A stretch of DNA of 58,408 nucleotides, the filler included, from Dugesia japonica (taxonomy: Eukaryota), in assembly GCA_001938525.1 (NCBI GenBank). It is 6 parts of 6 records of this genome, joined end to end, with 100 filler letters (N's around TTAATTAATTAA, not from the genome) between each part and the next. Parts side by side here need not be neighbours in the genome. Positions count along the whole stretch, not along the records: positions 17,577 to 29,137 come from MQRL01594293.1; 5 more parts are not named here. One strand, written 5' to 3'. Positions 1 to 58,408 of the stretch are shown here, piece by piece (within the stretch, counting starts at the first letter, position 1; each line of letters opens with the position of its first letter). The translations under genes and the position numbers were made by a program. The notes beneath the pieces are model-generated. The model was given only the letters and a program-made list of their open reading frames with translations. It had not been told where the DNA came from and did not search any database.

Positions 1-1509
1 TATTTGAAATATATTTGAAACTTGTTAAACATATTTTGAAACTTTCTAAATATATTTCTGCAAAATCCTGTATTACTCAGTTGAGTTTAACTTTATAGTC
101 GAATATTATATTATCTTTAATTTTGATTTTAATATTATGTTTGGATTGGTAGTAAAATCGGCTTCCATAGTAATGTATTGAGAATTGCATGTTCATAAAT
201 ATTAGAAGCTTTATTATAGTTTTACTCACAGACTCTTAAAGTTATCATACTTTAATGTTGAGTTTTATAGTTAAATATCTTGTTAGTCAAATTTGAATTT
301 ATAGTACTGAAATGTTTAATACTAAATGACCAATTTTAATAATTTAATGTTGATTTTATTTAAAACTAAGATGCAACCTTAATGATTTCCATGTTGTAAG
401 AAGTGCATTTTTATTAAAATTTACTCTTGATTTGAGCTGACATATTCTTGACTTCGTTACTTTTAAAAAGTAAAAAATTAATCATTTATTTTATTTTTCA
501 GAAATTAGCATATTTTTTATTTTTATACCTTTATTTTAATGAGTAGAATTGTAATATTTTCTTTTTTATCATAATGTAGGCTTGTAGCTGTTAATACTTC
601 TTAGTCGTATATTGACGCGTGAGTGAAGAATTTATTGTAGTCACGCTAAAAATCGAGTAAAATTAATCATTTTCCCAATACGTTAATATTGAAAATTCAA
701 ATAATTATTTAATTAATTAATTTAGTTTATACAAGAACAAATTCAGGATGTACAAAATTAATTTAACTGTTTTTTATTTTACTCAAAGTACTTTAAGGAA
801 GATCGGAGAACTGGGACTTCTTAGAATATATAAAACAAACGAAACTTTTCGGCACTTTGTTCGTATGATGGATGGTTAAGCATTTNNNNNNNNNNNNNNN
901 NNNNNNNNNNNNNNNNNNNNNNNNNNNNNNNNNNNNNNNNNNNNNNNNNGTTTATTGTCATATTTTACTTATTCCAAAAATATATACTCGCTAAAATTAT
1001 GTTTCCATCATTACTATCTTAATCATTCTTACCCTTAATTAGGGGTAAAAAATACATATTTCAACCTTATCATAAAAATACTGAAATCCAGGACTTTCCT
1101 TTTAGTTTTACTGAAGAGACTCAGAGACTATATGTTCGATTACCAATATTAGACAGAATAGTATTTAACTTCTGTAAAACAAACTACAAATATTACCTAA
1201 TGTACGTTTCTACTTAATTTTAAGAAACGTTGTCAGTCAACTGCACTCAGCATATTCGTGATAAATTATATTCAATGAGTTCATTCAACAATTCCTGTTC
1301 AAAATTATGAAATAAGTATCAACTTGACAAAAATAAAAATTCCAAAAATAGTTATTTGAAATATTTCAACAGAAAAATCAACATTCCGATACATTGTCTT
1401 GGAATTCCAGCCATTTTTTTGAAATTGTTTCTCAATTCAAAATACAATGCAAATAATAAATTCACATTAAATATTAATGAAAGACAAAAAACATTCGGAA
1501 TTTATATTA

Positions 1510-2160
1510 TTAAAATTTATAGCTAAAATTTGACAAATAAGAAACAATCGAAACAACACTAGAAATCGATATAACAACAGTTCCCAAAATAATGGGCCAC
1601 TGAACCCGCATTTTAAAGAAATATGCATAAACCAAAAATAAAAGAATCGGTAAAATAGTTTCAATTAAGATCTTTTCATAAATCGAATGTTTGATTAATA
1701 TTATAGCTGAAAGAAAACTGACGGCTGTTTGTGAAACAATCAACAACACTACAAGTTCATTGAAACCATCATTAAATGAACGATGACCCTCGAAATCTGA
1801 TAAAACCGGCATTAATATTACTGCAGTTATGGCACCAAATACTGAAAAAGAAAACTCTTGATTCCAAAATTCCGTAGATGTTAAGGGATTAATTACACTT
1901 TTCTTATTGATTTTCCACATTTGTTTTAAATATAGTTCATTGATTGATAGCAAAATAACAACAGAAACAGTCAACAATAATCCTAATAATGGATTACGAA
2001 GACTGGTCAAATTCGTGATTTCCGACAACGGTTCAAACTGAGCAATAATGAATGCAAAACTTGTAAGCAATAGAGATAATAAAAACATTTTTGTGATTTG
2101 ATATTTAACGAAAAAATAATTCAAGAACGATGCCACGACGAATTTTAGTAAATATGATAT
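1510..2160 (-). CDS. Terminal exon of an SLC35A-like nucleotide-sugar transporter (multi-pass membrane protein)
   Basis: Acceptor TTTCAG ends at 2161. The exon reads ISYLLKFVVASFLNYFFVKYQITKMFLLSLLL..GLLLTVSVVILLSINELYLKQMWK..FNDGFNELVVLLIVSQ..ILGTVVISIS, parallel to SLC35A (VTYQLKILTTALFS..GVYFEKILK..FFQGYN..VVVLQ..FLGAILV). Putative 83-nt intron 2161-2243. Confidence 0.72.
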   Translation of the reverse strand: MSYLLKFVVASFLNYFFVKYQITKMFLLSLLLTSFAFIIAQFEPLSEITNLTSLRNPLLGLLLTVSVVILLSINELYLKQMWKINKKSVINPLTSTEFWNQEFSFSVFGAITAVILMPVLSDFEGHRSFNDGFNELVVLLIVSQTAVSFLSAIILIKHSIYEKILIETILPILLFLVYAYFFKMRVQWPIILGTVVISISSVVSIVSYLSNFSYKF

Positions 2161-2571
2161 CTGAAATATTGAGAAAACTTTAATTTATATTCTAATAAGT
2201 TATAATAATTTATAAAATAGAATCCAAAAGGAACAGATTTTACCTTATAATTATTAGGTGTACCAATTAATTATGTGGATTTTTTCAATAAACNNNNNNN
2301 NNNNNNNNNNNNNNNNNNNNNNNNNNNNNNNNNNNNNNNNNNNNNNNNNNNNNNNNNNNNNNNNNNNNNNNNNNNNNNNNNNNNNNNNNNNNNNNNNNNN
2401 NNNNNNNNNNNNNNNNNNNNNNNNNNNNNNNNNNNNNNNNNNNNNNNNNNNNNNNNNNNNNNNNNNNNNNNNNNNNNNNNNNNNNNNNNNNNNNNNNNNN
2501 NNNNNNNNNNNNNNNNNNNNNNNNNNNNNNNNNNNNNNNNNNNNNNNNNNNNNNNNNNNNNNNNNNNNNNN

Positions 2572-3470
2572 CCCAACATGCCCCATCTCAAGATACATGT
2601 AAAGGATAGTTTAAATGCTTTTAAAAGAATTATTTACAAGTGAAGGACAAAGAACGTCCGAGTCAACCAAAAAATTTGAAGACCAACAATTACAAGTATT
2701 ATTGGTAGTCGATGTACGTCAAACTCAAAAAAAGTAACAAAAGAATAAACATTACTCAGCAAACAGTTTCCGGTCGGTTACAATTAATGGAGAAAATTCA
2801 AAAGGAAAGAAAAATTGTGCTACATCAATTCAATGAAAGACAAATGGAAAATCGAAAAGTCATCAGTGAAATATTGTTACAACGGCACAAAAGAAAGTTT
2901 TTTGTAGCAAATTGTGACAAGAAATGAAAAGTGGAATTATTTTGAGAATGCTAAACGCACAAAATCATGGGTTTCTCTATGTCAACCGTCAATACCGACA
3001 ACAAGGCTAAATAGCTTTTGCAAAAAGCAATGCCCTGCGTTTGATTGAATTAGAAAAGTGTGGTGCATCATGTGTTTCTAAAACAAGGTGAAACAGTTAA
3101 TACTAATTGCTATCGATAGCAAATAATTAATTTAAATCACTCTTTCACTGTAAAACAAACAGAATTGTTAGGAAAATACGGCAAAGTAATTTTGCTTCAT
3201 GTCAACGCATCACCACACTTTAAAATAAGTTCAACAGACGTTAAAGAATCTTGGCTTAACCCACTCGCTGTAATCAATAAACCTTGCTCATTCAAATTAC
3301 CGATTTTCTCGATTGATGGCATACAATTAATGAGATGCACTTCAAATCGTAGGAAGAATTAGAAAATTGGTCTATGAATGGCTGTCCTCAAAATAAAAAA
3401 GGTTATAATTGTACGGTATCTATAAATTATTTGAAAGTTGAGAGAAATGCGTGGCTAATGATGAACATGT
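2572..3470 (+). mobile_element. Decayed mariner transposase, Mos1/mauritiana-like
   Basis: Frameshifted motifs APSQDTC, QQTVSGRLQLMEKIQK, NERQMENRKVISEILLQRHKRK, IVTRNEKWNYFEN, LKQGETVN, KVILLHVNA. Confidence 0.9.
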
Positions 3471-5031
3471 AACCATACGGCTAGTATTTTATTTTATTTA
3501 TCTATTTTATTTTACTATTTCAAAAATAAACATCATTAAAAGTTTTGTTCTATCGAATTTCTTAGTTAATTACCAAAAATATTTTAAAGAGTCATAATTT
3601 TAGTGATGCGTTTATACTTACTAAAGTTTAATAAGTGTTTTTTCAAGTTTTCCAAGTTTTTCGCTGATTAAGAAATTTTGATTTTTATACTAAAATTAAT
3701 TTTAATATTTTGAAATTTTCTAATTAATTACATTCAAATTAAATTCATTATAATAAAATATTTTCATAAAAAGCATTTTAGAATTAATTGAAGAAACGAA
3801 AGGTGTGTACAAAGGTAGGGACGTAATCAGCGCAAACTAGTGACTTGCGCTTACTAAGAATTCCTATATATTGTTGTATATATTATTGTTGTTATTACTC
3901 TTTTTCATTTAGCTTGACGCTATTTATTCTTCTAAGACTTGATTATTTACGAATTAAAATAAATACACTTTTCAGTAAGATTCTCTTTCGTTATCCAAAT
4001 TAACCTGACAAATCGCTCCATCAACTAAAAACGGCCATGCANNGAGAANNACTATTCATATTTTATATTACACAATATTTTTATTATTAAAATAATTTAA
4101 ATTATAATTTTCTCCTCTTCAATTATTCCGGGAATGATAGTTTTTAAATCAAATTTGGAGGATTTGAAATGAGAAAAATAATTTTCTATGGGGTTTAAAA
4201 AGGACTATGTTGTGGCAAATGAAGAAACTAATGATTTTTTGTGGTTGCTATTTCATTGTTATGCATATTATAATCATATGTCAAATAATACCATTTCGAA
4301 GATTGTATAAAGAGAATTCATTCAGAAATCCTAATCCTGATGTAAGGTTGTGGCGTTAAAATGAAAAAAATTTAAATTTGAAGTAGTTCTGGAAAGTCTA
4401 GTAGGTATTGTAAATCAATACTTATTCAAATGATTCTAAACCTTAGATTTGACGAGTGCCTTTCTGATGCTTCTTATAATTCTACTATTGTTGATTTTGA
4501 CAAGCAAAATTAAGTCTTTAAAAAATTTTTATTATTTTAAATAATATTGTTAGCACAAACACTCGTTGACATTTGAATAATTGAATCAATAACAATAAAT
4601 TTATCCATAATAGAAAAGATAATTTTTTAACAAATTAACTTACCTGATTTTTTCAATTTAGAAAATTTATCGAAATAATGAAAACTAAAATTAATGCTTT
4701 TTTCAAAAAAACTAATAAATCTTTAAATTATTTTTTNNNNNNNNNNNNNNNNNNNNNNNNNNNNNNNNNNNNNNNNNNNNNNNNNNNNNNNNNNNNNNNN
4801 NNNNNNNNNNNNNNNNNNNNNNNNNNNNNNNNNNNNNNNNNNNNNNATACTTTATATACGTACATATTTTATGTTATAGAAGTATTAACTACATACAAGA
4901 TAATAATTAATTAAAACAAATTATTGCTAAATTATTATGTAGAGATAATAATTAATAGTGGAATTATTGCAAGATAATGTAAACAGCAGAATTTTAGAAT
5001 AATAATTACCATCATTAATAGTATCGGGACG

Positions 5032-5090
<59 letters not shown>

Positions 5091-5298
5091 GTCACAGTTA
5101 TTATTATCATCAAATCATCAGTAGAGTGTTAAGAAATTATTAAGATTATTATTTAAGAAGTTTTATGATTACTATTTAAGATTATTGTTAGAATGATTAT
5201 TATTATTATTATTAGAATGATTATTATTATTCTTATTATTGTTGTTATTATTATTATTTAGTATTATTGTTATTATTATTATTTAGTATTATTACTAT
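5032..5298. repeat. (ATT)n microsatellite and degenerate ATT-rich tract
   Basis: Pure ATT run ~5032-5090, degenerate continuation to 5298. Confidence 0.9.
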
Positions 5299-7805
5299 TG
5301 TTTGGCTGGAACGCCGAAATGTGAGACAAATGGACGATGTTATATTAAAAAGAGAATAATAGAAAAGAGAATGATGAAAAGAAAGAAAAGTGCTGGGCCG
5401 CCAAATATAATTATTGTCATTAGTCTTATAATACAGGTAAAAAGGCCATTATAGCCATAATATTTAACAAATTAATTATATTTTATTTCTATTATTTGTA
5501 TTATTAATTAATTATATAAAATCCACCGATGGACCAGGCACGGAAAATATTTGGAAAACTAAAATTCTGAATAACAAGAATTAATCACCATACAGACAAA
5601 GATGATAAATAACTTACCGAGATTTAAGTGCAATTTGCATTATCCAAATTGCACGTCTATCAAAATTTGTTGGTTATCTGTACAACTATGAAGGAAGAGT
5701 TATATCATAGAGAAACGTGGCATGGTTACACACTGACGGTGAACAATAACCGACGATGATTTATGAACCAATGAAAAACACCAATCAAGCATCGATTGGA
5801 AATATAAATATAAAGAAATATAAAATAAGATCGACCAGGAAATATAAACGAGAAAATCAGAATCAGAATTNNNNNNNNNNNNNNNNNNNNTTTTTTTTAA
5901 AAAAAATTTCAGACAATTTTTCTTTGATATATTTATTGCGAAATATTTTTTGTGTATTTATTGATTTCGTCTACAACGTTTTACTAAGAAACCAAGCGAT
6001 TTATATTAAAATAAACATTTTTCTATTTTAGAAATTATTTAATGACATTTGTTACGATAATCCGAGTGATAATTGTGAAGTGATGATCGTGTTCCCAGAA
6101 AATGNNNNNNNNNNNNNNNNNNNNNNNNNNNNNNNNNNNNNNNNNNNNNNNNNNNNNNNNNNNNNNNNNNTCAAATTAAAGATGAAAATGAACTTAAAAA
6201 AAGAATATTAATTACTCGAATTGTAAATGAAATGTCATGTAAATTGAAAGATATTTGGCACAAATTAAAGATGAAAATTTATTTAAAGTAAAAAAAAACA
6301 GTTGTATGCATTGAAAAGAAGTGGCATATAAATTGAATGATATTTTGCTCAAATTGAACGTGAAAATTCATATCATGAGAGTTACCTGAATTGCTCAAAT
6401 AGTAAATGACTATTCATATGCATTGAAAGAAATTATTCACTTGATTTGAAAATTAAAGGTCAGGAAATTGCCTACTCAAATTAAAGTTGAAAAAACCAGT
6501 AAATCGACGGGTATTAATTATACTGATTAAAAGTGAGAATTTTAAAAAAACTCACGGACATTATCAATTCCGGGTAAAGTTGAATAATCAAAAAATCGAG
6601 AGATAGTAATTGCTCCAAGAAAATATAAAAGCCCATCAAATTGAAGGACATTATTTTAATTGAATGAAAATGAGAAATCAGATAAATCGAAAAACCATAA
6701 TGGTATAAATCGAAGAATTGAATTTCAGTTGGAAGTGGAAGTCATTAATTGTTGAATTTTAAAACAAGCTTTCAAATAAAATTGAAGGACGATACTTGCT
6801 ATATTAAAAGAGGATTCGTAGTGACAAGAGTACGTCTTGTTGCCTTAAGTGTAGTGTCTGAACAAGTCGAAGTCAGTATACCGTATTAAGGGAGCTCGAT
6901 TATATGATGTGCGAGTCTTTGTTTGATTCTATTGATAGCTCCTTTTATTTTTATTTGAATTATAATTTTAGATTCGTTTTAATGATATATCAATAAATTT
7001 AAATAGCAAGTTTACATTATTTAATATTGGTTGACGTTGATACAATATCTAAATTTAAAATTGAAAGAATGCAATAATTAAAATATTTCTGAAGGCTAGC
7101 TAAATCTTAAATAAAAGGCTCATAAATTTAGTTGACAACTAATAATTACAAATTCCAAGCATCAATGAATTGATAGTAACGACCATCCGTGAAAGGTCAG
7201 TGAATTCTTTCTAGAACTCCGTAAAAGTGTGGACGAGGAAGAATAACTGACAACAGCAAATATCTTCTCTGGTTCACACTTTAGGAGTGATGGAACAAGA
7301 AAATGTTAGGTCATAGGCCGAAGAAACGCTGATTATACCTAGTGTAGAACTATTAGTTAATTTGTTAACTAATTGGTTCGATTTCTATTAGACTCAATAT
7401 TNNNNNNNNNNNNNNNNNNNNNNNNNNNNNNNNNNNNNNNNNNNNNNNNNNNNNNNNNNNNNNNNNNNNNNNNNNNNNNNNNNNNNNNNNNNNNNNNNNN
7501 NNNNNNNNNNNNNNNNNNNNNNNNNNNNNNNNNNNNNNNNNNNNNNNNNNNNNNNNNNNNNNNNNNNNNNNNNNNNNNNNNNNNNNNTTGTCCAATAACA
7601 TCAGAGTAATTACGACGCGATACCACAAAGTCGCACTGGATTCGGAAATGATGGGGCATGGCACATAGGTGTCACAAATACTTGATGGTCTTAGGTATGC
7701 CCCTAGACAGAAACGAAAGCGAGAAGTGAATAAATGGTTAAAGTGATTGATGTAAAGTTTAAGTAAAAAATATAAGTAAAGCATCAAAATCCTAAAACCC
7801 CAACA
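5299..7805 (+). mobile_element. TG...CA-bounded element, copy A (solo-LTR-like), 4-bp TSD CTAT
   Basis: Starts TGTTTGGCTGGAACG and ends CATCAAAATCCTAAAACCCCAACA. CTAT at 5295-5298 and 7806-7809. The 3' ~150 bp is homologous to the 3' end of 18954-23702. Contains internal gaps. Confidence 0.72.
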
Positions 7806-8929
7806 CTATTAAAATTCTTATTTTATTAATTAAGTTTATTAATTAGTATTATTATTTTAAAAAAATATATTTGTTAAATGAGTCATTAGACTCGTTAAAA
7901 ATTTTATAAAAATAGGCATGAATCATTATGATTCGACTAAACGTTTGCCCCATTCACCCGGACAACCAGATGAAAATTCGAAGAACAGAATTTTTGGACA
8001 ATCTAGCAAGCCTGTTCCTACACGCGTCGCCATGAAAACCCAGAAATTTTGCAGAAGAAATGTAAAAGTCTACGATTGATGTGGCTTTGGAAAAACCAAA
8101 ACACATTTCTCGTGGCAGTGAGTATAACGAGAAAACTATAAAAGGCAGAGAAGAAAAACAGAAAGAGCATTATTACTCTAACAATTTTACTCAACAGCAA
8201 ATTTTTGTACTAAGCAGCAAAATTTTAACTACCGATTCTTACTCAGTGGCGTTTATTTTACCCACCATTATCCTCAATCTCTAATTGGGTTAATTTATTT
8301 ACCGATATCATTCGTTACATCGGCAATAGTGTTTATTAACGGAAAAGTCATCAAGAATGCAGAATAAAAGAGAGTAATTAATATTTTATTTTATAAAAAT
8401 GTTTATTAGATAATAATGTAATGATGAAAACCGTCCCCGACCATTTACCTCCAACAGATAACTATGATTATTTATTGTCATATAAATGAAATTTGCAGAT
8501 TACTAAATATATGCATGATTTTAATGAAAACTAATCCGATATGCCTTTCCCTGCTTTCGAAGGAAAACTTTTTTTATATGCTTATAGTGGTATGATGTCT
8601 ATATCTGGTGGAGTATTTTAGTAATTTTATTATTCAATTATTATTCATTTGCAATTGTAGTTGGAGAAAATTATAATGTAAAATTTTTACTTTTGTTTTA
8701 TTACACTCATATAATAACTTCTTTTTTAAAGACTTTACGCTATAGATTACGATAATTATATATTTCGCTTGTCAGAGATTATTAATGTATGTAAATTTTT
8801 TAATTGTAACTGCTATTTTTTATTATATTTAAAATTTATGTTGTTTTTAAGAATGAGAATTTTTTGAACGTGACAATTATTAGTANNNNNNNNNNNNNNN
8901 NNNNNNNNNNNNNNNNNNNNNNNNNNNNN

Positions 8930-8941
8930 TTAATTAATTAA
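8930..8941. other. Artificial scaffold-joining linker TTAATTAATTAA
   Basis: All-frame stop 12-mer flanked by N runs; identical at five places. Confidence 0.95.
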
Positions 8942-8985
8942 NNNNNNNNNNNNNNNNNNNNNNNNNNNNNNNNNNNNNNNNNNNN

Positions 8986-10190
8986 AAATATATATTCAGA
9001 CAAAATATATTCAGACAAATATATATTCTGACAAAATATATATTCAGAAAAATATATATATTCAGACAAAATATATTCAGATAAATATATATTCAGACAA
9101 ATATATATTCAGACAAATATATATTCAGACAAAATATATTCAGACAAATATATATTCTGACAAAATATATATTCAGAAAAATATATATTCAGACAAAATA
9201 TATTCAGATAAATATATATTCAGACAAAATATATTCAGATAAATATATATTCAGACAAATATATATTCTGACAAAATATATATTCAGAAAAATATATATT
9301 CTGACAAAATATATTCAGACTAAATATATTCTGACAAATATATTCTGACAAATATATTCAAACAAAAAATATATATATTCGGACAAAATATATATTCAGA
9401 CAAAATATATTCAGACAAAATACATTCAGATAAATATATATTCAGATAAATATATATATTCTGACAAAATATATTCTGACAAAATATATTCAGACAAAAT
9501 ATATTCAGACAAATATATATTCTGACAAAATATATATTCAGACAAATATATATTCAGATAAACATATATTCAGACAAAATATATTCTGACAAATATGTAT
9601 TCAGACAAAATATATTCAGATAAATATATATTCAGATAAATATATATATATATATNNNNNNNNNNNNNNNNNNNNNNNNNNNNNNNNNNNNNNNNNNNNN
9701 NNNNNNNNNNNNNNNNNNNNNNNNNNNNNNNNNNNNNNNNNNNNNNNNNNNNNNNNNNNNNNNNNNNNNNNNNNNNNNNNNNNNNNNNNNNNNAAATATA
9801 TTCTGACAAATATATTCTGACAAATATATTCAAACAAAAAATATATATATTCGGACAAAATATATATTCAGACAAAATATATTCAGACAAAATACATTCA
9901 GATAAATATATATTCAGATAAATATATATATTCTGACAAAATATATTCTGACAAAATATATTCAGACAAAATATATTCAGACAAATATATATTCAGACAA
10001 AATATATTCAGACAAATATATATTCAGACAAATATATATTCAGACAAAATATATTCAGACAAATATATATTCTGACAAAATATATATTCAGAAAAATATA
10101 TATTCAGACAAAATATATTCAGATAAATATATATTCAGATAAATATATATTCAGATAAATATATATATTCAGACAAATAATATATTGTGA
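8986..10190 (+). repeat. Minisatellite, ~15-19 bp unit ATATAT(AT)TC(A/T)GA(C/T)AAA
   Basis: Dozens of tandem units; inverted units recur at 10751-10790. Confidence 0.95.
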
Positions 10191-10229
10191 CAAATGATAA
10201 AAATATATTTTATAAAAAACTTAACCATG

Positions 10230-10660
10230 TCACTCTAATATTCAAAACCCAAGCAATATTATTTAAAATCCTCTGAACTGTTACCGGAAACCATGATTTA
10301 AATGGAATAATTTATTCGTTGATATGTTTTCCGTTTTTAGTAGGTGATTGGCCAGTTGAATGAAAACTTGTATCAGTGACTAATTTGTCGAGTGTTTGCT
10401 TCAGTATTTTCTGCGTGCTTCTTCATATCCGCCCTGGCTTTTGCTACAGTAACTTTGCCATCAACCGGGGTATGATTGTGCAAATCATATTCATAAAGAC
10501 AGTATCATTTTTCGTGTGAATTCTGGTATTGCACGTATGTACTTTGCGTTTCCATGTTTCTTTATTATTAAAATCTACAATCACTTTGAGAAACATAAAT
10601 TACGATGAATAAATTTCTTTTTCCTTTCTGGGATTTAACGACTTGTACGATTATATCGTG
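10230..10660 (-). mobile_element. MULE/Mutator-like transposase fragment with FLYWCH-type N-terminus
   Basis: Minus-strand pieces VVKSQKGKRNL, WKRKVHTCNTRIHT, LHNHTPVDGKVTVAKARADMKKHAENTEANTRQI match the FLYWCH W-x-C..C-x-A-R-I-H-T..HNH-x-P pattern of animal MULEs. Confidence 0.7.
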
Positions 10661-10747
10661 GTATTATAATAATTATGAATTAAGGATTGAAGTTAAAAAT
10701 TACCTTGAAATTAACAGTTCAAATATAATGTTTAATATAATTAAACA

Positions 10748-10798
10748 TAATATATTTTGTCGAATATCTTTTGTCTGACTATATTTAGTCATGGAACC
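10748..10798 (-). repeat. Probable MULE terminal inverted repeat built of minisatellite units
   Basis: Reverse complement GGTTCCATGACTAAATATAGTCAGACAAAAGATATTCGACAAAATATA has the same unit as 8986-10190 in opposite orientation. Confidence 0.55.
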
Positions 10799-11015
10799 GT
10801 ATTATTGGATGATTGAAATTCTATAGCAATTGTCACCTTTAAATATTAATTTTATCGTGTTTTAAACCTTTTTTAAATCACCGCTGAGTTAAAGATGAAA
10901 TATATAAAAAGATATTTTGTGAAGAATCATTGTGATGTCATCTTGCGGGGAGGTAAGATATTATGTGATGAATTGTGACTAGTGACATGGAGGGAGTCAA
11001 AAATCTACTAAAATT

Positions 11016-11042
11016 GTGTGAAATCATTTATGGATGACCCCT
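11016..11042 (-). mobile_element. PIF/Harbinger-like TIR remnant
   Basis: GTGTGAAATCATTTATGGATGACCCCT resembles AGGGG(T/C)CATCCATAAAT-type termini; no partner end found. Confidence 0.4.
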
Positions 11043-11312
11043 TACACTTTTTTTTAAAATTAATCTTATTTAAAAGCGGAGTCATTTTTTCTGTTATTTT
11101 TATTTGTATTTTCTTTTCTATATTATGTGAAAATTCATTCGTAGATAAATACTTACTATTAATATGTTTTGTTTTTACTTAATTCAGTTCTTTTCTTTAT
11201 TTATTTTTTAAATTAAATTTGAACTAAAATTACATCTGAACAAAGATATAAAAAATGAGTTCTTGATGGATTTCTGAAAGAATAAAGAAGTAAAATATGA
11301 CGAGTAATTTAG

Positions 11313-11483
11313 GTTTTTGAACATATGATTCCAAATGTGCCTGATCATCAATCTGAACGCAATTCCGCTAGTTATGGTGGAGATTATCATAATAATAATA
11401 ATTATCGAGGTGGCAGCGGTTATCGAGGGAGAGGTCAAGGAAATTCTAACCGACGAAGAGGTCGTTTTCACCGTGGCTACTAA
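11313..11483 (+). CDS. Possible terminal exon or pseudo-exon encoding an RGG/YRG-rich tail
   Basis: After TTTAG: VFEHMIPNVPDHQSERNSASYGGDYHNNNNYRGGSGYRGRGQGNSNRRRGRFHRGY*; not in the ORF track. Confidence 0.5.
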   Translation, partial: VFEHMIPNVPDHQSERNSASYGGDYHNNNNYRGGSGYRGRGQGNSNRRRGRFHRGY

Positions 11484-11799
11484 TTATTTTCTTGTTATTG
11501 AAATAATTTTTATATTAAATTAATATTGCCAGTATTTTTCTTCGAAACTTTTTCATTTAAACCCAATTATTTAAACCTTTTTATTTTGGAACTAAATAAT
11601 CTGCGTTTGAAGATAATTTGTTTCGTTATTGAAAATTATGATTTAGTTATAATCCTCGGTTTTCCACATTTAGGTATTGTTTAGGTATTGTAACCCCTAT
11701 AAAATTTGATTATTTTTTAGCTGGTATTTATTGGCTTGTAAATTTCAAAACGCAACTAGTATAATTTATTAAAAAACCGGCTTTTTACTGAGTAAAAAT

Positions 11800-12912
11800 A
11801 ACAAATTTGATCAAGTAATTTACATGGTTTTTGCCATCTTAAAGGTAAATTCGGGATCCCATCTTTATAAAAGGTGGATGACTTAGATACAAAGAAATTG
11901 TCCAGGGTGGTTTTGATCTTTTCTTCTGAATATTTTTTCCACTCTGGTAATTTTGAAGATACATAAACAAATGATAATCTGAAGGAGCGATGATGTCAGG
12001 TAATAATGCTGGATTGAGGAAGAACTTCCAATTCTAATTCTCCAATCTTTTACAATTTGAGTTTTGTCATGTTGGATGATGACATTCTTTCTATTGGTCT
12101 ATACTTTGTNNNNNNNNNNNNNNNNNNNNNNNNNNNNNNNNNNNNNNNNNNNNNNTTGTATGCATTATAAGTTGTAACTAAACTTTGTCTTTTGCATTAG
12201 CACTGATTCTTTGGTTTTGAATATTGACATAAAATTCACTAATTTTAAATGAATCTGAAGTATTCGTCTTCCAAGCTAATCTTTCGGTCATTAAGTATAG
12301 TTTTCCTTCAGCTTTCTTGAACGAAACATGATTGACAATTGTTACAATGTCTTCGGTTGAATTGGCTTTAAGTGACATTGTTTCTGTTATTAAACTATTG
12401 ACATTCCTTCCTGATCTTGTATTTTTCAATTCAGCTTCCAGTTTTCCTAACTGCTCCCAGCAGATATTTCTTATGATAGATATTTTTTGTGGAAAAAATT
12501 CAAAATGTGACACTGCAATAATGCCACTAAACAGAAATCATTATCTGGCAGAGCGAAGTCCTGTTTTGGCCAGGTGGTAGCCACTGCTTTTTCTTTTAAT
12601 TTCAACATAAAACACCCATTTTTCATTTCTTGTCACAAATCTTTTTTAAAAAGTTTTCTTTTTTGAATTCGGAAAGAAAAGAAAAACAAATGAAAATCCT
12701 CTTCTGTTTGTTGCTTTCACTCTGGCAATAAGTAACCAATCTTTATTCACTTTGTCTAATTGATAAAGATGATTGACAAAAGTTATGTAAGAGACCCGTA
12801 AGCGATATCCTAATTCCCTTGTTGTAACCTTTGGGTCTTTTTCAATAGTAGTCAATAGAGCTTTGTGATCCAGATTTGAAAATTTTCCTCCTCTTATTTT
12901 CAAATATATCAA
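11800..12912 (-). mobile_element. Decayed mariner transposase interrupted by a GTF2H1 fragment
   Basis: IEKDPKVTTREL, FVTRNEKWVFY, KRKKQWLPPGQ, HFEFFP..CWEQLGKLEAELK; after the insert TNRKNVIIQHD, PDIIAPSDYHLF, FYKDGIPNLPLRWQK. Confidence 0.88.
12156..12378 (-). pseudogene. GTF2H1: TFIIH subunit p62 N-terminal PH-domain fragment
   Basis: MSLKANSTEDIVTIVNHVSFKKAEGKLYLMTERLAW..FKISEFYVNIQNQRISANAKDKV*LQLIMHT versus p62 ([47 protein letters not shown]). TAG sits at the conserved Gln; the fragment runs into a gap. Confidence 0.85.
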
Positions 12913-12964
12913 AATCCCTTCTTTTAGTTATGAAAGATCGATAGAGCAAACTTGTTAACCTGTC

Positions 12965-13620
12965 AGCTATGGCAAAACAAGACTAAAAATCTGTAGTCGA
13001 TTAAATGAAAGAGAAATGGATATATAGAATCGGCAAACCAAAATTCATACTGACAGATAGAGGCAAGATATTTGAAGAAAAACTGATGAAATGAATGACT
13101 CAGAAATTTTGAAATATCCATGAATGTTTGTCTCCATACCAACATTAATCAAACGGTTTGGCGAAAAGAACAATCAGGACTCTACGGGATATGATTATCA
13201 CTAGAATAAAAAGTGGATGTGAAGAAGCTAGTTGGGATAAGCTATTATCTCGAATTCAATTTTTAAATTAATGCAGCTAAACAAAAGGCAACTGGAGTAT
13301 CATCGTTTGAAATAATTTATGGAAGAAAAATTATGATTCATGGAGCTTTACTAAATGACAATACAAGTAGTGAAGTTAGAGAATTACTAGATAAAATTTA
13401 AAAATTTTGGCCCTAAAATTAAATGACTATGAATCAGATAAAAGATTATATCGGAATTTTGTTGTAGTGAAAGTTTTAGTAAAGGTTTTAAAAAAATCAT
13501 TTACAAATATGAAGATCTTTTTGAAATATTAAAATTTATAAGCCCACATCAAGTGATTTTAAATAATTCTGAAATCTTTAAACCACAAAGAATCGAGTAA
13601 CTGATAAAACCAGATGTTTA
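12965..13620 (+). mobile_element. Retroviral-type (Ty3/Gypsy) integrase core fragment, decayed
   Basis: KWIYRIGKPKFILTDRGKIF, SPYQH*SNGLAKRTIRTLRDM, WDKLL, TGVSSFEIIYGRK. Confidence 0.8.
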
Positions 13621-14129
13621 AAAAGATTAAGAAGGATATGATATTTAGTTATAATATTTAAAGATATTTATTAAATTTGATTTATTTAATTTCAATAAAC
13701 TTTAATGATTACGATGTCTACTTTTGAAGTTATTTTGCAGATTGGTTTTCAAGAATGCAAATAGACATCTATCATGAGGGAAATACTTTGAAAATGTATA
13801 AATAAATGTCCTTTGTTAGTAGACTGCATTATTTTACCAGGATCTTTGAATATTGAAAAGACCTCGTATGTAACTAAATTGTCAAACGCTTGACAAAGTG
13901 CCCCTCATTAGACCCAAACATTTGAATGTGAAAGAAACTTACATTATCGTGAAAAGCTCTTCAATATAAAAAATATTGGTTCTAATTTAATAATTGTTTT
14001 TTATAAAAATATTTCGATTTCAATAATCATAAAAATTATCTATTCTCATTCTTTCTTAATTCAATCATTTGTAAATAGTTATTAAACAAAAGGTTTTTTG
14101 TCATAATTTTTATAGGTTTTTTAAAATTA

Positions 14130-14831
14130 TCATTTCATTATTGTGTCCTTTGCCTTTAAAGCATTATGTGGCCTGGCGTTTTCATGCAAAAATTTCACAA
14201 AATGTTTTTCCTTTCCACTAAACAGATGTTTTAGCTCCAAATGTTGATTCAATCGAATTAATAGGTCTGGATAGAGACCAACAGTAACTGTTTCACTGAG
14301 TTTAAAAAGCTCTTTATAACTCGCCAGATGCAGAGCATTACATTTTCCCAAAACGATTGAGATTTGCTACCGATGTTGATGATTTTTCTTGGATTTACCC
14401 ATGACATTTTACGTTTCGAATTATTATATTGTATCCCTTTCACATCTTGAATCCCAATTTCCTACAAGAACAACTTTTGTCAGTCTATCGAGACGAGAAA
14501 GACAGGTTCCCATTCATTGATTTTTTGGAATTAGGAAGTTCATGCGGGACCCAGTTTTCTTTTTTTTGGATCTTAAAAAAGGTGGTTATGTACGCTTTCG
14601 TGTCTTTGCCAAAATATTAGAGTAGTTGTTTCAGTTATTCAGTGTTGCATGTTCTAATAGCACCAAGACGTTGTTTGTCTCTTACACTGAAATAACCACT
14701 TCGCATATATCATTCGACACTACGTTTTGGCATAGAATGAAACAAATGGGTTAACATGCTCTTGCTGCATTTTTTGCTTGCTGAAATTCATATAGAATAC
14801 AGTGTATAATATGCACCTTATTTTTTTTCAT
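14130..14831 (-). mobile_element. Decayed mariner transposase
   Basis: MKKNKVHIIHCILYEFQQAKNAARA, WVPHEL, KRKMSWV, VMLCIW, FLHENARPH. Confidence 0.88.
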
Positions 14832-16789
14832 GTAAGTCATTGCTGGGCTCAAATTATTTAAGATCTCAGCTTAATTCTTTCGTAAATTGATTGCCATTTT
14901 AATATTTGATTTGAAAATTGATTGTAAATTAAAACAATTGCAATACTTATATAACATAATAAAAAATTTGGATTATTTATTTGTAGGGTAATGCAAAAGT
15001 ATGTATATTGTAATCATTATAATAATAAATATTATATTTATAAAATTTGAATGAAATATTTTAAATTTAATTTATTTAAGATAATAATAGATAATAATTT
15101 AAGTATTCACTAACAAATGTTGTTTATTAAGCAATATTTGAGAACAATGAACGCTAAAAGGGTTATGAAGAATTTAGCTGAGGAACTCTCTGTCAAATTT
15201 CTTTTCAATTATTTTTTCAGTATTTTCAAAAATATCATTTCCTTCATTGATATCATTCGATATAGAATTAAAAGCTGCGCATAAATGGCCCTAAGGACTA
15301 ATATTGGAAAATGATTCCTTTATGATGAAACATTGGATTTTGTTTAGAGTAGGTAGACTGTAACGCTCTGGATCACGTCATCATCAAAAATTAAAATCTA
15401 AAGATTGTGATACTAATTTGATGAAACAAAGTAAGCCTCGAAGCCCAACAATAATTTAACTATTTGAATTTGCCATTCATTAATTTAAAATAACAAATCA
15501 GCAAAACTGTATTTATTATAATTTGTCATTAAAAACCGAACTTGAACACATAAAATAGAAATTAATTAAAATTCTAAATTATCAATTTTCATAATAAATA
15601 TGTCAATTTATATCTACAAATCAATAAATCTTGAACACAAAATGAACTCAACAATTTATTGAATAAAGTTAATCAATAATCGAAATTATTTACGGAATTA
15701 ATTGTAAATAGTCGCCTTTTTTGAGGAATTTTCAATTGATCATTTTTCAGTCCATTATCAATTGTTTTATTATTATGTGATTTATCATTATTACACATTA
15801 TTTCATTAATATTATCTACATTTTGAGAATAATTCTTTGAATAACCAGTAGATAAACTATCGTAGAAATGTGGAATATTATCTTGGACCTTCATTAATTA
15901 TTAAGTTTATTAATCTGATTGATCTATTTCAATAATCAATTGTGCGAAGCAATTATAATTTCAATTTATGGAGAAAATAAAAAAACAGACAATTTCACTA
16001 GTTATTGTGTAGTTAAGAGAGTATAGAATCCGGGGATTATTAGTGGCGAGATACCGTGATCACATCATTATTTAAATTAGTAAACATTATGATTTTTGTT
16101 TAAATCAACTGAAATTAATGATTTAGTTTTTACGGAAATTCGGGGGGGAAGCCTATTTTTTGTTTTAATTCTTCAAGAAATTAACAAAATTTTGTAATTT
16201 TTAAACATATGGTTATTTTTACATCAATCGATTCAGAAAGAAACGATCAATGGTTACGTCCAACAATTATTCTCGCAATAATTCTTGCAATAGTAAAAAA
16301 TTGATAACAATAAATTAATTTCATGGAAACAGACTTTTTTATATTTTTTTTGGTGTTTTAATGGGATTTTACCGCAACATTCAAGGTAAATACAAATGCG
16401 TGTATCAGTTTTCATAAAGTGAACCGGATCCGGGATTGATAGATTTACGATCCAGAAATTCCGAATTTGTTTTCCATAGTTGGAAATAGTAAAAAATTTA
16501 ATAATCGAGTAATTTTCAATTAACTCAACAGATAATTCCAATACAATGAATTATTTAAACAAATTTTTTAATTAAGGAATACGAATTGCTACTTATACAG
16601 AATTTTCTTAATATAAAACTTGCTTATATAGAGCACTTACTGTGTCTAAATTTGTTTTAATTAAGCCGCAGTTTAAACTAATCAATACCAAAAATCTTTA
16701 TACCAAGAAATTGGAAAACAAGAATTTCGAGTGCTCTTAAAACATTATTTAAAACATTAAAGACTATTCGGGATCAATCGAAATGATTC

Positions 16790-17330
16790 GTAAATGGTTT
16801 ACAGAATTTTCGTTAAGGCCATACAACTCGCAGATAATTACGAATGTCTTGAATGCCCAATAGATTTAATAACACACGAAATGATTCGAAAGATCTTATA
16901 TGATTGTCAAATGAAATTGTACGAGCTAGCTAAGGTTTGTGGGAATTTCAATAGGATCAGTAATTACAATTCTGCATAAAAATTCGGGAAAAGATGCCGC
17001 CCTTTATCACAATTCACCAAAAACACGAGCGTATGCGCTGTTTGAAACAATGTTTGGCATTGCACAAACGCAATTTTAATGAATTTTTTCGAAGTTTTAT
17101 TATTTTTGATAAAACTTGGATCCACCCGTAGACACTTGAAACAAAAAATAAATCAAGACAGTGGAAAAATTAGGCAAACCAGCTGCGAAAAAATGATGAA
17201 GAAAACTGCATCTGCTGGAAAAGTTATGATTGTTATATTTTGGGATTCACGTGGTGTGTATCTTATCTATTACTTTGTAAAAGGAAAAACAATTACTCAG
17301 GAATTTTTTGGTGCATTATTGGTCCGCTTA
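16790..17330 (+). mobile_element. Decayed mariner fragment, Himar1/irritans-like
   Basis: MKLYELAK, ASAGKVMIVIFWDSRGVYLIYYFVKGKTIT (compare SAGKVMASVFWDAHGIIFIDYLEKGKTI). Confidence 0.8.
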
Positions 17331-17520
17331 ATTCAGTCGTTTTCTACCCTTTTGTAGATTCCCATTAACCTTTTATGGACACCATGTGGAGCACGTTGGG
17401 AGCTCCTATATTAATTTAACGAAGTCTACACAAAAAAAATTAAATTCATCATTCAGTAGTCGTAAGAGAATGTTGTNNNNNNNNNNNNNNNNNNNNNNNN
17501 NNNNNNNNNNNNNNNNNNNN

Positions 17521-17532
17521 TTAATTAATTAA
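17521..17532. other. Artificial scaffold-joining linker
   Basis: TTAATTAATTAA between N runs. Confidence 0.95.
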
Positions 17533-18659
17533 NNNNNNNNNNNNNNNNNNNNNNNNNNNNNNNNNNNNNNNNNNNNGTTACATTATTATATGGTCAATGT
17601 TACTTAATTATATGGTATATGATGTTTAAAGAATTTCTTTTTAAAAATTTCCATCTTAAAACTTTCGTTTTAAAATTTAATTTCATAAAAATTAACTTTA
17701 CCATTGATCTGTGTATATTAAAAAAATATTTTGAAAAACAAATTTAAATAAAGTTTATTTTTAATTGTAAAGATCAAAACGATATTTAAAGGTTCCATTA
17801 ATATGGCAAAAAATGTGACAAAGATGTCTAATATGTTCTAAATAATATAAAATATAACATGTATTGAATAAGTAACAGTTGAGTTAGAATTCCTTGACAT
17901 TTTGCTGTTACGAGTTTAGTCAATTATTGACGATGATGACTGATTGTTTTTAAACAATTGTAGCGGTGTTCAATTTATAACCGGATGTGACCGGACGGAG
18001 GCACTGCTACCAGAGATGCACATACCGTAATCGAGTTTAACTTACTTAATACTACGCAAGTTGATCGATAAGTTAAATTATGAACTAACTCGATTAGATG
18101 CTAACAGACCTTGATGAATTCGCTCCGTCGAACTGTACATGCTGGAGAAGGTATTGCAATGGTATGGAAGGAAATCTTTGAAAATATTTAAAAATTCAAC
18201 GATCCAATTCGAAAATTTTTTAACCAATAAAACAAAATTTTTTTTTCATCAGGAAAACATAAATGTTCTCACCACTTGGTATATGTTGGCAACGAATGTG
18301 GAGGAGGTGATGTACATTAATCTACCTACTCGAGAATTCTCAAGAATTTGAAAATTATCTGTCGTTTCTCGAGAATTAAAATGTCAAAAATATGAGAAAA
18401 CCTAAAAACTATTTAAGTCAAAAGTAAACGAAAATCGCGTGTTGCTGTATCAAACTTTTACACCACGGATTTAATACGCTAGTAAGACGCGATTAATTAA
18501 TTATTAAAAAATTAAAATTAAAACCAATTATAACTGCTTGGTATTTTAATATTTTTATGAATATTTTGTTTTAATCAGTCACAAATAAAAGTTATACAGA
18601 TTACTAATAAATAATCTTCATTTATTCCTGTTATTTCTTTTTAAAAAAAACAATAATAA

Positions 18660-18856
18660 ACAATTTCAATAATTGCGAGAATAATTGAGGACATAACCAT
18701 TGATCGTTTAACAGAATTCCTTTAAAATAAAAGCTTCGATCAAACTTTTTTGTTTTTTTATTGATATTTGATAACAATTCGATATTTTGACTTAGTCTTC
18801 TTCAGAAATTGAAATCAATAAAAAATCAAAAAAATTTATCGAAGCTTTTATTTTAA
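18660..18856. mobile_element. Foldback/MITE-like dispersed repeat (second copy ~39680-39870)
   Basis: Inverted arms TAAAATAAAAGCTTCGAT / ATCGAAGCTTTTATTTTA. The upstream block TTGCGAGAATAATT..CATTGATCGTTT is shared with ~39690. Confidence 0.6.
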
Positions 18857-19439
18857 ATGAATAATAATAAACCTCGATTTTATTTTAATTAATATTAAAT
18901 CTTTTAACCGATTGATCATTATTAATTGTTACTATTTTTACTGAATTAACATTTGTTGGGCTGAAACAGCACAGATCGCTAAAGAATTATAGCTTCTATT
19001 ATATTATTTTTTTTACGCATTACTCGTCTATTAATAGTGGGTACCCCTTTGAGTAATTACTCACGCAATCATTTATCTGCGTTGTTTATTTATTATCTCC
19101 TCACATACACACTCAATAATTTATCTGCGTGAGTAATTTTTTTCTTCCCGCCCCCAGCGCAGCTTTTATTTAATGTCAAGCGGAATCGAGGCCCATGCAC
19201 GCGACAAAGCACAACAGGGGAGAAGTTAAATAGTGTGCACTAGGGCGAAAAAAGACACGCACAGAAATTATTGCGTGAGTAATTACTCAGAAGGACTTAC
19301 CGTGGGTGCGCATTACTACTAGTTGAGTAGTGCGCAAATAAAAAAAGCGCAGAGCGCAGTTAAATAAAACGTGGGGGATCGGAAATATATAATGCGTAAT
19401 TACACGCGTAATTCCGTTAAAATATCATAATTAATAAAT

Positions 19440-20716
19440 ATGGGTAGCACAATAGAGAATTCGTTAAATGAGACAACAGATTCAATAAAACCACTATTGA
19501 AAAGACCAATCGACGGCGGCAATGGTGGAGGATATGAAACTTTTAAACCGGTCGAACCAAGAATACCATTACAAGTAACAAGATCAAGTTTTAGAAAATA
19601 TCAAGAAGAATATAATAAATATCTGGAGGAGTTAGGAAAATGGAATAGAAATAAACAATAATGGATAAAGAAACACTGTAAATAATACACGCGTGAAAAG
19701 AAGAAACAAGAGAACGAATAAATTTATTCGAAAACATGCAAGATTATGAAATAAGGAAAGTAATAACATTTACCGGCGATGAAAGAAGATCATGGAAAAA
19801 GTTGATAGAAAATGAAAAAATCAAAATATACCATTAACTAAGAAAGGTGATATAGAATAATGGATTTACATAGAAAAGAACTAGAGAATGAGAAATTGAA
19901 ACAATTAGAAAAACATAAATTAGATAAAGAATATAAACCAAGTAAAATCATTAAAGACATGCACATGATGAAAATAAAGATGGAAACGTTGAAGAATAGA
20001 TTAAATAAAAGTTTACCACACGAATACGAATCGATAAAAAAATTCCAAAAGAATTAAAAGAATCATTAGTATATTTCGAGAAATAAGATGGAGTAATAAA
20101 TCATCATGAACAATGGTTGAATAACAATCCATTGGAAAGAACAAATTCAATAAACAAATGAAATTATTCACGGAAAAACAAAATAAACCCCCGGGATATC
20201 TGAAAAAGAATATGCATAAATTCACGGGATTTCTATTAGGAGGACTGAAAATAATGGGAAAATCGGTACAATCGCAATAATCGACTCATTAATAGATCTA
20301 GGATTCAGTGGTATAAAAGAAATACAATTATTATGGTCAATACGAAGCTCATAATGTCATTACCGGATAGGATAGCACGTTGGGGGCAAACAAAAGATTT
20401 TACAATGCATGATGTCGTTAAACATATAGAAATGAAAAGACAATTTCCGAAATCAAACATTAAAAGATGGTATTCATATTGAAAAAAAACATGAAAACAA
20501 TTACGATCAATATTATAAAGAAGATCAACCATTAAAATGGGATTACGATTGCGATAAATAAAACCTAATGTATAAATAACAGCAAGAACAAGAAAACCAA
20601 AGTATTCCGAAGAATCAGAACACAATTTCTATTGGTCATTAACAAGTGCAGAATTGGAAAAATATAAAAACATCGTATATTATTACGAACCACCACCACA
20701 ATTCCTATTCATGTAA
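19440..20716 (+). pseudogene. Decayed ORF of unknown function inside copy B
   Basis: ATG at 19440, then K/E-rich coding-like segments (19440-19661, 19860-20057, ..FYWSLTSAELEKYKNIVYYYEPPPQFLFM*) broken by stops and frameshifts. Confidence 0.4.
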
Positions 20717-20796
20717 ATATCTTTCTTTATTTTGTCAAAGCAGGTTTTCCAAAATTATTTATTATTGAGTAAAAATATTATTAATTTTTCAAAAAG

Positions 20797-21100
20797 AATT
20801 CGTGCCGGTCCAATGATCACAGATTTCATTGGCACAGTGCACGCTCAAACGAAACATTGCTCTACATAAAATTATGAAAACACATGCATAGGGTGAGCAC
20901 TGCACTTTATGAAAACACCGAGAGATCTATGACGCCGAGTGAGCACCGGTAATCATACATAAAGCCAAAAAGATACACAAAAGGTAAATGATAAAATGAA
21001 AAATAAAACATGACCAAATGTAGACTTTTCTCCAGAATCTGCTAGTGAAAAGTTGAAAAAGTGAAAAGTCAAAATTTTAAGTTTGCAGCTGGGTATAAGA
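20797..21100 (+). promoter_or_regulatory. Conserved promoter-like module of the element family
   Basis: CGTGCCGGTCC at 20801, GGGTGAGCAC at 20891, GAGTGAGCACCG at 20937, TATAAGA at 21094; same order in the two other copies. Confidence 0.5.
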
Positions 21101-22321
21101 CAGTGCAAAACTTCATAATTTCAGCTTAAAATTTTCGATATAACTCTTGCTAACTTATCAGTAAAAGTTGCAAGTAGTTATAATTATCTTTAAATTCTTC
21201 GGAGAGAATCAGAACAAAAGTAAGTTATTGAATTGTTATTTATCCTAAATACAACTATAAAGGAAGGCTGAGGTAATGATCATCACTCATTAGCTTTGCT
21301 GCCAGTGGTGGTCATCACCTTTCAGTTATCCGCTTCACGAGATCATCCACCAATTATTGATAGTGATTATGAGATGTGATAGATATTGATGATTATGAGG
21401 AATGTGATAGATGAGTTATTATGAGAGACATGATAGATGAATTATTATGAGGGAGGAAAGATGATAGCTTGAAACTGTAAATGCTATTGCTATGATAGAC
21501 GAATTATTGTGAAAGATGATTACTGTTCACACGTATGATAGATGAATACGGTTAATGGTCATTATATTATTAAAATGATGATAAAACTGGTGAAGAGATA
21601 TGATAGTTATGAGAGGTAAACATGAGTGAAACGATGTATATTGAAACAATGATTATGAATGAAATGAATTAAACATGGCAATAAGGCGAGTGTTAATGAT
21701 ACTAAAAACATTGATGAGTGGTTTCTGAATTTTGTCTTTTATTAAATGTTACTTTATTATTACGGTTGTAATTGTTGATGAAAATATTAATTCAAATTTT
21801 TATTAATCATTCTACTTTTGGTTTCCTTATATTACATATTATTGCTTATTCATTATAACTCATATGATAGTTTAATGATTAAATTGATAATAAATACTAA
21901 TAGCGTTATTACATTTAGTAGTTGGATATGACAATGCCACTAACCGGAGAACCATTCGTTATTTGGAGGGAGATGAATTTTTGAAATGTAATGTATGAAT
22001 TAATCAAAATTTATCGAGATGGTTTGGGCAAGATATGGTTACATAGAGATTTACTGAGAGATAACAGTGGTGACAAGGTACCCATGTTATATGAAGTTTA
22101 AAATAACATTGATAGATTCAATGCATGAAGTAGAAGATCCAACTCCATCCACATTGACGAATGATCAATGATCTGCTGGATTTATGGTAAATATATTACA
22201 AATTTAACTCATTAATTAAATTGATCTTCATTTATGAGACGTAAATGTCACCGAGTATTATAAATAATTGTATTATGATTTTATATAAACCTAACCATGG
22301 AAAATACTATTTCGTAATTAG

Positions 22322-22851
22322 ATGTCTCGATATATAACGAAATCAGTAGCAAAAGAATCATTGAAAGCCGGAGGGTATTCATTCCAATTAACTTCTTGTA
22401 ACAATATGCCAGTCTTATGAGACTCACTCGAGCCTATCGGCATCGATGTGGAGCCCTGGGGATCACCCAGGACTAACTGCGAATAAAGAATGAGGAAATT
22501 AAAAGGCTGAAGACAGACATGATTCGATAAAAGCAACAACACACGGAAAAACTCCAACTGATTGGCCATTTACAAATCCGTGTCTATCAACAAGAACAGG
22601 AATATGAGAAACAGCTCGTAAAGGTAACATCATGGCAGCAGGAGCGAAAAAAGGAATTGGTCACTTTGCTGATTCGGACCACGGATCTGGCTAAACAACG
22701 ACACCTAATTCAGGCAATGTTGACGACACAAACGGAAGCAGAAGAGTATAGCAAACTCACAAAGAGGTTGGCAACAAAAGTGGAGACAATTCTACAACAA
22801 GTTCTTAAGCCGTTGGACGAGATTGATATTCTTAAAGAGACAGCTGTGTGA
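22322..22851 (+). pseudogene. Coiled-coil coding exon of element copy B (disrupted)
   Basis: Acceptor ATTAG at 22321. MPVL*DSLEPIGIDVEPW..LLIRTTDLAKQR..EAEEYSKLTKRLATKVETILQQVLKPLDE is homologous to 57223-57705. Confidence 0.6.
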
Positions 22852-23161
22852 TCAAATTTTTCTTTGAACCGCACTATATAGAAAGTTTTGTTCTTATGCT
22901 CTTTATTTTTATTCGTGAATAGAAATAATAATATAAATGTTCATTGTAACGATAAGTAATCACAATTATTATGACAGGGAAGATAAAAAATATGATGAAA
23001 GATAAACTCGATAATAATGCAACATAAATTTATTATCTTATACCTGTCGTTTACGAATTTAAAGATTTCCTATTATTAAATTATCATAAAGCAAATTATA
23101 AATTGCATTATCATTGAAAATATAATCATAAAACAAATATAATATTTTTCATTAATTTCAG

Positions 23162-23466
23162 TGTCAAATGCAAGATTACAGCGATGGCCGATCTGCAGAA
23201 GAAATGGTGTTTGATGCACAAGAAATTACAANNNAAGATCACAGAATTACAACATAAAAATGGACAGCTCCGAGATTTAAAAAATCGATTAAAGGAACGA
23301 GATCTGGCACTCTCGCAGACATGTCGCATGATGGCGGACATAATTAAAGCTTACGCGAATAGAGAAGTGACAACAGTCCGAACGCTGGCTCAAGTACCCA
23401 GGATCTAAAAGGAGACCATAAAGAAGAACAAGGAAGTCATCGACCAGGACGACTTTAATGACATAA
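23162..23466 (+). pseudogene. Second coiled-coil exon of element copy B
   Basis: Acceptor TTTCAG|TGTCAAA conserved with 57883. DLQKKW..KLQ.KITELQ..RLKERDLALSQT..TVRTLAQ is homologous to 57884-58200. Confidence 0.6.
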
Positions 23467-25269
23467 AGCTTTCTTATAAAGAATTGATTTAATTTATGAT
23501 TATCATATATTAATAAAAATGACACCAGAGAAATAAGAGCCAAAAGAAATCGAAATTGTAAACACAAGACGGGATTCAACATAGCCGCACAAATTTCTGT
23601 GGTTATTAGGTATCATCCCAGACATCGAATTAAATCGGAATTACGAAGTTTCGACCAGGAGAGAAGTAATCAGATTAACATCAAAAGCCTAGTAACCCAA
23701 CACATTTAACAAAAGATTCTAATTAAAACAAATTTCATCTACACACAACTAAACAAACAAACGCTCTTACTGCTAAAATCTTTATTAATAATAAAATAAA
23801 ATTTAATTATTCAACAACCAGATTATATAAAAAAATCCTCAATAATGTCGTGTACAACAAAAGGAAATCAGGAGAAACGACACACTATACTTATCTTTCG
23901 TAGCTTGAACTCAACCCAACTTTTATTACATTAAGCTCTCACTTCCTTTGTCTCACTATTATTTTATTGAATTGCTACCTTATACTTATAAATTATTTTA
24001 AGTTTTGTAGAAATAACTTTTCACCACTTTAAATCATTGTTATATTATAGGAGCAGTCTAATCATTTTAAACCAGTTTCGTTTAATCGAAATACGGTCAT
24101 CATTTGTTGAACTAATATCATTTTGTAAAAATACTCCTTTAAAGTTTTAAATCAGTATAATTTAGTTTAAGTTAACAAATAGCATCTTTCACAGTATATA
24201 ATAATCTTTCATAATCTAAATTTTATTAATTCAATTTTCCGTAGTTAAAAAGAATCATTTTTCATAATTTAACATTCAATAAATTCAATCTTAATTTAAA
24301 AATAATCTTTCGTAATTTAAAATTCATTACATGTTAGCCGAATTTGATGTTAATGATTTAGACCTTGATTTCAGTCATTAGAAATTAATTGTCCCGTAAG
24401 TTACAAATTAATACACCCAATATTGAATTAGTCTTGCTGTATTAATAGACGATCTATCGAGTGGAATTTTGCAGATCATGCACAAGCTGCATTACGCGTT
24501 TGTAATTTAAATGGAGATTATTATAAGATATTCAAACAAATTATTATATTATTACCAAAAAAATGAAAGCTGCCTTATGTAACCTTAATTTTTATTATTT
24601 CTACAATTTTTCAACCTTTCTAAACTACCTTTAATATATTTTTTGTCCCATGCACTCGTAAATTAAAAATGAATTAGTTATTTAATCTTTAACCATAGAT
24701 CTGTATTTTATCAAAAAAGTTTTCCAATGCAAAGATCAAAATTGTTTTTTTCTATTTTATTAGATTGTTCAATATTTTGACATAATTTTTAACAGGTACA
24801 ATCCTCGAAATATTAAATATAAAAAACACAATTTTTTTGGGATTTCCAACTAAAATGCTAGTTTATATAGTCTGACTCCTTGAATTCAGGTAAACGTCTG
24901 AAGTTTATAATTAATTCAAAATCGTTCATCAATAATATAAAATAAAATTGTGTAAAATTCTGAAATCACAAATCATTTTTTAGCCAAATTTTCTATACAA
25001 CAATAAAAGTTTTAATAAAATTGTTACATAAAAAATCAAGTTACACAAAATATATTCAAATAATTTTGTTTAATTAAATTAATATATTTTTCCTTTAACG
25101 GACCATTTTAAATTTATTATCATTATTATTACTACTATTATTTTATGTTAAAAATTGTTACATTTAAGATGAAAATGGCACACTAACCGGACAATCACTA
25201 TGCTGTATGTATTATTATTTCTTTAATTTTTAGATAATTGATTTTTTAAATTTTTATTAATTATAATTT

Positions 25270-25324
25270 CACGTCGGTAACTACTGCCGTTACCCTGATG
25301 ATGGCCATGGCAGGCCGAAACGTG
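25270..25324 (+). ncRNA. Type III hammerhead ribozyme
   Basis: CACGU-C | GGUAAC-UACUGCC-GUUACC | CUGAUGA-U | GGCC-AUGGCA-GGCC | GAA-ACGUG. Full core, three perfect stems, GUC cleavage triplet ending at 25275. Confidence 0.85.
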
Positions 25325-27704
25325 CAGCAACAATTGGATTTGTTTTGTTATTTTGGGTGAGTTGACTTTAATTTTCATTTAACATTTCAATTTGTAACTA
25401 ATATATTTGTGATTAATATAATAATATTGATATTTAAGATTATAATAACTTACAACTCAAACTATATAATTATTCTCACACAAATCATTTAACTATTAAT
25501 CGATTTAATTTACGTTAAATAACCTCACAAATTGCAACTATTGTTAATCGAAATTACCGAATTAAAATCTCAAAAAAAGAAATTGTAGAAAAATTGAGAA
25601 TGAAAATTTAATTTGTTACTTTGGTGTTTGATGAAAATTGTGATTAGAGATATAAATTTTGATGTAATTATTGTAATATAATAATTTATAATTAATATAT
25701 TTATTTATATTTAAATTTTACAATTTAATAATTAAGTGGTAAAATTTGAAGTATACACTATTGCCGCAGATGTAATCTTTCGAAAAACATTAATCTGAAA
25801 CGTGTTTTGTGACTTGTTTATGATCTTTACGCAATATTAAATTCTTGAAATACAACTGTTAGTTGCATATTCAAAATTTTGATCTTAATTTGTTTAGCAT
25901 GAAAATTGATGAAGTATTATAGATATTATTTTCGCGATTTAAATTTGAAGATTAAGCTTTTTAATAATCAATTTAGAAATATAAATTTAAGTTAAACAAT
26001 AATCGTAACATAATCATTATATTTACTTTAAATCGTTTTTAATGCTTATTATACAAACGTTTATAACATTACATTGCTTTCTATTCAGTTATAAAATGAA
26101 CCTATTTTTCTTAAATTCAGAATTATGGAATGTAATATTTCTTAAAATAATAACTAATTTAGTTAGGTGTCAACTGGAAATATCGGGTAAACCTAGATTG
26201 AAATGTTTCTTTAAAAAGACGTTTTCTACTAATGAAAATTAAAACTGCATTCTTTAAATTCCAAAACTAATTTATATTAATTACTTACTTTAATAAGTAG
26301 TTTATTGTTCATTTTAGTATTTATTGTATCTCGATTTATTATTTCGAGATACATCAAAAGTAATCAAGTGAATATTAATAGAGATATATTAGTGATTCAC
26401 AAATTTAGTTTTTCCACGTAAGGAGTAAAATTTACGTGTNNNNNNNNNNNNNNNNNNNNNNNNNNNNNNNNNNNNNNNNNNNNNNNNNNNNNNNNNNNNN
26501 NNNNNNNNNNNNNNNNNNNNNNNNNNNNNNNAATTTTTTTTCCAATTATTATCTGAATTCAAACAACCTTTTATTAATTACAAAATTAAACTAAACTAAA
26601 AAAAATACTGATTAACACATTCGCTACAGACCACATGGTTTGCTCCAACTAACCAATGACTAAAATATAGAGGCATATTTAATCTATTATTTATCGGTGA
26701 AGTCTATTGCAACTGAATACATATTAAGTAGTAAAGCTATGGCTCATACTTGAGACATCAAAATCCTATTTTGGCTAAATCAAACCGGATTTCATATTGG
26801 AATCAGTTTTGTGATCAAGTACAAAAATATTTTGGGTCTATAGAAAANAATGTCATTTTACACTTCGATGGCGAACGTTTTGAGCACCTTTATAAATCTT
26901 CGTCACAAAATGATCAATAAAAATTAATAACAAATAAATGCTCATGAAAGATACTTTCCTTAACTTTTAAAACCAACAATAAAAGAAACAAAATAATAAT
27001 GTTGGGACAGACCACAACCTATATTGAAATTCATGATCTTAATGCTAATTAAATAAACAGAACCCGAAGAAAAATGACAATAATTAACAACAAATGGATA
27101 TTATTCCCGAATAGACAATAAATAAATAAAGGTTGAAACAAATTTCTACGTAAGCCATGGTGTTATTCCACCAAAAATAAGGAAAAACAATTACATCGAA
27201 CAATACCCAAAATTAACTAGAACTTTCCAAATAGAAGAATTCTTTTCATAGAAATTCCATAGTTTTATATTCTATAGCAAACTTTAGAAAAGGAGGAATT
27301 TCACTGAGAGCGAAACTTTTATTTATTTTAAGACTGCGGGAAAATAAAAAATAAATCGAGAAAATGATCGATTAAAACAATAAAATAGGCGAATAAACCA
27401 ATGAACAAGCCCCTTACTCGGGAAAAACAAGTATAAATGTGACCNACAAATCCAACAAAAATACCTATAATCATAATCGTCTTTGTTACCAAGTCAATGT
27501 TTTTGAAAAATAACTAGGCGAATAATAATCACCAAAATTCGAAATTCTAAGTGACAAACTCTAATTGCAGTAATTACCAAGTCCACTGAAGCAATTATCA
27601 ACCAGATTCAAATAATCAGCCTTGTCTCTAGAAAATTGCACTCAAATCCGATCAATTAATCGAATTCAGGAGCAGTAGATCGAGTTACTATTTATTGCAG
27701 TCAT

Positions 27705-27930
27705 CATTGGAACTTTCCATTTCAAATTATTAACTGAGAAATAACTATCACAATTACTCTTAGAGAATATCTAGTCAAGCAAATCAGCAATTATCGAAAC
27801 TTTCAATCTCAAATTTCCAACAGAATAATAATTACAACAATTACGCCCAGAGAATCTCATAACAGACAATCCAATAATTATTGGAACTTTCAATCCCAAA
27901 TTGTCAACTGAGAAATAATTACCAACTACT
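27705..27930 (+). repeat. Three degenerate ~87-bp tandem units
   Basis: GAACTTTC(C/A)AT..CAAATT..(C/T)AAC.GAGAAATAA.TA recurring at ~27710, ~27797 and ~27883. Confidence 0.6.
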
Positions 27931-28741
27931 TCTAGCGAATTTCTCCTAGCTAGTAGAATAAATTATCTCAGGAATCCACTCTATTTGGCGATAAATAGTA
28001 TTTAAACGACATTGTTTACCGAGTCAAGATTCATTTTAGATAGACATTCATTCTCGATAGTNNNNNNNNNNNNNNNNNNNNNNNNNNNNNNNNNNNNNNN
28101 NNNNNNNNNNNNNNNNNNNNNNNNNNNNNNNNNNNNNNNNNNNNNNNNNNNNNNNNNNNNNNNNNNNNNNNNNNNNNNNNNNNNNNNNNNNNNNNNNNNN
28201 NNNNNNNNNNNNNNNNNNNNNNNNNNNNNNNNNNNNNNNNNAAATATAAAATCAGTTAAATGCAGATTAATATTCCCAAATTTATGTTTTAATTTAAGGG
28301 TAAATTTAAAAATAGTAAAAATTATATATTCTTTGAATTGAAAGACACACAAGAAAATAAGGGTTATCATGAAATGAATTATGTTATAGCAAATGATTTA
28401 TTAGGAAAATTATTCGTCAAAATAAACTACAGTATTAAAATACAATACAGTAGCAATATCTAAATAATTTTTTTAAAATAATAAAAATTCTAAAGAAATA
28501 TTTGTTATAGCAAATGATATCGCCATATCTGAGAAGCTAGTCTTTAGTACAACATTTCATACAAAACAAGGATGATAAATAAAATGCAAGAGACATCACT
28601 GGCTTGTATTATTTAAGTTAACTTCAGAGACAGTTTTAACTTAATAAATCAATAATCATTGCAACAATTTACATATCTAGTTTGATTTTTAAGTCAATTT
28701 TATTTAATATATCAAATTACTTTTTAGGTGGAATATTTGAA

Positions 28742-28900
28742 ATGAATGACAAGAAATTGCATTTTCGACATATTCTATTATGTTATTACCGGAAAGGTAT
28801 GCATACTGCCATCCTAGAAAATTATGTACGGTATATGAAGAAGATACTAATGTCCAATTTGATTATCTAAATTTCGTTCAGGAAATTTCGACCTTCAAGA
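28742..28900 (+). mobile_element. Mariner transposase N-terminal fragment
   Basis: MNDKKLHFRHILLCYYRKG ... KFRSGNFDLQD. Confidence 0.7.
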
Positions 28901-29181
28901 TAAAAATGTAGTTTACTCAGACNGTTTTTTATAAAATATGTNTCATCATTTATTCTGAAAATNAATATCATTGAAATAAAAAAATTTAACTTCATAAATA
29001 TTCATATTTATTATTTGGAACATTTCAACGAAGTAAATTATCAACAATAAACATAGATTAACAATAATTTAAATATGGCACATAAAGTTAATTAATGCCT
29101 CATTTAGAGGATTTTTATTGAAGACTAAAACCACTTTNNNNNNNNNNNNNNNNNNNNNNNNNNNNNNNNNNNNNNNNNNNN

Positions 29182-29193
29182 TTAATTAATTAA
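29182..29193. other. Artificial scaffold-joining linker
   Basis: TTAATTAATTAA between N runs. Confidence 0.95.
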
Positions 29194-29960
29194 NNNNNNN
29201 NNNNNNNNNNNNNNNNNNNNNNNNNNNNNNNNNNNNNAAATTTATTAGTTATACTTTGCGGTAATATGTTTGCTACTTTTGAAATCACACTGGTAACTCC
29301 GTATGTAATGATGACATAACATTTCCAAGTTCAGCTAATGTATTTGATTTCAATGTAAGTAGTATTTTATCATTATTAGCTAGTACATACTGAGCTGTTT
29401 TCATACCAAAAGAACCAATACGTCTAAGAATAGGCAAATCAAATCTCCCTATTGTTCATAACCACCCAGATCCATACTGTTTTCCAAGAAAGTAAGGTAA
29501 TTCTCCACCTGCNTGATTAGTACTATACAATGATACAATATCAGGATTCATTATTAGATCCTGGCGCACTGGAAAAAAGACCCCTCCACTGAGGTAGAAA
29601 ATTTTCAAGATAAGTGTTTTAGTATACTTCAGTCGAATTGGCTGAAATAATATAAGGTCGAATTTTCTAGGTCAGTGGTACAGTATACTCAATTATAATT
29701 GGTGATATATTTCAAGGTCGAATAAATGTAGGTTAAATGAACCTAGGTCAAAATTATTTTCATGGCAGCTATCATCTCGGCAGACTTCATATTTAAATTC
29801 CCCGCACAAATTTAATATTTAAATTTCCAGGGCATACTTCATATTTAAATTTCCCGCGCAGACTTAATTTTTTTTGTTTTAATGTTTAATTACTTTTGTT
29901 TAAATTAATTGATTTTTATCGCTAGTTTAAATTTACTGATTTATGAGATTTTTATTTAAA

Positions 29961-30141
29961 ATGAGTGATTATTATGTAATTTTCAAAGAAAATCGATGGG
30001 AAAAGAACGCTATTAACACTTGTAAATACAAAAAATAAGAAATTGATGAGGCATGTAATACGAGATAATCAATGTGGTGGCTTTATAGCAACATTACTAC
30101 CAATTTAATTTGCAGCACTAGGATTAACTCCTTTCAAATAA
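29961..30141 (+). pseudogene. Polinton/Maverick small basic ORF remnant with QxGGF motif
   Basis: RKLMRHVIRDNQCGGFIATLLPI resembles QxGGFLxxLL small proteins of Polintons; lies just upstream of the integrase. Confidence 0.5.
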
Positions 30142-30183
30142 ACAATTGTTGGTATTAATTGTTGGCAATTAAATATAGAAGTA

Positions 30184-31455
30184 TTAGGTTGTCACATATG
30201 AAATGTCCGATTTTAGAACTCGTTTTTTAAACTAATATAATTTTATGTATTATTTAACATTTAGAACTTATTTATATATCATTTTGAAGGTGAAATGTTT
30301 GATTATCATTATATAATATTTGTTTCAAAAACCTATTTATTTAAATTATTTTTAGACAGCATGGAACACAAGCTAAACAATACGGAAATGCGAACATTAT
30401 TTTTATATGAATGGAAATTAAAGCACAACCCAACAGAAGCTGCCCAAAAAATTAATTTTGCATTTGGAGAGGGTTCAGCTTATGAAAGCACTCTTCGGAG
30501 ATGGTTCGACAAATTTCAAAAGTGTGATTTAACCCGGGTCAATTTGGAGAGGGGGCGCCCCAGGGTTGTCATTAGCAACGACGATATAAAACGTGAAGTG
30601 GAACTAAACACTAGTCAATCACTATGACAACTTAGTCAAACGTTAGACGTTAGTCATCAAACAATTTCCCGTTATTTGAAAAAAAAGATGGACTAATGGG
30701 TTCCTCATTTATTGAATTATTCCCAAAAATTGCAAAGATTGAAAATTAGCCAAATGCTGCTGGATCGAAATAAATCGGAATCTTTTTTAGATCGCATTGT
30801 CACTTGTGATGAAAATTGGGTTATTCGTCACAATTGTAGACGTTCTGCACAATAGTTAGATGCCGATAAACCTCCATTACACTGTCCTAATCCGGATTTA
30901 AACCCGAAAAAGACAATGATGACAGTTTGGTGGTCTATAGCTGGAGTCATACATTTTTCTTTGTTAGAAGAAGGTCAAACTATTAACTCAGACAAATACT
31001 GTTCTGAAATTGAATTAATGCACAAAANATTATGCATTAAACAGCCATTATTGTTCAATAGGAAAGGAATCATCTTCTTGCATGATAATGCTCAATCACA
31101 TGTGGCAAAGAAGACGTCGCAAAAATTGACAGACTTAAAAATTGAAACTTTACCACATCCACCATATTTGCCCGACTTATCTCCGACAGATTATTATTTT
31201 TTTAAACATTCTGATAATTTTTTGGTTACAAAAATCATTGCTGATCGGGAGGATGTCAAAATGGTCATATCCGAATTCATAGACTCCAGAGAAAAATATT
31301 TATTTGCTAATGGTATTTTGAAACTAGTTTCTAGATGGCAAAAAGGTGTAGAATCTGATGGTGATTATTTTACTTAAATATAATTTGATTTTATTGGACT
31401 TTTATTGATTTTATTGTCTATTACGTAATCGGAAATTTCATATGTGACAACCTAA
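30184..31455 (+). mobile_element. Full-length 1272-bp mariner (Hsmar1/cecropia-like) inserted into the Polinton remnant
   Basis: 29-bp TIRs TTAGGTTGTCACATATGAAAT(G/T)TCCGATT at 30184-30212 and 31427-31455; TA duplication on both sides. Confidence 0.95.
30361..31377 (+). pseudogene. Mariner DD34D transposase with in-frame stops
   Basis: WVPHLL, IVTCDENW, TVWWS, HDNAQSH, YLPDLSPTDYYFF, LVSRWQK; three premature stops. Confidence 0.95.
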
Positions 31456-31545
31456 TAGTACTATTATAAACTCATTCTAAATAAACAATGGGTGGTTTAC
31501 AATCATTACCTAATTTTGATTTAATATTTTCATCAAATTGTTGTA

Positions 31546-32538
31546 ATGGGCAAGCTGAAGAAGATATGAACAGACGCAGAAAATCCCGCAGGTTTTCGTG
31601 GCGTTGAAAAATTGATGAAAGCAGCACAAAAATCAAAATCAATGACCAAAAAGTGGTTATCTAGTCAACTGGCATACAGTTTGAACAAACCAATGTTGAA
31701 AAGATTTCCAACAAGAGCATATAAAATGTTCGGTATTGATGCTTTATGGCAAATAGATATGATGGAGATGATCCCATATTCAAAAATAAATAAAGGATAC
31801 AAATATATTTTGACATGTATTGATGTATTCAGTCGATTTGCAAGAACAATTCCAGTCAAATCAAAATCCGCAAATGATATAGAACCGGCAATTAAATCAA
31901 TGTTTAAAGATGGACATCCAGATAACTTACAAACACAGTTGGGTAAGGAGTTTTACAACTCTAAAGTAAAAAATCTCTTATCACATCTAAAAATAAACCA
32001 TTACACTGTATTCTCTCAGTATAAAGCAGCACATGTAGAGCGATTTAATCGTACATTAAGAGCCGCCTTGAAAAACTACTTTGTGCAAGCCATAAATGTT
32101 TAAATGGAGCAAGACCTCTTGATGTAAGTTCAAACAAAGAATTAACATTATGGTTATCACGTGATCAAAGTAAAGCAAATAAGAAGCCAAAATATAAAGT
32201 CAGTGATCATGTTAGAATCTCAAAAATAAGTGCATCTTCATTCATTAAAAACTTTGATAGTAATTGGAGCGATGAAGTGTTNNNNNNNNNNNNNNNNNNN
32301 NNNNNNNNNNNNNNNNNNNNNNNNNNNNNNNNNNNNNNNNNNNNNNNNNNNNNNNNNNNNNNNNNNNNNNNNNNNNNNNNNNNNNNNNNNNNNNNNNNNN
32401 NNNNNNNNNNNNNNNNNNNNNNNNNNNNNNNNNNNNNNNNNNNNNNNNNNNNNNNNNNNNNNNNNNNNNNNNNATGGATATCAAAAACCTACTTGGATAT
32501 TAGCATCACAGTTAGTTAATAATGAACAACGTGAATAA
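31546..32538 (+). pseudogene. Polinton/Maverick retroviral-like integrase with chromodomain-like end
   Basis: NPAGFRGVEKL, WQIDMMEM, YKYILTCIDVFSRFA, LQTQLGKEF, VERFNRTL, KYKVSDHVRISK, NWSDEV, GYQKPTWI. Confidence 0.92.
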
Positions 32539-32870
32539 TTTTCTATATACTTTTACCTAGTAATAGCTGTCCTTTTATTAATCCGAATAATAATGCTAGC
32601 ATTTTCATGGTTGAGCTTCAAAATCCGATTTATACGGATGGTAGTTGGGAGGTAGCATTGTTAGATTTTACCTTTGTATATCAAACATTTTCATTATATA
32701 GTAAATCTAAAATTCATTACATGAAATAGAAAACCATAACGAAATAAATAACTATAACAATTAATCACAAAGAAAAGTTGTTGAGAGTCAATCAAAATGA
32801 TCATATTGCTATACGTGATAGGACCGTTATACTTATATATTGTGAATGTCCGTATAAAATCATAATTTCA
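32522..32870 (+). pseudogene. Polinton minor capsid protein (PX/penton) N-terminal fragment
   Basis: ILLPSNSCPFINPNNNASIFMVELQNPIYTDGSWEVALLDFTF matches LPSNS..NN..F.V.L..PI.L.G.WEVAL. Confidence 0.75.
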
Positions 32871-32904
32871 ACAGTTCAGTGCTAAATCAATAGCAAATAA
32901 TAAT

Positions 32905-34313
32905 TTGGATCCATTAAATTTTTTTGGAATCCCGGGTATCAGTTGGGCATCGGCATTGATGTCATCAAAAGAGCCTATTGAACTGTTGATGGACAATGAT
33001 ATGTATGCCTTTTTCGAAGGTGGTATACGCGGCGGTCTAACATTTGTAAATAAGCACTATGTTGCCTCCGATGAAAAACAGAATTATTTTATATGGATAT
33101 CAACAATCTATATGGATGGGCGCTAAGTCAAAACTTGCTCTATGCTGATTTGGAGTGGGTTTATACTGGATTAGAAGATATTATGGATGAATGTAAATCA
33201 GCAGACTTGGAGTCACTACCATATGGATTCATATTGGAGGTGGACATGGTTATTCCAGCCGAGATATAAAATAAATTGAACGATTTACCTGTTGCAGCAG
33301 AACATCAATGTCCTCCAGGGTCAAAAGTAAAGAAATTATTACTGACTCATTACCCGAAAATTAATTATGTTATACGCTGGAGGCTGCTGCAAATATACAT
33401 ACAATTGGGAGTACAGGTAACTAAGGTTCATAGAGCAGTCAAATTCAAGCAAATTGCGATTTTTGAAGATAATATTAAAAATAATACAGTACTGAGATCA
33501 CAATGTACAACAGAATTGGAGAAAAATTATTATAAGCTATTAAATAATAGTCTGTACGGTAAGTCTGTAGAGAATTTGAAGAAAAGAATAAATTTGCGCT
33601 TGTGCAATTCAAANNNNNNGCTGATGACATATACGTCAAAAGCTAGTTTTAGGAAAACTATAAAAATAGATCAGGACCTAATAGCTGTTCTTCTCAACAA
33701 GGCTATTGTATGTTTGGATCGACCGAGCTACATCGGATAGACTGTACTGGACCTATCAAAACTCCGTATGTATCAATTACAATACAATCAGTTGGAAAAG
33801 TATAGGATAGAAGAAAATTGTACAATAACTATTGTAGCCGGCGATACGAATAGTTTTTTCCTTGAGGTTGTAAAAATTAGTTTGGAAAAACTAACCAGAT
33901 TAATTGTGAGAGATCAGTTATTGGATACATCTAATTATAGCACAAGCCATTCTCTTTACTCAAATGATTTAAACAGTGCCATCGGAAAATTCAAGGATGA
34001 GAGTAAAGAGAAGAAATATAAATAGTGAATATTTTAAAGGCCTAAATGTTATACCCTACTTAGCGATAAGGAATCCTGTAAAGCTAAGGGCATAACATTA
34101 AAAAATAGCGGCATTACACATCAGTCATATATTAACTGTTACAATAATAATGAGGCTGTCATTGTAGATCAGTTTCAAATATCCACTCGTAATCATCAGC
34201 TCTACAGTATGAAAAGTAAAAAGATAACTCTATCCAATAGGGAGGATAAAAGAATGTGGATAGAGAATAATAAAGGTATACCGTACGGACACCATAAATA
34301 TATAAATAAATAA
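32905..34313 (+). pseudogene. Polinton protein-primed family B DNA polymerase, C-terminal part
   Basis: PGISWASAL, GIRGG, YMDINNLYGWAL, KLLNNSLYGKSVEN, AGDTNSFF, GKFKDE, KAKGI, DKRMW..PYGH. Confidence 0.93.
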
Positions 34314-34377
34314 AAAATATATATATGTAGTACTTTTTCCTATTTGTGATCTCAGTCCAACAGAAGCTTGTGTCAAG

Positions 34378-34685
34378 ATGGTAAGTATTTATTTATTTTT
34401 ATGTTGTAAATAATTAACACTTTTTTCTATAGTATATATACATTGTTGCTGCTGATCCAGATAGTTTACTGCTGCTACAAATCAAGTTGATCCGTATTGG
34501 TATACTTTTATTATTTATAAATATTAAGTACAATTTCGTTTTACAGTTTATATTGCTGCTCATTCCGCTTCTACCTTAAGAAAATTGATCCGTATCGGCA
34601 ATGAATTATTTTTATTGTAAATTTTATTAAACAATTTTTCATTGTAGTATATTTTCAATCAACAACAAAAGAAAAGAATTTTTGA
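34378..34685 (+). CDS. Putative four-exon micro-gene (~52 aa) downstream of pPolB
   Basis: ATG|GTAAGT; introns 34381-34432, 34500-34546 and 34598-34647 (GC donor); frame stays open to TGA at 34683-34685. Confidence 0.4.
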
Positions 34686-35739
34686 AAAGTAAGAAGATAT
34701 TTAAGAAAAAGCCAGAGAAAATTGTGAACGAATAACAGCCCTCTTTATGGCTACAATTGTTGATTGACAATCCTCGTTGGGATCTATTTTGTTTTTTTTA
34801 TTAATATTATTTATTAGTTTTTATTTATTCAATTTAGTTAACTTTCAATAAGTTTCAGTATTTTTATTTAATCAGTTTTTATTTTTAGCTAGTTTTAAGT
34901 TTAGTGGTTTTATTTTGTTTTAGTTAGTTATAGTTAATTTTAATCAGTTTTTGTTTGAATTAGAGTTTTTTTAAAGTTTAACTTACAACAGGAACACGCA
35001 GTAATAAACAAAAGGAATGCAAGTAAACAAGGGCAAAAACAATAAGGATGCAATGAGNCAAAGCAACTATTATAAACATATTGAAACAAAAATAAATATA
35101 TACAATGAATATAGATACTATTATAGAAGATATTGTAGATTATATAGATGAAAATTATCCAACTATAAATTTTTTCAATGAAATTATAAAAGGTATTTAT
35201 TAATAAAAAATTAAAAAAATATATTTTTAAGATTTATTAAACAATAAATTCACCGCAGTATACTTGCTCGTGATTAAACGTGTTACATTCTAAATCTAAA
35301 TAAATTTAAATATGAAATAAAAACAAAATAAGTTACCTTTTCTATTAATAGTACATTTATGTTGCTTTCCCAATGCAAATGATAACGATTGTATTTTTAT
35401 CATCAACTGTATATCTTTGATTACTTCCGGACTCTTACAATTTAGATCCATGCTGAGAGCTTTTGTTACTTTAATCTTGTCTTCTTCAAAAATTTTATTT
35501 CCAAAGGTAGGAGGATTTAGCTTGAAAAGAATTTACCAAATTATTCATTAAAAAAGATATATTTTCTAATTTCTGGTTAAATTCAAGTTTTTCATTACAT
35601 TTTTCATTTTTAAGTATTACTAAGCCATCCAAGAATTGGTCAAAGGGACTCATTATACTCAATTCAGTTTGATTGAAATTTTTCCAAGGTCAAAGTGGCT
35701 CATTATACTCGATTCTGATTGGCTGAAACATTCCAATCT

Positions 35740-37580
35740 GAAATCCGTAATTTTATTCTTTTATTATTATCCTTGACTTTTGATTTGATTTCTTGCAAAA
35801 CACTTGATTTTCTCTTCAAATTCATCCCGTTTCTTTAGTTCTCCGAGTCTGTCGCATCTTCTTCTTGATTATTACTGATATTACCTAAAATTCATTTCAT
35901 CTCGTTGATCTATTGATGTTTATTCGTTATTCTACAAGAACAAATATTCGAGTATCAGTTTGTTGTTTCTCTGACTACCCNNNNTTCTGCCCTCGTCTCA
36001 TTCGAAATTAATTCCTTCACCCGATGTTTATTCGATATTCTTGATAGAGAGAGAAACAAAATCTGCTTGATATTACTCTGGTATTTTGAATCTCAACTCT
36101 ACCTTTTATTCAACTTATTTTTAATCACTGATGTTCATTGCCGATTCATCTCAGTAGTCGATCCGAATTAGCCGTTGCCGACTCCTTCGACTCAACCACT
36201 TCGATCTATTTCAACTGTTATTTAACAATTCCTTCATTTCGCTGATTGTACGATAGTTGTTCCTAGTGTCAACAAACAATCACCTTTCTGGTGTTACATA
36301 GTGACTTGCTCGTATACACTGATTCATTCCATCGTTTAATTCATTTATTTGTATCATTATTATATTCATATTGCTGTTTACTGTGTCTTAATCTTGCTAC
36401 TCATCGTGCCTGAGCCTTGCATTTCTAACTCCGACAAGATTGATAACACGATCTTACACTTCTGTTTCATAATTTTGATGTTCATAGTGTTTTTATCTTG
36501 TTAACCGATCCGGAACAGTCTTTATCTTTCTAACTTTCCCGGACAGGCCAACACGATGTTTCACTTTGCGTTGATATAGTTCAGTTTAAATTCCACTTCC
36601 ATTACTTACATGATGCCTCTGACAACTCCAATTTATCATCACTTACCCGATAATGTTTTTTTTGATCGTACTATTACTACAAGTGTGATAACTCTGAATT
36701 CGTCTATTAATCATTTCATCATCTCACAGTTGTTTCATCATTATTCATTTTTGTGTTCTGCATGTTCAATCTCTGCATGTTTTGTAATACCTTTATGCTC
36801 ATTTTAAGTCAAGATGTTAAATTTCCTAGTGTAAAATCATCAATCTCTTTGTTATTCTTGCTGTTAACTCAACAATCTCATTATTAATGTTAGCTCAGCT
36901 CAATAAAAATCTAAATAATGAAAATAAATAAAATGACTGGCGTTGCCAGTCAACGATGTGCATCTTCTCAGTCTTCCGCTCATTTTAAAAACATTAAAAT
37001 TTACTTTGCTATCCTGGTAATCGATCGATTTGATGCTTTGATGATTTACACTTCTTGACTTTTTTATATCTAGATTTTTTCGGTCTAGTTTTAGTTAGTT
37101 TTTTGTGTTTTTGTTGTTTGTTTTTTTTGTTAGAATGGTCTCTCCTTTTAAACCATTCTGTATTGTCAATTTTGACATTTGATGTAGGTGTTATCTTGGA
37201 AAAAGTTTAATAGTCACTCAATCGTGCGGTGCTCACTCGCAGATTCTTCTGTTATACCTTAATATAGACATGATTATTATTTCACTTACTGTCTCGCATT
37301 GAATAAGTATAATTTTTTATTTTTCATATGACTGCCGGTGCTCAGGCGGCTTCATAGATTTTACATTGTTGATGTGTATTTGATCTATTTTCAATTCATT
37401 CGTAGATAGATGCACGGTGCCCACCCGATACATATAAATCTAATTTACCTACGATGTGCCGTGCTTACCCGTCACATATTTTATACTAATATTTGCTGGT
37501 TATAACGTGCAACGGTTTCAATACAATCTGTGATTATTGGACCGGCACGATTCAACTTTGAAAAATAATAATATTTATTG
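35740..37580 (-). mobile_element. Partial inverted copy (C) of the TG...CA element family
   Basis: Reverse complement carries CGTGCCGGTCC (37539-37549), four GTGAGCACCG-like motifs, TGTCAAAATTGACA, MSGRLRRCTSLTGNASH (from 36983) and an RLIR..TTEMNRQ coiled-coil remnant. Confidence 0.7.
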
Positions 37581-38188
37581 AAATAATAATAATTTCTGTT
37601 TTCTTGGTTTTTAAATATAAATATAAATTTTAACATGAATTAATATAAATAATTTAATAAATTTTTTTTTCCTATTTAACGTTTAACGATCTTTCATTAT
37701 CTGTAACTCTTATTTCAAAATACCAATTCTTTCTAGATAATTAATAATATTTATGTAATTAATAATAATTTTAGATAATTTCTACATTCTACAAATAAAT
37801 TTCCAACTATTCTTGCTAAATCTCACATTAACTTTGAATTACTTTTAATAATATCGGCCTTTATTTTCTTAGTTCCTGTTAATTATTTTAAATTAGTAAT
37901 ATTCAACTAAAAATAATAATAATAATTTTACATTGTATTTAGTTAAATACCTTTATAATAATAATACTATTTTCCAACTCATCGTATAATAATTTTAATA
38001 CATTTTAAATACAAATACCTCGTTGATCTATTTTACATTTCTTTTCTATGATAGTTTCACTTAATTTGCCAAAAATCTTTTATTAAATTATTTTGTTTTA
38101 ATCTTAATTTTACATTAATTACTTATTATATTCCGAATATCCTTNNNNNNNNNNNNNNNNNNNNNNNNNNNNNNNNNNNNNNNNNNNN

Positions 38189-38200
38189 TTAATTAATTAA
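38189..38200. other. Artificial scaffold-joining linker
   Basis: TTAATTAATTAA between N runs. Confidence 0.95.
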
Positions 38201-39236
38201 NNNNNNNNNNNNNNNNNNNNNNNNNNNNNNNNNNNNNNNNNNNNCTTCCATTGAAATGAAAAATTTCCAACCAAAATATTTTTTTGAATTACTCACCAAA
38301 AATATTTTTTATCAATTTTCCGCCAAAAAAAGTTTTTTAAATTTCCTTCCAAAAACAAATTTCAAAAATATCAAGACTCCCCTCTTCCCCGTTCGAAAAT
38401 ATTAAAAAACAATACTTCCTTGTTCAAAATACCGAAAATATAAACAAAAATACATCAAATACATTAAAATACCATTACTTTCATTAAATTCATCAATTTA
38501 AGCAAAATACTGCATTTTTAACCAGAATAAAGATTTCAAGAAATTATGACGTCATAACCACCAGACAGAAAAATTTCAAATAAATCTTAAAAAAACCGAT
38601 AATTAATTCTCTTTCCACACATACCAACTTCCACCTCACTTAATATTTTTTAAACACACTTTTACTACTTACAAAATAAACCATTCAAATTTAAGCCCTT
38701 AAAAAAAAATCAAACCACATTTGACAGCAACATCTTTCCCATCACATTACCTCTCCAACAAACCATCAACCAACAAATTCCATCAACCACATACAAACCT
38801 ACAACCTCACTAAAAACTACCCACAATAATTCATACGACTGTGCCTGTGTGCCAATACTCTTGTAGCAAAAAACCATTCATCCAAACTCATAAATCCTTA
38901 AGATAATATATAGACTAAATTTTTGTTCAACCACAACCAAATCTTTAAAACTACAAAAATGTGATTTCCAAGATCTCCAGATCCTCCTCCTCGTTTTTTC
39001 CACTCCTACACAGATATAACCACACACACAAACTGAACTTGACCTACTTTTTTAAACCACTTTAGCAACCCAAACACACACAAAATTAAAAATACACACA
39101 CTCAAACTTTCAGGATAAAAGAACTTGGATGTAAATTAGAATTAATATTTCTTCGTAGTGCTGCCATGTATTTTTTTATCAATTAAACAACTTTTTATTA
39201 TTATTTATCTTATTTTTTAAAAATAATATAAATTTA

Positions 39237-39488
39237 TAAAAATGGAGTAGTATTCAAATGGGCTGAATCGATCTTGTACGGTTTTTCTTTCATTTTTGAG
39301 CCGTTTCTAAATGATATCTTTCATTATTTAAATTTTATTTTTCAAATTTCCAAATTTTAACACGCTTTATGTATTTTTAATCCTTTTGAACCGAAAACCC
39401 ATAAAAGTGACCATTTTGGGTATGGGGAAAAACTGAAAAAAATCGTATTGGGCTGATTCCGCTCATTTCAATACTACTTCCACTTTTA
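39237..39488. mobile_element. MITE-like element with ~45-bp imperfect TIRs
   Basis: GGAGTAGTATTCAAATGGGCTGAATC..TACGGTTTTT versus the reverse complement of the right arm GGAAGTAGTATTGAAATGAGCGGAATC..TACGATTTTT. Confidence 0.6.
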
Positions 39489-39679
39489 GTTGATAATAAA
39501 CCTTAAAGAAAAGAGGTTTATTTTTGGAAATGCTCAGTGCCATTATGTGTGTTAAAGTTCTTTGAAAGATTCCATAATCAAGATTAAAACACGAAATTTT
39601 TGTGTGTATTAATGTATTTGTAAACTGTTCAATCTATTTTGAAAAAAGTGTAAAATATTGTTTAATTTTACCTTTTACA

Positions 39680-39870
39680 ATTGCAATTATTGCGAGAATA
39701 ATTATTGGACGTAACATTGATCGTTTTTTGAATACATAAAAATATTAGCTTCGATCAAATTTTTATTTTTTTGTTTTTGATAATAATTCAAACTTTCGAC
39801 ATGACTTTTTTTCTAGACGAATTCAAATTTTTATCAAAAACAAAAAGTAAAAATTTGATCGAAACTTATA
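39680..39870. mobile_element. Second copy of the foldback/MITE-like repeat at 18660-18856
   Basis: AGCTTCGATCAAATTTT ... AAAATTTGATCGAAACT arms and the shared upstream block. Confidence 0.55.
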
Positions 39871-41739
39871 CTTTAATTTTGCCTTCATTGTAGAAAAATT
39901 TGAATTTTTTTGTAGTTGGAATTTGATGGATAACTTTGTGTACAGTTAAGGGCTTATAAAATGCTGATATTTTAGTTATAAAAATGAAAGGGTTAAATCT
40001 ATTATTTTCAAATAATACTATAAGATGATTGAAATAAAAAAAAAATAATAGTTTTATTAAAAATATTACAATTCATGATACGACAAGGTAAATAAACAAA
40101 TAGTTGCTAAACAAATAACCAAATTTGATTTGTCATAATCACTCCAACTGAATATCGTAAATAAATAAATGCAATGAAAAAATATTAATTAAATTAATTC
40201 ATCTCATATATAAAATATAATATAAACGATAAAATATATCAAAACTATAATTTTTAACATAATTTAATTGAATTTGTTTGTGGGCATAAAATAAAGTTGC
40301 GTATGATAAAGAAATGATTAATAATTTTTGAAAATCACTCGATTTATAAATAAATAAATTTATTAAAAATAAAAAATTGTTTTTTCTTTGTTCAAATTTC
40401 TAAAATGTCTAATATATGAGATACAGTTATCCGTCGTATAACTCATATTTGTATAACGCATTTTCGTATCCCTCGTATAATGTGGGGATTTCCCACAAAT
40501 AAATTTCTGCACCATAACTTAACAGTGTATGCAATGCATACATATTTTTACAATAAGTATTATTGAAATACACGTACGTCTTTGTTCATAGCAAACTGTT
40601 TCTTTAACATTAAACCTACCGTAATTTTATACATACCTATTTCTATCACAACTGACCATTAGACCCACGTATAAAAAATTATATATTTTAAGAGTAGAAA
40701 AAACCTTTAGTTCAATTTAGTATATGAATAAAATACTTTTCAAAATAATAATTTTAACTATTTTATTTATTAAATAAAAACAAATATCTCAAATATGGAA
40801 ATTAAGTTAAGTCTGGGAGTACTATAGCGTATGTTCCTATAACGCGGTACGTATATACCGCCTTTTATTGGGAATCAATTATTTCAATTGTATAAATTAC
40901 ATTTGACATCTGATAGTTTTATTAAAATAATAGAATATACCGGGTAATGCGAGAATAAAAATGAAATGTGGTAACAAAATATTAGGTTGTTTGAAAGTAA
41001 AATTGGTTTTTCTTAGTAAAATTCAAGACTACATTTTTTATTAATAAAAACATTTTCAATTGGCAATATATTGTTCCTTTTTATCCAACACTTTATTTTA
41101 GTCCTGTCGCGGAGAAAATTTATCAAATAACAAAATATGGATAAATTTGAAGTTAAAAGTATGGCTTTATTATACATTTGTTTTGCAATCGTTAAGAAAC
41201 AGTAACTATAGACAAATGTTTAAACTATGTCAAACAACAAGCTTTTTGAAATAGTTTTTAGATTTGTTGTGATTACCATATAAAAAAAATACATTTGATT
41301 CATAGCTAATATTATAAAGTTTGATTAATAGATAATCATTTTAGTAATTTTTTAAATTTGTGTCTAAATTAATAAATAGTTATTTATAATAAGAGTTTGT
41401 TGACAATATTTGAGTGCTTAGCTTTGTGTTCAATTTTTATTACTTGTAAATATTTCTGAAATTAAAATTTAGAAAATATCATTTTTACTATGTTTACTTG
41501 TTTAAATTTAGTAGTATTAGGTGAATAGGTGCATACTGGTTCACTTGTTAAATTTATTCTATTATATACTTAATGAACACTGTCACAAATATCATTTTTT
41601 TAATAAACTATTTGTGATATAAAATATACTTTTGAAATTCAAATTTTTCTGATTCTTTTATTGTCATTATGCAAAATAATTTGAAAAACACTGGCCTAAG
41701 AAATGATATCTGAGAAAATATTCATGTTTCAATCTAGTT

Positions 41740-43720
41740 TCATAATTATTTTGAAAAGCTGTCTTCAAGGGCTTATGTAGATTGAAACAATTTTTCAGTT
41801 ATCCAAAATCACAAAGTTAAAAGAAACTATAATTCAAATGTAAACGGAAATCTATTTATTATCACATACTGCAAATACTTTGAGAAATCATTGCACCAAG
41901 GTGATCGACAACCATCAGAGATTCTAAGGGAAATGTCGAGGCATTTCAAACAGATCGATTCACAAACAGATATCAGTAACAATGCAATGCTTCGTTGCGC
42001 ATTCATTCAATCTATTCCTAAATTAATAGCACGGTATTAAATATTAAAAGATAAATCAATAAAAGATCGTGACTTACGTCTGACAAATTAATGAACGTCA
42101 AAGCTGATTTCCATTGTTCAATAAATCTATCAATCCTCAAACAACCACGCAGAAATCACTTCAATGATCTAAAGATTGAAATTTCATGATTCGACAAAAA
42201 TCAAATGAAGCAGCCAAGACAGTAAGCTCAGATGATTTATGTTATTTTCACATACGATTCAGAATAAAGGCAAAGAAATATCAATACCCATGCAAATTTC
42301 CTTCACAAAACGATCAGAGATCTCAATGATGCCGATAACTGCGATCCCAAATCTCAAATCGGTAACGTCAATATTCACAGTGCCTTGTAAAACTTCTAGT
42401 AAAAACTTCACCTTTCTCATTGACACAGGAGCAGACATCAGCGTTTTTCCATCTAAAATATGTAATGACGCAAATTTTACTGCCGCAAATAACGTTCCGT
42501 TCTGCTCTTCTGGAACAAGAAAATTGACTATTCGTATCAAAGGTTTTTATGAAACATTCTCATGGACATTCACAGTTGCTGACGTTCGTCAACAAATATT
42601 AGTCTCTGATTTCGTAGGGCACATATAGATCACTGTTCATTGCTACAAGAACCAAATTCACAGAAGAAGACAAATAGCACAATAAACTATCAAGATTATG
42701 GAACTCAGTAATCTAACAGAAATTGACGACGAAACGATATCTACACCATCAACTCAACTACACATTGTCACTTCTGACTTAAATGTAGTTCCACTTGCTA
42801 GGCGGATTTCAAAAAGTATTTTCAAAGCAGTTAGAGAAGAGTTTAATAAACTTTTGTGCCAAGAAGTGATAAAACCAAGTACGATTAAATGGCCTTTACC
42901 AATAGTTGTCAAAAACAAAGATACCTCTTATCGTCCACTTGGGAATTATCGATTTTCCAATGCAGCAACAAAGCCCGATAGATATCCAATACCTTGGATA
43001 TCAGATACTTTAGATCAAATTTCATCTAGTATAATACTTTCATCAATAGATCTTGAAAAAGCATACCATCAAACAGCAATTGCAACGAAAGACACGCACA
43101 AAACGACAGTAATCACACCTAAAATGTACCTAATGAGTACATGAAAAGGCCATGTCGGTAAAACAGCACATCTCTAACTTTTCAAAGATACATGGATCAA
43201 TTGATGGGTCAGCACCGAGAATACGCAACACTATACATTGATGATATCCGAATTTTTTCAAAATCTAATAAGGTAATTGAGAAGCATTTACAAGTGGTTT
43301 TAGAAACGCTCATGATAGCCAAACTAATATAATAAGTTTGCATACACCACATAATGTGTAAACTATGATACGATTTATTGGGACATTAACATTCTATCAA
43401 TGGATGATCTAAAATTTATCGGATATTACATGATTTAGTTGCTAGAGCCAGCAAAAATAAAAAAATGTTCAAGTGGACAGAAACTCAAGAAATGGCATTT
43501 CAATCCAACTTGTATCAGATAACAATGATAACTTCAGATCCTAATAAAAAAGTTATTTTATGTACCAATGCATCCAACACTGGATTGGGAGCCAGTCTCA
43601 ATCTTGACAGTAACGGTAAGTTACAGCCAATCTCATTCTTTTCTAAAAAAAATTAAACAAGACAAAACAGATGTATGCCACATCGGATCGTGAACTTTTA
43701 TCAATATATCTAGCATTTTA
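41740..43720 (+). mobile_element. Decayed Ty3/Gypsy gag-pol (gag, Zn knuckle, protease, RT, RNase H)
   Basis: GDRQPSEILREM, CYFHIRF..A..YQYPCKF, FLIDTGADIS, NAATKPDRYPIP, IDLEKAYHQ, YIDDI, CTNASNTGLGASL, PISFFSKK, DRELLSIY. Confidence 0.92.
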
Positions 43721-45481
43721 TGTCTAGCAATCATTTAAGATCCCTATTTATTGTTCTGCTATTATTTCTGTCATTTTGGACTTCATTTTGCATTCCAATG
43801 ATATTATATATTGAGACATCATATATTCAAATTAATCAAACATTTAATTAATATATAAATTATGAAAAGCCTAAAAACACAGAACTATTATAAAAAAGTT
43901 AAAAATCTTAATATTTATTACTAGCATTTAATTTTATATTATTATTTTTCTTAAAATTTAATTCTAATTTAAATCTATTAAAGCTTTTTCTAAATTTCAT
44001 AACTCAAGTCTTTATCTCTTTATTCTTTATCTCTACTTTTAGAATTTTGCATAAAATTATTGCTTATTTATGAAATCTTTGTCTTGACATCAAAATTTGT
44101 AAAATATCCATTTTTAACTACGCCTGACAGCTTTAGTAATTTGTTTAATAGAAATTCTTTGGTCTCCTCTTGAAATATTTCTTAAGATAACAATCCCAAT
44201 AATATTATATAAATAATACATTAATCTGTTCAATTTTAGATTAAATGAAAATTTTCCTTTAGATTAATCAAATTTGCATTTATTCAATACACAGCAAGAA
44301 AAGGTTCTGAGAGGTTTAGAAACCATAATTAGCTCGCATACTAAATAAGCGCGAGAAGGTAGATAACAACAGTAGAGATNATTNGCATAAAAGCCCACAA
44401 AGTCGAAATCATTTTCAAGTGTGACAAATTAAACATGCAAAACTGGAAGTCAATTTTCTTAATGAATGTCAGTCTACTGAGATGCATAACTTCATTGAGG
44501 AGAACAACCAATTATAAGTTATTTATTTTACTATGACGTCAAATTTAAAAGCAGATTTTGATACTTCAAAGTCCGTCACTATCAAGTAAGATTAAAAGAA
44601 ACGAAAGATGATTTTTGAAAATACATTGATAAATGTATAGCTAAAGTAAATTTTTCTTCATTGTCATTTATTTCAAGTCATTTGATAATTTTTATTGTTT
44701 TACAATTAAAAGATTTATAGAGAGAATAGTTGTTGAATTTAACCATTGATCGTATTTGAGATTTCATTAAATTAAAAACTTTGATCAATTTGTAGAAATT
44801 TCTGAGTAAGATAATAGTCGAATTCCGATAACTTCGACAAAAGAAACAAAACAACATTTTGATAGAAACTTTTAATTTAATAAAATTTTTATTTTTATTA
44901 ATTTTTTTTACCATATTCCATTTTTTTAATCTACTTTAATCGTTATGTCATCAAACCATTAGCAGGCGCAAATAGTGCATTTATGATACTTTTACCGTAA
45001 ATTAAGAATTACCAGGGTTGCTATCAGTACATCGTCAGAACAAAATAATCTTTAAAATTTTGTGCAAAAACTGTAAAAGATTATTGAGAGAAAGTCATGT
45101 GTGATCAAAAAATTAATGTTCAAACTGGTCTTTTTAAATCATTATTAAATGTTTTTAATTAATTTGATTTAGTTGGATATATTGCATAATAGCTCAAGTA
45201 ATCTAAATTTTTTTAAATATCATTTTTTTAAAAATAAAAAAATGAATAAATATTGTTTCAATAAAGAAATTTCAAAAAATAATTAAATTAATTTATTCGA
45301 AGATGACAGATATATTCCGTCAAAACATGTAATACAAAAATATATTTTTAAATGGGGTTTCAGAGTTTTTAATAATAAAAATATTAAAACTGCATTGTGT
45401 ACAGGGGAACGTTTAAAAAATTGTGTAACATTGCGAACTGAATTAATGCATACCTCTAATGAAATGTCCGAATATTCTTTT

Positions 45482-45760
45482 TCATAATATTCTTAATTTG
45501 AGCTCATCATCATATTGAATATCACAATCAGATCTGTCGAATTCATTTGTTTCTTTTGTTGTTTCTACTAATCGCGATGGTTTTCTATAAAAAATATCTC
45601 TAACGCCAAGATGTAACCCATGGTTCATACATAGAATAATTTCAGCTTCCGATTCTTTGCCAAATTTAACATTTACTGATGCTCCATCACATGTTATGGC
45701 CATAATATCATTTTTAAAACCAATCCAAATTTGTTACGTCGTTGATCAATTAGTTCTCTG
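45482..45760 (-). mobile_element. hAT transposase fragment
   Basis: IMAITCDGASVNVKFG..ILCMNHGLHLGVRDIFY (D-G-A-x-x-N and CxxH motifs). Confidence 0.8.
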
Positions 45761-45809
45761 GTTTTATATGAAAAAAAATAATAATGTTTTTAGGAACTAC
45801 TGTTTTAAA

Positions 45810-46548
45810 TAATTAAATAACGCATTTTATGGTAAAACCCTAGAAAATATCAGAAATAGATGGAATTTTGAAATTGCAGATAATTATAAAGATTATAAGA
45901 AATTTGCTTCAAAGATAAATTTTAGATCTAGTAAAATATTTACTACAAATAAAAGTAGAGAAGCGTAATCTGAAGCAATACATCTTCAAAAAAATATTTT
46001 AAAATATAAAAAATTTCCATATATTGGTTTCACTATTTTGGAATATGCCAAAGAAGTAATTTATGACTTTATTTATAATCAATTAGATAAATGCATTCCA
46101 AATAAGTATAAAATTCATTATAAGTAATACAGACTCTATATTTGTAGAAAACATTTGTCAAGATAATTTAAACAAAGCAACAAGTTAATTAGGTAATAAT
46201 TTATTTCAAATGAAAGATGAAAAACCTTATAATGAAATAGTTAAATGTAACTTTATAAAACCAAAGAGTTATATTAATCAAGATGGTAACAAAAATATAG
46301 AAACTAAACATAAAGGAGTTTTAAAAATTAATAAAATTGGAATATAACATTATGATAAAGTTTAAGTCACAAAAGAAATAATTTATGGAACTAATTATAC
46401 TCTAAAATCCCATAAACATAAAATTGAATTAATTGAACAAAAGAAAATAGCTTTGACAGGATATGATGATAAAAGATTAATAGAAGATAATGGAATAAGA
46501 ACTTGGCCTCACGGAAATAAATTTTATTGTAAAAATCATAAACAGTAG
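45810..46548 (+). pseudogene. Second Polinton pPolB C-terminal remnant (absent from ORF track)
   Basis: NNAFYGKTLENIRNR, YIGFTILEYAKEVIYDFIY, QMKDE, KPKSY, KHKGV, KIALTGYDDKRLIEDNGIRTWPHG. Confidence 0.85.
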
Positions 46549-46908
46549 CATTTAAGATTAGATAAATTAGCAGGAAAATTAAATTATAATTTAATATAAT
46601 TTCAAATCTAAAATTCAAAAAGTTAAAAAAGTGAATAAATTTTATTGTAAAAATCATAAACAGTAGCATTTAAGATTAGATAAATTAGCAGGAAAATTAA
46701 ATTATAATTTAATATAATTTNNNNNNNNNNNNNNNNNNNNNNNNNNNNNNNNNNNNNNNNNNNNNNNNATTCATTTCTAAAATGTAAAATGAAAAAAGTT
46801 GTGCAATTAATTTCTAAAATCAAAATCTTTAAAATCGAAACCTGCAGGTTTTGAAAAATTAAAATTTAAAAATGACAAGCACGATATTCATTTCTAAAAT
46901 TTATTTCT

Positions 46909-47605
46909 TCAATTTATAATTACTTTTTGTTGACTTTCAATTTGTTCTTCAAGTTCCTTTAAAATATCACTATTATATTTAACTTCTTTTTTATTTTCAT
47001 GTGAAATAAAATCTTTAATTTGCTTAACCATAATTTTGCTTGTAGCAATTTCTTCATCAGTTAAAATGTTGTCAGATAAAGCTTTATATTGAAATAATAA
47101 TAATTAAATTTTTTACTGTTTATAACTCATGAATTAATTTTTGGTATTTCCTCTTTTTAGATGTTATTAAAGATACATTTAAAGTTACAATTACTGGAAT
47201 ACAAGGAATTGTTATTAAAATAATTTTAATTAATCCACGAATAACTCCGCCAACACCAAAAGTTCCTAAAAAAAGTAAAACAGTTCCAGTTATTCTTACA
47301 CATGTTCCTATAAATATTTGTGTAAATTTTATTGAAGTATCTAGCCTCGACCATCTTTTATAAAAGTTTTTATAATGTTTAGTTTTATCATCAATAAAAT
47401 AAAGATCTGATTCAAAATCTGCAATTCTTATATTTGATAATTTAGACTTTAGATCTTTAATAGTGTATTCTTGATCTTTTTAAATATATTTTTCTAAACC
47501 TGGATTTATGTTTGGATCTTCGCAACCTAAACAAATTTGTGGATATAGATTTTTATTTTCACCTTCAACCAATATTTGCTCATTTAAATCTTCTTGCTCA
47601 TCCAT
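46909..47605 (-). pseudogene. Probable Polinton accessory membrane ORF
   Basis: KHYKNFYKRWSRLD, then a Gly-rich hydrophobic stretch (TGTVLLFLGTFGVGG), then KALSDNILTDEE; resembles a recurrent Maverick ORF; convergent with pPolB. Confidence 0.5.
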
Positions 47606-48702
47606 TTTATTTTAGAGATAATTTAGAGTAATTTAATATTACTAATTTAGAATATGATTTTAAGTAATCACTTAAAATAATAATTTTATAAATATAAATA
47701 TTTTTAGGTAAAATTAAAGTAACTATATTTACAATATATTTATCAGTTAATAGAATTTCTGGATATTTTTTAAAAGGTTTAAATTCTTGTTTTTGAATAT
47801 TTTTGGAATATTATCAAGCATTACATATATTTCAAAAATGAAATATCACAATATCCTTGAATTATAAAATAAGCTTTATCTTTTAACATATTTAAACGAA
47901 AATAAAGTTCTAATGATTTTTCAAGGAAATAATATTTATTAACTATTCTTCCTTTTTATTTTAAAGGGTTGTATTAAACCAAAATAACTTAGTTAGTCAT
48001 TCTTAATAATAAAAGTGGTTTATATAAATATTAATACATTATTAAACTTACCATAACTTTTTAAAATAAGAAATGGAAAATAATTATCAATTATTTCTTT
48101 AATCCTGTTTAATAAAAGTTGTTCGTAAAGTTTTTTAGATGATGCTTGTTTTTTTAATTTATCAATGTAATCATTAATTTCTTTTAGGAATTTCTAAAGG
48201 AATTAAAGGATCATTCATCATTTGTTTATTAAAATTGATTTTGTAATTTAGTTTTCCAATTCTGAATTAATTTTATGAAATTTTTCAGGACAACAATTAC
48301 TAGATAAACTATTATCTCTTTCCGGAGTTTTGTAATTTTTTCTAAGATGGAGGGTATCTCTTGTTTAACTTGTATATTTTCAAAATCACTATTTGTTTGT
48401 GTTAGCTCATATTTTATGTCACTTTTCAAAGAAATAAAAGATTCATTTAATTTAATAATTAAATCACTTTTGATTTTAATACATTGCTTATTATTTTCTA
48501 AAGGTTGTTGAATATAAATATATTGATTATTTATCCTTTTATTCTAATTTAGTAATTTCATTTTTAATTTCATTATTTAAATATTTTAAATTCATTTTTA
48601 GGTTCATTAATAATTTTCAAATAATTAATTGAATATCCACTTTCATTAACAAATCTTGNNNNNNNNNNNNNNNNNNNNNNNNNNNNNNNNNNNNNNNNNN
48701 NN

Positions 48703-48714
48703 TTAATTAATTAA
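48703..48714. other. Artificial scaffold-joining linker
   Basis: TTAATTAATTAA between N runs. Confidence 0.95.
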
Positions 48715-51700
48715 NNNNNNNNNNNNNNNNNNNNNNNNNNNNNNNNNNNNNNNNNNNNTGATTGTCGATGTCAAAACTCCATTCGACACTGAACTCAGAT
48801 TTAAAGAAAATGACAATAAGAACAAAGCTAAATATGAGATCTTAAAATCCCTGTAAACACCTTCATTATTAGAGTGATTGGTTCATGGAACTCTGATAAT
48901 GAATAATTTTTTTAACAGAAATTAAATCATTAAATTAAATGAATTCCGTTAATTAAACAAAAACAAAGTAATTTCAAGGTGATTATTTAATAAAAAATTT
49001 TTGATTAATCAAATTTAAACTAATTTTTAAAAAAAAATCAACCGAATTAAAATCAATAAATTAGTTTGCATAATTTAATTTAATGGAATTTAGATTATTT
49101 TTAAATAATAAATTAATGTCATTAATTAACTTTATTTTAAGTGAATTTCTTTAACTTGTTAATCAAGAGCAATCCAAAAAAAAAATTTTAATTCAAATTT
49201 TATAATTCAAGATAAATGTTTGACATCGCATAAAAATTTAACTAATGACATTAATATAGTATATCTTATTCCAACCCTTCTTTTACAGTCATTGTTTTAA
49301 TTTTACCTCCTGAAAATTTAACAACACCTTTATCTTTATCGATCATAATACTTTTGATTAAATCGTTCAGCTTGTTTAGAAGTTTCACTTTCATTTTTCT
49401 ACAATCAGATAACTCTGAAAATATTCTGTTCACTTTATCAAATTAATCATTCAGTTACATTGTTATTATTTCTTTATTCTTTTTTTTCACTTCCAATTTT
49501 TATTTCATTTTCTGATGCACTCAACATTTCACATTCGATAATTTCATCCAAATTCATTATTTTATTTGCTCTTTCTAAATTAAATTGTTCAAGTTTTTGA
49601 ATGATTAAATCATTTTCCATTTGCTTTTTTGAGAATAAGATTTTCACCAAATTCGTTATTCTTCAATATCATATTTTTCTTCTTTTATTAATTATTCGAA
49701 ACTAATTTATTCTAAGCACTCATAAAACTTTTCAATTGTTTTCAATTCATTCGATTTTTTTTACTTTTTAGTATTGAACACATTTTTTTTTCATCATCAA
49801 GAATTTCAAATTCATCCAAATTTAATGTTTCATTAATTAGTGATTCAAATGTCATATTGAAATGTTTAATTAAATCATTTCCGTTCATTTCCGATGATAA
49901 ATATTCATTCGTGTTTATACCGAGATTTTCTAGGTATTTCAAATGATTTAGCGTTTTAATGGTTTCTAGATTTATATCGTTAAATTATCGATTTTTGATA
50001 AATTTTCTATTCTGAAATTATTTCATCCATTATTAAAATTTCATTTCTAACATCAAAAAAATCTTCATTTAATAATCCTTCAATTATCTCGTACAATTAT
50101 CAATTACCAACAATTTATACTCGATGTAAACTAACTTTTCGAATTATATTAAGTTGTTGGTATATTCTGATTCAATTGAATGAATATATTCAATGGACTC
50201 GCACAAACCGTGAAGAGCAACTCACCAAAACAATTGAGAATGAAATAATCGTCTCCGTTAGGACCGCGATTATTGATTGTTCCGATTTCAAATGAATTGG
50301 AAAGAAAAGTATCGTATTTAATAAGGTAATAGTTATTTTCTTTAACTGTTATTAACTGTTAATTTATTTCAGATTTGTCAAATTTTAAATTATAATATTC
50401 AGCAGGTGATCATTGACAACTCAGGATTGTTTATTTTTAATAAAGAGACTGTGTGTTCCTTTTTATTTTATATATCAATTAATGCGTTTTAATCTAAGTT
50501 TTAATTTATTAAAAAAAATCTTAATTTAATGAAATTTAATAATTGCTTAGTTTTAAAATAAAATTCAGGTGATAACGAACTGGAAATTTAACGATTCAGT
50601 TTATATTTTATGTAACCACAAACATTTTTAAGTAAATTCAATTAAATCGATGTTCGAATTTATATTAGTACGAATTTGTAGAGTCAATACGTCTATTTAG
50701 AAAGAAAAACGTATAACTTTTAAATACTATTATTTTCGCGTTGTCAAATTTTTTTTATTTTGCGCCGCTTTGTTTGTGCTTATTTCTCTTACAATGTTTT
50801 GTTATGGAACTTATGAAAGTATTTGTCAACAACATCTCTTATCATCCTTATCAACGTTTATTTTGGTAACCAAGTAATTCTGCTTAATATTCGAATAATT
50901 TTACAACTAAAATTTAGCATTTTTCTTTTTTTTAACATTGATTTTCATTTAATGCCGTTTTACATTAATAAATATTAAAGTTTTAAAATCCTGGTATAAA
51001 TTTATTATTTTTAATTCCAAGGTTGACATTAATATGCAAATATTAATAAAATGTGCTTAAACAATCGACATGATCTAGGATTCTCTATATCATAATAGTT
51101 TTGAAATATTACAGAGATAATTTTTAACCACAGTCATTTTGATGAAATTAATTCGTAGTGAAGTAATTTAATTATTTAGTATAATATAATGGACACATTT
51201 TGCTCAAACTTTAAGTTCCTTTTCGCTTCAGAATTGGTATCCATTTACTATTTTGTCCAACATTATATGTTTGTTTGATTATTTAAGAATCTATCTTTTT
51301 ACCGAATTGATTTTAGATTTATTTGTGGATGGATTATTAATGTGATTTTGATAGTTTTACGCGTATCCACGATGATTTTTAGAACATTTTACTCAATATC
51401 CCGACCGAGCCCCCAAAATTCTTGTTGGAGTTTTATCTAGGTGGGTTGATTTTTGTAATTAAGTATAGGGTGATCGGCCTAGTAAAACCCCGTGAAGAAT
51501 TTAATCTGGTGTCCCCAAAATTTCAGATCTTCGGAATGGAGCCGGTGACTCGGAATCCGAGGACAGATTAGCATTCCTTTGGTTTGGTTTCATACTTCGC
51601 GATACTCGCTTGCTTCTCAAGACATACTTAATCCCTATTGTCTATTAGTTCCTGGTGTCAGTGCTTTGCATTTTATGTCTATGTCTAATCAATGTTTCTC

Positions 51701-54700
51701 CATATCTATACTCGTTATGATGAGTAGGGATTGAATATATGATAGAGTAGTTAAATTGATGGCTTTAGTGGTTAACTTTAAAAGTCATGAGCGAAAGTTA
51801 AGTGCTATGTGAGCTTAATATTATCCTGAGGCCCAGATTTTCTAACAAAACAAAAAATCATCATTATACCTCCTTGTAGTTAGTTACATATTGTCAATAA
51901 ACGGTAAATTATATGAGCACGATTCGTCACTAAGTCCATTATTAAATAATCTCTCCCATTAGCGCCAAGTTTCATCAATATTTCGAGTCAATAACACTCC
52001 ATGGGAGGCACTGCTAACTAGAAAAGAGTAGTTAATCTAGTTTAAAAATCTCTGTTTTAATTTATCATGAGCAATGAACCATGTGTTAGTTAATTGTTCC
52101 TAGTATGAACGTTTTTGATTGATCATTTTACTTATTACTTGGTTGCTAAAAGGTGAGTTAATTTTAGTTCTAATAACTGGTGTTAGTTTGATAAAAGAAT
52201 TCAAATAAAATGAAATTGCATTAAATAAAAGAAATTCGGTTAGTGAAAGTTATATTATTGTTAATTCCACCAGTTGCATATTAACAAAAATTACATCAAT
52301 AAAACAAAAAACTAACATTGACTGCTTCTCGATCTGGAGCAAGCAATGTTTTATGACATTTTATGTACTACTAAAAATACGGCATTTCATACTGGAGAGC
52401 CTAATATATAAGCTAAAGTCGGCTTAGGAGTGATGTAGAAATGATACATGCATAGAGCGCTATAATTAAGGGGCGGCAAATTGACCGCAATTTGTTTTCA
52501 CGTTTTTTAAAATTATATTNNNNNNNNNNNNNNNNNNNNNNNNNNNNNNNNNNNNNNNNNNNNNNNNNNNNNNNNNNNNNNNNNNNNNNNNNNNNNNNTG
52601 GACTAAATTTAATATTAACTTGATTATAAGGTGTAATTTATATTGATAATGTGGACTAAATTTAATATGAATTTCTTTTAATGTGATTTTTTTTGAACAT
52701 TTTTCAATAAAATAAATTTAATATCTTACTTAATTGGTTTCAATCGACACTATTGCGTAAGATAGGTATAAATTTTATATTTTTAATTCAACAATCATTA
52801 CATTTTCAGTTTTTTTTAAATCAAATTTTTTGTAGAAAATGTAAAAAGTTCTTTTAATAATGGATAAGAGAAAAAAACTATCTGGTGCTGAATATCATAA
52901 GCGAAAAGTTCAAAAGAAGTTGTATTTTATTATTTAAAATCAATGCTCACAAATATTAGGTAATCATTTATTATCAAAGTTCATTTTCAACCTCAATGAA
53001 TGCTTATTTTATTAATTATTATCAAAGGTCGAATGAATAATAAATCTAACTTTGTTAATAGTTTATAAACTATTGCATTCACAAATATTCACATAATTTT
53101 TAAATGGAAATTATTTGCGAAAGTCATTTTTTTAAATTTTATTAATTTCTTTTATAATTATTTATAATCAAATCATCGTTGACGAGTGTAATGGCCATTA
53201 TTGAACATGAATAAGACGATGACCAACAAAAGTATTATTTTTCTAATTTATTATTATTTTTATAATATTATTATTATAAGACTTTTATCAACTGGCAAAC
53301 AAAATGAAAAAAATCCATTTAGAATGAAGATTATGATGACGAAGTTTACGATGCTCATGATGATGATGGATTTAGGAATAAAGTAAGAAAATATAATTTT
53401 AAATTATTATCATTATTATTAATATCAATATCATTAGTATTATCATTTATATCATTATTATTATGTTGAGATCATAAAAAGTATCAAATACATAAACATA
53501 CAGAAACAAACATACGCAAGCATCAAGCACACACATAAACACAACAAACCTTCAAGACAATTCAGAATTAATTCAGCAGAAGCAATCAATCCCAACAATT
53601 CAGTTCAACAGATGATCCAATAAATTGATTTTAGGCAAATTTTAGACTTATGCAAAACATTGAACATCGTTTATTTTGATTTTATTTTTATTTTGTAAAT
53701 TAATTTGTAAATAATGTCATTTTCAATTTTTAGTTATTACTGATTTGCGATCGATTTTCTAGACATAACTTGGAATTTATGTAGAAAATTTTCTGACATT
53801 TATAATTCAGATTGAAAATTTTTATGTCCTGACATCTTAATGAATAAAAAAAAGTGTGCTAGACAATAATTTTAATGAAAAGGTGTGCTAATAATTTACA
53901 TGTATATTTTGTTAAAAATTTTTATTTTTTTTGTAGTGGTGTACGTATAAGTGCGCTCACAAAAATCAGTATAAATACTGATTGGTTTTTCATAATTATC
54001 AGACGACTTTGATCAGTTAGCATTCAACCTCTCTGTGCGGGATCGCTAACTTGATTTAAAATTAGCTAATAGGAATTTAATTATTCTTTTACATTATATC
54101 TATTATATACCAAAAATAAAATTTTTCAAAGGTATTGATTATTTATTTATATAAGGAAGCTACACGAATATTACTATATTTATATTTTGAATAATTATAT
54201 TTGTTAAATAACACAGTACTGACATACAGCAAGGTATAAAATTAACACCCGTAAACTCAATAGATAAGTATTATTTCATTAGCATTCAATTAACGAATCA
54301 ATAAATCTCTTGTTGAGTANNNNNNNNNNNNNNNNATTATTATTATTATTGTTGGGCTGAAACAGGCCAGTTATTAAAACAAAGACGAACTAACAAAGAG
54401 AAGAGACGATGTTGTTAAGCATAAATGAAATAATAAAGGAAGAGCGGAAGAATAAGTTAGATAAATTGATTAATGAGAATTTTATACAAGAAATATTGAG
54501 AGAATTTAAATAAATAAGTCAAGAAACGGTTAAATGATCAAAGTCCTAATAATCAATGAACTCAAAGCACAGAAGCTCAAATGAAAATAAAGGCGGCTCC
54601 CGAAATAAGAGAAAAGTTTGAATTAAATATACGAATTAGATCAGGAAAGTGTAAAGGAGAAATATTCAAAGTAATGAAATCGAAAATGGAAATTGCCAGT

Positions 54701-55730
54701 GTATGTATTATTATCTATAATTAAATATCTGTTATAAAAGTAGAATTATAAAGAAAGAATTATTAAAATATAATAAATAATTATTTTACAGTAGAAGTAA
54801 AACAAGAAAATAAATAAGACAGAAGTCATCGTTGTAATTATAGTTAAATCCATAATAAAATTATTATATTATCGATAAGAAAATTATACTATTATAATAA
54901 AGTATTTAAATAGGTAAAATTTAATATTATTATGATTTAGTAANNNNNNNNNNNNNNNNNNNNNNNNNNNNNNNNNNNNNNNNNNNNNNNNNNTTATAAA
55001 AGTAGAATTATAAAGAAAGAATTATTAAAATATAATAAATAATTATTTTACAGTAGAAGTAAAACAAAAATAATTTATATTAAATGATTTCGGTAAATTA
55101 ACTAGGATGACAAGAAAATAAATAAGACAGAAGTCATTGTTGTAATTATAGTTAAATCCATAATAAAATTATTATATTATCAATAAGAAAATTATACTAT
55201 TATAATAAAGTATTTAAATAGGTAAAATTTAATATTATTATGATTTAGTAAATATTATTAATTATTAAAAAGAAAGTGATATTAAAAGACCAAATGGATA
55301 TGTAGTAATAAATAAAAAACGTTAAGTAAGAATTTGAAAGAATATTAAATTAATTCCAAGTATTTGAGTGTATATTCATACTTGTAATACAGAAGCAAAT
55401 TATTTAAAATATTATTTTTTTGTAATAAATATTATTAAAATTATTATTATCATATACATTATTATTGAAATAGAAAGTAGAATTTTAAAATAAAATTTAT
55501 ATCCAAAAGGAAATAAAAAGTTAAATAAGAATTATATATTATATTAAATTATTTATATTCCTTTCTGCCATTATTTATATTTATAGTCGAAAAACAAGGT
55601 TTTCGAAATTATTATTTTTAATAATAAATATTATTATTTTTGTAAAGCGGTTCGTGCCGATTCAGTGAACACAGATGTTGTTAAAATCGTGCATGTTACC
55701 ACCAGAAATATTATTAGAGATTAGCAGTGA

Positions 55731-55862
55731 CGGGTGAGCACCGCACATTGTGTATAATCTCTAAAAAATTGTGTCGAGTGAGCACCGCACATTATGTACA
55801 AAACTAAAAATTGTGTGTTGGGTGAGCTCCGCACATTGTGAAGAAAATCTGAGACCGATTCA
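55731..55862 (+). repeat. Three 44-bp tandem units containing G(G/A)GTGAGC(A/T)CCGCACATT
   Basis: Units start at 55731, 55775 and 55819. Confidence 0.85.
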
Positions 55863-57222
55863 GCGCCGGTGCTCATATGTATGAAGATCCCGAGACAATA
55901 TGAAAATAAAATCATGTTCAAATTTTGACATTTCTATCTAATCTGCGAATGGGCACCGCATGATTGAGCAAATATCAAAAATCTACCTACCTGAAATGTC
56001 AATATTGACAAGCAGAGAATTGATATAAAACGAAATGTAGAATTAAAAGAGAGTAGCTAGTTATAATTGTTTTGTTATAATTGTTGTTACAGATTTTTGC
56101 AATAAAACGCTTAAAACTCTTAAAAAGTGATTTTGCGTTTTATAATTGGAGAATCGTTTATTATTAGTTTATTATTAACTATTTTAAATTATGCAAACGG
56201 AATACTGGGACGATGTTCATCGTTGACTAGCTACGCTGGCAATGATGGGCACCGGTGCTCAGAGATCCGACAACACGAGACCGTTCACTCGGAGAAGTGA
56301 AATTATATTATGAATTATTAAATCATACCATTATCGATGAAATAAATTATGAAATGATTATTGATAACATGAACTATGAAATTATTATTGATTATATAAA
56401 ATGATTATTAATGAAACGATTAATTATGATATGAGTTATGAAGCGATTATTTATGATACGAATTATAAAATGATTATGAAACGACAATCATGTAATTANT
56501 TATGACTTCAACCANGGCCCAGAAGGTTGAGCGAGATTAATGGTAATAAAGATGAGATAGGATGAGAAGGGATTAAATGGTTAAAGACTTAAGACAAATA
56601 AAGATAAACCTGTTGATGGTGGTTGAACTCTTTAACTCTAGTAAATCTTAATTCTTTTGATATGATGTGGACATTCAATGTTCGATTTATTGTAATTATA
56701 TTTNNNNNNNNNNNNNNNNNNNNNNNNNNNNNNNNNNNNNNNNNNNNNNNNNNTATGATGTGGACATTCAATGTTCGATTTATTGTAATTATATTTAAAA
56801 TATTATTTTGTTTTATGAATTAAGTGTAACGTTTTGATTTAGTAGATAATAATGAATTCATATTGTTAAATTTAAAACCTCAATTTATTAGCTATGTATT
56901 TTAATTTTAGCAGCTGGTAATGATAATGAACTAAAGACAGAAAGATCATTCGTTATTGGGAGAGAAATGGATTTCCAAATGTGAAACATATTAATGTAAA
57001 GTTGTGCAAGTATATTAGACTTCCTAAAGGAGATGAAGAGTGACAATGTATATGCAGAGAGGTTAATCCAATTCTCTCTCCATTGACGAGTAATTGATAT
57101 CTGCTAGTGATGATAATTATAAAATGACAAATTATTTAGATGTTGAATATATATGATATTACTAAATTATTATTAAATGACAATACACCTAACAAAATCA
57201 ATGAACGCTACGTTATTGACAG

Positions 57223-57705
57223 ACAAAGGATGCTACTTCTCTGCAGACGCCAGTAAGAGCATGCCAATACTATGGGATTCGATAGGTAAATATGGTACCG
57301 ACACCGATCCTTGGTGGATCACACAAGACAAATTACGGCAAAAAGAGATAAAGATTAGAGCTGAGGAAACAACTGGTCAGACAGAAAGAAACACTAAGAC
57401 AGAAACTGACCACTCTGGAGGAAATGGAAATCAAAGTCGACCAACAAGAACAACGATCCCAACAACGACTCGCGGAACTCACCCAGTACCAGGATGAACG
57501 GGAGCAAGAACAAGTAAAACTGCTCATACGGACGACAGAGTTAGTTAACTATCAGCAGCGGGTCATTAAATCAATGCGAGCGACTCAATTGGAAGCCGAG
57601 GAGCACACGAAATTATGTGAACGACTCTCCGGAAAAGTAGAGACTATTTTGCAATAAGTGCTTACACCACTCGATGATGTTAACACTATCGAAACTAATG
57701 TGTAA
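57223..57705 (+). pseudogene. Coiled-coil exon of copy D (frameshift and stop)
   Basis: MPILWDSIGKYGTDTDPWW..LLIRTTELVNYQQRVIKSMRATQLEAEEHTKLCERLSGKVETILQ*VLTPLDD. Confidence 0.6.
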
Positions 57706-57883
57706 TCTCAGTTTGACTTTAATCTAATATAGTTTTATGTTTATGCTTTGTATTATGTTAATTGATGTAATTGATCCTACTAATTAAATTGAATTGCATA
57801 GTTAGTAAAATAAAATAAAATGAATATATATTAGCAATATCTTATACTAACTGTACAGAAATGACATTCATTAATATTTTCAG

Positions 57884-58200
57884 TGTCAAANTCTAGGAAA
57901 TTGACCGATACATCACTCACGGACATCAGGAAAAAGTGGTTTTCAATCCAGAGAAAGTTGCAGAACGAGATAGTAGAATTGCAGAAAAAGAACTCTCCCT
58001 TACGGGAGAAGAATACCCGGTTACATGAACGAGATCTTGCACTTTCCCAAACATTTCGGGCGATTGCGGACATCAATAAAACTAACGCAGATAGAGAGAG
58101 CATTCTCATAGCCACAGTTCGAACTTTAGCACAGGCATCGAAGCCTGAAAAAGAATTCGTGACGGATAAGACAAAGGAAATCATTGATGTGGATGAATAA
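57884..58200 (+). CDS. Second coiled-coil exon of copy D (open)
   Basis: Acceptor TTTCAG at 57883; DIRKKW..KLQNEIVELQ..RLHERDLALSQT..TVRTLAQ. Confidence 0.6.
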
Positions 58201-58408
58201 AAACTATTTCTTGCAATAAAATTTTTCTATCTAATGTGTCTCAGAGTTTTTTTTCTCGAAATGAAGTATTTAACGAATGACATTTTTTGAGATGAGAGCC
58301 AGATGAAAAAGAAATTAAACACCTAAGACGGGATCCTCGGCTTTGGTAAATTAGGGTTGATTTTGTTTGAATTTTCAAGTTTTTTAAATTATTTTAAACT
58401 TTTTTGGT

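Follow-up and report, generated by a model that had tools for sequence, protein, structure and literature searches.

Probable solo long terminal repeats of giant-LTR Ty3/Gypsy families carrying small genes in Dugesia japonica

Genes lying within long terminal repeats (LTRs) are familiar from retroviruses, namely, MMTV sag and the HIV nef overlap, and LTRs of more than 1 kb with target site duplications (TSDs) of 4 bp occur in the insect elements Woot, Ulysses, and Osvaldo. Animal Gypsy LTRs are usually regulatory DNA a few hundred bases long; those of Daphnia gypsy elements have a mean length of 354 bp and a maximum of 938 bp (PMC2996953). Metaviridae carry the short inverted repeat TGTTRNR...YNYAACA (PMC3601003). 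Ogre elements, which belong to the Tat lineage of plant Ty3/Gypsy, have LTRs of 1.9 to 6.5 kb and extra open reading frames (ORFs) of unknown function, and Burro (GYPSM1) of dugesiid planarians is a giant Gypsy element of >30 kb in total, with an internal region of up to 25 kb (PMC6431247).

The DNA analyzed here (the window) is a stretch of 58,408 nucleotides from Dugesia japonica (GCA_001938525.1), in which six scaffolds are joined by linkers of N44, 12 nt, and N44. By description, the units identified in it resemble Ogre in having multi-kb LTRs and extra ORFs, and resemble Burro, a giant Gypsy element of an AT-rich animal genome in which both accessory ORFs and a coiled-coil motif of Smc type are described (PMC6431247). 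In contrast to the units, Ogre is a plant element with its extra ORFs in the internal region rather than inside the LTR, and Burro, again by description, has its extra domains either within the polyprotein or in an internal ORF upstream of it. The units described here could be Burro-like LTRs. MMTV sag and HIV nef likewise place a gene inside the LTR, although one gene rather than the cassette of two or three seen here. Ginger1 and Ginger2/TDD elements are similar in their TGT ends, 4-bp TSDs, length of 2.6 to 7 kb, and introns (PMC2836005) but differ in possessing long terminal inverted repeats (TIRs) and an integrase-like DDE transposase, both absent here, the transposase not being required of nonautonomous members. 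The units are unusual because two of them (copies 1 and 3) carry the same two selected small protein genes inside the repeat. Literature searches returned no description of the copies' family and no match for ORFs encoded in gypsy LTRs; these LTRs may already be represented in Repbase/Dfam or described in the Burro papers.

Copy 1 is a complete TG...CA unit of 4,749 bp on the plus strand (18954 to 23702), likely a solo LTR, where TGTTGGG at 18954 follows a left TSD of CATT (18950 to 18953) and CCCAACA, ending at 23702, precedes a right TSD of CATT (23703 to 23706). Copy 2, a TG...CA unit of 2,507 bp on the same strand (5299 to 7805), opens with TGTTTGG, closes with CCCAACA, is bracketed by CTAT (5295 to 5298 and 7806 to 7809), and contains 89-bp internal repeats; 272 of its 2,507 positions are N. 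Both sets of boundaries stand as drawn in an earlier, sequence-only reading of this DNA, as do the inverted termini of about 7 bp described there (a full 7 bp in copy 1, with 6 of the 7 matching in copy 2). Measured against the Metaviridae repeat, the 5′ TGTTRNR is complete in copies 1 and 3 and carries one mismatch in copy 2, and the 3′ YNYAACA is complete in copies 1 and 2. Both copies with the two ends in view (2/2) have a 4-bp TSD, within the 4 to 6 bp used to recognize Ty3/Gypsy elements. The units are real integrated insertions, bounded by LTR-type ends and by target duplications of 4 bp. A relaxed end motif with identical 4-bp flanks was observed twice, compared with at least one occurrence in 6 of 300 scaffold-wise dinucleotide shuffles and two in 0 of 300, in a post hoc test whose motif was drawn from the observation. 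Further TGTTGGG/CCCAACA sites at 27000, 15450, 53597 (plus), 55816, 57464, and 30435 were set aside, being without homology or stem, and a joint from 18870 to 23789 seen in two runs was rejected as an empty site, its sides being 22 nt and AT-rich.

The 3′-end likeness previously reported for copies 1 and 2 was confirmed (score of 61 versus 26.7 ± 4.7, reached in 0 of 2,000 shuffles) and comprises two separate matching blocks, each likewise reached in 0 of 2,000; for the first 30 nt of these copies, 13 of 2,000 shuffles reach the score. No match was found between the interior of copy 2 and the other copies, the ends alone being in common, and at least two families are therefore present rather than four copies of one. 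The four units do lie on four of the six scaffolds, as the earlier reading had it, but do not form a single family. A loose contig end at 23619 in a public DNA run carries on like copy 2, and this intermediate end links the families of copies 1 and 2.

Copy 3 (54350 to 58408, plus strand) shares its first 16 nt with copy 1; as the sequence-only reading had it, the 16-mer TGTTGGGCTGAAACAG stands at both 18954 and 54350, where 4e−6 second copies would be expected from base composition. It is colinear with copy 1 from 55557 at about 60% identity, has a left stem arm at 58345, and runs off the window, with its right end and TSD beyond the window end. The proposed fourth, partial and inverted copy is also real but was misplaced: it lies at 36940 to 38132 on the minus strand rather than at 35740 to 37580, and 35716 to 36930 matches no copy. 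It consists of the central block and an upstream AT-rich part, the rest being cut off by the scaffold end, and is 64% identical to copy 3 over 1,059 columns. A search for TGTTGGGCTGAAACAG in metagenome contigs gave 118 loci, all with a GC content of at least 30%; a 41-bp AT-rich match between the four copies and these contigs (BLASTN) was dismissed as chance.

Alignment of copies 1, 3, and 4 identified a common central conserved noncoding block (20701 to 21290 in copy 1, plus strand) with repeated GTGAGCAC-type motifs, which is a candidate enhancer or promoter. In two DNA runs, depth rose from 20 to 35 in the flank up to 900 to 7,000 (run X1) over this block, and contigs linked conserved blocks across differing spacers (23619 to 23672, 23231 to 23547, and 20837 to 20924). 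Together, the rise in depth and the joining of blocks across different spacers indicate that other diverged copies exist. A neighboring repeat and AT-rich flank confound the depth peaks of 10,433 and 18,607 in the two terminal bins. Run X12 (organism B) yielded short near-identical pieces only, at a depth of 2 to 6, and no orthologous site. One relative, at 77%, was identified for the p62 exon. In one poly(A) run, depth over the unit was 0 to 0.84 with no joints, leaving the unit without splice or transcript support in that run. Near its 3′ end, copy 1 has a terminal stem (23601 to 23697, plus strand; arms at 23601 to 23610 and 23688 to 23697) and, 190 nt short of the end, an AATAAA that is a candidate poly(A) signal (23512 to 23517, plus strand). 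The same hexamer occurs near the 3′ ends at 7729 and 58215, a weak feature given how common it is in DNA of 27% GC.

No RT, integrase, or transposase is present inside any copy, in agreement with the earlier reading, and scanning the window for Rfam families and tRNAs gave 0 matches. Two genes are shared by copies 1 and 3, all on the plus strand. ORF-A (22322 to 22851 in copy 1 and 57177 to 57705 in copy 3), with an N-terminal domain plus a coiled coil, is broken by stops and a frameshift in copy 1 and by a frameshift and one stop in copy 3. ORF-B follows a conserved TTTCAG acceptor in copy 1 (23162 to 23453), where it has a premature stop near 23406, and is open in copy 3 (57884 to 58200), followed by the AATAAA at 58215. 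Between these copies, differences at the three codon positions number 47/28/70 in the C-terminal piece of ORF-A (pS, 0.86; pN, 0.31; 111 codons) and 26/18/57 in ORF-B (pS, 0.80; pN, 0.26; 90 codons), and the third-position excess is gone in other frames. ORF-A and ORF-B are under purifying selection in copies 1 and 3. The acceptor TTTCAG/TGTCAAA is preserved in both copies; a donor site is present in copies 1 and 4 and not evident in copy 3. ORF-0 (21922 to 22170, plus strand), a possible short third gene in copy 1, lies after a conserved AG acceptor and is weak (dN/dS of 0.55 over 13 codons).

HMMER searches with ORF-B returned six matches, of which five are unnamed homologs elsewhere and one, the plant repeat protein P0006, was dropped as spurious. 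The relative P0003 fell into no named family in Atlas. ORF-B was not found in viral and prokaryote contigs, its best PDB match by sequence had an E value of 0.2, and Pfam and PHROGs gave sub-threshold coiled-coil matches only. For ORF-A, the N-terminal piece reached at best 0.85 in Atlas, with no lead, and a word search with the C-terminal piece gave four candidates, none scored; an ORF-A-like peptide at 52090 to 52049 (E value, 0.10) was not counted.

A fifth LTR, additional to those of the earlier reading, lies on the minus strand at 51423 to 53597, with the 3′ end CCAACA at 51423, stem arms at 51489 to 51478 and 51441 to 51427, and a tentative 5′ end (TGTTGGG) at 53597. Seven nucleotides past its CA end, a gap longer than usual, lies a tRNA-Pro-type primer binding site (51398 to 51415, minus strand). 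This site agrees at 16 of 18 positions with the MLV PBS-Pro (PMC4587795) and is the sole good match in the window, the next best site having 13 of 18. Among 712 AACA-ending sites ranked by terminal duplex strength, the fifth LTR is first, copy 1 sixth, and copy 2 112th; the copy 2 stem is missing from the lowest-energy fold (z of −0.18). One paired stem motif, defined post hoc, fits just three of these sites: copy 1, copy 2, and the fifth LTR. The end of the fifth LTR ranks 8 of 755 by similarity, and its primary sequence is not significantly similar to copies 1 and 2 (181, 158, and 220 of 2,000 shuffles reach the scores), so it is possibly an unrelated LTR; nhmmer at an E value of 0.5 also found nothing between it and the copies. 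With a family tie via the terminal stem motif only, the fifth LTR supports the LTR identity of the copies without proving it. The 2.2 kb behind the primer site (49219 to 51400) had no Pfam match in any of the three minus-strand frames, and thus no gag was recognized there.

Taken together, the units are probably decayed solo LTRs from several related giant-LTR Ty3/Gypsy families with small accessory genes in the LTR. The sequence-only reading had offered giant gene-carrying solo LTRs as one of two origins, and this one is supported by the LTR-type ends, the 4-bp TSDs, the candidate poly(A) signal near the 3′ end, the genes, the lack of internal direct repeats, and a similar end with a primer site. 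No end-to-end direct repeat was found in copies 1 and 2, which are therefore not two-LTR elements; for the same reason a whole TRIM or LARD element, for which two terminal direct repeats and an internal primer site are required, was rejected. Copies 1 and 2 are not followed by a primer site, and to their left lies AT-rich sequence rather than a purine tract, as expected of solo LTRs. A two-LTR element around gag-pol was not seen in the window.

The other origin offered was a new nonautonomous class moved by a Ginger-type enzyme, and it fared poorly: the TIRs measure 7 bp, compared with 40 to 270 bp in Ginger1 and 45 to 297 bp (roughly 45 to 300) in Ginger2/TDD (PMC2836005). It is accordingly unlikely that the units are nonautonomous DNA transposons with passenger genes, on which a Gypsy-integrase-like transposase of the Ginger or IS481EU type would act in trans, even though Ginger elements have TGTNR ends and 4-bp TSDs, Ginger2 favors AT-rich targets (PMC2836005), the copies contain no mobility enzyme, and internal splice acceptors suit a DNA element. 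The two ends are asymmetric, CATT and CTAT correspond to neither CCGG/CCGT nor an RTATAY core, and a primer site follows a similar end (51423). At 35716, near the position where copy 4 may end, an inverted 12-mer resembles the 5′ end and is the best nonmember among 1,580 sites, but unrelated DNA at 29637 and 43631 contains the motif too.

Two further alternatives retain an LTR origin for some or all of the units. They would be LTRs of a LARD-like nonautonomous derivative if long LTRs without their own gag-pol drew enzymes from another Gypsy family; the LTR features would be the same as for solo LTRs, and the DNA behind the fifth LTR primer site is without recognizable gag. This is improbable, as just 2.6 kb of the inside is in view, accessory ORFs before gag are possible in giant elements (PMC6431247), and nothing positive speaks for a missing pol. 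Copy 2 and the fifth LTR lack interior homology to the rest, and most LTRs have TGTT...AACA ends (PMC3601003), so these two could belong to unrelated families with generic LTR ends, copies 1, 3, and 4 then forming one family of open class. The two-block match between copies 1 and 2 and the intermediate end in a public run make this very improbable, and the alternative bears mainly on the fifth LTR.

Under the preferred solo-LTR origin, reverse transcription of a full-length gag-pol parent would start at a tRNA-Pro primer, the integrase of this parent would insert it with a stagger of 4 bp, and recombination between its two LTRs would drop the inside, leaving one LTR between the original TSDs. 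Each LTR could be transcribed independently: its promoter would lie in the central conserved block, transcripts would be spliced to the conserved acceptors ahead of the small ORFs, and the AATAAA ~190 nt before the end would direct polyadenylation. LTRs of 2.5 to 4 kb with two selected protein genes would add an accessory-gene site that survives LTR-LTR recombination. A broader proposal, which we consider doubtful, is an undescribed giant-LTR Gypsy clade in several animal lineages, whose LTR is a spliced cassette for two or three small coiled-coil proteins, with ORF-B acting in counter-silencing and solo LTRs helping the family in trans; ORF-B is modeled as a single helix, and its acidic VDLD tail may resemble a SUMO-interacting motif. 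As a small unnamed protein family, ORF-B is a usable probe for parent elements in other animals. To annotators, such solo LTRs resemble host genes or unknown repeats.

Copy 1 also contains a low-copy insert of ~1.7 kb (19004 to ~20700, plus strand) that is absent from, and unrelated to, copy 3. Database searches with it, including Pfam on the broken frames and a search as a virus, gave no match. A densovirus or parvovirus origin, for which HUH endonuclease or SF3 helicase motifs would be expected behind a terminal hairpin, is unproven: a hairpin is present, and the broken frames gave no match in Pfam or elsewhere. The hairpin of ~340 nt (19004 to 19346) has a fold z of −4.37 (0 of 100 shuffles), and the broken frame that follows runs from an ATG at 19440 to about 20716. 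In run X1, depth over the insert was 23 to 80, compared with 25 to 34 in the flank.

GC content was 27% over the six scaffolds, which are separated by 100-nt linkers. Both complete units lay where the sequence-only reading had placed them, copy 1 at 18954-23702 (+) flanked by CATT duplications and copy 2 at 5299-7805 (+) flanked by CTAT duplications. Using an end motif defined post hoc, scaffold-wise dinucleotide shuffles produced two such TSD-flanked pairs in 0 of 300 trials and one pair in 6 of 300. These units are real. Copy 3, which runs from 54350 (+) to the window end, shares its first 16 nt with copy 1, and the two are colinear from 20701 and 55557, respectively, up to the window end with 58 to 64% identity (nhmmer E values, 1.5e-26 and 6.3e-26). 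A partial, inverted copy 4 was also present, but at 36940-38132 (-) rather than the position first proposed, and is truncated by the scaffold end. The likeness between copies 1 and 2 over their last 130 to 150 nt, in two separate blocks, was reached in 0 of 2,000 shuffles and that over their first 30 nt in 13 of 2,000, while the interior of copy 2 had no match to copy 1. As copy 2 resembles copy 1 only at its ends, the four sequences, previously taken as copies of one family, instead represent a group of related families.

ATT microsatellites (4988-5302 and 54336-54349) contain or adjoin the starts of copies 2 and 3, which may indicate a target preference. At 27000-28061, a TGTTGGG start follows TAA repeats and precedes 87-bp tandem repeats (27703-27944); this may be another LTR family, and it shared no homology with copies 1 to 4 or the fifth LTR described below. 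Downstream of copy 4 lies an A-rich, coding-like, decayed stretch (35716-36930, -) that none of the other copies matched. It ends in an inverted 12-nt sequence resembling the 5′ terminus, probably a CCAAT-box motif belonging to another repeat.

At their ends, the units conform to TGTTRNR...YNYAACA, the short inverted repeat that bounds Metaviridae LTRs (PMC3601003). Terminal inverted identity ceased after 7 bp, in agreement with the approximately 7 bp first noted, whereas the DNA transposons with related integrases carry long TIRs: 40 to 270 bp in Ginger1, with CCGG or CCGT targets, and 45 to 297 bp in Ginger2/TDD, with RTATAY targets (both PMC2836005). GingerRoot elements have TIRs of 100 to 150 bp and TSDs of 6 bp (PMC6839031). 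Whole TRIM or LARD elements were also considered; no end-to-end direct repeat was found in the complete units, which therefore rules these out. No primer site was found after copies 1 and 2. Given the LTR-type ends, the short inverted termini and the lack of an end-to-end direct repeat, the solo-LTR interpretation was supported, and the most plausible reading of the units is as decayed solo LTRs from a group of Gypsy elements with giant LTRs.

A fifth LTR on the last scaffold provides supporting evidence of moderate weight for the LTR reading. It ends in CCAACA at 51423 (-), and 7 nt beyond this lies a 16/18 match to the murine leukemia virus (MLV) PBS-Pro (reference sequence from PMC4587795); no other site in the window exceeded 13/18. 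This LTR end was predicted to fold into a stem closing just ahead of the terminal CAACA, and among 712 AACA-ending sites its terminal duplex ranked first in strength, with copy 1 sixth and copy 2, whose lowest-energy fold lacks the stem, 112th. A paired stem motif derived from these three ends matched them alone among the AACA-ending sites, and the left stem arm of copy 3 was located at 58345. Primary sequence comparisons of the fifth LTR with copies 1 and 2 were not significant (181, 158, and 220 of 2,000 shuffles), nhmmer gave no match, and no gag was found behind the primer site in 49219-51400. If the fifth LTR is kin, the sense strand of copies 1 to 3 is fixed as plus.

Two small reading frames recur in copies 1 and 3. 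ORF-A spans ∼175 codons and is disrupted in each copy; ORF-B has ∼100 codons and is open in copy 3. Comparison of the two copies gave pS/pN values of 0.86/0.31 over 111 codons for the C-terminal piece of ORF-A and 0.80/0.26 over 90 codons for ORF-B, with 0.79/0.40 over 45 codons for the N-terminal piece of ORF-A; synonymous sites are thus saturated and replacement sites are not, and the third-position excess was lost in the two other frames. An acceptor-like TTTCAG|TGTCAAA at the start of ORF-B is kept in both copies, another AG acceptor lies ahead of the weaker frame ORF-0, and AATAAA follows ORF-B at 58215 (copy 3) and 23512 (copy 1). The two ORF-B copies served as queries in an exhaustive HMMER search against 1.84 billion representatives, which returned six matches at E values up to 0.001. 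One, a plant repeat protein, was discarded; the other five are true homologues of 83 to 112 amino acids (E values, 5e-11 to 4e-4), encoded on ENA and Logan contigs of 508 to 1,894 bp, and none carries a protein name. They share the core RELAL-Q-NR--AD--K-YADRE. An acidic V/I-D-L/V-D tail ends three of the five as well as copy 3, the remaining two ending in ELD; this tail looks like a putative SUMO-interacting motif. AlphaFold2 modeled ORF-B as one helix (residues 6 to 82) with a disordered tail (pLDDT, 86.7; pTM, 0.48), and searches of Pfam, PHROGs, PDB, and Atlas returned no family name.

Copy 1 is wholly unlike copy 3 from 19004 to ∼20700 (frame to 20716), and without this insert it is comparable in size to copy 3 (∼4 kb). 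The insert, which lies inside copy 1 at its 5′ end and is low copy by contig depth, begins with a hairpin (fold z score, −4.37; 0 of 100 shuffles) whose arms hold two copies of a 14-nt palindrome. Downstream come a TATA-like site and a disrupted frame of ∼425 codons starting at the ATG at 19440. The layout resembles that seen at the left end of linear ssDNA viruses; sequence searches with the insert gave no match.

Contigs of two public DNA sequencing runs, X1 and X3, were placed on the copy 1 region at 80% likeness. Depth in X1, which is not a copy number, was 20 to 35 over the right flank, 23 to 80 over the insert, 60 to 340 over the ORF region, and 900 to 7,000 over the conserved noncoding central block (20701-21290), and X3 had a profile of the same shape. 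The very high depth of the two terminal bins is confounded by a neighboring repeat (18660-18856) and AT-rich flank and was not relied on. Contigs joined conserved blocks over differing spacers (20837 to 20924, 23231 to 23547, and 23619 to 23672). Past 23619, the sequence of one loose contig end resembled copy 2. Other copies therefore exist in these runs, and a joint from 20385 to 20462 suggests a second genomic copy of the insert. In a quarter of the reads of one poly(A) run, depth was 0 to 0.84 over the unit, with no joints. The repeat adjoining copy 1 is short, with inverted ends, and recurs at 39673-39876, 16238-16298, and 44698-44753; its depth exceeded 300,000 in both DNA runs, and within the examined stretch clear RNA reads fell only on it.

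Integration footprints, a shared anatomy, and coding constraint were all observed. By established LTR biology, it is quite probable that a parent element with gag-pol, its reverse transcription primed by tRNA-Pro, would have inserted with a 4-bp stagger and been reduced by recombination to a single LTR. More tentatively, each LTR could be transcribed and spliced as a unit of its own to express the small ORFs, and one might speculate that ORF-B counters SUMO-dependent silencing. It is unlikely that the whole case holds, namely an undescribed giant-LTR Gypsy clade whose LTR is a small-protein cassette with ORF-B acting in counter-silencing. Ogre LTRs measure 1.9 to 6.5 kb and Burro exceeds 30 kb, and the accessory ORFs described for both are in the internal region (PMC6431247), whereas the small genes here sit inside the LTR. 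In Daphnia, the mean length of gypsy LTRs is 354 bp (PMC2996953). The units may be Burro-like LTRs. Searches confined to the literature yielded no description of this family. The element class is already known; what is unusual is a selected two-gene cassette in a 4-kb LTR, together with an unnamed protein family.

Elsewhere in the window, profile matches fell on an exon of TFIIH p62, on mariner transposases, on integrase and polymerase B of Polinton type, and on what remains of a Gypsy protease and RT. This content is that of a eukaryotic, animal-like genome; the AT content, the repeats, and the sparse protein representation might hint at a planarian, and the readings above do not depend on this. 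The first exon of TFIIH p62 lies at 12157-12378 (-), the others falling outside the window, and had a single relative, a UniParc protein with 74 to 77% identity. Polinton/Maverick remains occupy 31570-34313 (+), 45800-46500 (+), and 47120-48543 (-), with an integrase (rve E value, 3e-10) and polymerase B (E value, 1e-4) on one scaffold and, by eye, a polymerase-B-like tail and small ORFs on another. An intact-looking ORF of ∼190 codons (1510-2184, -) without a Pfam match encodes a multi-pass membrane protein. A decayed Gypsy gag-protease-RT-RNase H stretch was found at 41830-43700 (+), and a separate integrase remnant (12930-13500, +) has a purine tract downstream, near 13605. A near-complete mariner (30201-31454) with a broken transposase has 38-bp inverted ends (30175-30212 and 31427-31464; 92%), and further mariner pieces lie near 2580-3440 and 16780-17360. 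A satellite of short AT-rich units occupies a scaffold start at 8986-10209.

Follow-up and report, generated by a model that had tools for sequence, protein, structure and literature searches.

The locus described here raises the question of how a mobile element could carry a conserved gene that appears to contain introns, since retained sense-strand introns would be unexpected in an element copied through spliced RNA. An earlier note on this 58,408-nt stretch of Dugesia japonica DNA (assembly GCA_001938525.1; the whole stretch is called the window) had described four conserved blocks, A to D, common to two element copies, and had read them as parts of one apparently spliced coiled-coil gene evolving under protein-level selection. 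The analyses presented below concern the kind of element that carries these blocks, which of the blocks encode protein, and whether they belong to a single gene.

The window has a GC content of ~25% and many assembly gaps, and its mariner, Maverick-like, and gypsy-type remnants point to a repeat-rich animal genome. All three lie on the plus strand: the mariner transposase remnant at 30361-31377 (PF01359, E 6e-20), the Maverick/Polinton-like remnant at 31570-33740 (integrase, PF00665, and type B polymerase, PF03175, the latter below cut-off), and the gypsy-type protease and reverse transcriptase (RT) remnant at 42236-43144 (PF00077 and PF00078, both below cut-off). In addition, a hydrophobic open frame of 224 codons at 1510-2184 on the minus strand gave no Pfam hit and no homologue, and short AT-rich units repeated in tandem, among which assembly gaps occur, occupy 8986-10200. 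A hammerhead-ribozyme-like motif of type III topology (GUC site, CUGAUGA and GAAA cores, and three stems) was recognized by eye at 25270-25325 on the plus strand, outside the element; it likely comes from a Penelope-like element or a retrozyme, and its minimum-energy fold is a structure different from the hammerhead. An Rfam search reported no hammerhead in 20650-25500 or in the whole window and missed this motif, which indicates limited sensitivity.

Three copies of the element are discussed. Copy B (18954-23702, plus strand, 4,749 bp) is a whole element and likely a solo LTR. Copy D (54350-58408, plus strand) belongs to a distant subfamily with 57-65% nucleotide identity in the blocks, and its 3' end is out of view. 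Copy C (36930-38143, minus strand) retains an AT-rich upstream part common with copy D, the leader region, and half of block A, and a gap cuts its 5' side; blocks B to D were undetected in it by a profile search, and a block C remnant near 36170-36090, proposed from visual look-alikes (LIR.. and KVE), was rejected since this search did not recover it. Short look-alikes of the 3' motifs of copy B at 39063-39076 and 38561, across the gap from copy C, are marginal and could mark the end of another copy. A further candidate copy at 5299 was rejected, its start matching at 12 of 14 positions only and its score falling within the shuffles.

Copies B and D are colinear from ~20700/55560 to 23575/58333, over ~2.9 kb. 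Against composition-shuffled controls, the four blocks reach z values of 9.3 (A), 8.1 (B), 15.5 (C), and 12.9 (D), and the spacers reach 3.6 (A-B), 0.6 (B-C), and 1.8 (C-D); the GC content is 34-52% in the blocks versus 21-26% in the spacers. The colinear arrangement described earlier is thus real, and another conserved region, which the earlier note did not contain, lies 5' of block A at 20700-21000 (z 9.6, three copies). The smaller observations also proved largely accurate: block A occurs in three copies, the LIRTT codons are where they had been placed, and TTTCAG|TGTCAAA precedes block D at 23162 (B) and 57884 (D). The TTTAG plus (T/C)AG motif before block B is present at 21918 in copy B, and its position in copy D is 56910, the earlier value of 56891 being ~20 nt early. 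Both copies, B and D, are now dead.

Copy B starts with TGTTGGG and ends with CCCAACA (23696-23702, plus strand), the first and last 7 letters being exact reverse complements of each other, and CATT stands at both flanks (18950-18953, plus strand, and 23703-23706), four letters being the only match length that suits the two ends; this target-site duplication represents a single insertion. Of 1,051,323 end pairs of the same spacing in the window, 308 have a 7-bp inverted match, and only copy B itself also has the duplication. The 5' end (18954-18969, plus strand) matches the first 16 nt of copy D, which starts at 54350, without a difference but no further (E 0.001); the flanks of the two starts are unrelated, and the depth of this end in the DNA run X1 is not high (18.4). 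At the other end, the shorter side of the contig joint 23619>23672 is 31 nt long and ends at 23702. An AATAAA at 23512-23517 (plus strand; 58215 in copy D) lies 3' of block D and 190 nt from the end of copy B, a signal that is common in AT-rich DNA and is weak evidence alone. The published consensus for LTR ends is TGTTRNR...YNYAACA, accompanied by an AATAAA close to the 3' end (PMC3601003), and copy B fits both end patterns; the sequence characters of Ty3/gypsy (Metaviridae) LTRs found in it comprise the ends, the short target duplication, and AATAAA near the 3' end. A longer terminal inverted repeat is absent from copy B (end-to-end local score 27 versus a shuffled median of 28 and maximum of 43). 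Neither a polypurine tract before copy B nor a TGG primer site after it was found, as expected for a solo LTR. No gag-pol is linked to the copies in the window, the protease-RT remnant being 11 kb and 18.5 kb from them; no copy with two such repeats flanking gag-pol was seen, and both metagenome pattern scans were empty. Judged from ends and motifs only, copy B is probably a 4.75-kb solo LTR of a large gypsy-like retrotransposon.

The strongest coding signals come from blocks C and D. Block C (22322-22851, plus strand; homologue 57223-57705) has a frameshift near 22480, internal stops, and a terminal stop at 22849-22851, and block D (23162-23492, plus strand, 3' of TTTCAG; homologue 57884-58200) has one internal stop at 23406. 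The protein identity between copies B and D is 45% for block C and 51% for block D. Codon counts were taken from this one natural pair, the sense frame guiding the codon alignment. The main part of block C (113 codons) has a pS of 0.83, a pN of 0.32, and a ratio of 0.39 (bootstrap 0.30-0.51), with 49, 30, and 70 differences at codon positions 1, 2, and 3, and block D (87 codons) has a pS of 0.79, a pN of 0.26, and a ratio of 0.32 (bootstrap 0.22-0.47), with 24, 18, and 55 differences; the 52-codon 5' part of block C has a pS of 0.82, a pN of 0.46, and a ratio of 0.57. Because pS is saturated, dS is not correctable, and these pN/pS values are to be taken as estimates on the upper side. In the two remaining sense frames of blocks C and D, the ratios are 0.89-1.73 and 11-15 stops occur. 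Read antisense in register, block C has a ratio of 0.55 with 4 stops and block D one of 0.37 with 3 stops (versus 0.32 with 1 stop in sense), so that the strand of the two blocks is read from the stop counts, the acceptor-like sites, AATAAA, and the strand of the hairpins. On this codon-level comparison, blocks C and D are coding regions under purifying selection, and the proposal that the cargo was selected at the protein level is borne out for these two blocks. The synonymous excess noted earlier was not confirmed for the other two blocks. Block B (21919-22186, plus strand) is conserved and lies 3' of an acceptor-like TTTAG, its frame is broken, and its coding signal is not significant (core of 11 codons, p 0.14), nor does any frame give a significant one.

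Blocks C and D match no known family. A block C profile had no hits among 1.84 billion representatives, block D had none among 167 candidate longer proteins or 119 near-length ones, and no homologue was found in viral contigs, in collections that contain few animal transposon proteins. The best Atlas comparison of block D (0.86) is below the usable range. Pfam searches with 13 translated pieces of copies B and D gave nothing above cut-off and only subthreshold coiled-coil-type hits, and PDB sequence matches (block C to IF3, E 0.008; block D best E 0.26) were taken as chance. Blocks C and D are orphan coding blocks, with no homology between the two (probability 0.1%). The model of block D, built from a two-sequence alignment, is a single helix over residues 9-89 (mean pLDDT 81.7, pTM 0.41); heptad periodicity is modest, being reached by 8-10 of 300 shuffles for block C and by 32 and 96 of 300 for block D. 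The likely products of blocks C and D were two helical accessory proteins, distinct from each other and encoded within the probable LTR.

Block A is a different kind of feature. The GRLR frame has no significant coding signal (p 0.06-0.43 over three pairings), no other frame has one, and the ATG of MSGRL is in frame in copy C only. The block forms instead a 70-nt RNA hairpin (21262-21331, plus strand; homologue 56199-56268 in copy D), of which copy C retains the 5' arm and the apical stem (36977-36933, minus strand). It is the strongest fold among 73 windows in copy B and 61 in copy D (z -4.6 and -4.0). The hairpins fold well on the plus strand only (z -3.95 and -3.63 versus -1.16 and 0.33). 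Copies B and D have 23 common pairs, none of them broken, with both partners changed in 3 pairs and a single partner in 4; the apical stem of copy C adds one double change, which 12 of 500 shuffles reach in a weak control with three rows. Differences between B and D fall on 16 of 24 unpaired versus 9 of 46 paired positions (p 1.7e-4), an excess that is partly circular because the pairs derive from the same two sequences; under a null that is not circular, 25 randomly placed changes keep the folding energy in 2 of 1,000 and 0 of 1,000 trials. RNA structure explains block A better than the coding exon proposed earlier does.

Other features lie upstream of block A and at the 3' end. A hairpin at 20801-20843 (plus strand) is conserved in copies B, C, and D, with double changes in 3 of 16 pairs and 4 pairs broken in one copy. 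It is followed by GAGCAC-type repeats and a donor-like site (20890-20990, plus strand; GT at 20984), the repeats numbering two in copy B and more in copies C and D; the segment has a high summed DNA depth and is likely a promoter or leader, and the donor-like site 5' of block A is also present in copy C and, weakly, in copy D. ORF-X (19440-20716, plus strand), found in copy B only, has ~420 codons, starts with MGS, and contains several stops and frameshifts; it is without a homologue (its start was compared with the Atlas), and diverged relatives occur among the contigs of the guessed-RNA runs X8, X11, and X14. A 250-bp unit with 47-nt inverted arms (19045-19294) in the 5' part of copy B is either a nested element or part of the U3 of this subfamily; the arms start with CCCTTT, are 81% complementary, and look MITE-like, but a relative in X14 continues to 19377. 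ORF-X and the inverted-repeat unit may together be a nested insertion, in which case the true LTR would be ~3 kb. A further hairpin at 23571-23619 (plus strand), near the 3' end, is the most abundant motif in the DNA contigs.

Abundance was compared in the DNA run X1, in which 937 contigs were placed and in which summed contig depth does not equal copy number. Contigs of the locus itself have depths of 3.7-18, and contigs related to blocks C and D sum to 45-230. The summed depth is 3,121 in the leader bin, 12,586 at block A (at 21302), 12,154 in the 3' hairpin bin, and 2,486 in the terminal bin, block A being ~50-250x deeper than blocks C and D. Contigs of other copies join pieces of block C or D to the same 3' motif (joints 23326>23588 and 22863>23588). 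An abundant family appears to share the cis motifs and the right end, with the match stopping at 23702, and, read cautiously, the coding blocks are more diverged or absent in most of its members.

The reading of blocks A to D as one four-exon spliced gene, which is independent of the element class, draws on the colinear GC-richer blocks with AT-rich spacers, the acceptor-like sites conserved 5' of blocks B and D, the donor-like site at 22187 in copy B, and the AATAAA after block D, and decay could have erased the donors. Against it, the stop of block C occupies the homologous position in both copies (22849 and 57703), a simple scan found no donor common to both copies after block A, B, or C, and block A, with its compensatory changes and no common start codon frame, is a hairpin whose DNA depth far exceeds that of blocks C and D. 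As for splicing in general, the acceptor-like site that precedes block D has a different phase in the two copies, 28 nt (B) and 38 nt (D) from the conserved frame, with an N in copy D there. The RNA data are thin and would not suffice to reject splicing. Three raw RNA runs, read to 6-25%, placed 7, 205, and 12 reads, mostly on a neighbouring repeat, with no joints; the best read cover in the window belongs to a palindromic MITE-like repeat family (18660-18862, 39677-39877, 16238-16298, and 44698-44753), and the low cover over blocks C and D is not read as silence. Among the joints listed for six RNA or guessed-RNA runs with thin cover (for the contigs, 15 listed and 33 unlisted), no GT..AG joint was found at the predicted places. 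Unspliced guessed-RNA contigs span the acceptors at 21919 (X8) and 23162 (X8 and X14) and may be DNA or pre-mRNA. One 380-nt X8 contig has a joint, 20963>23285, that fits either a leader-to-D splice or a deletion copy and is a hint only, and a joint labelled GT..AG in X14 (22847>23295) was not counted, since it is off any predicted acceptor and its middle is unread. A single spliced A-B-C-D gene is quite unlikely. The anatomy agrees better with independent terminal ORFs that share a leader further upstream, and a gene of two or three exons (leader to D, or B to C) may exist.

The class of the element can be read in other ways. A non-autonomous Ginger-like DNA transposon, moving as DNA with an intron-containing cargo, would accommodate the conserved acceptor-like sites before blocks B and D, and Ginger elements share TGTNR ends, 4-bp duplications, genes with introns, and a length range of 2.6-7 kb (PMC2836005). 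Their TIRs, however, measure ~40-300 bp (PMC2836005), whereas the inverted ends of copy B do not extend beyond 7 bp, and neither an integrase-like transposase, as in Ginger1 and Ginger2/Tdd, nor any other transposase trace was found (no Pfam hit above cut-off in 13 pieces), although non-autonomous copies can lack one. The strand-specific RNA hairpins and the terminal AATAAA fit an RNA-copied element better, and a Ginger-like origin is unlikely. If the element were instead of the non-LTR or Penelope-like (Terminon-type) kind, read from the minus strand and tailed by (AAT)n, the blocks would be antisense cargo in which introns survive; (ATT)n runs do precede copy D and the weak candidate at 5299, and Terminons and Athena elements carry accessory coiled-coil ORFs inside a retroelement (PMC6431247). 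Copy B, however, lacks a clean tail, telomeric repeats, and RT; its ends are complementary, and its duplication is short and fixed. The Rfam search gave no family, hammerhead or other, inside the element, and the hairpins fold well on the plus strand only. This reading is very unlikely. Less probable still is that the blocks belong to a multigene family of the host, made up of small coiled-coil genes joined with repeat-derived promoter and terminator pieces: the orphan status of blocks C and D would suit a lineage-specific family, as would their modest depth relative to the surrounding motifs, but both copies are broken at several places, the ends and the duplication enclose the genes exactly, and other copies join block C or D to the same 3' motif.

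If copy B is a solo LTR of a gypsy-like element, the parent would have been an integrase-inserted element with LTRs of 3-5 kb and accessory ORFs 5' of the LTR poly(A) signal. Copy B would have been left by recombination between the two LTRs of this parent, the stops and frameshifts accumulating afterwards. Transcription of the cassette would run on the plus strand, starting in the LTR leader (20700-21000) or in the 5' leader of the element itself, alternative acceptors would open block B, C, or D, and the transcript would end at the LTR poly(A) signal. Such subgenomic RNAs would express the accessory ORFs, and unspliced full-length RNA would be packaged and reverse transcribed, by which the AT-rich spacers would be inherited; the hairpins would be cis signals on the full-length RNA, of the R-region or packaging type. 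LTR retrotransposons package unspliced RNA and splice subgenomic RNAs, and BARE has been shown to package or copy its unspliced genomic RNA, with copia, Ogre, and Bagy2 mentioned in the same connection (PMC3735527). Because LTR elements replicate unspliced RNA, the intron paradox disappears; should the element be of this type, retained sense-strand introns would be no surprise. As to function, the likeliest role for the proteins of blocks C and D, a guess and rather doubtful, would be that of coiled-coil adaptors that bind Gag or host partners in particle formation, movement, or the avoidance of restriction.

Accessory ORFs in or overlapping the LTR (U3) are known from MMTV (sag), lentiviruses (nef), and foamy viruses (bel2/bet). 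Expression of these retroviral LTR ORFs relies on spliced subgenomic RNA or on an internal promoter and ends at the LTR poly(A) signal, and unspliced RNA is copied, a mode of working like that proposed here. They belong to vertebrate retroviruses and number one per LTR, whereas here at least two ORF blocks with AT-rich spacers lie in an invertebrate-type genome, with no sequence homology to them. Among insect gypsy elements, Woot, Ulysses, and Osvaldo have long LTRs, TG...CA ends, and 4-bp duplications, as does the element described here; we know of no selected ORF described in their LTRs. LTRs with lengths of 1.9-6.5 kb have been described, and so have giant gypsy elements that carry accessory ORFs and number thousands of copies (PMC6431247). 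The planarian Burro/GYPSM1, marked by a giant Gag-Env-Pol polyprotein, and the plant Ogre resemble the present element by description, with multi-kilobase LTRs, very many copies, accessory ORFs of unknown function, and an AT-rich host; however, section 7 of the review assigns the additional ORFs to the internal part and mentions none within the LTR (PMC6431247). Passages of PMC11410931 and PMC8532177 contain nothing on LTR anatomy, and those of PMC13238120 likewise offer nothing. No report of ORFs within invertebrate gypsy LTRs was found in the literature searched, which excluded most subscription papers, Repbase Reports, and the original description of Burro.

The intron paradox itself is no novelty, and the point of interest is the presence of selected accessory genes wholly inside what is probably an invertebrate-type LTR. 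Repeat annotation treats LTRs as non-coding. It is possible, and put forward tentatively, that an invertebrate gypsy-like lineage keeps at least two orphan accessory genes wholly in a multi-kilobase LTR, with retrovirus-style alternative acceptors and control by the conserved hairpins, that its solo LTRs are scattered self-contained cassettes, and that its subfamilies swap U3 cargo (ORF-X in one and none in others). If this is true, every solo LTR would be a self-contained gene cassette, because the promoter, the genes, and the poly(A) signal would all lie inside the LTR. The accessory-gene design of complex retroviruses would then have arisen also in a Metaviridae-like lineage, two orphan protein families would be added, and solo LTRs would constitute a route for spreading complete expression units.

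What the first reader, a model, noticed from the sequence alone, without database searches (positions are those of the whole stretch)
25270..25324. Type III hammerhead ribozyme with complementary loops in an animal-like genome
Seen: stem III CACGU/ACGUG, GUC cleavage triplet, stem I GGUAAC/GUUACC, core CUGAUGA plus one extra U, stem II GGCC/GGCC, then GAAA. Loop 1 (UACUGCC) and loop 2 (AUGGCA) contain complementary UGCC/GGCA, which could form a kissing interaction. Established: loop 1-loop 2 contacts make natural hammerheads fast. Metazoan genomic hammerheads are mostly type I (Penelope-like elements, non-LTR retrozymes), while type III is typical of plant retrozymes and viroid-like RNAs. No Penelope ORF or tandem partner is visible nearby. 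Inference: an active or recently active self-cleaving motif from an undescribed retrozyme or retroelement.
Basis: partly seen in the sequence, partly recalled or inferred. Interest (0 to 1): 0.72.

Follow-up and report, generated by a model that had tools for sequence, protein, structure and literature searches.

The report
Phage-style hammerhead ribozyme in flatworm DNA
A complete "hammerhead" RNA motif, built like those found in bacterial viruses and predicted to cut itself, sits here as one of several scattered copies in what is likely a flatworm genome; it likely marks a small, undescribed mobile element, but its cutting is untested and no RNA from this copy was seen.

Summary
The type III hammerhead is really there (25270-25324, +), exactly as described, and is not chance (0 of 200 shuffles). 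It has a 6-bp stem I, an extra U after A9, a GGCC/GGCC stem II and complementary loops (UGCC/GGCA). That build matches a compact type III subclass of phages and bacteria. A model built only from 43 such sequences scores it 66 bits, and loop-loop pairing is over-represented in that set (17 of 48 loop pairs, 4.7 expected). Reads tie it to AT-rich host DNA. A TFIIH p62 fragment points to a flatworm host. A DNA run shows at least five other contigs sharing only the ribozyme and a short 3' tail, so this is a dispersed family. No tandem partner, LTR or Penelope ORF lies nearby. Against activity: no RNA reads in three runs, and a competing fold 3.4 kcal/mol more stable when the pseudoknot is not counted. 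Best reading: the ribozyme part of a small retrozyme-like mobile element, carrier unknown. Isolated type III hammerheads are already known in insect genomes, so this is a new variant, not a new kind.

The parts
25270..25324 (+). Type III hammerhead ribozyme motif (55 nt, 58% GC in about 25% GC DNA)
   Evidence: 66 bits; Rfam RF00008 35.2 bits
25270..25274 (+). Stem III 5' strand CACGU (pairs with 25320-25324)
   Evidence: sequence
25273..25275 (+). GUC triplet; predicted cut 3' of C25275
   Evidence: sequence; established hammerhead chemistry
25276..25294 (+). Stem I (6 bp, GGUAAC/GUUACC) with loop 1 UACUGCC at 25282-25288
   Evidence: sequence; stem I of 6 bp in 36 of 49 prokaryotic homologs
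25295..25302 (+). Core C3-A9 (CUGAUGA) plus an extra U at 25302
   Evidence: sequence; U at this place in 42 of 49 homologs and in 46 of 146 hammerheads not selected for stem II
25303..25316 (+). Stem II (GGCC/GGCC) with loop 2 AUGGCA at 25307-25312
   Evidence: sequence; GGCC/GGCC is the commonest stem II, 25 of 146
25285..25312 (+). Predicted pseudoknot: UGCC 25285-88 with GGCA 25309-12
   Evidence: loop-pair test on homologs, 17 of 48 with 4 or more pairs vs 4.7 shuffled, 0 of 10000; not shown for this copy
25317..25324 (+). G12-A13-A14, then stem III 3' strand ACGUG
   Evidence: sequence
25325..25346 (+). 3' tail shared with other genomic copies (to 25363 in one contig, to 25393 in another)
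   Evidence: table 8, records 3-6 and 8
25221..25230 (+). Left copy of a 10-bp direct repeat CTTTAATTTT; possible target-site duplication, not established
   Evidence: as long or longer at 11 of 250 random positions
25366..25375 (+). Right copy of the 10-bp direct repeat; would bound a 135-nt insert
   Evidence: one paralog alignment runs past it to 25393

Best explanation
This is a complete type III hammerhead motif and one copy of a dispersed family in a likely flatworm genome; it is likely the ribozyme part of a small, non-coding, retrozyme-like mobile element whose RNA would cut itself after C25275. Shown: the motif, its link to host DNA, and other copies that share the ribozyme and a 20-40-nt 3' tail but not the wider flanks. 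Inferred: a transcript folds stems I-III, loops 1 and 2 pair (UGCC/GGCA) to hold the stems parallel, and the core cuts at GUC, leaving 2',3'-cyclic phosphate and 5'-OH ends. Inferred further: cut RNA is re-joined (for example circularised) and reverse-transcribed by an autonomous retroelement's enzyme, which would explain why inserted copies carry an intact ribozyme across the cut site. This copy is a short or eroded insert that looks silent in the RNA data seen.
For: Motif intact and beyond chance. DNA run X3: contig record 1 (24755-25293) and record 7 (25278-25652) join the motif to AT-rich flanks on both sides. Five other contigs of 380-1222 nt align only over 25245/56/68/88 to 25345/46/63/93, with 10-20 differences. 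Summed depth is 1465 and 716 in the two motif bins against a median bin of 48.7. 13 of 24 listed runs, in 7 studies, all one organism, hold the stretch or part of it. Pseudoknot pairing is over-represented in the homologous subclass, and with loops barred from nested pairing the hammerhead is the minimum-energy fold. [quoted passage not shown] Genomic hammerheads of eukaryotes are mostly retroelement-borne (PMC7229834, PMC7761336, passages). A marginal 10-bp direct repeat flanks 135 nt.
Against: No retrozyme hallmark was found: no second hammerhead in 58 kb, no tandem repeat over the motif, no RT or endonuclease nearby. The direct repeat is marginal (11 of 250 random positions) and one paralog aligns past it. 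In three RNA runs (about 6, 25 and 25% of each read) 6, 52 and 3 reads were laid, none at 99% identity, 60 of 61 only partly fitting, with no pile-up of ends and no joint. ViennaRNA prefers an alternative fold (-19.9 vs -16.5 kcal/mol) in which the loop pairing extends to 7 bp and breaks stems I and II; only 4 of 49 homologs behave this way. Depth is not a copy number, and the paralogs' sequences were not seen, so their differences may be decay rather than covariation. The carrier is unidentified.
Confidence: 0.5

Rival explanations
1. The ribozyme has been taken over by the host as an RNA-processing signal, for example to cut the nascent transcript downstream of a multicopy gene, and was duplicated along with that gene family.
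For: A roughly 2.9-kb gene-like unit (20700-23575, +) ends 1.7 kb upstream on the same strand and has a collinear copy at 55557-58334 at about 60% identity. Copies that diverged would share a conserved ribozyme but not flanks at 80% identity, as seen. Domesticated hammerheads are published in amniotes (PMC6155905, passages).
Against: The matching position behind the second copy lies beyond the window end, so it is untested. The unit's ORFs have no homologs, so it is not shown to be a host gene. No RNA was seen over 24700-25660.
Confidence: 0.15
2. The ribozyme is a passenger of a DNA virus-like element (Polinton/Maverick type or another endogenised DNA virus, or phage-derived DNA), where it would cut long transcripts ahead of genes as in phages; only the ribozyme remains recognisable here.
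For: Architecture matches the phage subclass (66 bits; 27 identical nt and 34 of 37 with aquatic phage contigs). There 28 of 49 copies precede a ribosome-binding-like site and start codon. An integrase plus DNA-polymerase-like remnant lies 6-9 kb away (the polymerase label is from recalled motifs, Pfam gave no hit).
Against: No ORF or Pfam hit flanks the motif. Nothing outside the motif matches any fetched phage locus. No viral contig carries this copy's stem I-core string (0; the 2 hits are not type III hammerheads). A search of papers for hammerhead plus Polinton/Maverick gave no link (listing only).
Confidence: 0.13
3. The family derives from a viroid-like or delta-like circular RNA that was reverse-transcribed into the genome, as proposed for termite and dipteran genomic type III hammerheads.
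For: Nearly all hammerheads of infectious circular RNAs are type III (PMC13725137, passage). The toad and termite delta-like ribozymes pair GCCR with YGGC (PMC7936874); this motif has GCCG at 25286-89 and UGGC at 25308-11.
Against: Those ribozymes have a long helix I with an internal loop and a 6-bp stem II, both absent here. No opposite-strand ribozyme or rod-like partner lies nearby. No circular-RNA collection could be searched.
Confidence: 0.1
4. This copy is a dead relic: the family once moved, but this motif misfolds or is never transcribed, so it has no present function.
For: Competing fold; no RNA reads; it differs from six other contigs at 25325. This reading is compatible with any of the origins above.
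Against: All core positions, all 15 stem pairs and the loop complement are intact. The model omits the pseudoknot, whose stacking alone is -8.8 kcal/mol before loop costs. Stem I forms first in prefix folds. Two of the three RNA libraries are oligo-dT and would miss short or circular RNA.
Confidence: 0.1
5. Chance match, or a phage or bacterial contaminant in the assembly.
For: The closest look-alikes are prokaryotic; the window is a gapped draft assembly.
Against: 0 of 200 shuffles; contigs of a public DNA run join the motif to its AT-rich flanks; several studies of one organism hold the stretch.
Confidence: 0.02

Closest known systems
Pseudoknotted type III hammerheads of phages and bacteria (Perreault et al. 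2011, PMC3088659; passages and section 6 read; type III part of Dataset S1 cut off)
   Same: 6-bp stem I, 4-bp stem II, Watson-Crick loop 1-loop 2 pairing; extra U and GGCC/GGCC stem II as in the IMG/VR and GTDB examples fetched here; closest L144 at 44 of 56 columns, 27 identical nt with L144, L145, L125, L126.
   Different: Lies in AT-rich animal DNA, has no downstream ribosome-binding site or gene, and is a dispersed multi-copy family.
Isolated genomic type III hammerheads of termites, Drosophila pseudoobscura and other dipterans, and delta-like RNA hammerheads (PMC7936874; passages)
   Same: Type III, isolated in invertebrate DNA with no ORF nearby, pseudoknot with GCC/GGC pairing.
   Different: Those have a long helix I with an internal loop and extra hairpin and a 6-bp stem II; this one is compact (55 nt).
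Plant LTR retrozymes (Cervera et al. 2016, PMC4918200; passages)
   Same: Type III hammerhead, non-coding, multi-copy, often isolated (solo LTR).
   Different: No partner 600-1000 bp away, no LTR, PBS/PPT or 4-bp duplication recognised, low GC; plant loops use non-Watson-Crick contacts.
Metazoan non-LTR retrozymes and Penelope-like elements (PMC7229834, PMC4209133, bioRxiv 10.64898/2026.07.22.740005; passages; supplement file 2 of PMC4209133 searched)
   Same: Animal genome, low GC, multi-copy; Penelope ribozymes also carry an extra base after A9.
   Different: They use type I hammerheads in tandem repeats or pseudo-LTRs. The one Schmidtea ribozyme listed in PMC4209133 is a different, minimal Penelope motif.

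Membership tests
Hammerhead ribozyme, type III | Core CUGANGA / GAAA and NUH cleavage triplet | tested here: met
   one extra U after A9
Hammerhead ribozyme, type III | Stems I and II closed by loops, stem III open | tested here: met
   6, 4 and 5 Watson-Crick pairs
Hammerhead ribozyme, type III | Rfam RF00008 gathering score (48.5 bits) | tested here: not met
   35.2 bits; phage homologs also fall short, 27-36.5 bits in 5 of 10 loci searched
Hammerhead ribozyme, type III | Hammerhead fold is the dominant fold | tested here: inconclusive
   alternative fold 3.4 kcal/mol lower without pseudoknot energy; hammerhead is lowest when loops are barred from nested pairs
Hammerhead ribozyme, type III | Site-specific self-cleavage | not testable with these tools
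   no RNA coverage, so no cut ends to see
Compact pseudoknotted type III subclass of phages and bacteria | 6/4-bp stems, extra base after A9, loop 1-loop 2 complement of 3-5 bp | tested here: met
   the model's training set was selected on 23 bases shared with this motif, so the 66 bits are inflated
Compact pseudoknotted type III subclass of phages and bacteria | Position just ahead of a phage gene | tested here: not met
   28 of 49 homologs have it; no ORF here
Compact pseudoknotted type III subclass of phages and bacteria | Common descent rather than convergence | tested here: inconclusive
   similarity is confined to the 55-nt motif
Plant LTR retrozyme | Two hammerheads 600-1000 bp apart in LTRs | tested here: not met
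   single hit in 58 kb; no long direct repeat at the locus
Plant LTR retrozyme | Abundant circular RNA | tested here: inconclusive
   no reads or back-joints in three runs, two of them oligo-dT
Metazoan non-LTR retrozyme | Type I hammerhead in 150-450-bp tandem repeats | tested here: not met
   type III topology; no tandem array over the motif
Penelope-like element | Type I hammerhead in a pseudo-LTR beside an RT/GIY-YIG ORF | tested here: not met
   six-frame Pfam scan of 18.9-31.5 kb found only a mariner transposase
Delta-like / dipteran extended type III hammerhead | Long helix I with internal loop, 6-bp stem II | tested here: not met
   sequence vs PMC7936874
Dispersed mobile element | Copies at several loci with unrelated flanks | tested here: met
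   five other contigs share only 78-108 nt
Dispersed mobile element | Target-site duplication or empty-site polymorphism | tested here: inconclusive
   10-bp repeat, matched by 11 of 250 random positions; the second allele (record 1) also carries the 5' half of the motif

The most novel reading that the evidence does not exclude
A phage ribozyme was captured by a flatworm germ line and amplified as a minimal 80-135-nt self-cleaving mobile unit, or kept at many loci as a host RNA-cutting signal. That would be a catalytic RNA transferred from phage to animal, and the missing link proposed for the origin of eukaryotic type III retrozymes.
Probability: 0.15. Interest if true: 0.78.

Novelty: new variant of a known kind. 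Interest (0 to 1): 0.5.

Why it matters
Animal genomic hammerheads are mostly type I and tied to Penelope elements or tandem retrozymes. The few published animal type III motifs are an extended form in insects. A compact, pseudoknotted type III family scattered through a flatworm genome fits none of these classes and scores below Rfam's cut-off, so standard annotation misses it. Horizontal transfer from bacteria or insects has been suggested as the source of plant type III retrozymes (PMC7761336, passage). A family like this in an organism with many public RNA runs makes that idea, and the role of isolated genomic hammerheads, directly testable.

Tried and rejected
Whole-genome search: no genome is held for this window, so copies could not be listed or aligned. 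Rfam scans at gathering score and over 1 kb: no hit. Annotated phage records gave only chance-level matches (E 3-9). Exact stem I-core strings in viral contigs: 0 and 2 unrelated. Alignment-based count of the pseudoknot gave only 55.8% paired cells because MAFFT misregisters the loops; the register-free test is used instead. The stem covariation is circular, since stems were the selection filter. Sigma-70 promoter and terminator scan: background level, and not suited to a eukaryote. No tRNA gene. Neighbouring coiled-coil ORFs: no homologs, weak coiled-coil Pfam noise only; the protein atlas did not answer. Target-site duplication: marginal. Papers PMC3004062 and PMC2941103 are not held; the PMC7229834 supplement was unreadable; the type III section of Perreault's Dataset S1 was cut off. 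Earlier-findings look-ups by sequence, genome, relatives and flatworm words were empty.

Full report
Observation. All 15 stem pairs are Watson-Crick. It is 58% GC; about 0.1% of 55-nt windows here reach that. A core pattern matches once, and in 0 of 100 shuffles. A structural descriptor hits once, and in 0 of 200 shuffles. Rfam finds nothing at gathering score or over 1 kb, but gives Hammerhead_3 at 35.2 bits (E 1e-6, cut-off 48.5) on an 86-nt stretch.

Host. No whole genome is held. The window is about 25% GC with mariner, integrase and RT remnants. A TFIIH p62 N-terminal fragment at 12157-12378 (-) is 65-74% identical to three unnamed proteins. In a quick tree of 27 rows, the fragment and four unnamed proteins fall with eight parasitic flatworms on a branch of 97% SH-aLRT. 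The careful search did not finish, the fragment fills 12% of columns, and Macrostomum fell outside. I read the host as a flatworm, likely a planarian; this is inference.

It is host DNA and multi-copy. 13 of 24 listed runs, in 7 studies of one organism, hold the stretch or part of it; one may be the assembly's source. Laying DNA run X3 on 24700-25660: record 1 spans 24755-25293 (5 differences, 6 gaps; likely the other allele) and record 7 spans 25278-25652 (1 difference), so the motif is joined to both flanks. Five other contigs of 380-1222 nt (records 3-6, 8; 8 of 912 pieces are shown) align only over 78-108 nt, from 25245-25288 to 25345-25393, with 10-20 differences. Six contigs read A at 25325. 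Summed depth is 1465 and 716 in the two motif bins, 30 and 15 times the median of 29 bins (48.7). The tool warns that this is no copy number; I conclude at least five other loci, possibly tens. No difference inside 25270-25323 is among the 40 rows shown (22 are hidden, and variants under 3% of depth are not listed). Because few differences are listed in the tail, most of those in records 5 and 6 probably lie in the deep 5' half (stem I, loop 1). Whether they are compensatory could not be seen.

Expression. In RNA runs X14, X15 and X18 (about 6, 25 and 25% read) 6, 52 and 3 reads were laid, none at 99% identity and 60 of 61 only partly fitting. Depth over the motif is below 1, with no pile-up of ends and no joints. 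Two libraries are oligo-dT, so short or circular RNA would be missed. Expression is not shown.

Relatives. The core string CUGAUGA-U-GGCC...GGCC-GAAAC is common in phage contigs, mostly in type II hammerheads. A type III pattern gave 44 viral and 14 prokaryotic-genome loci, and an exact loop-2 pattern gave 4 metagenome loci. Of 56 distinct matches, the window's included, 50 passed a stem filter and 6 were dropped, leaving 49 homologs. Stem I is 6 bp in 36 of 49, the extra base is U in 42 of 49, and 28 of 49 have a ribosome-binding-like site and start codon within 45 nt. Among 48 distinct loop pairs, 17 can form 4 or more Watson-Crick pairs against 4.7 when loops are shuffled between ribozymes (0 of 10000), with alternative pairings UGCC/GGCA, UGCU/AGCA, UCCU/AGGA, AGCA/UGCU and CUCA/UGAG. 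Loops were not used for selection. A model built from 43 of the 49 (six left out; window excluded) scores the window motif 66 bits, the next window hit being 8.7. Pattern-matched type III loci score 48-75 and type II loci 19-31. That score is inflated by the 23 bases fixed in the pattern. The closest homolog is L144 at 44 of 56 columns. Similarity never extends beyond the motif, so descent and convergence cannot be told apart.

Folding. ViennaRNA's best fold of the 55-mer (-19.9) extends the loop pairing to 7 bp and breaks stems I and II; the hammerhead is -16.5 kcal/mol. Only 4 of 49 homologs lose both stems in this way, so this counts against high activity. But the model has no pseudoknot term: the four kissing pairs stack for -8.8 kcal/mol before loop costs, and with loops barred from nested pairs the hammerhead is the lowest fold. 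Prefix folds form stem I first. In a 200-nt context stems I and II are favoured but stem III is not. The point is open.

Surroundings. No second hammerhead, no tandem array over the motif, no tRNA, and no RT or endonuclease in six frames of 18.9-31.5 kb, only a mariner at 30.2-31.5 kb. A 10-bp direct repeat (25221-30, 25366-75) would bound 135 nt, but 11 of 250 random positions do as well and record 8 aligns past it. A gene-like unit at 20700-23575 has a 60%-identical collinear copy at 55557-58334 and no protein homologs; the ribozyme lies 1.7 kb behind it.

Mechanism. Most likely (0.5): the ribozyme part of a small retrozyme-like element. The RNA would fold with the pseudoknot and cut after C25275; re-joined RNA would be reverse-transcribed in trans, leaving dispersed copies with an intact cut site. 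Motif, host linkage and dispersal are shown; folding, cleavage, circularisation and the carrier are inferred. Rivals: host processing signal (0.15), passenger of a DNA virus-like element (0.13), endogenised circular RNA (0.1), dead relic (0.1), artefact (0.02).

Comparison with print. Passages read: PMC7229834, PMC7761336, PMC6155905, PMC4918200, PMC7936874, PMC8557442, PMC6431247, PMC13725137, bioRxiv 10.64898/2026.07.22.740005, and PMC3088659 (also section 6); PMC4209133 was searched, with hits only in its supplement file 2. Pseudoknots occur in about 40% of hammerheads and, in type III, go with a 2-bp stem difference. Isolated type III motifs with a GCCR/YGGC pseudoknot are known in termite, Drosophila pseudoobscura and other dipteran genomes, but with a long helix I; this motif carries the same GCC/GGC pairing in a compact frame. 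That an extra base after A9 is tolerated is recalled from a viroid study whose title alone was seen. Ten paper searches (listings) showed no report of a type III hammerhead family in a planarian. This is weak: two 2010-2011 genome surveys are not held, one supplement was unreadable and Perreault's type III table was cut off. Earlier notes of this scan report type III hammerheads in arthropod, euglenid and fungal genomes (unchecked), which lowers the surprise.

Verdict. Real, multi-copy, outside the defined retrozyme and Penelope classes, with activity and carrier unproven: a new variant of a known kind, interest 0.5.

Noticed in passing
window 12157-12378 (-): TFIIH p62 N-terminal fragment (PF08567) with an in-frame stop at codon 67 and no other p62 exon in the window; likely a pseudogene fragment.
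   Followed up: partly
window 20700-23575 (+), 55557-58334 (+), part inverted at 37143-38132: Diverged multicopy gene-like unit (about 60% identity) with two coiled-coil ORF segments and tandem GAGCACCG motifs upstream; no homolog among 1.84 billion representatives.
   Followed up: partly
window 30175-31464: Near-complete mariner element with 38-bp terminal inverted repeats and a transposase broken by stops; further mariner fragments at 12646-12927 and 17046-17357.
   Followed up: no
window 31570-34313 (+): Integrase (PF00665) followed by a broken DNA-polymerase-B-like frame; resembles a Polinton/Maverick remnant (polymerase label from recalled motifs, no Pfam hit).
   Followed up: partly
window 42236-43400 (+): Broken protease plus reverse transcriptase of an LTR retrotransposon.
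   Followed up: no
window 19500-20700 (+): Broken coding-like stretch with no Pfam hit.
   Followed up: no
window 8986-10195: Satellite of 15-16-bp units, AAATATATATTCAGAC.
   Followed up: no
window 8886-8985, 17477-17576, 29138-29237, 38145-38244, 48659-48758: Five identical 100-base spacers (44 N, TTAATTAATTAA, 44 N): scaffolding artefacts, not biological repeats.
   Followed up: yes
window 24733-24798; 16238-16298, 18660-18872, 39673-39877, 44675-44753: A short high-copy repeat end 470 bp upstream of the ribozyme (depth about 5000), and a MITE-like inverted-repeat family elsewhere in the window.
   Followed up: no
L153/L175 598-654 and 1123-1179; L155 and L179 311-366 and 598-652; L171; L185: Phage and prophage loci with two type III hammerheads 290-525 nt apart on one strand, the clustered arrangement described by Perreault et al.; this subclass scores below Rfam's cut-off.
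   Followed up: partly
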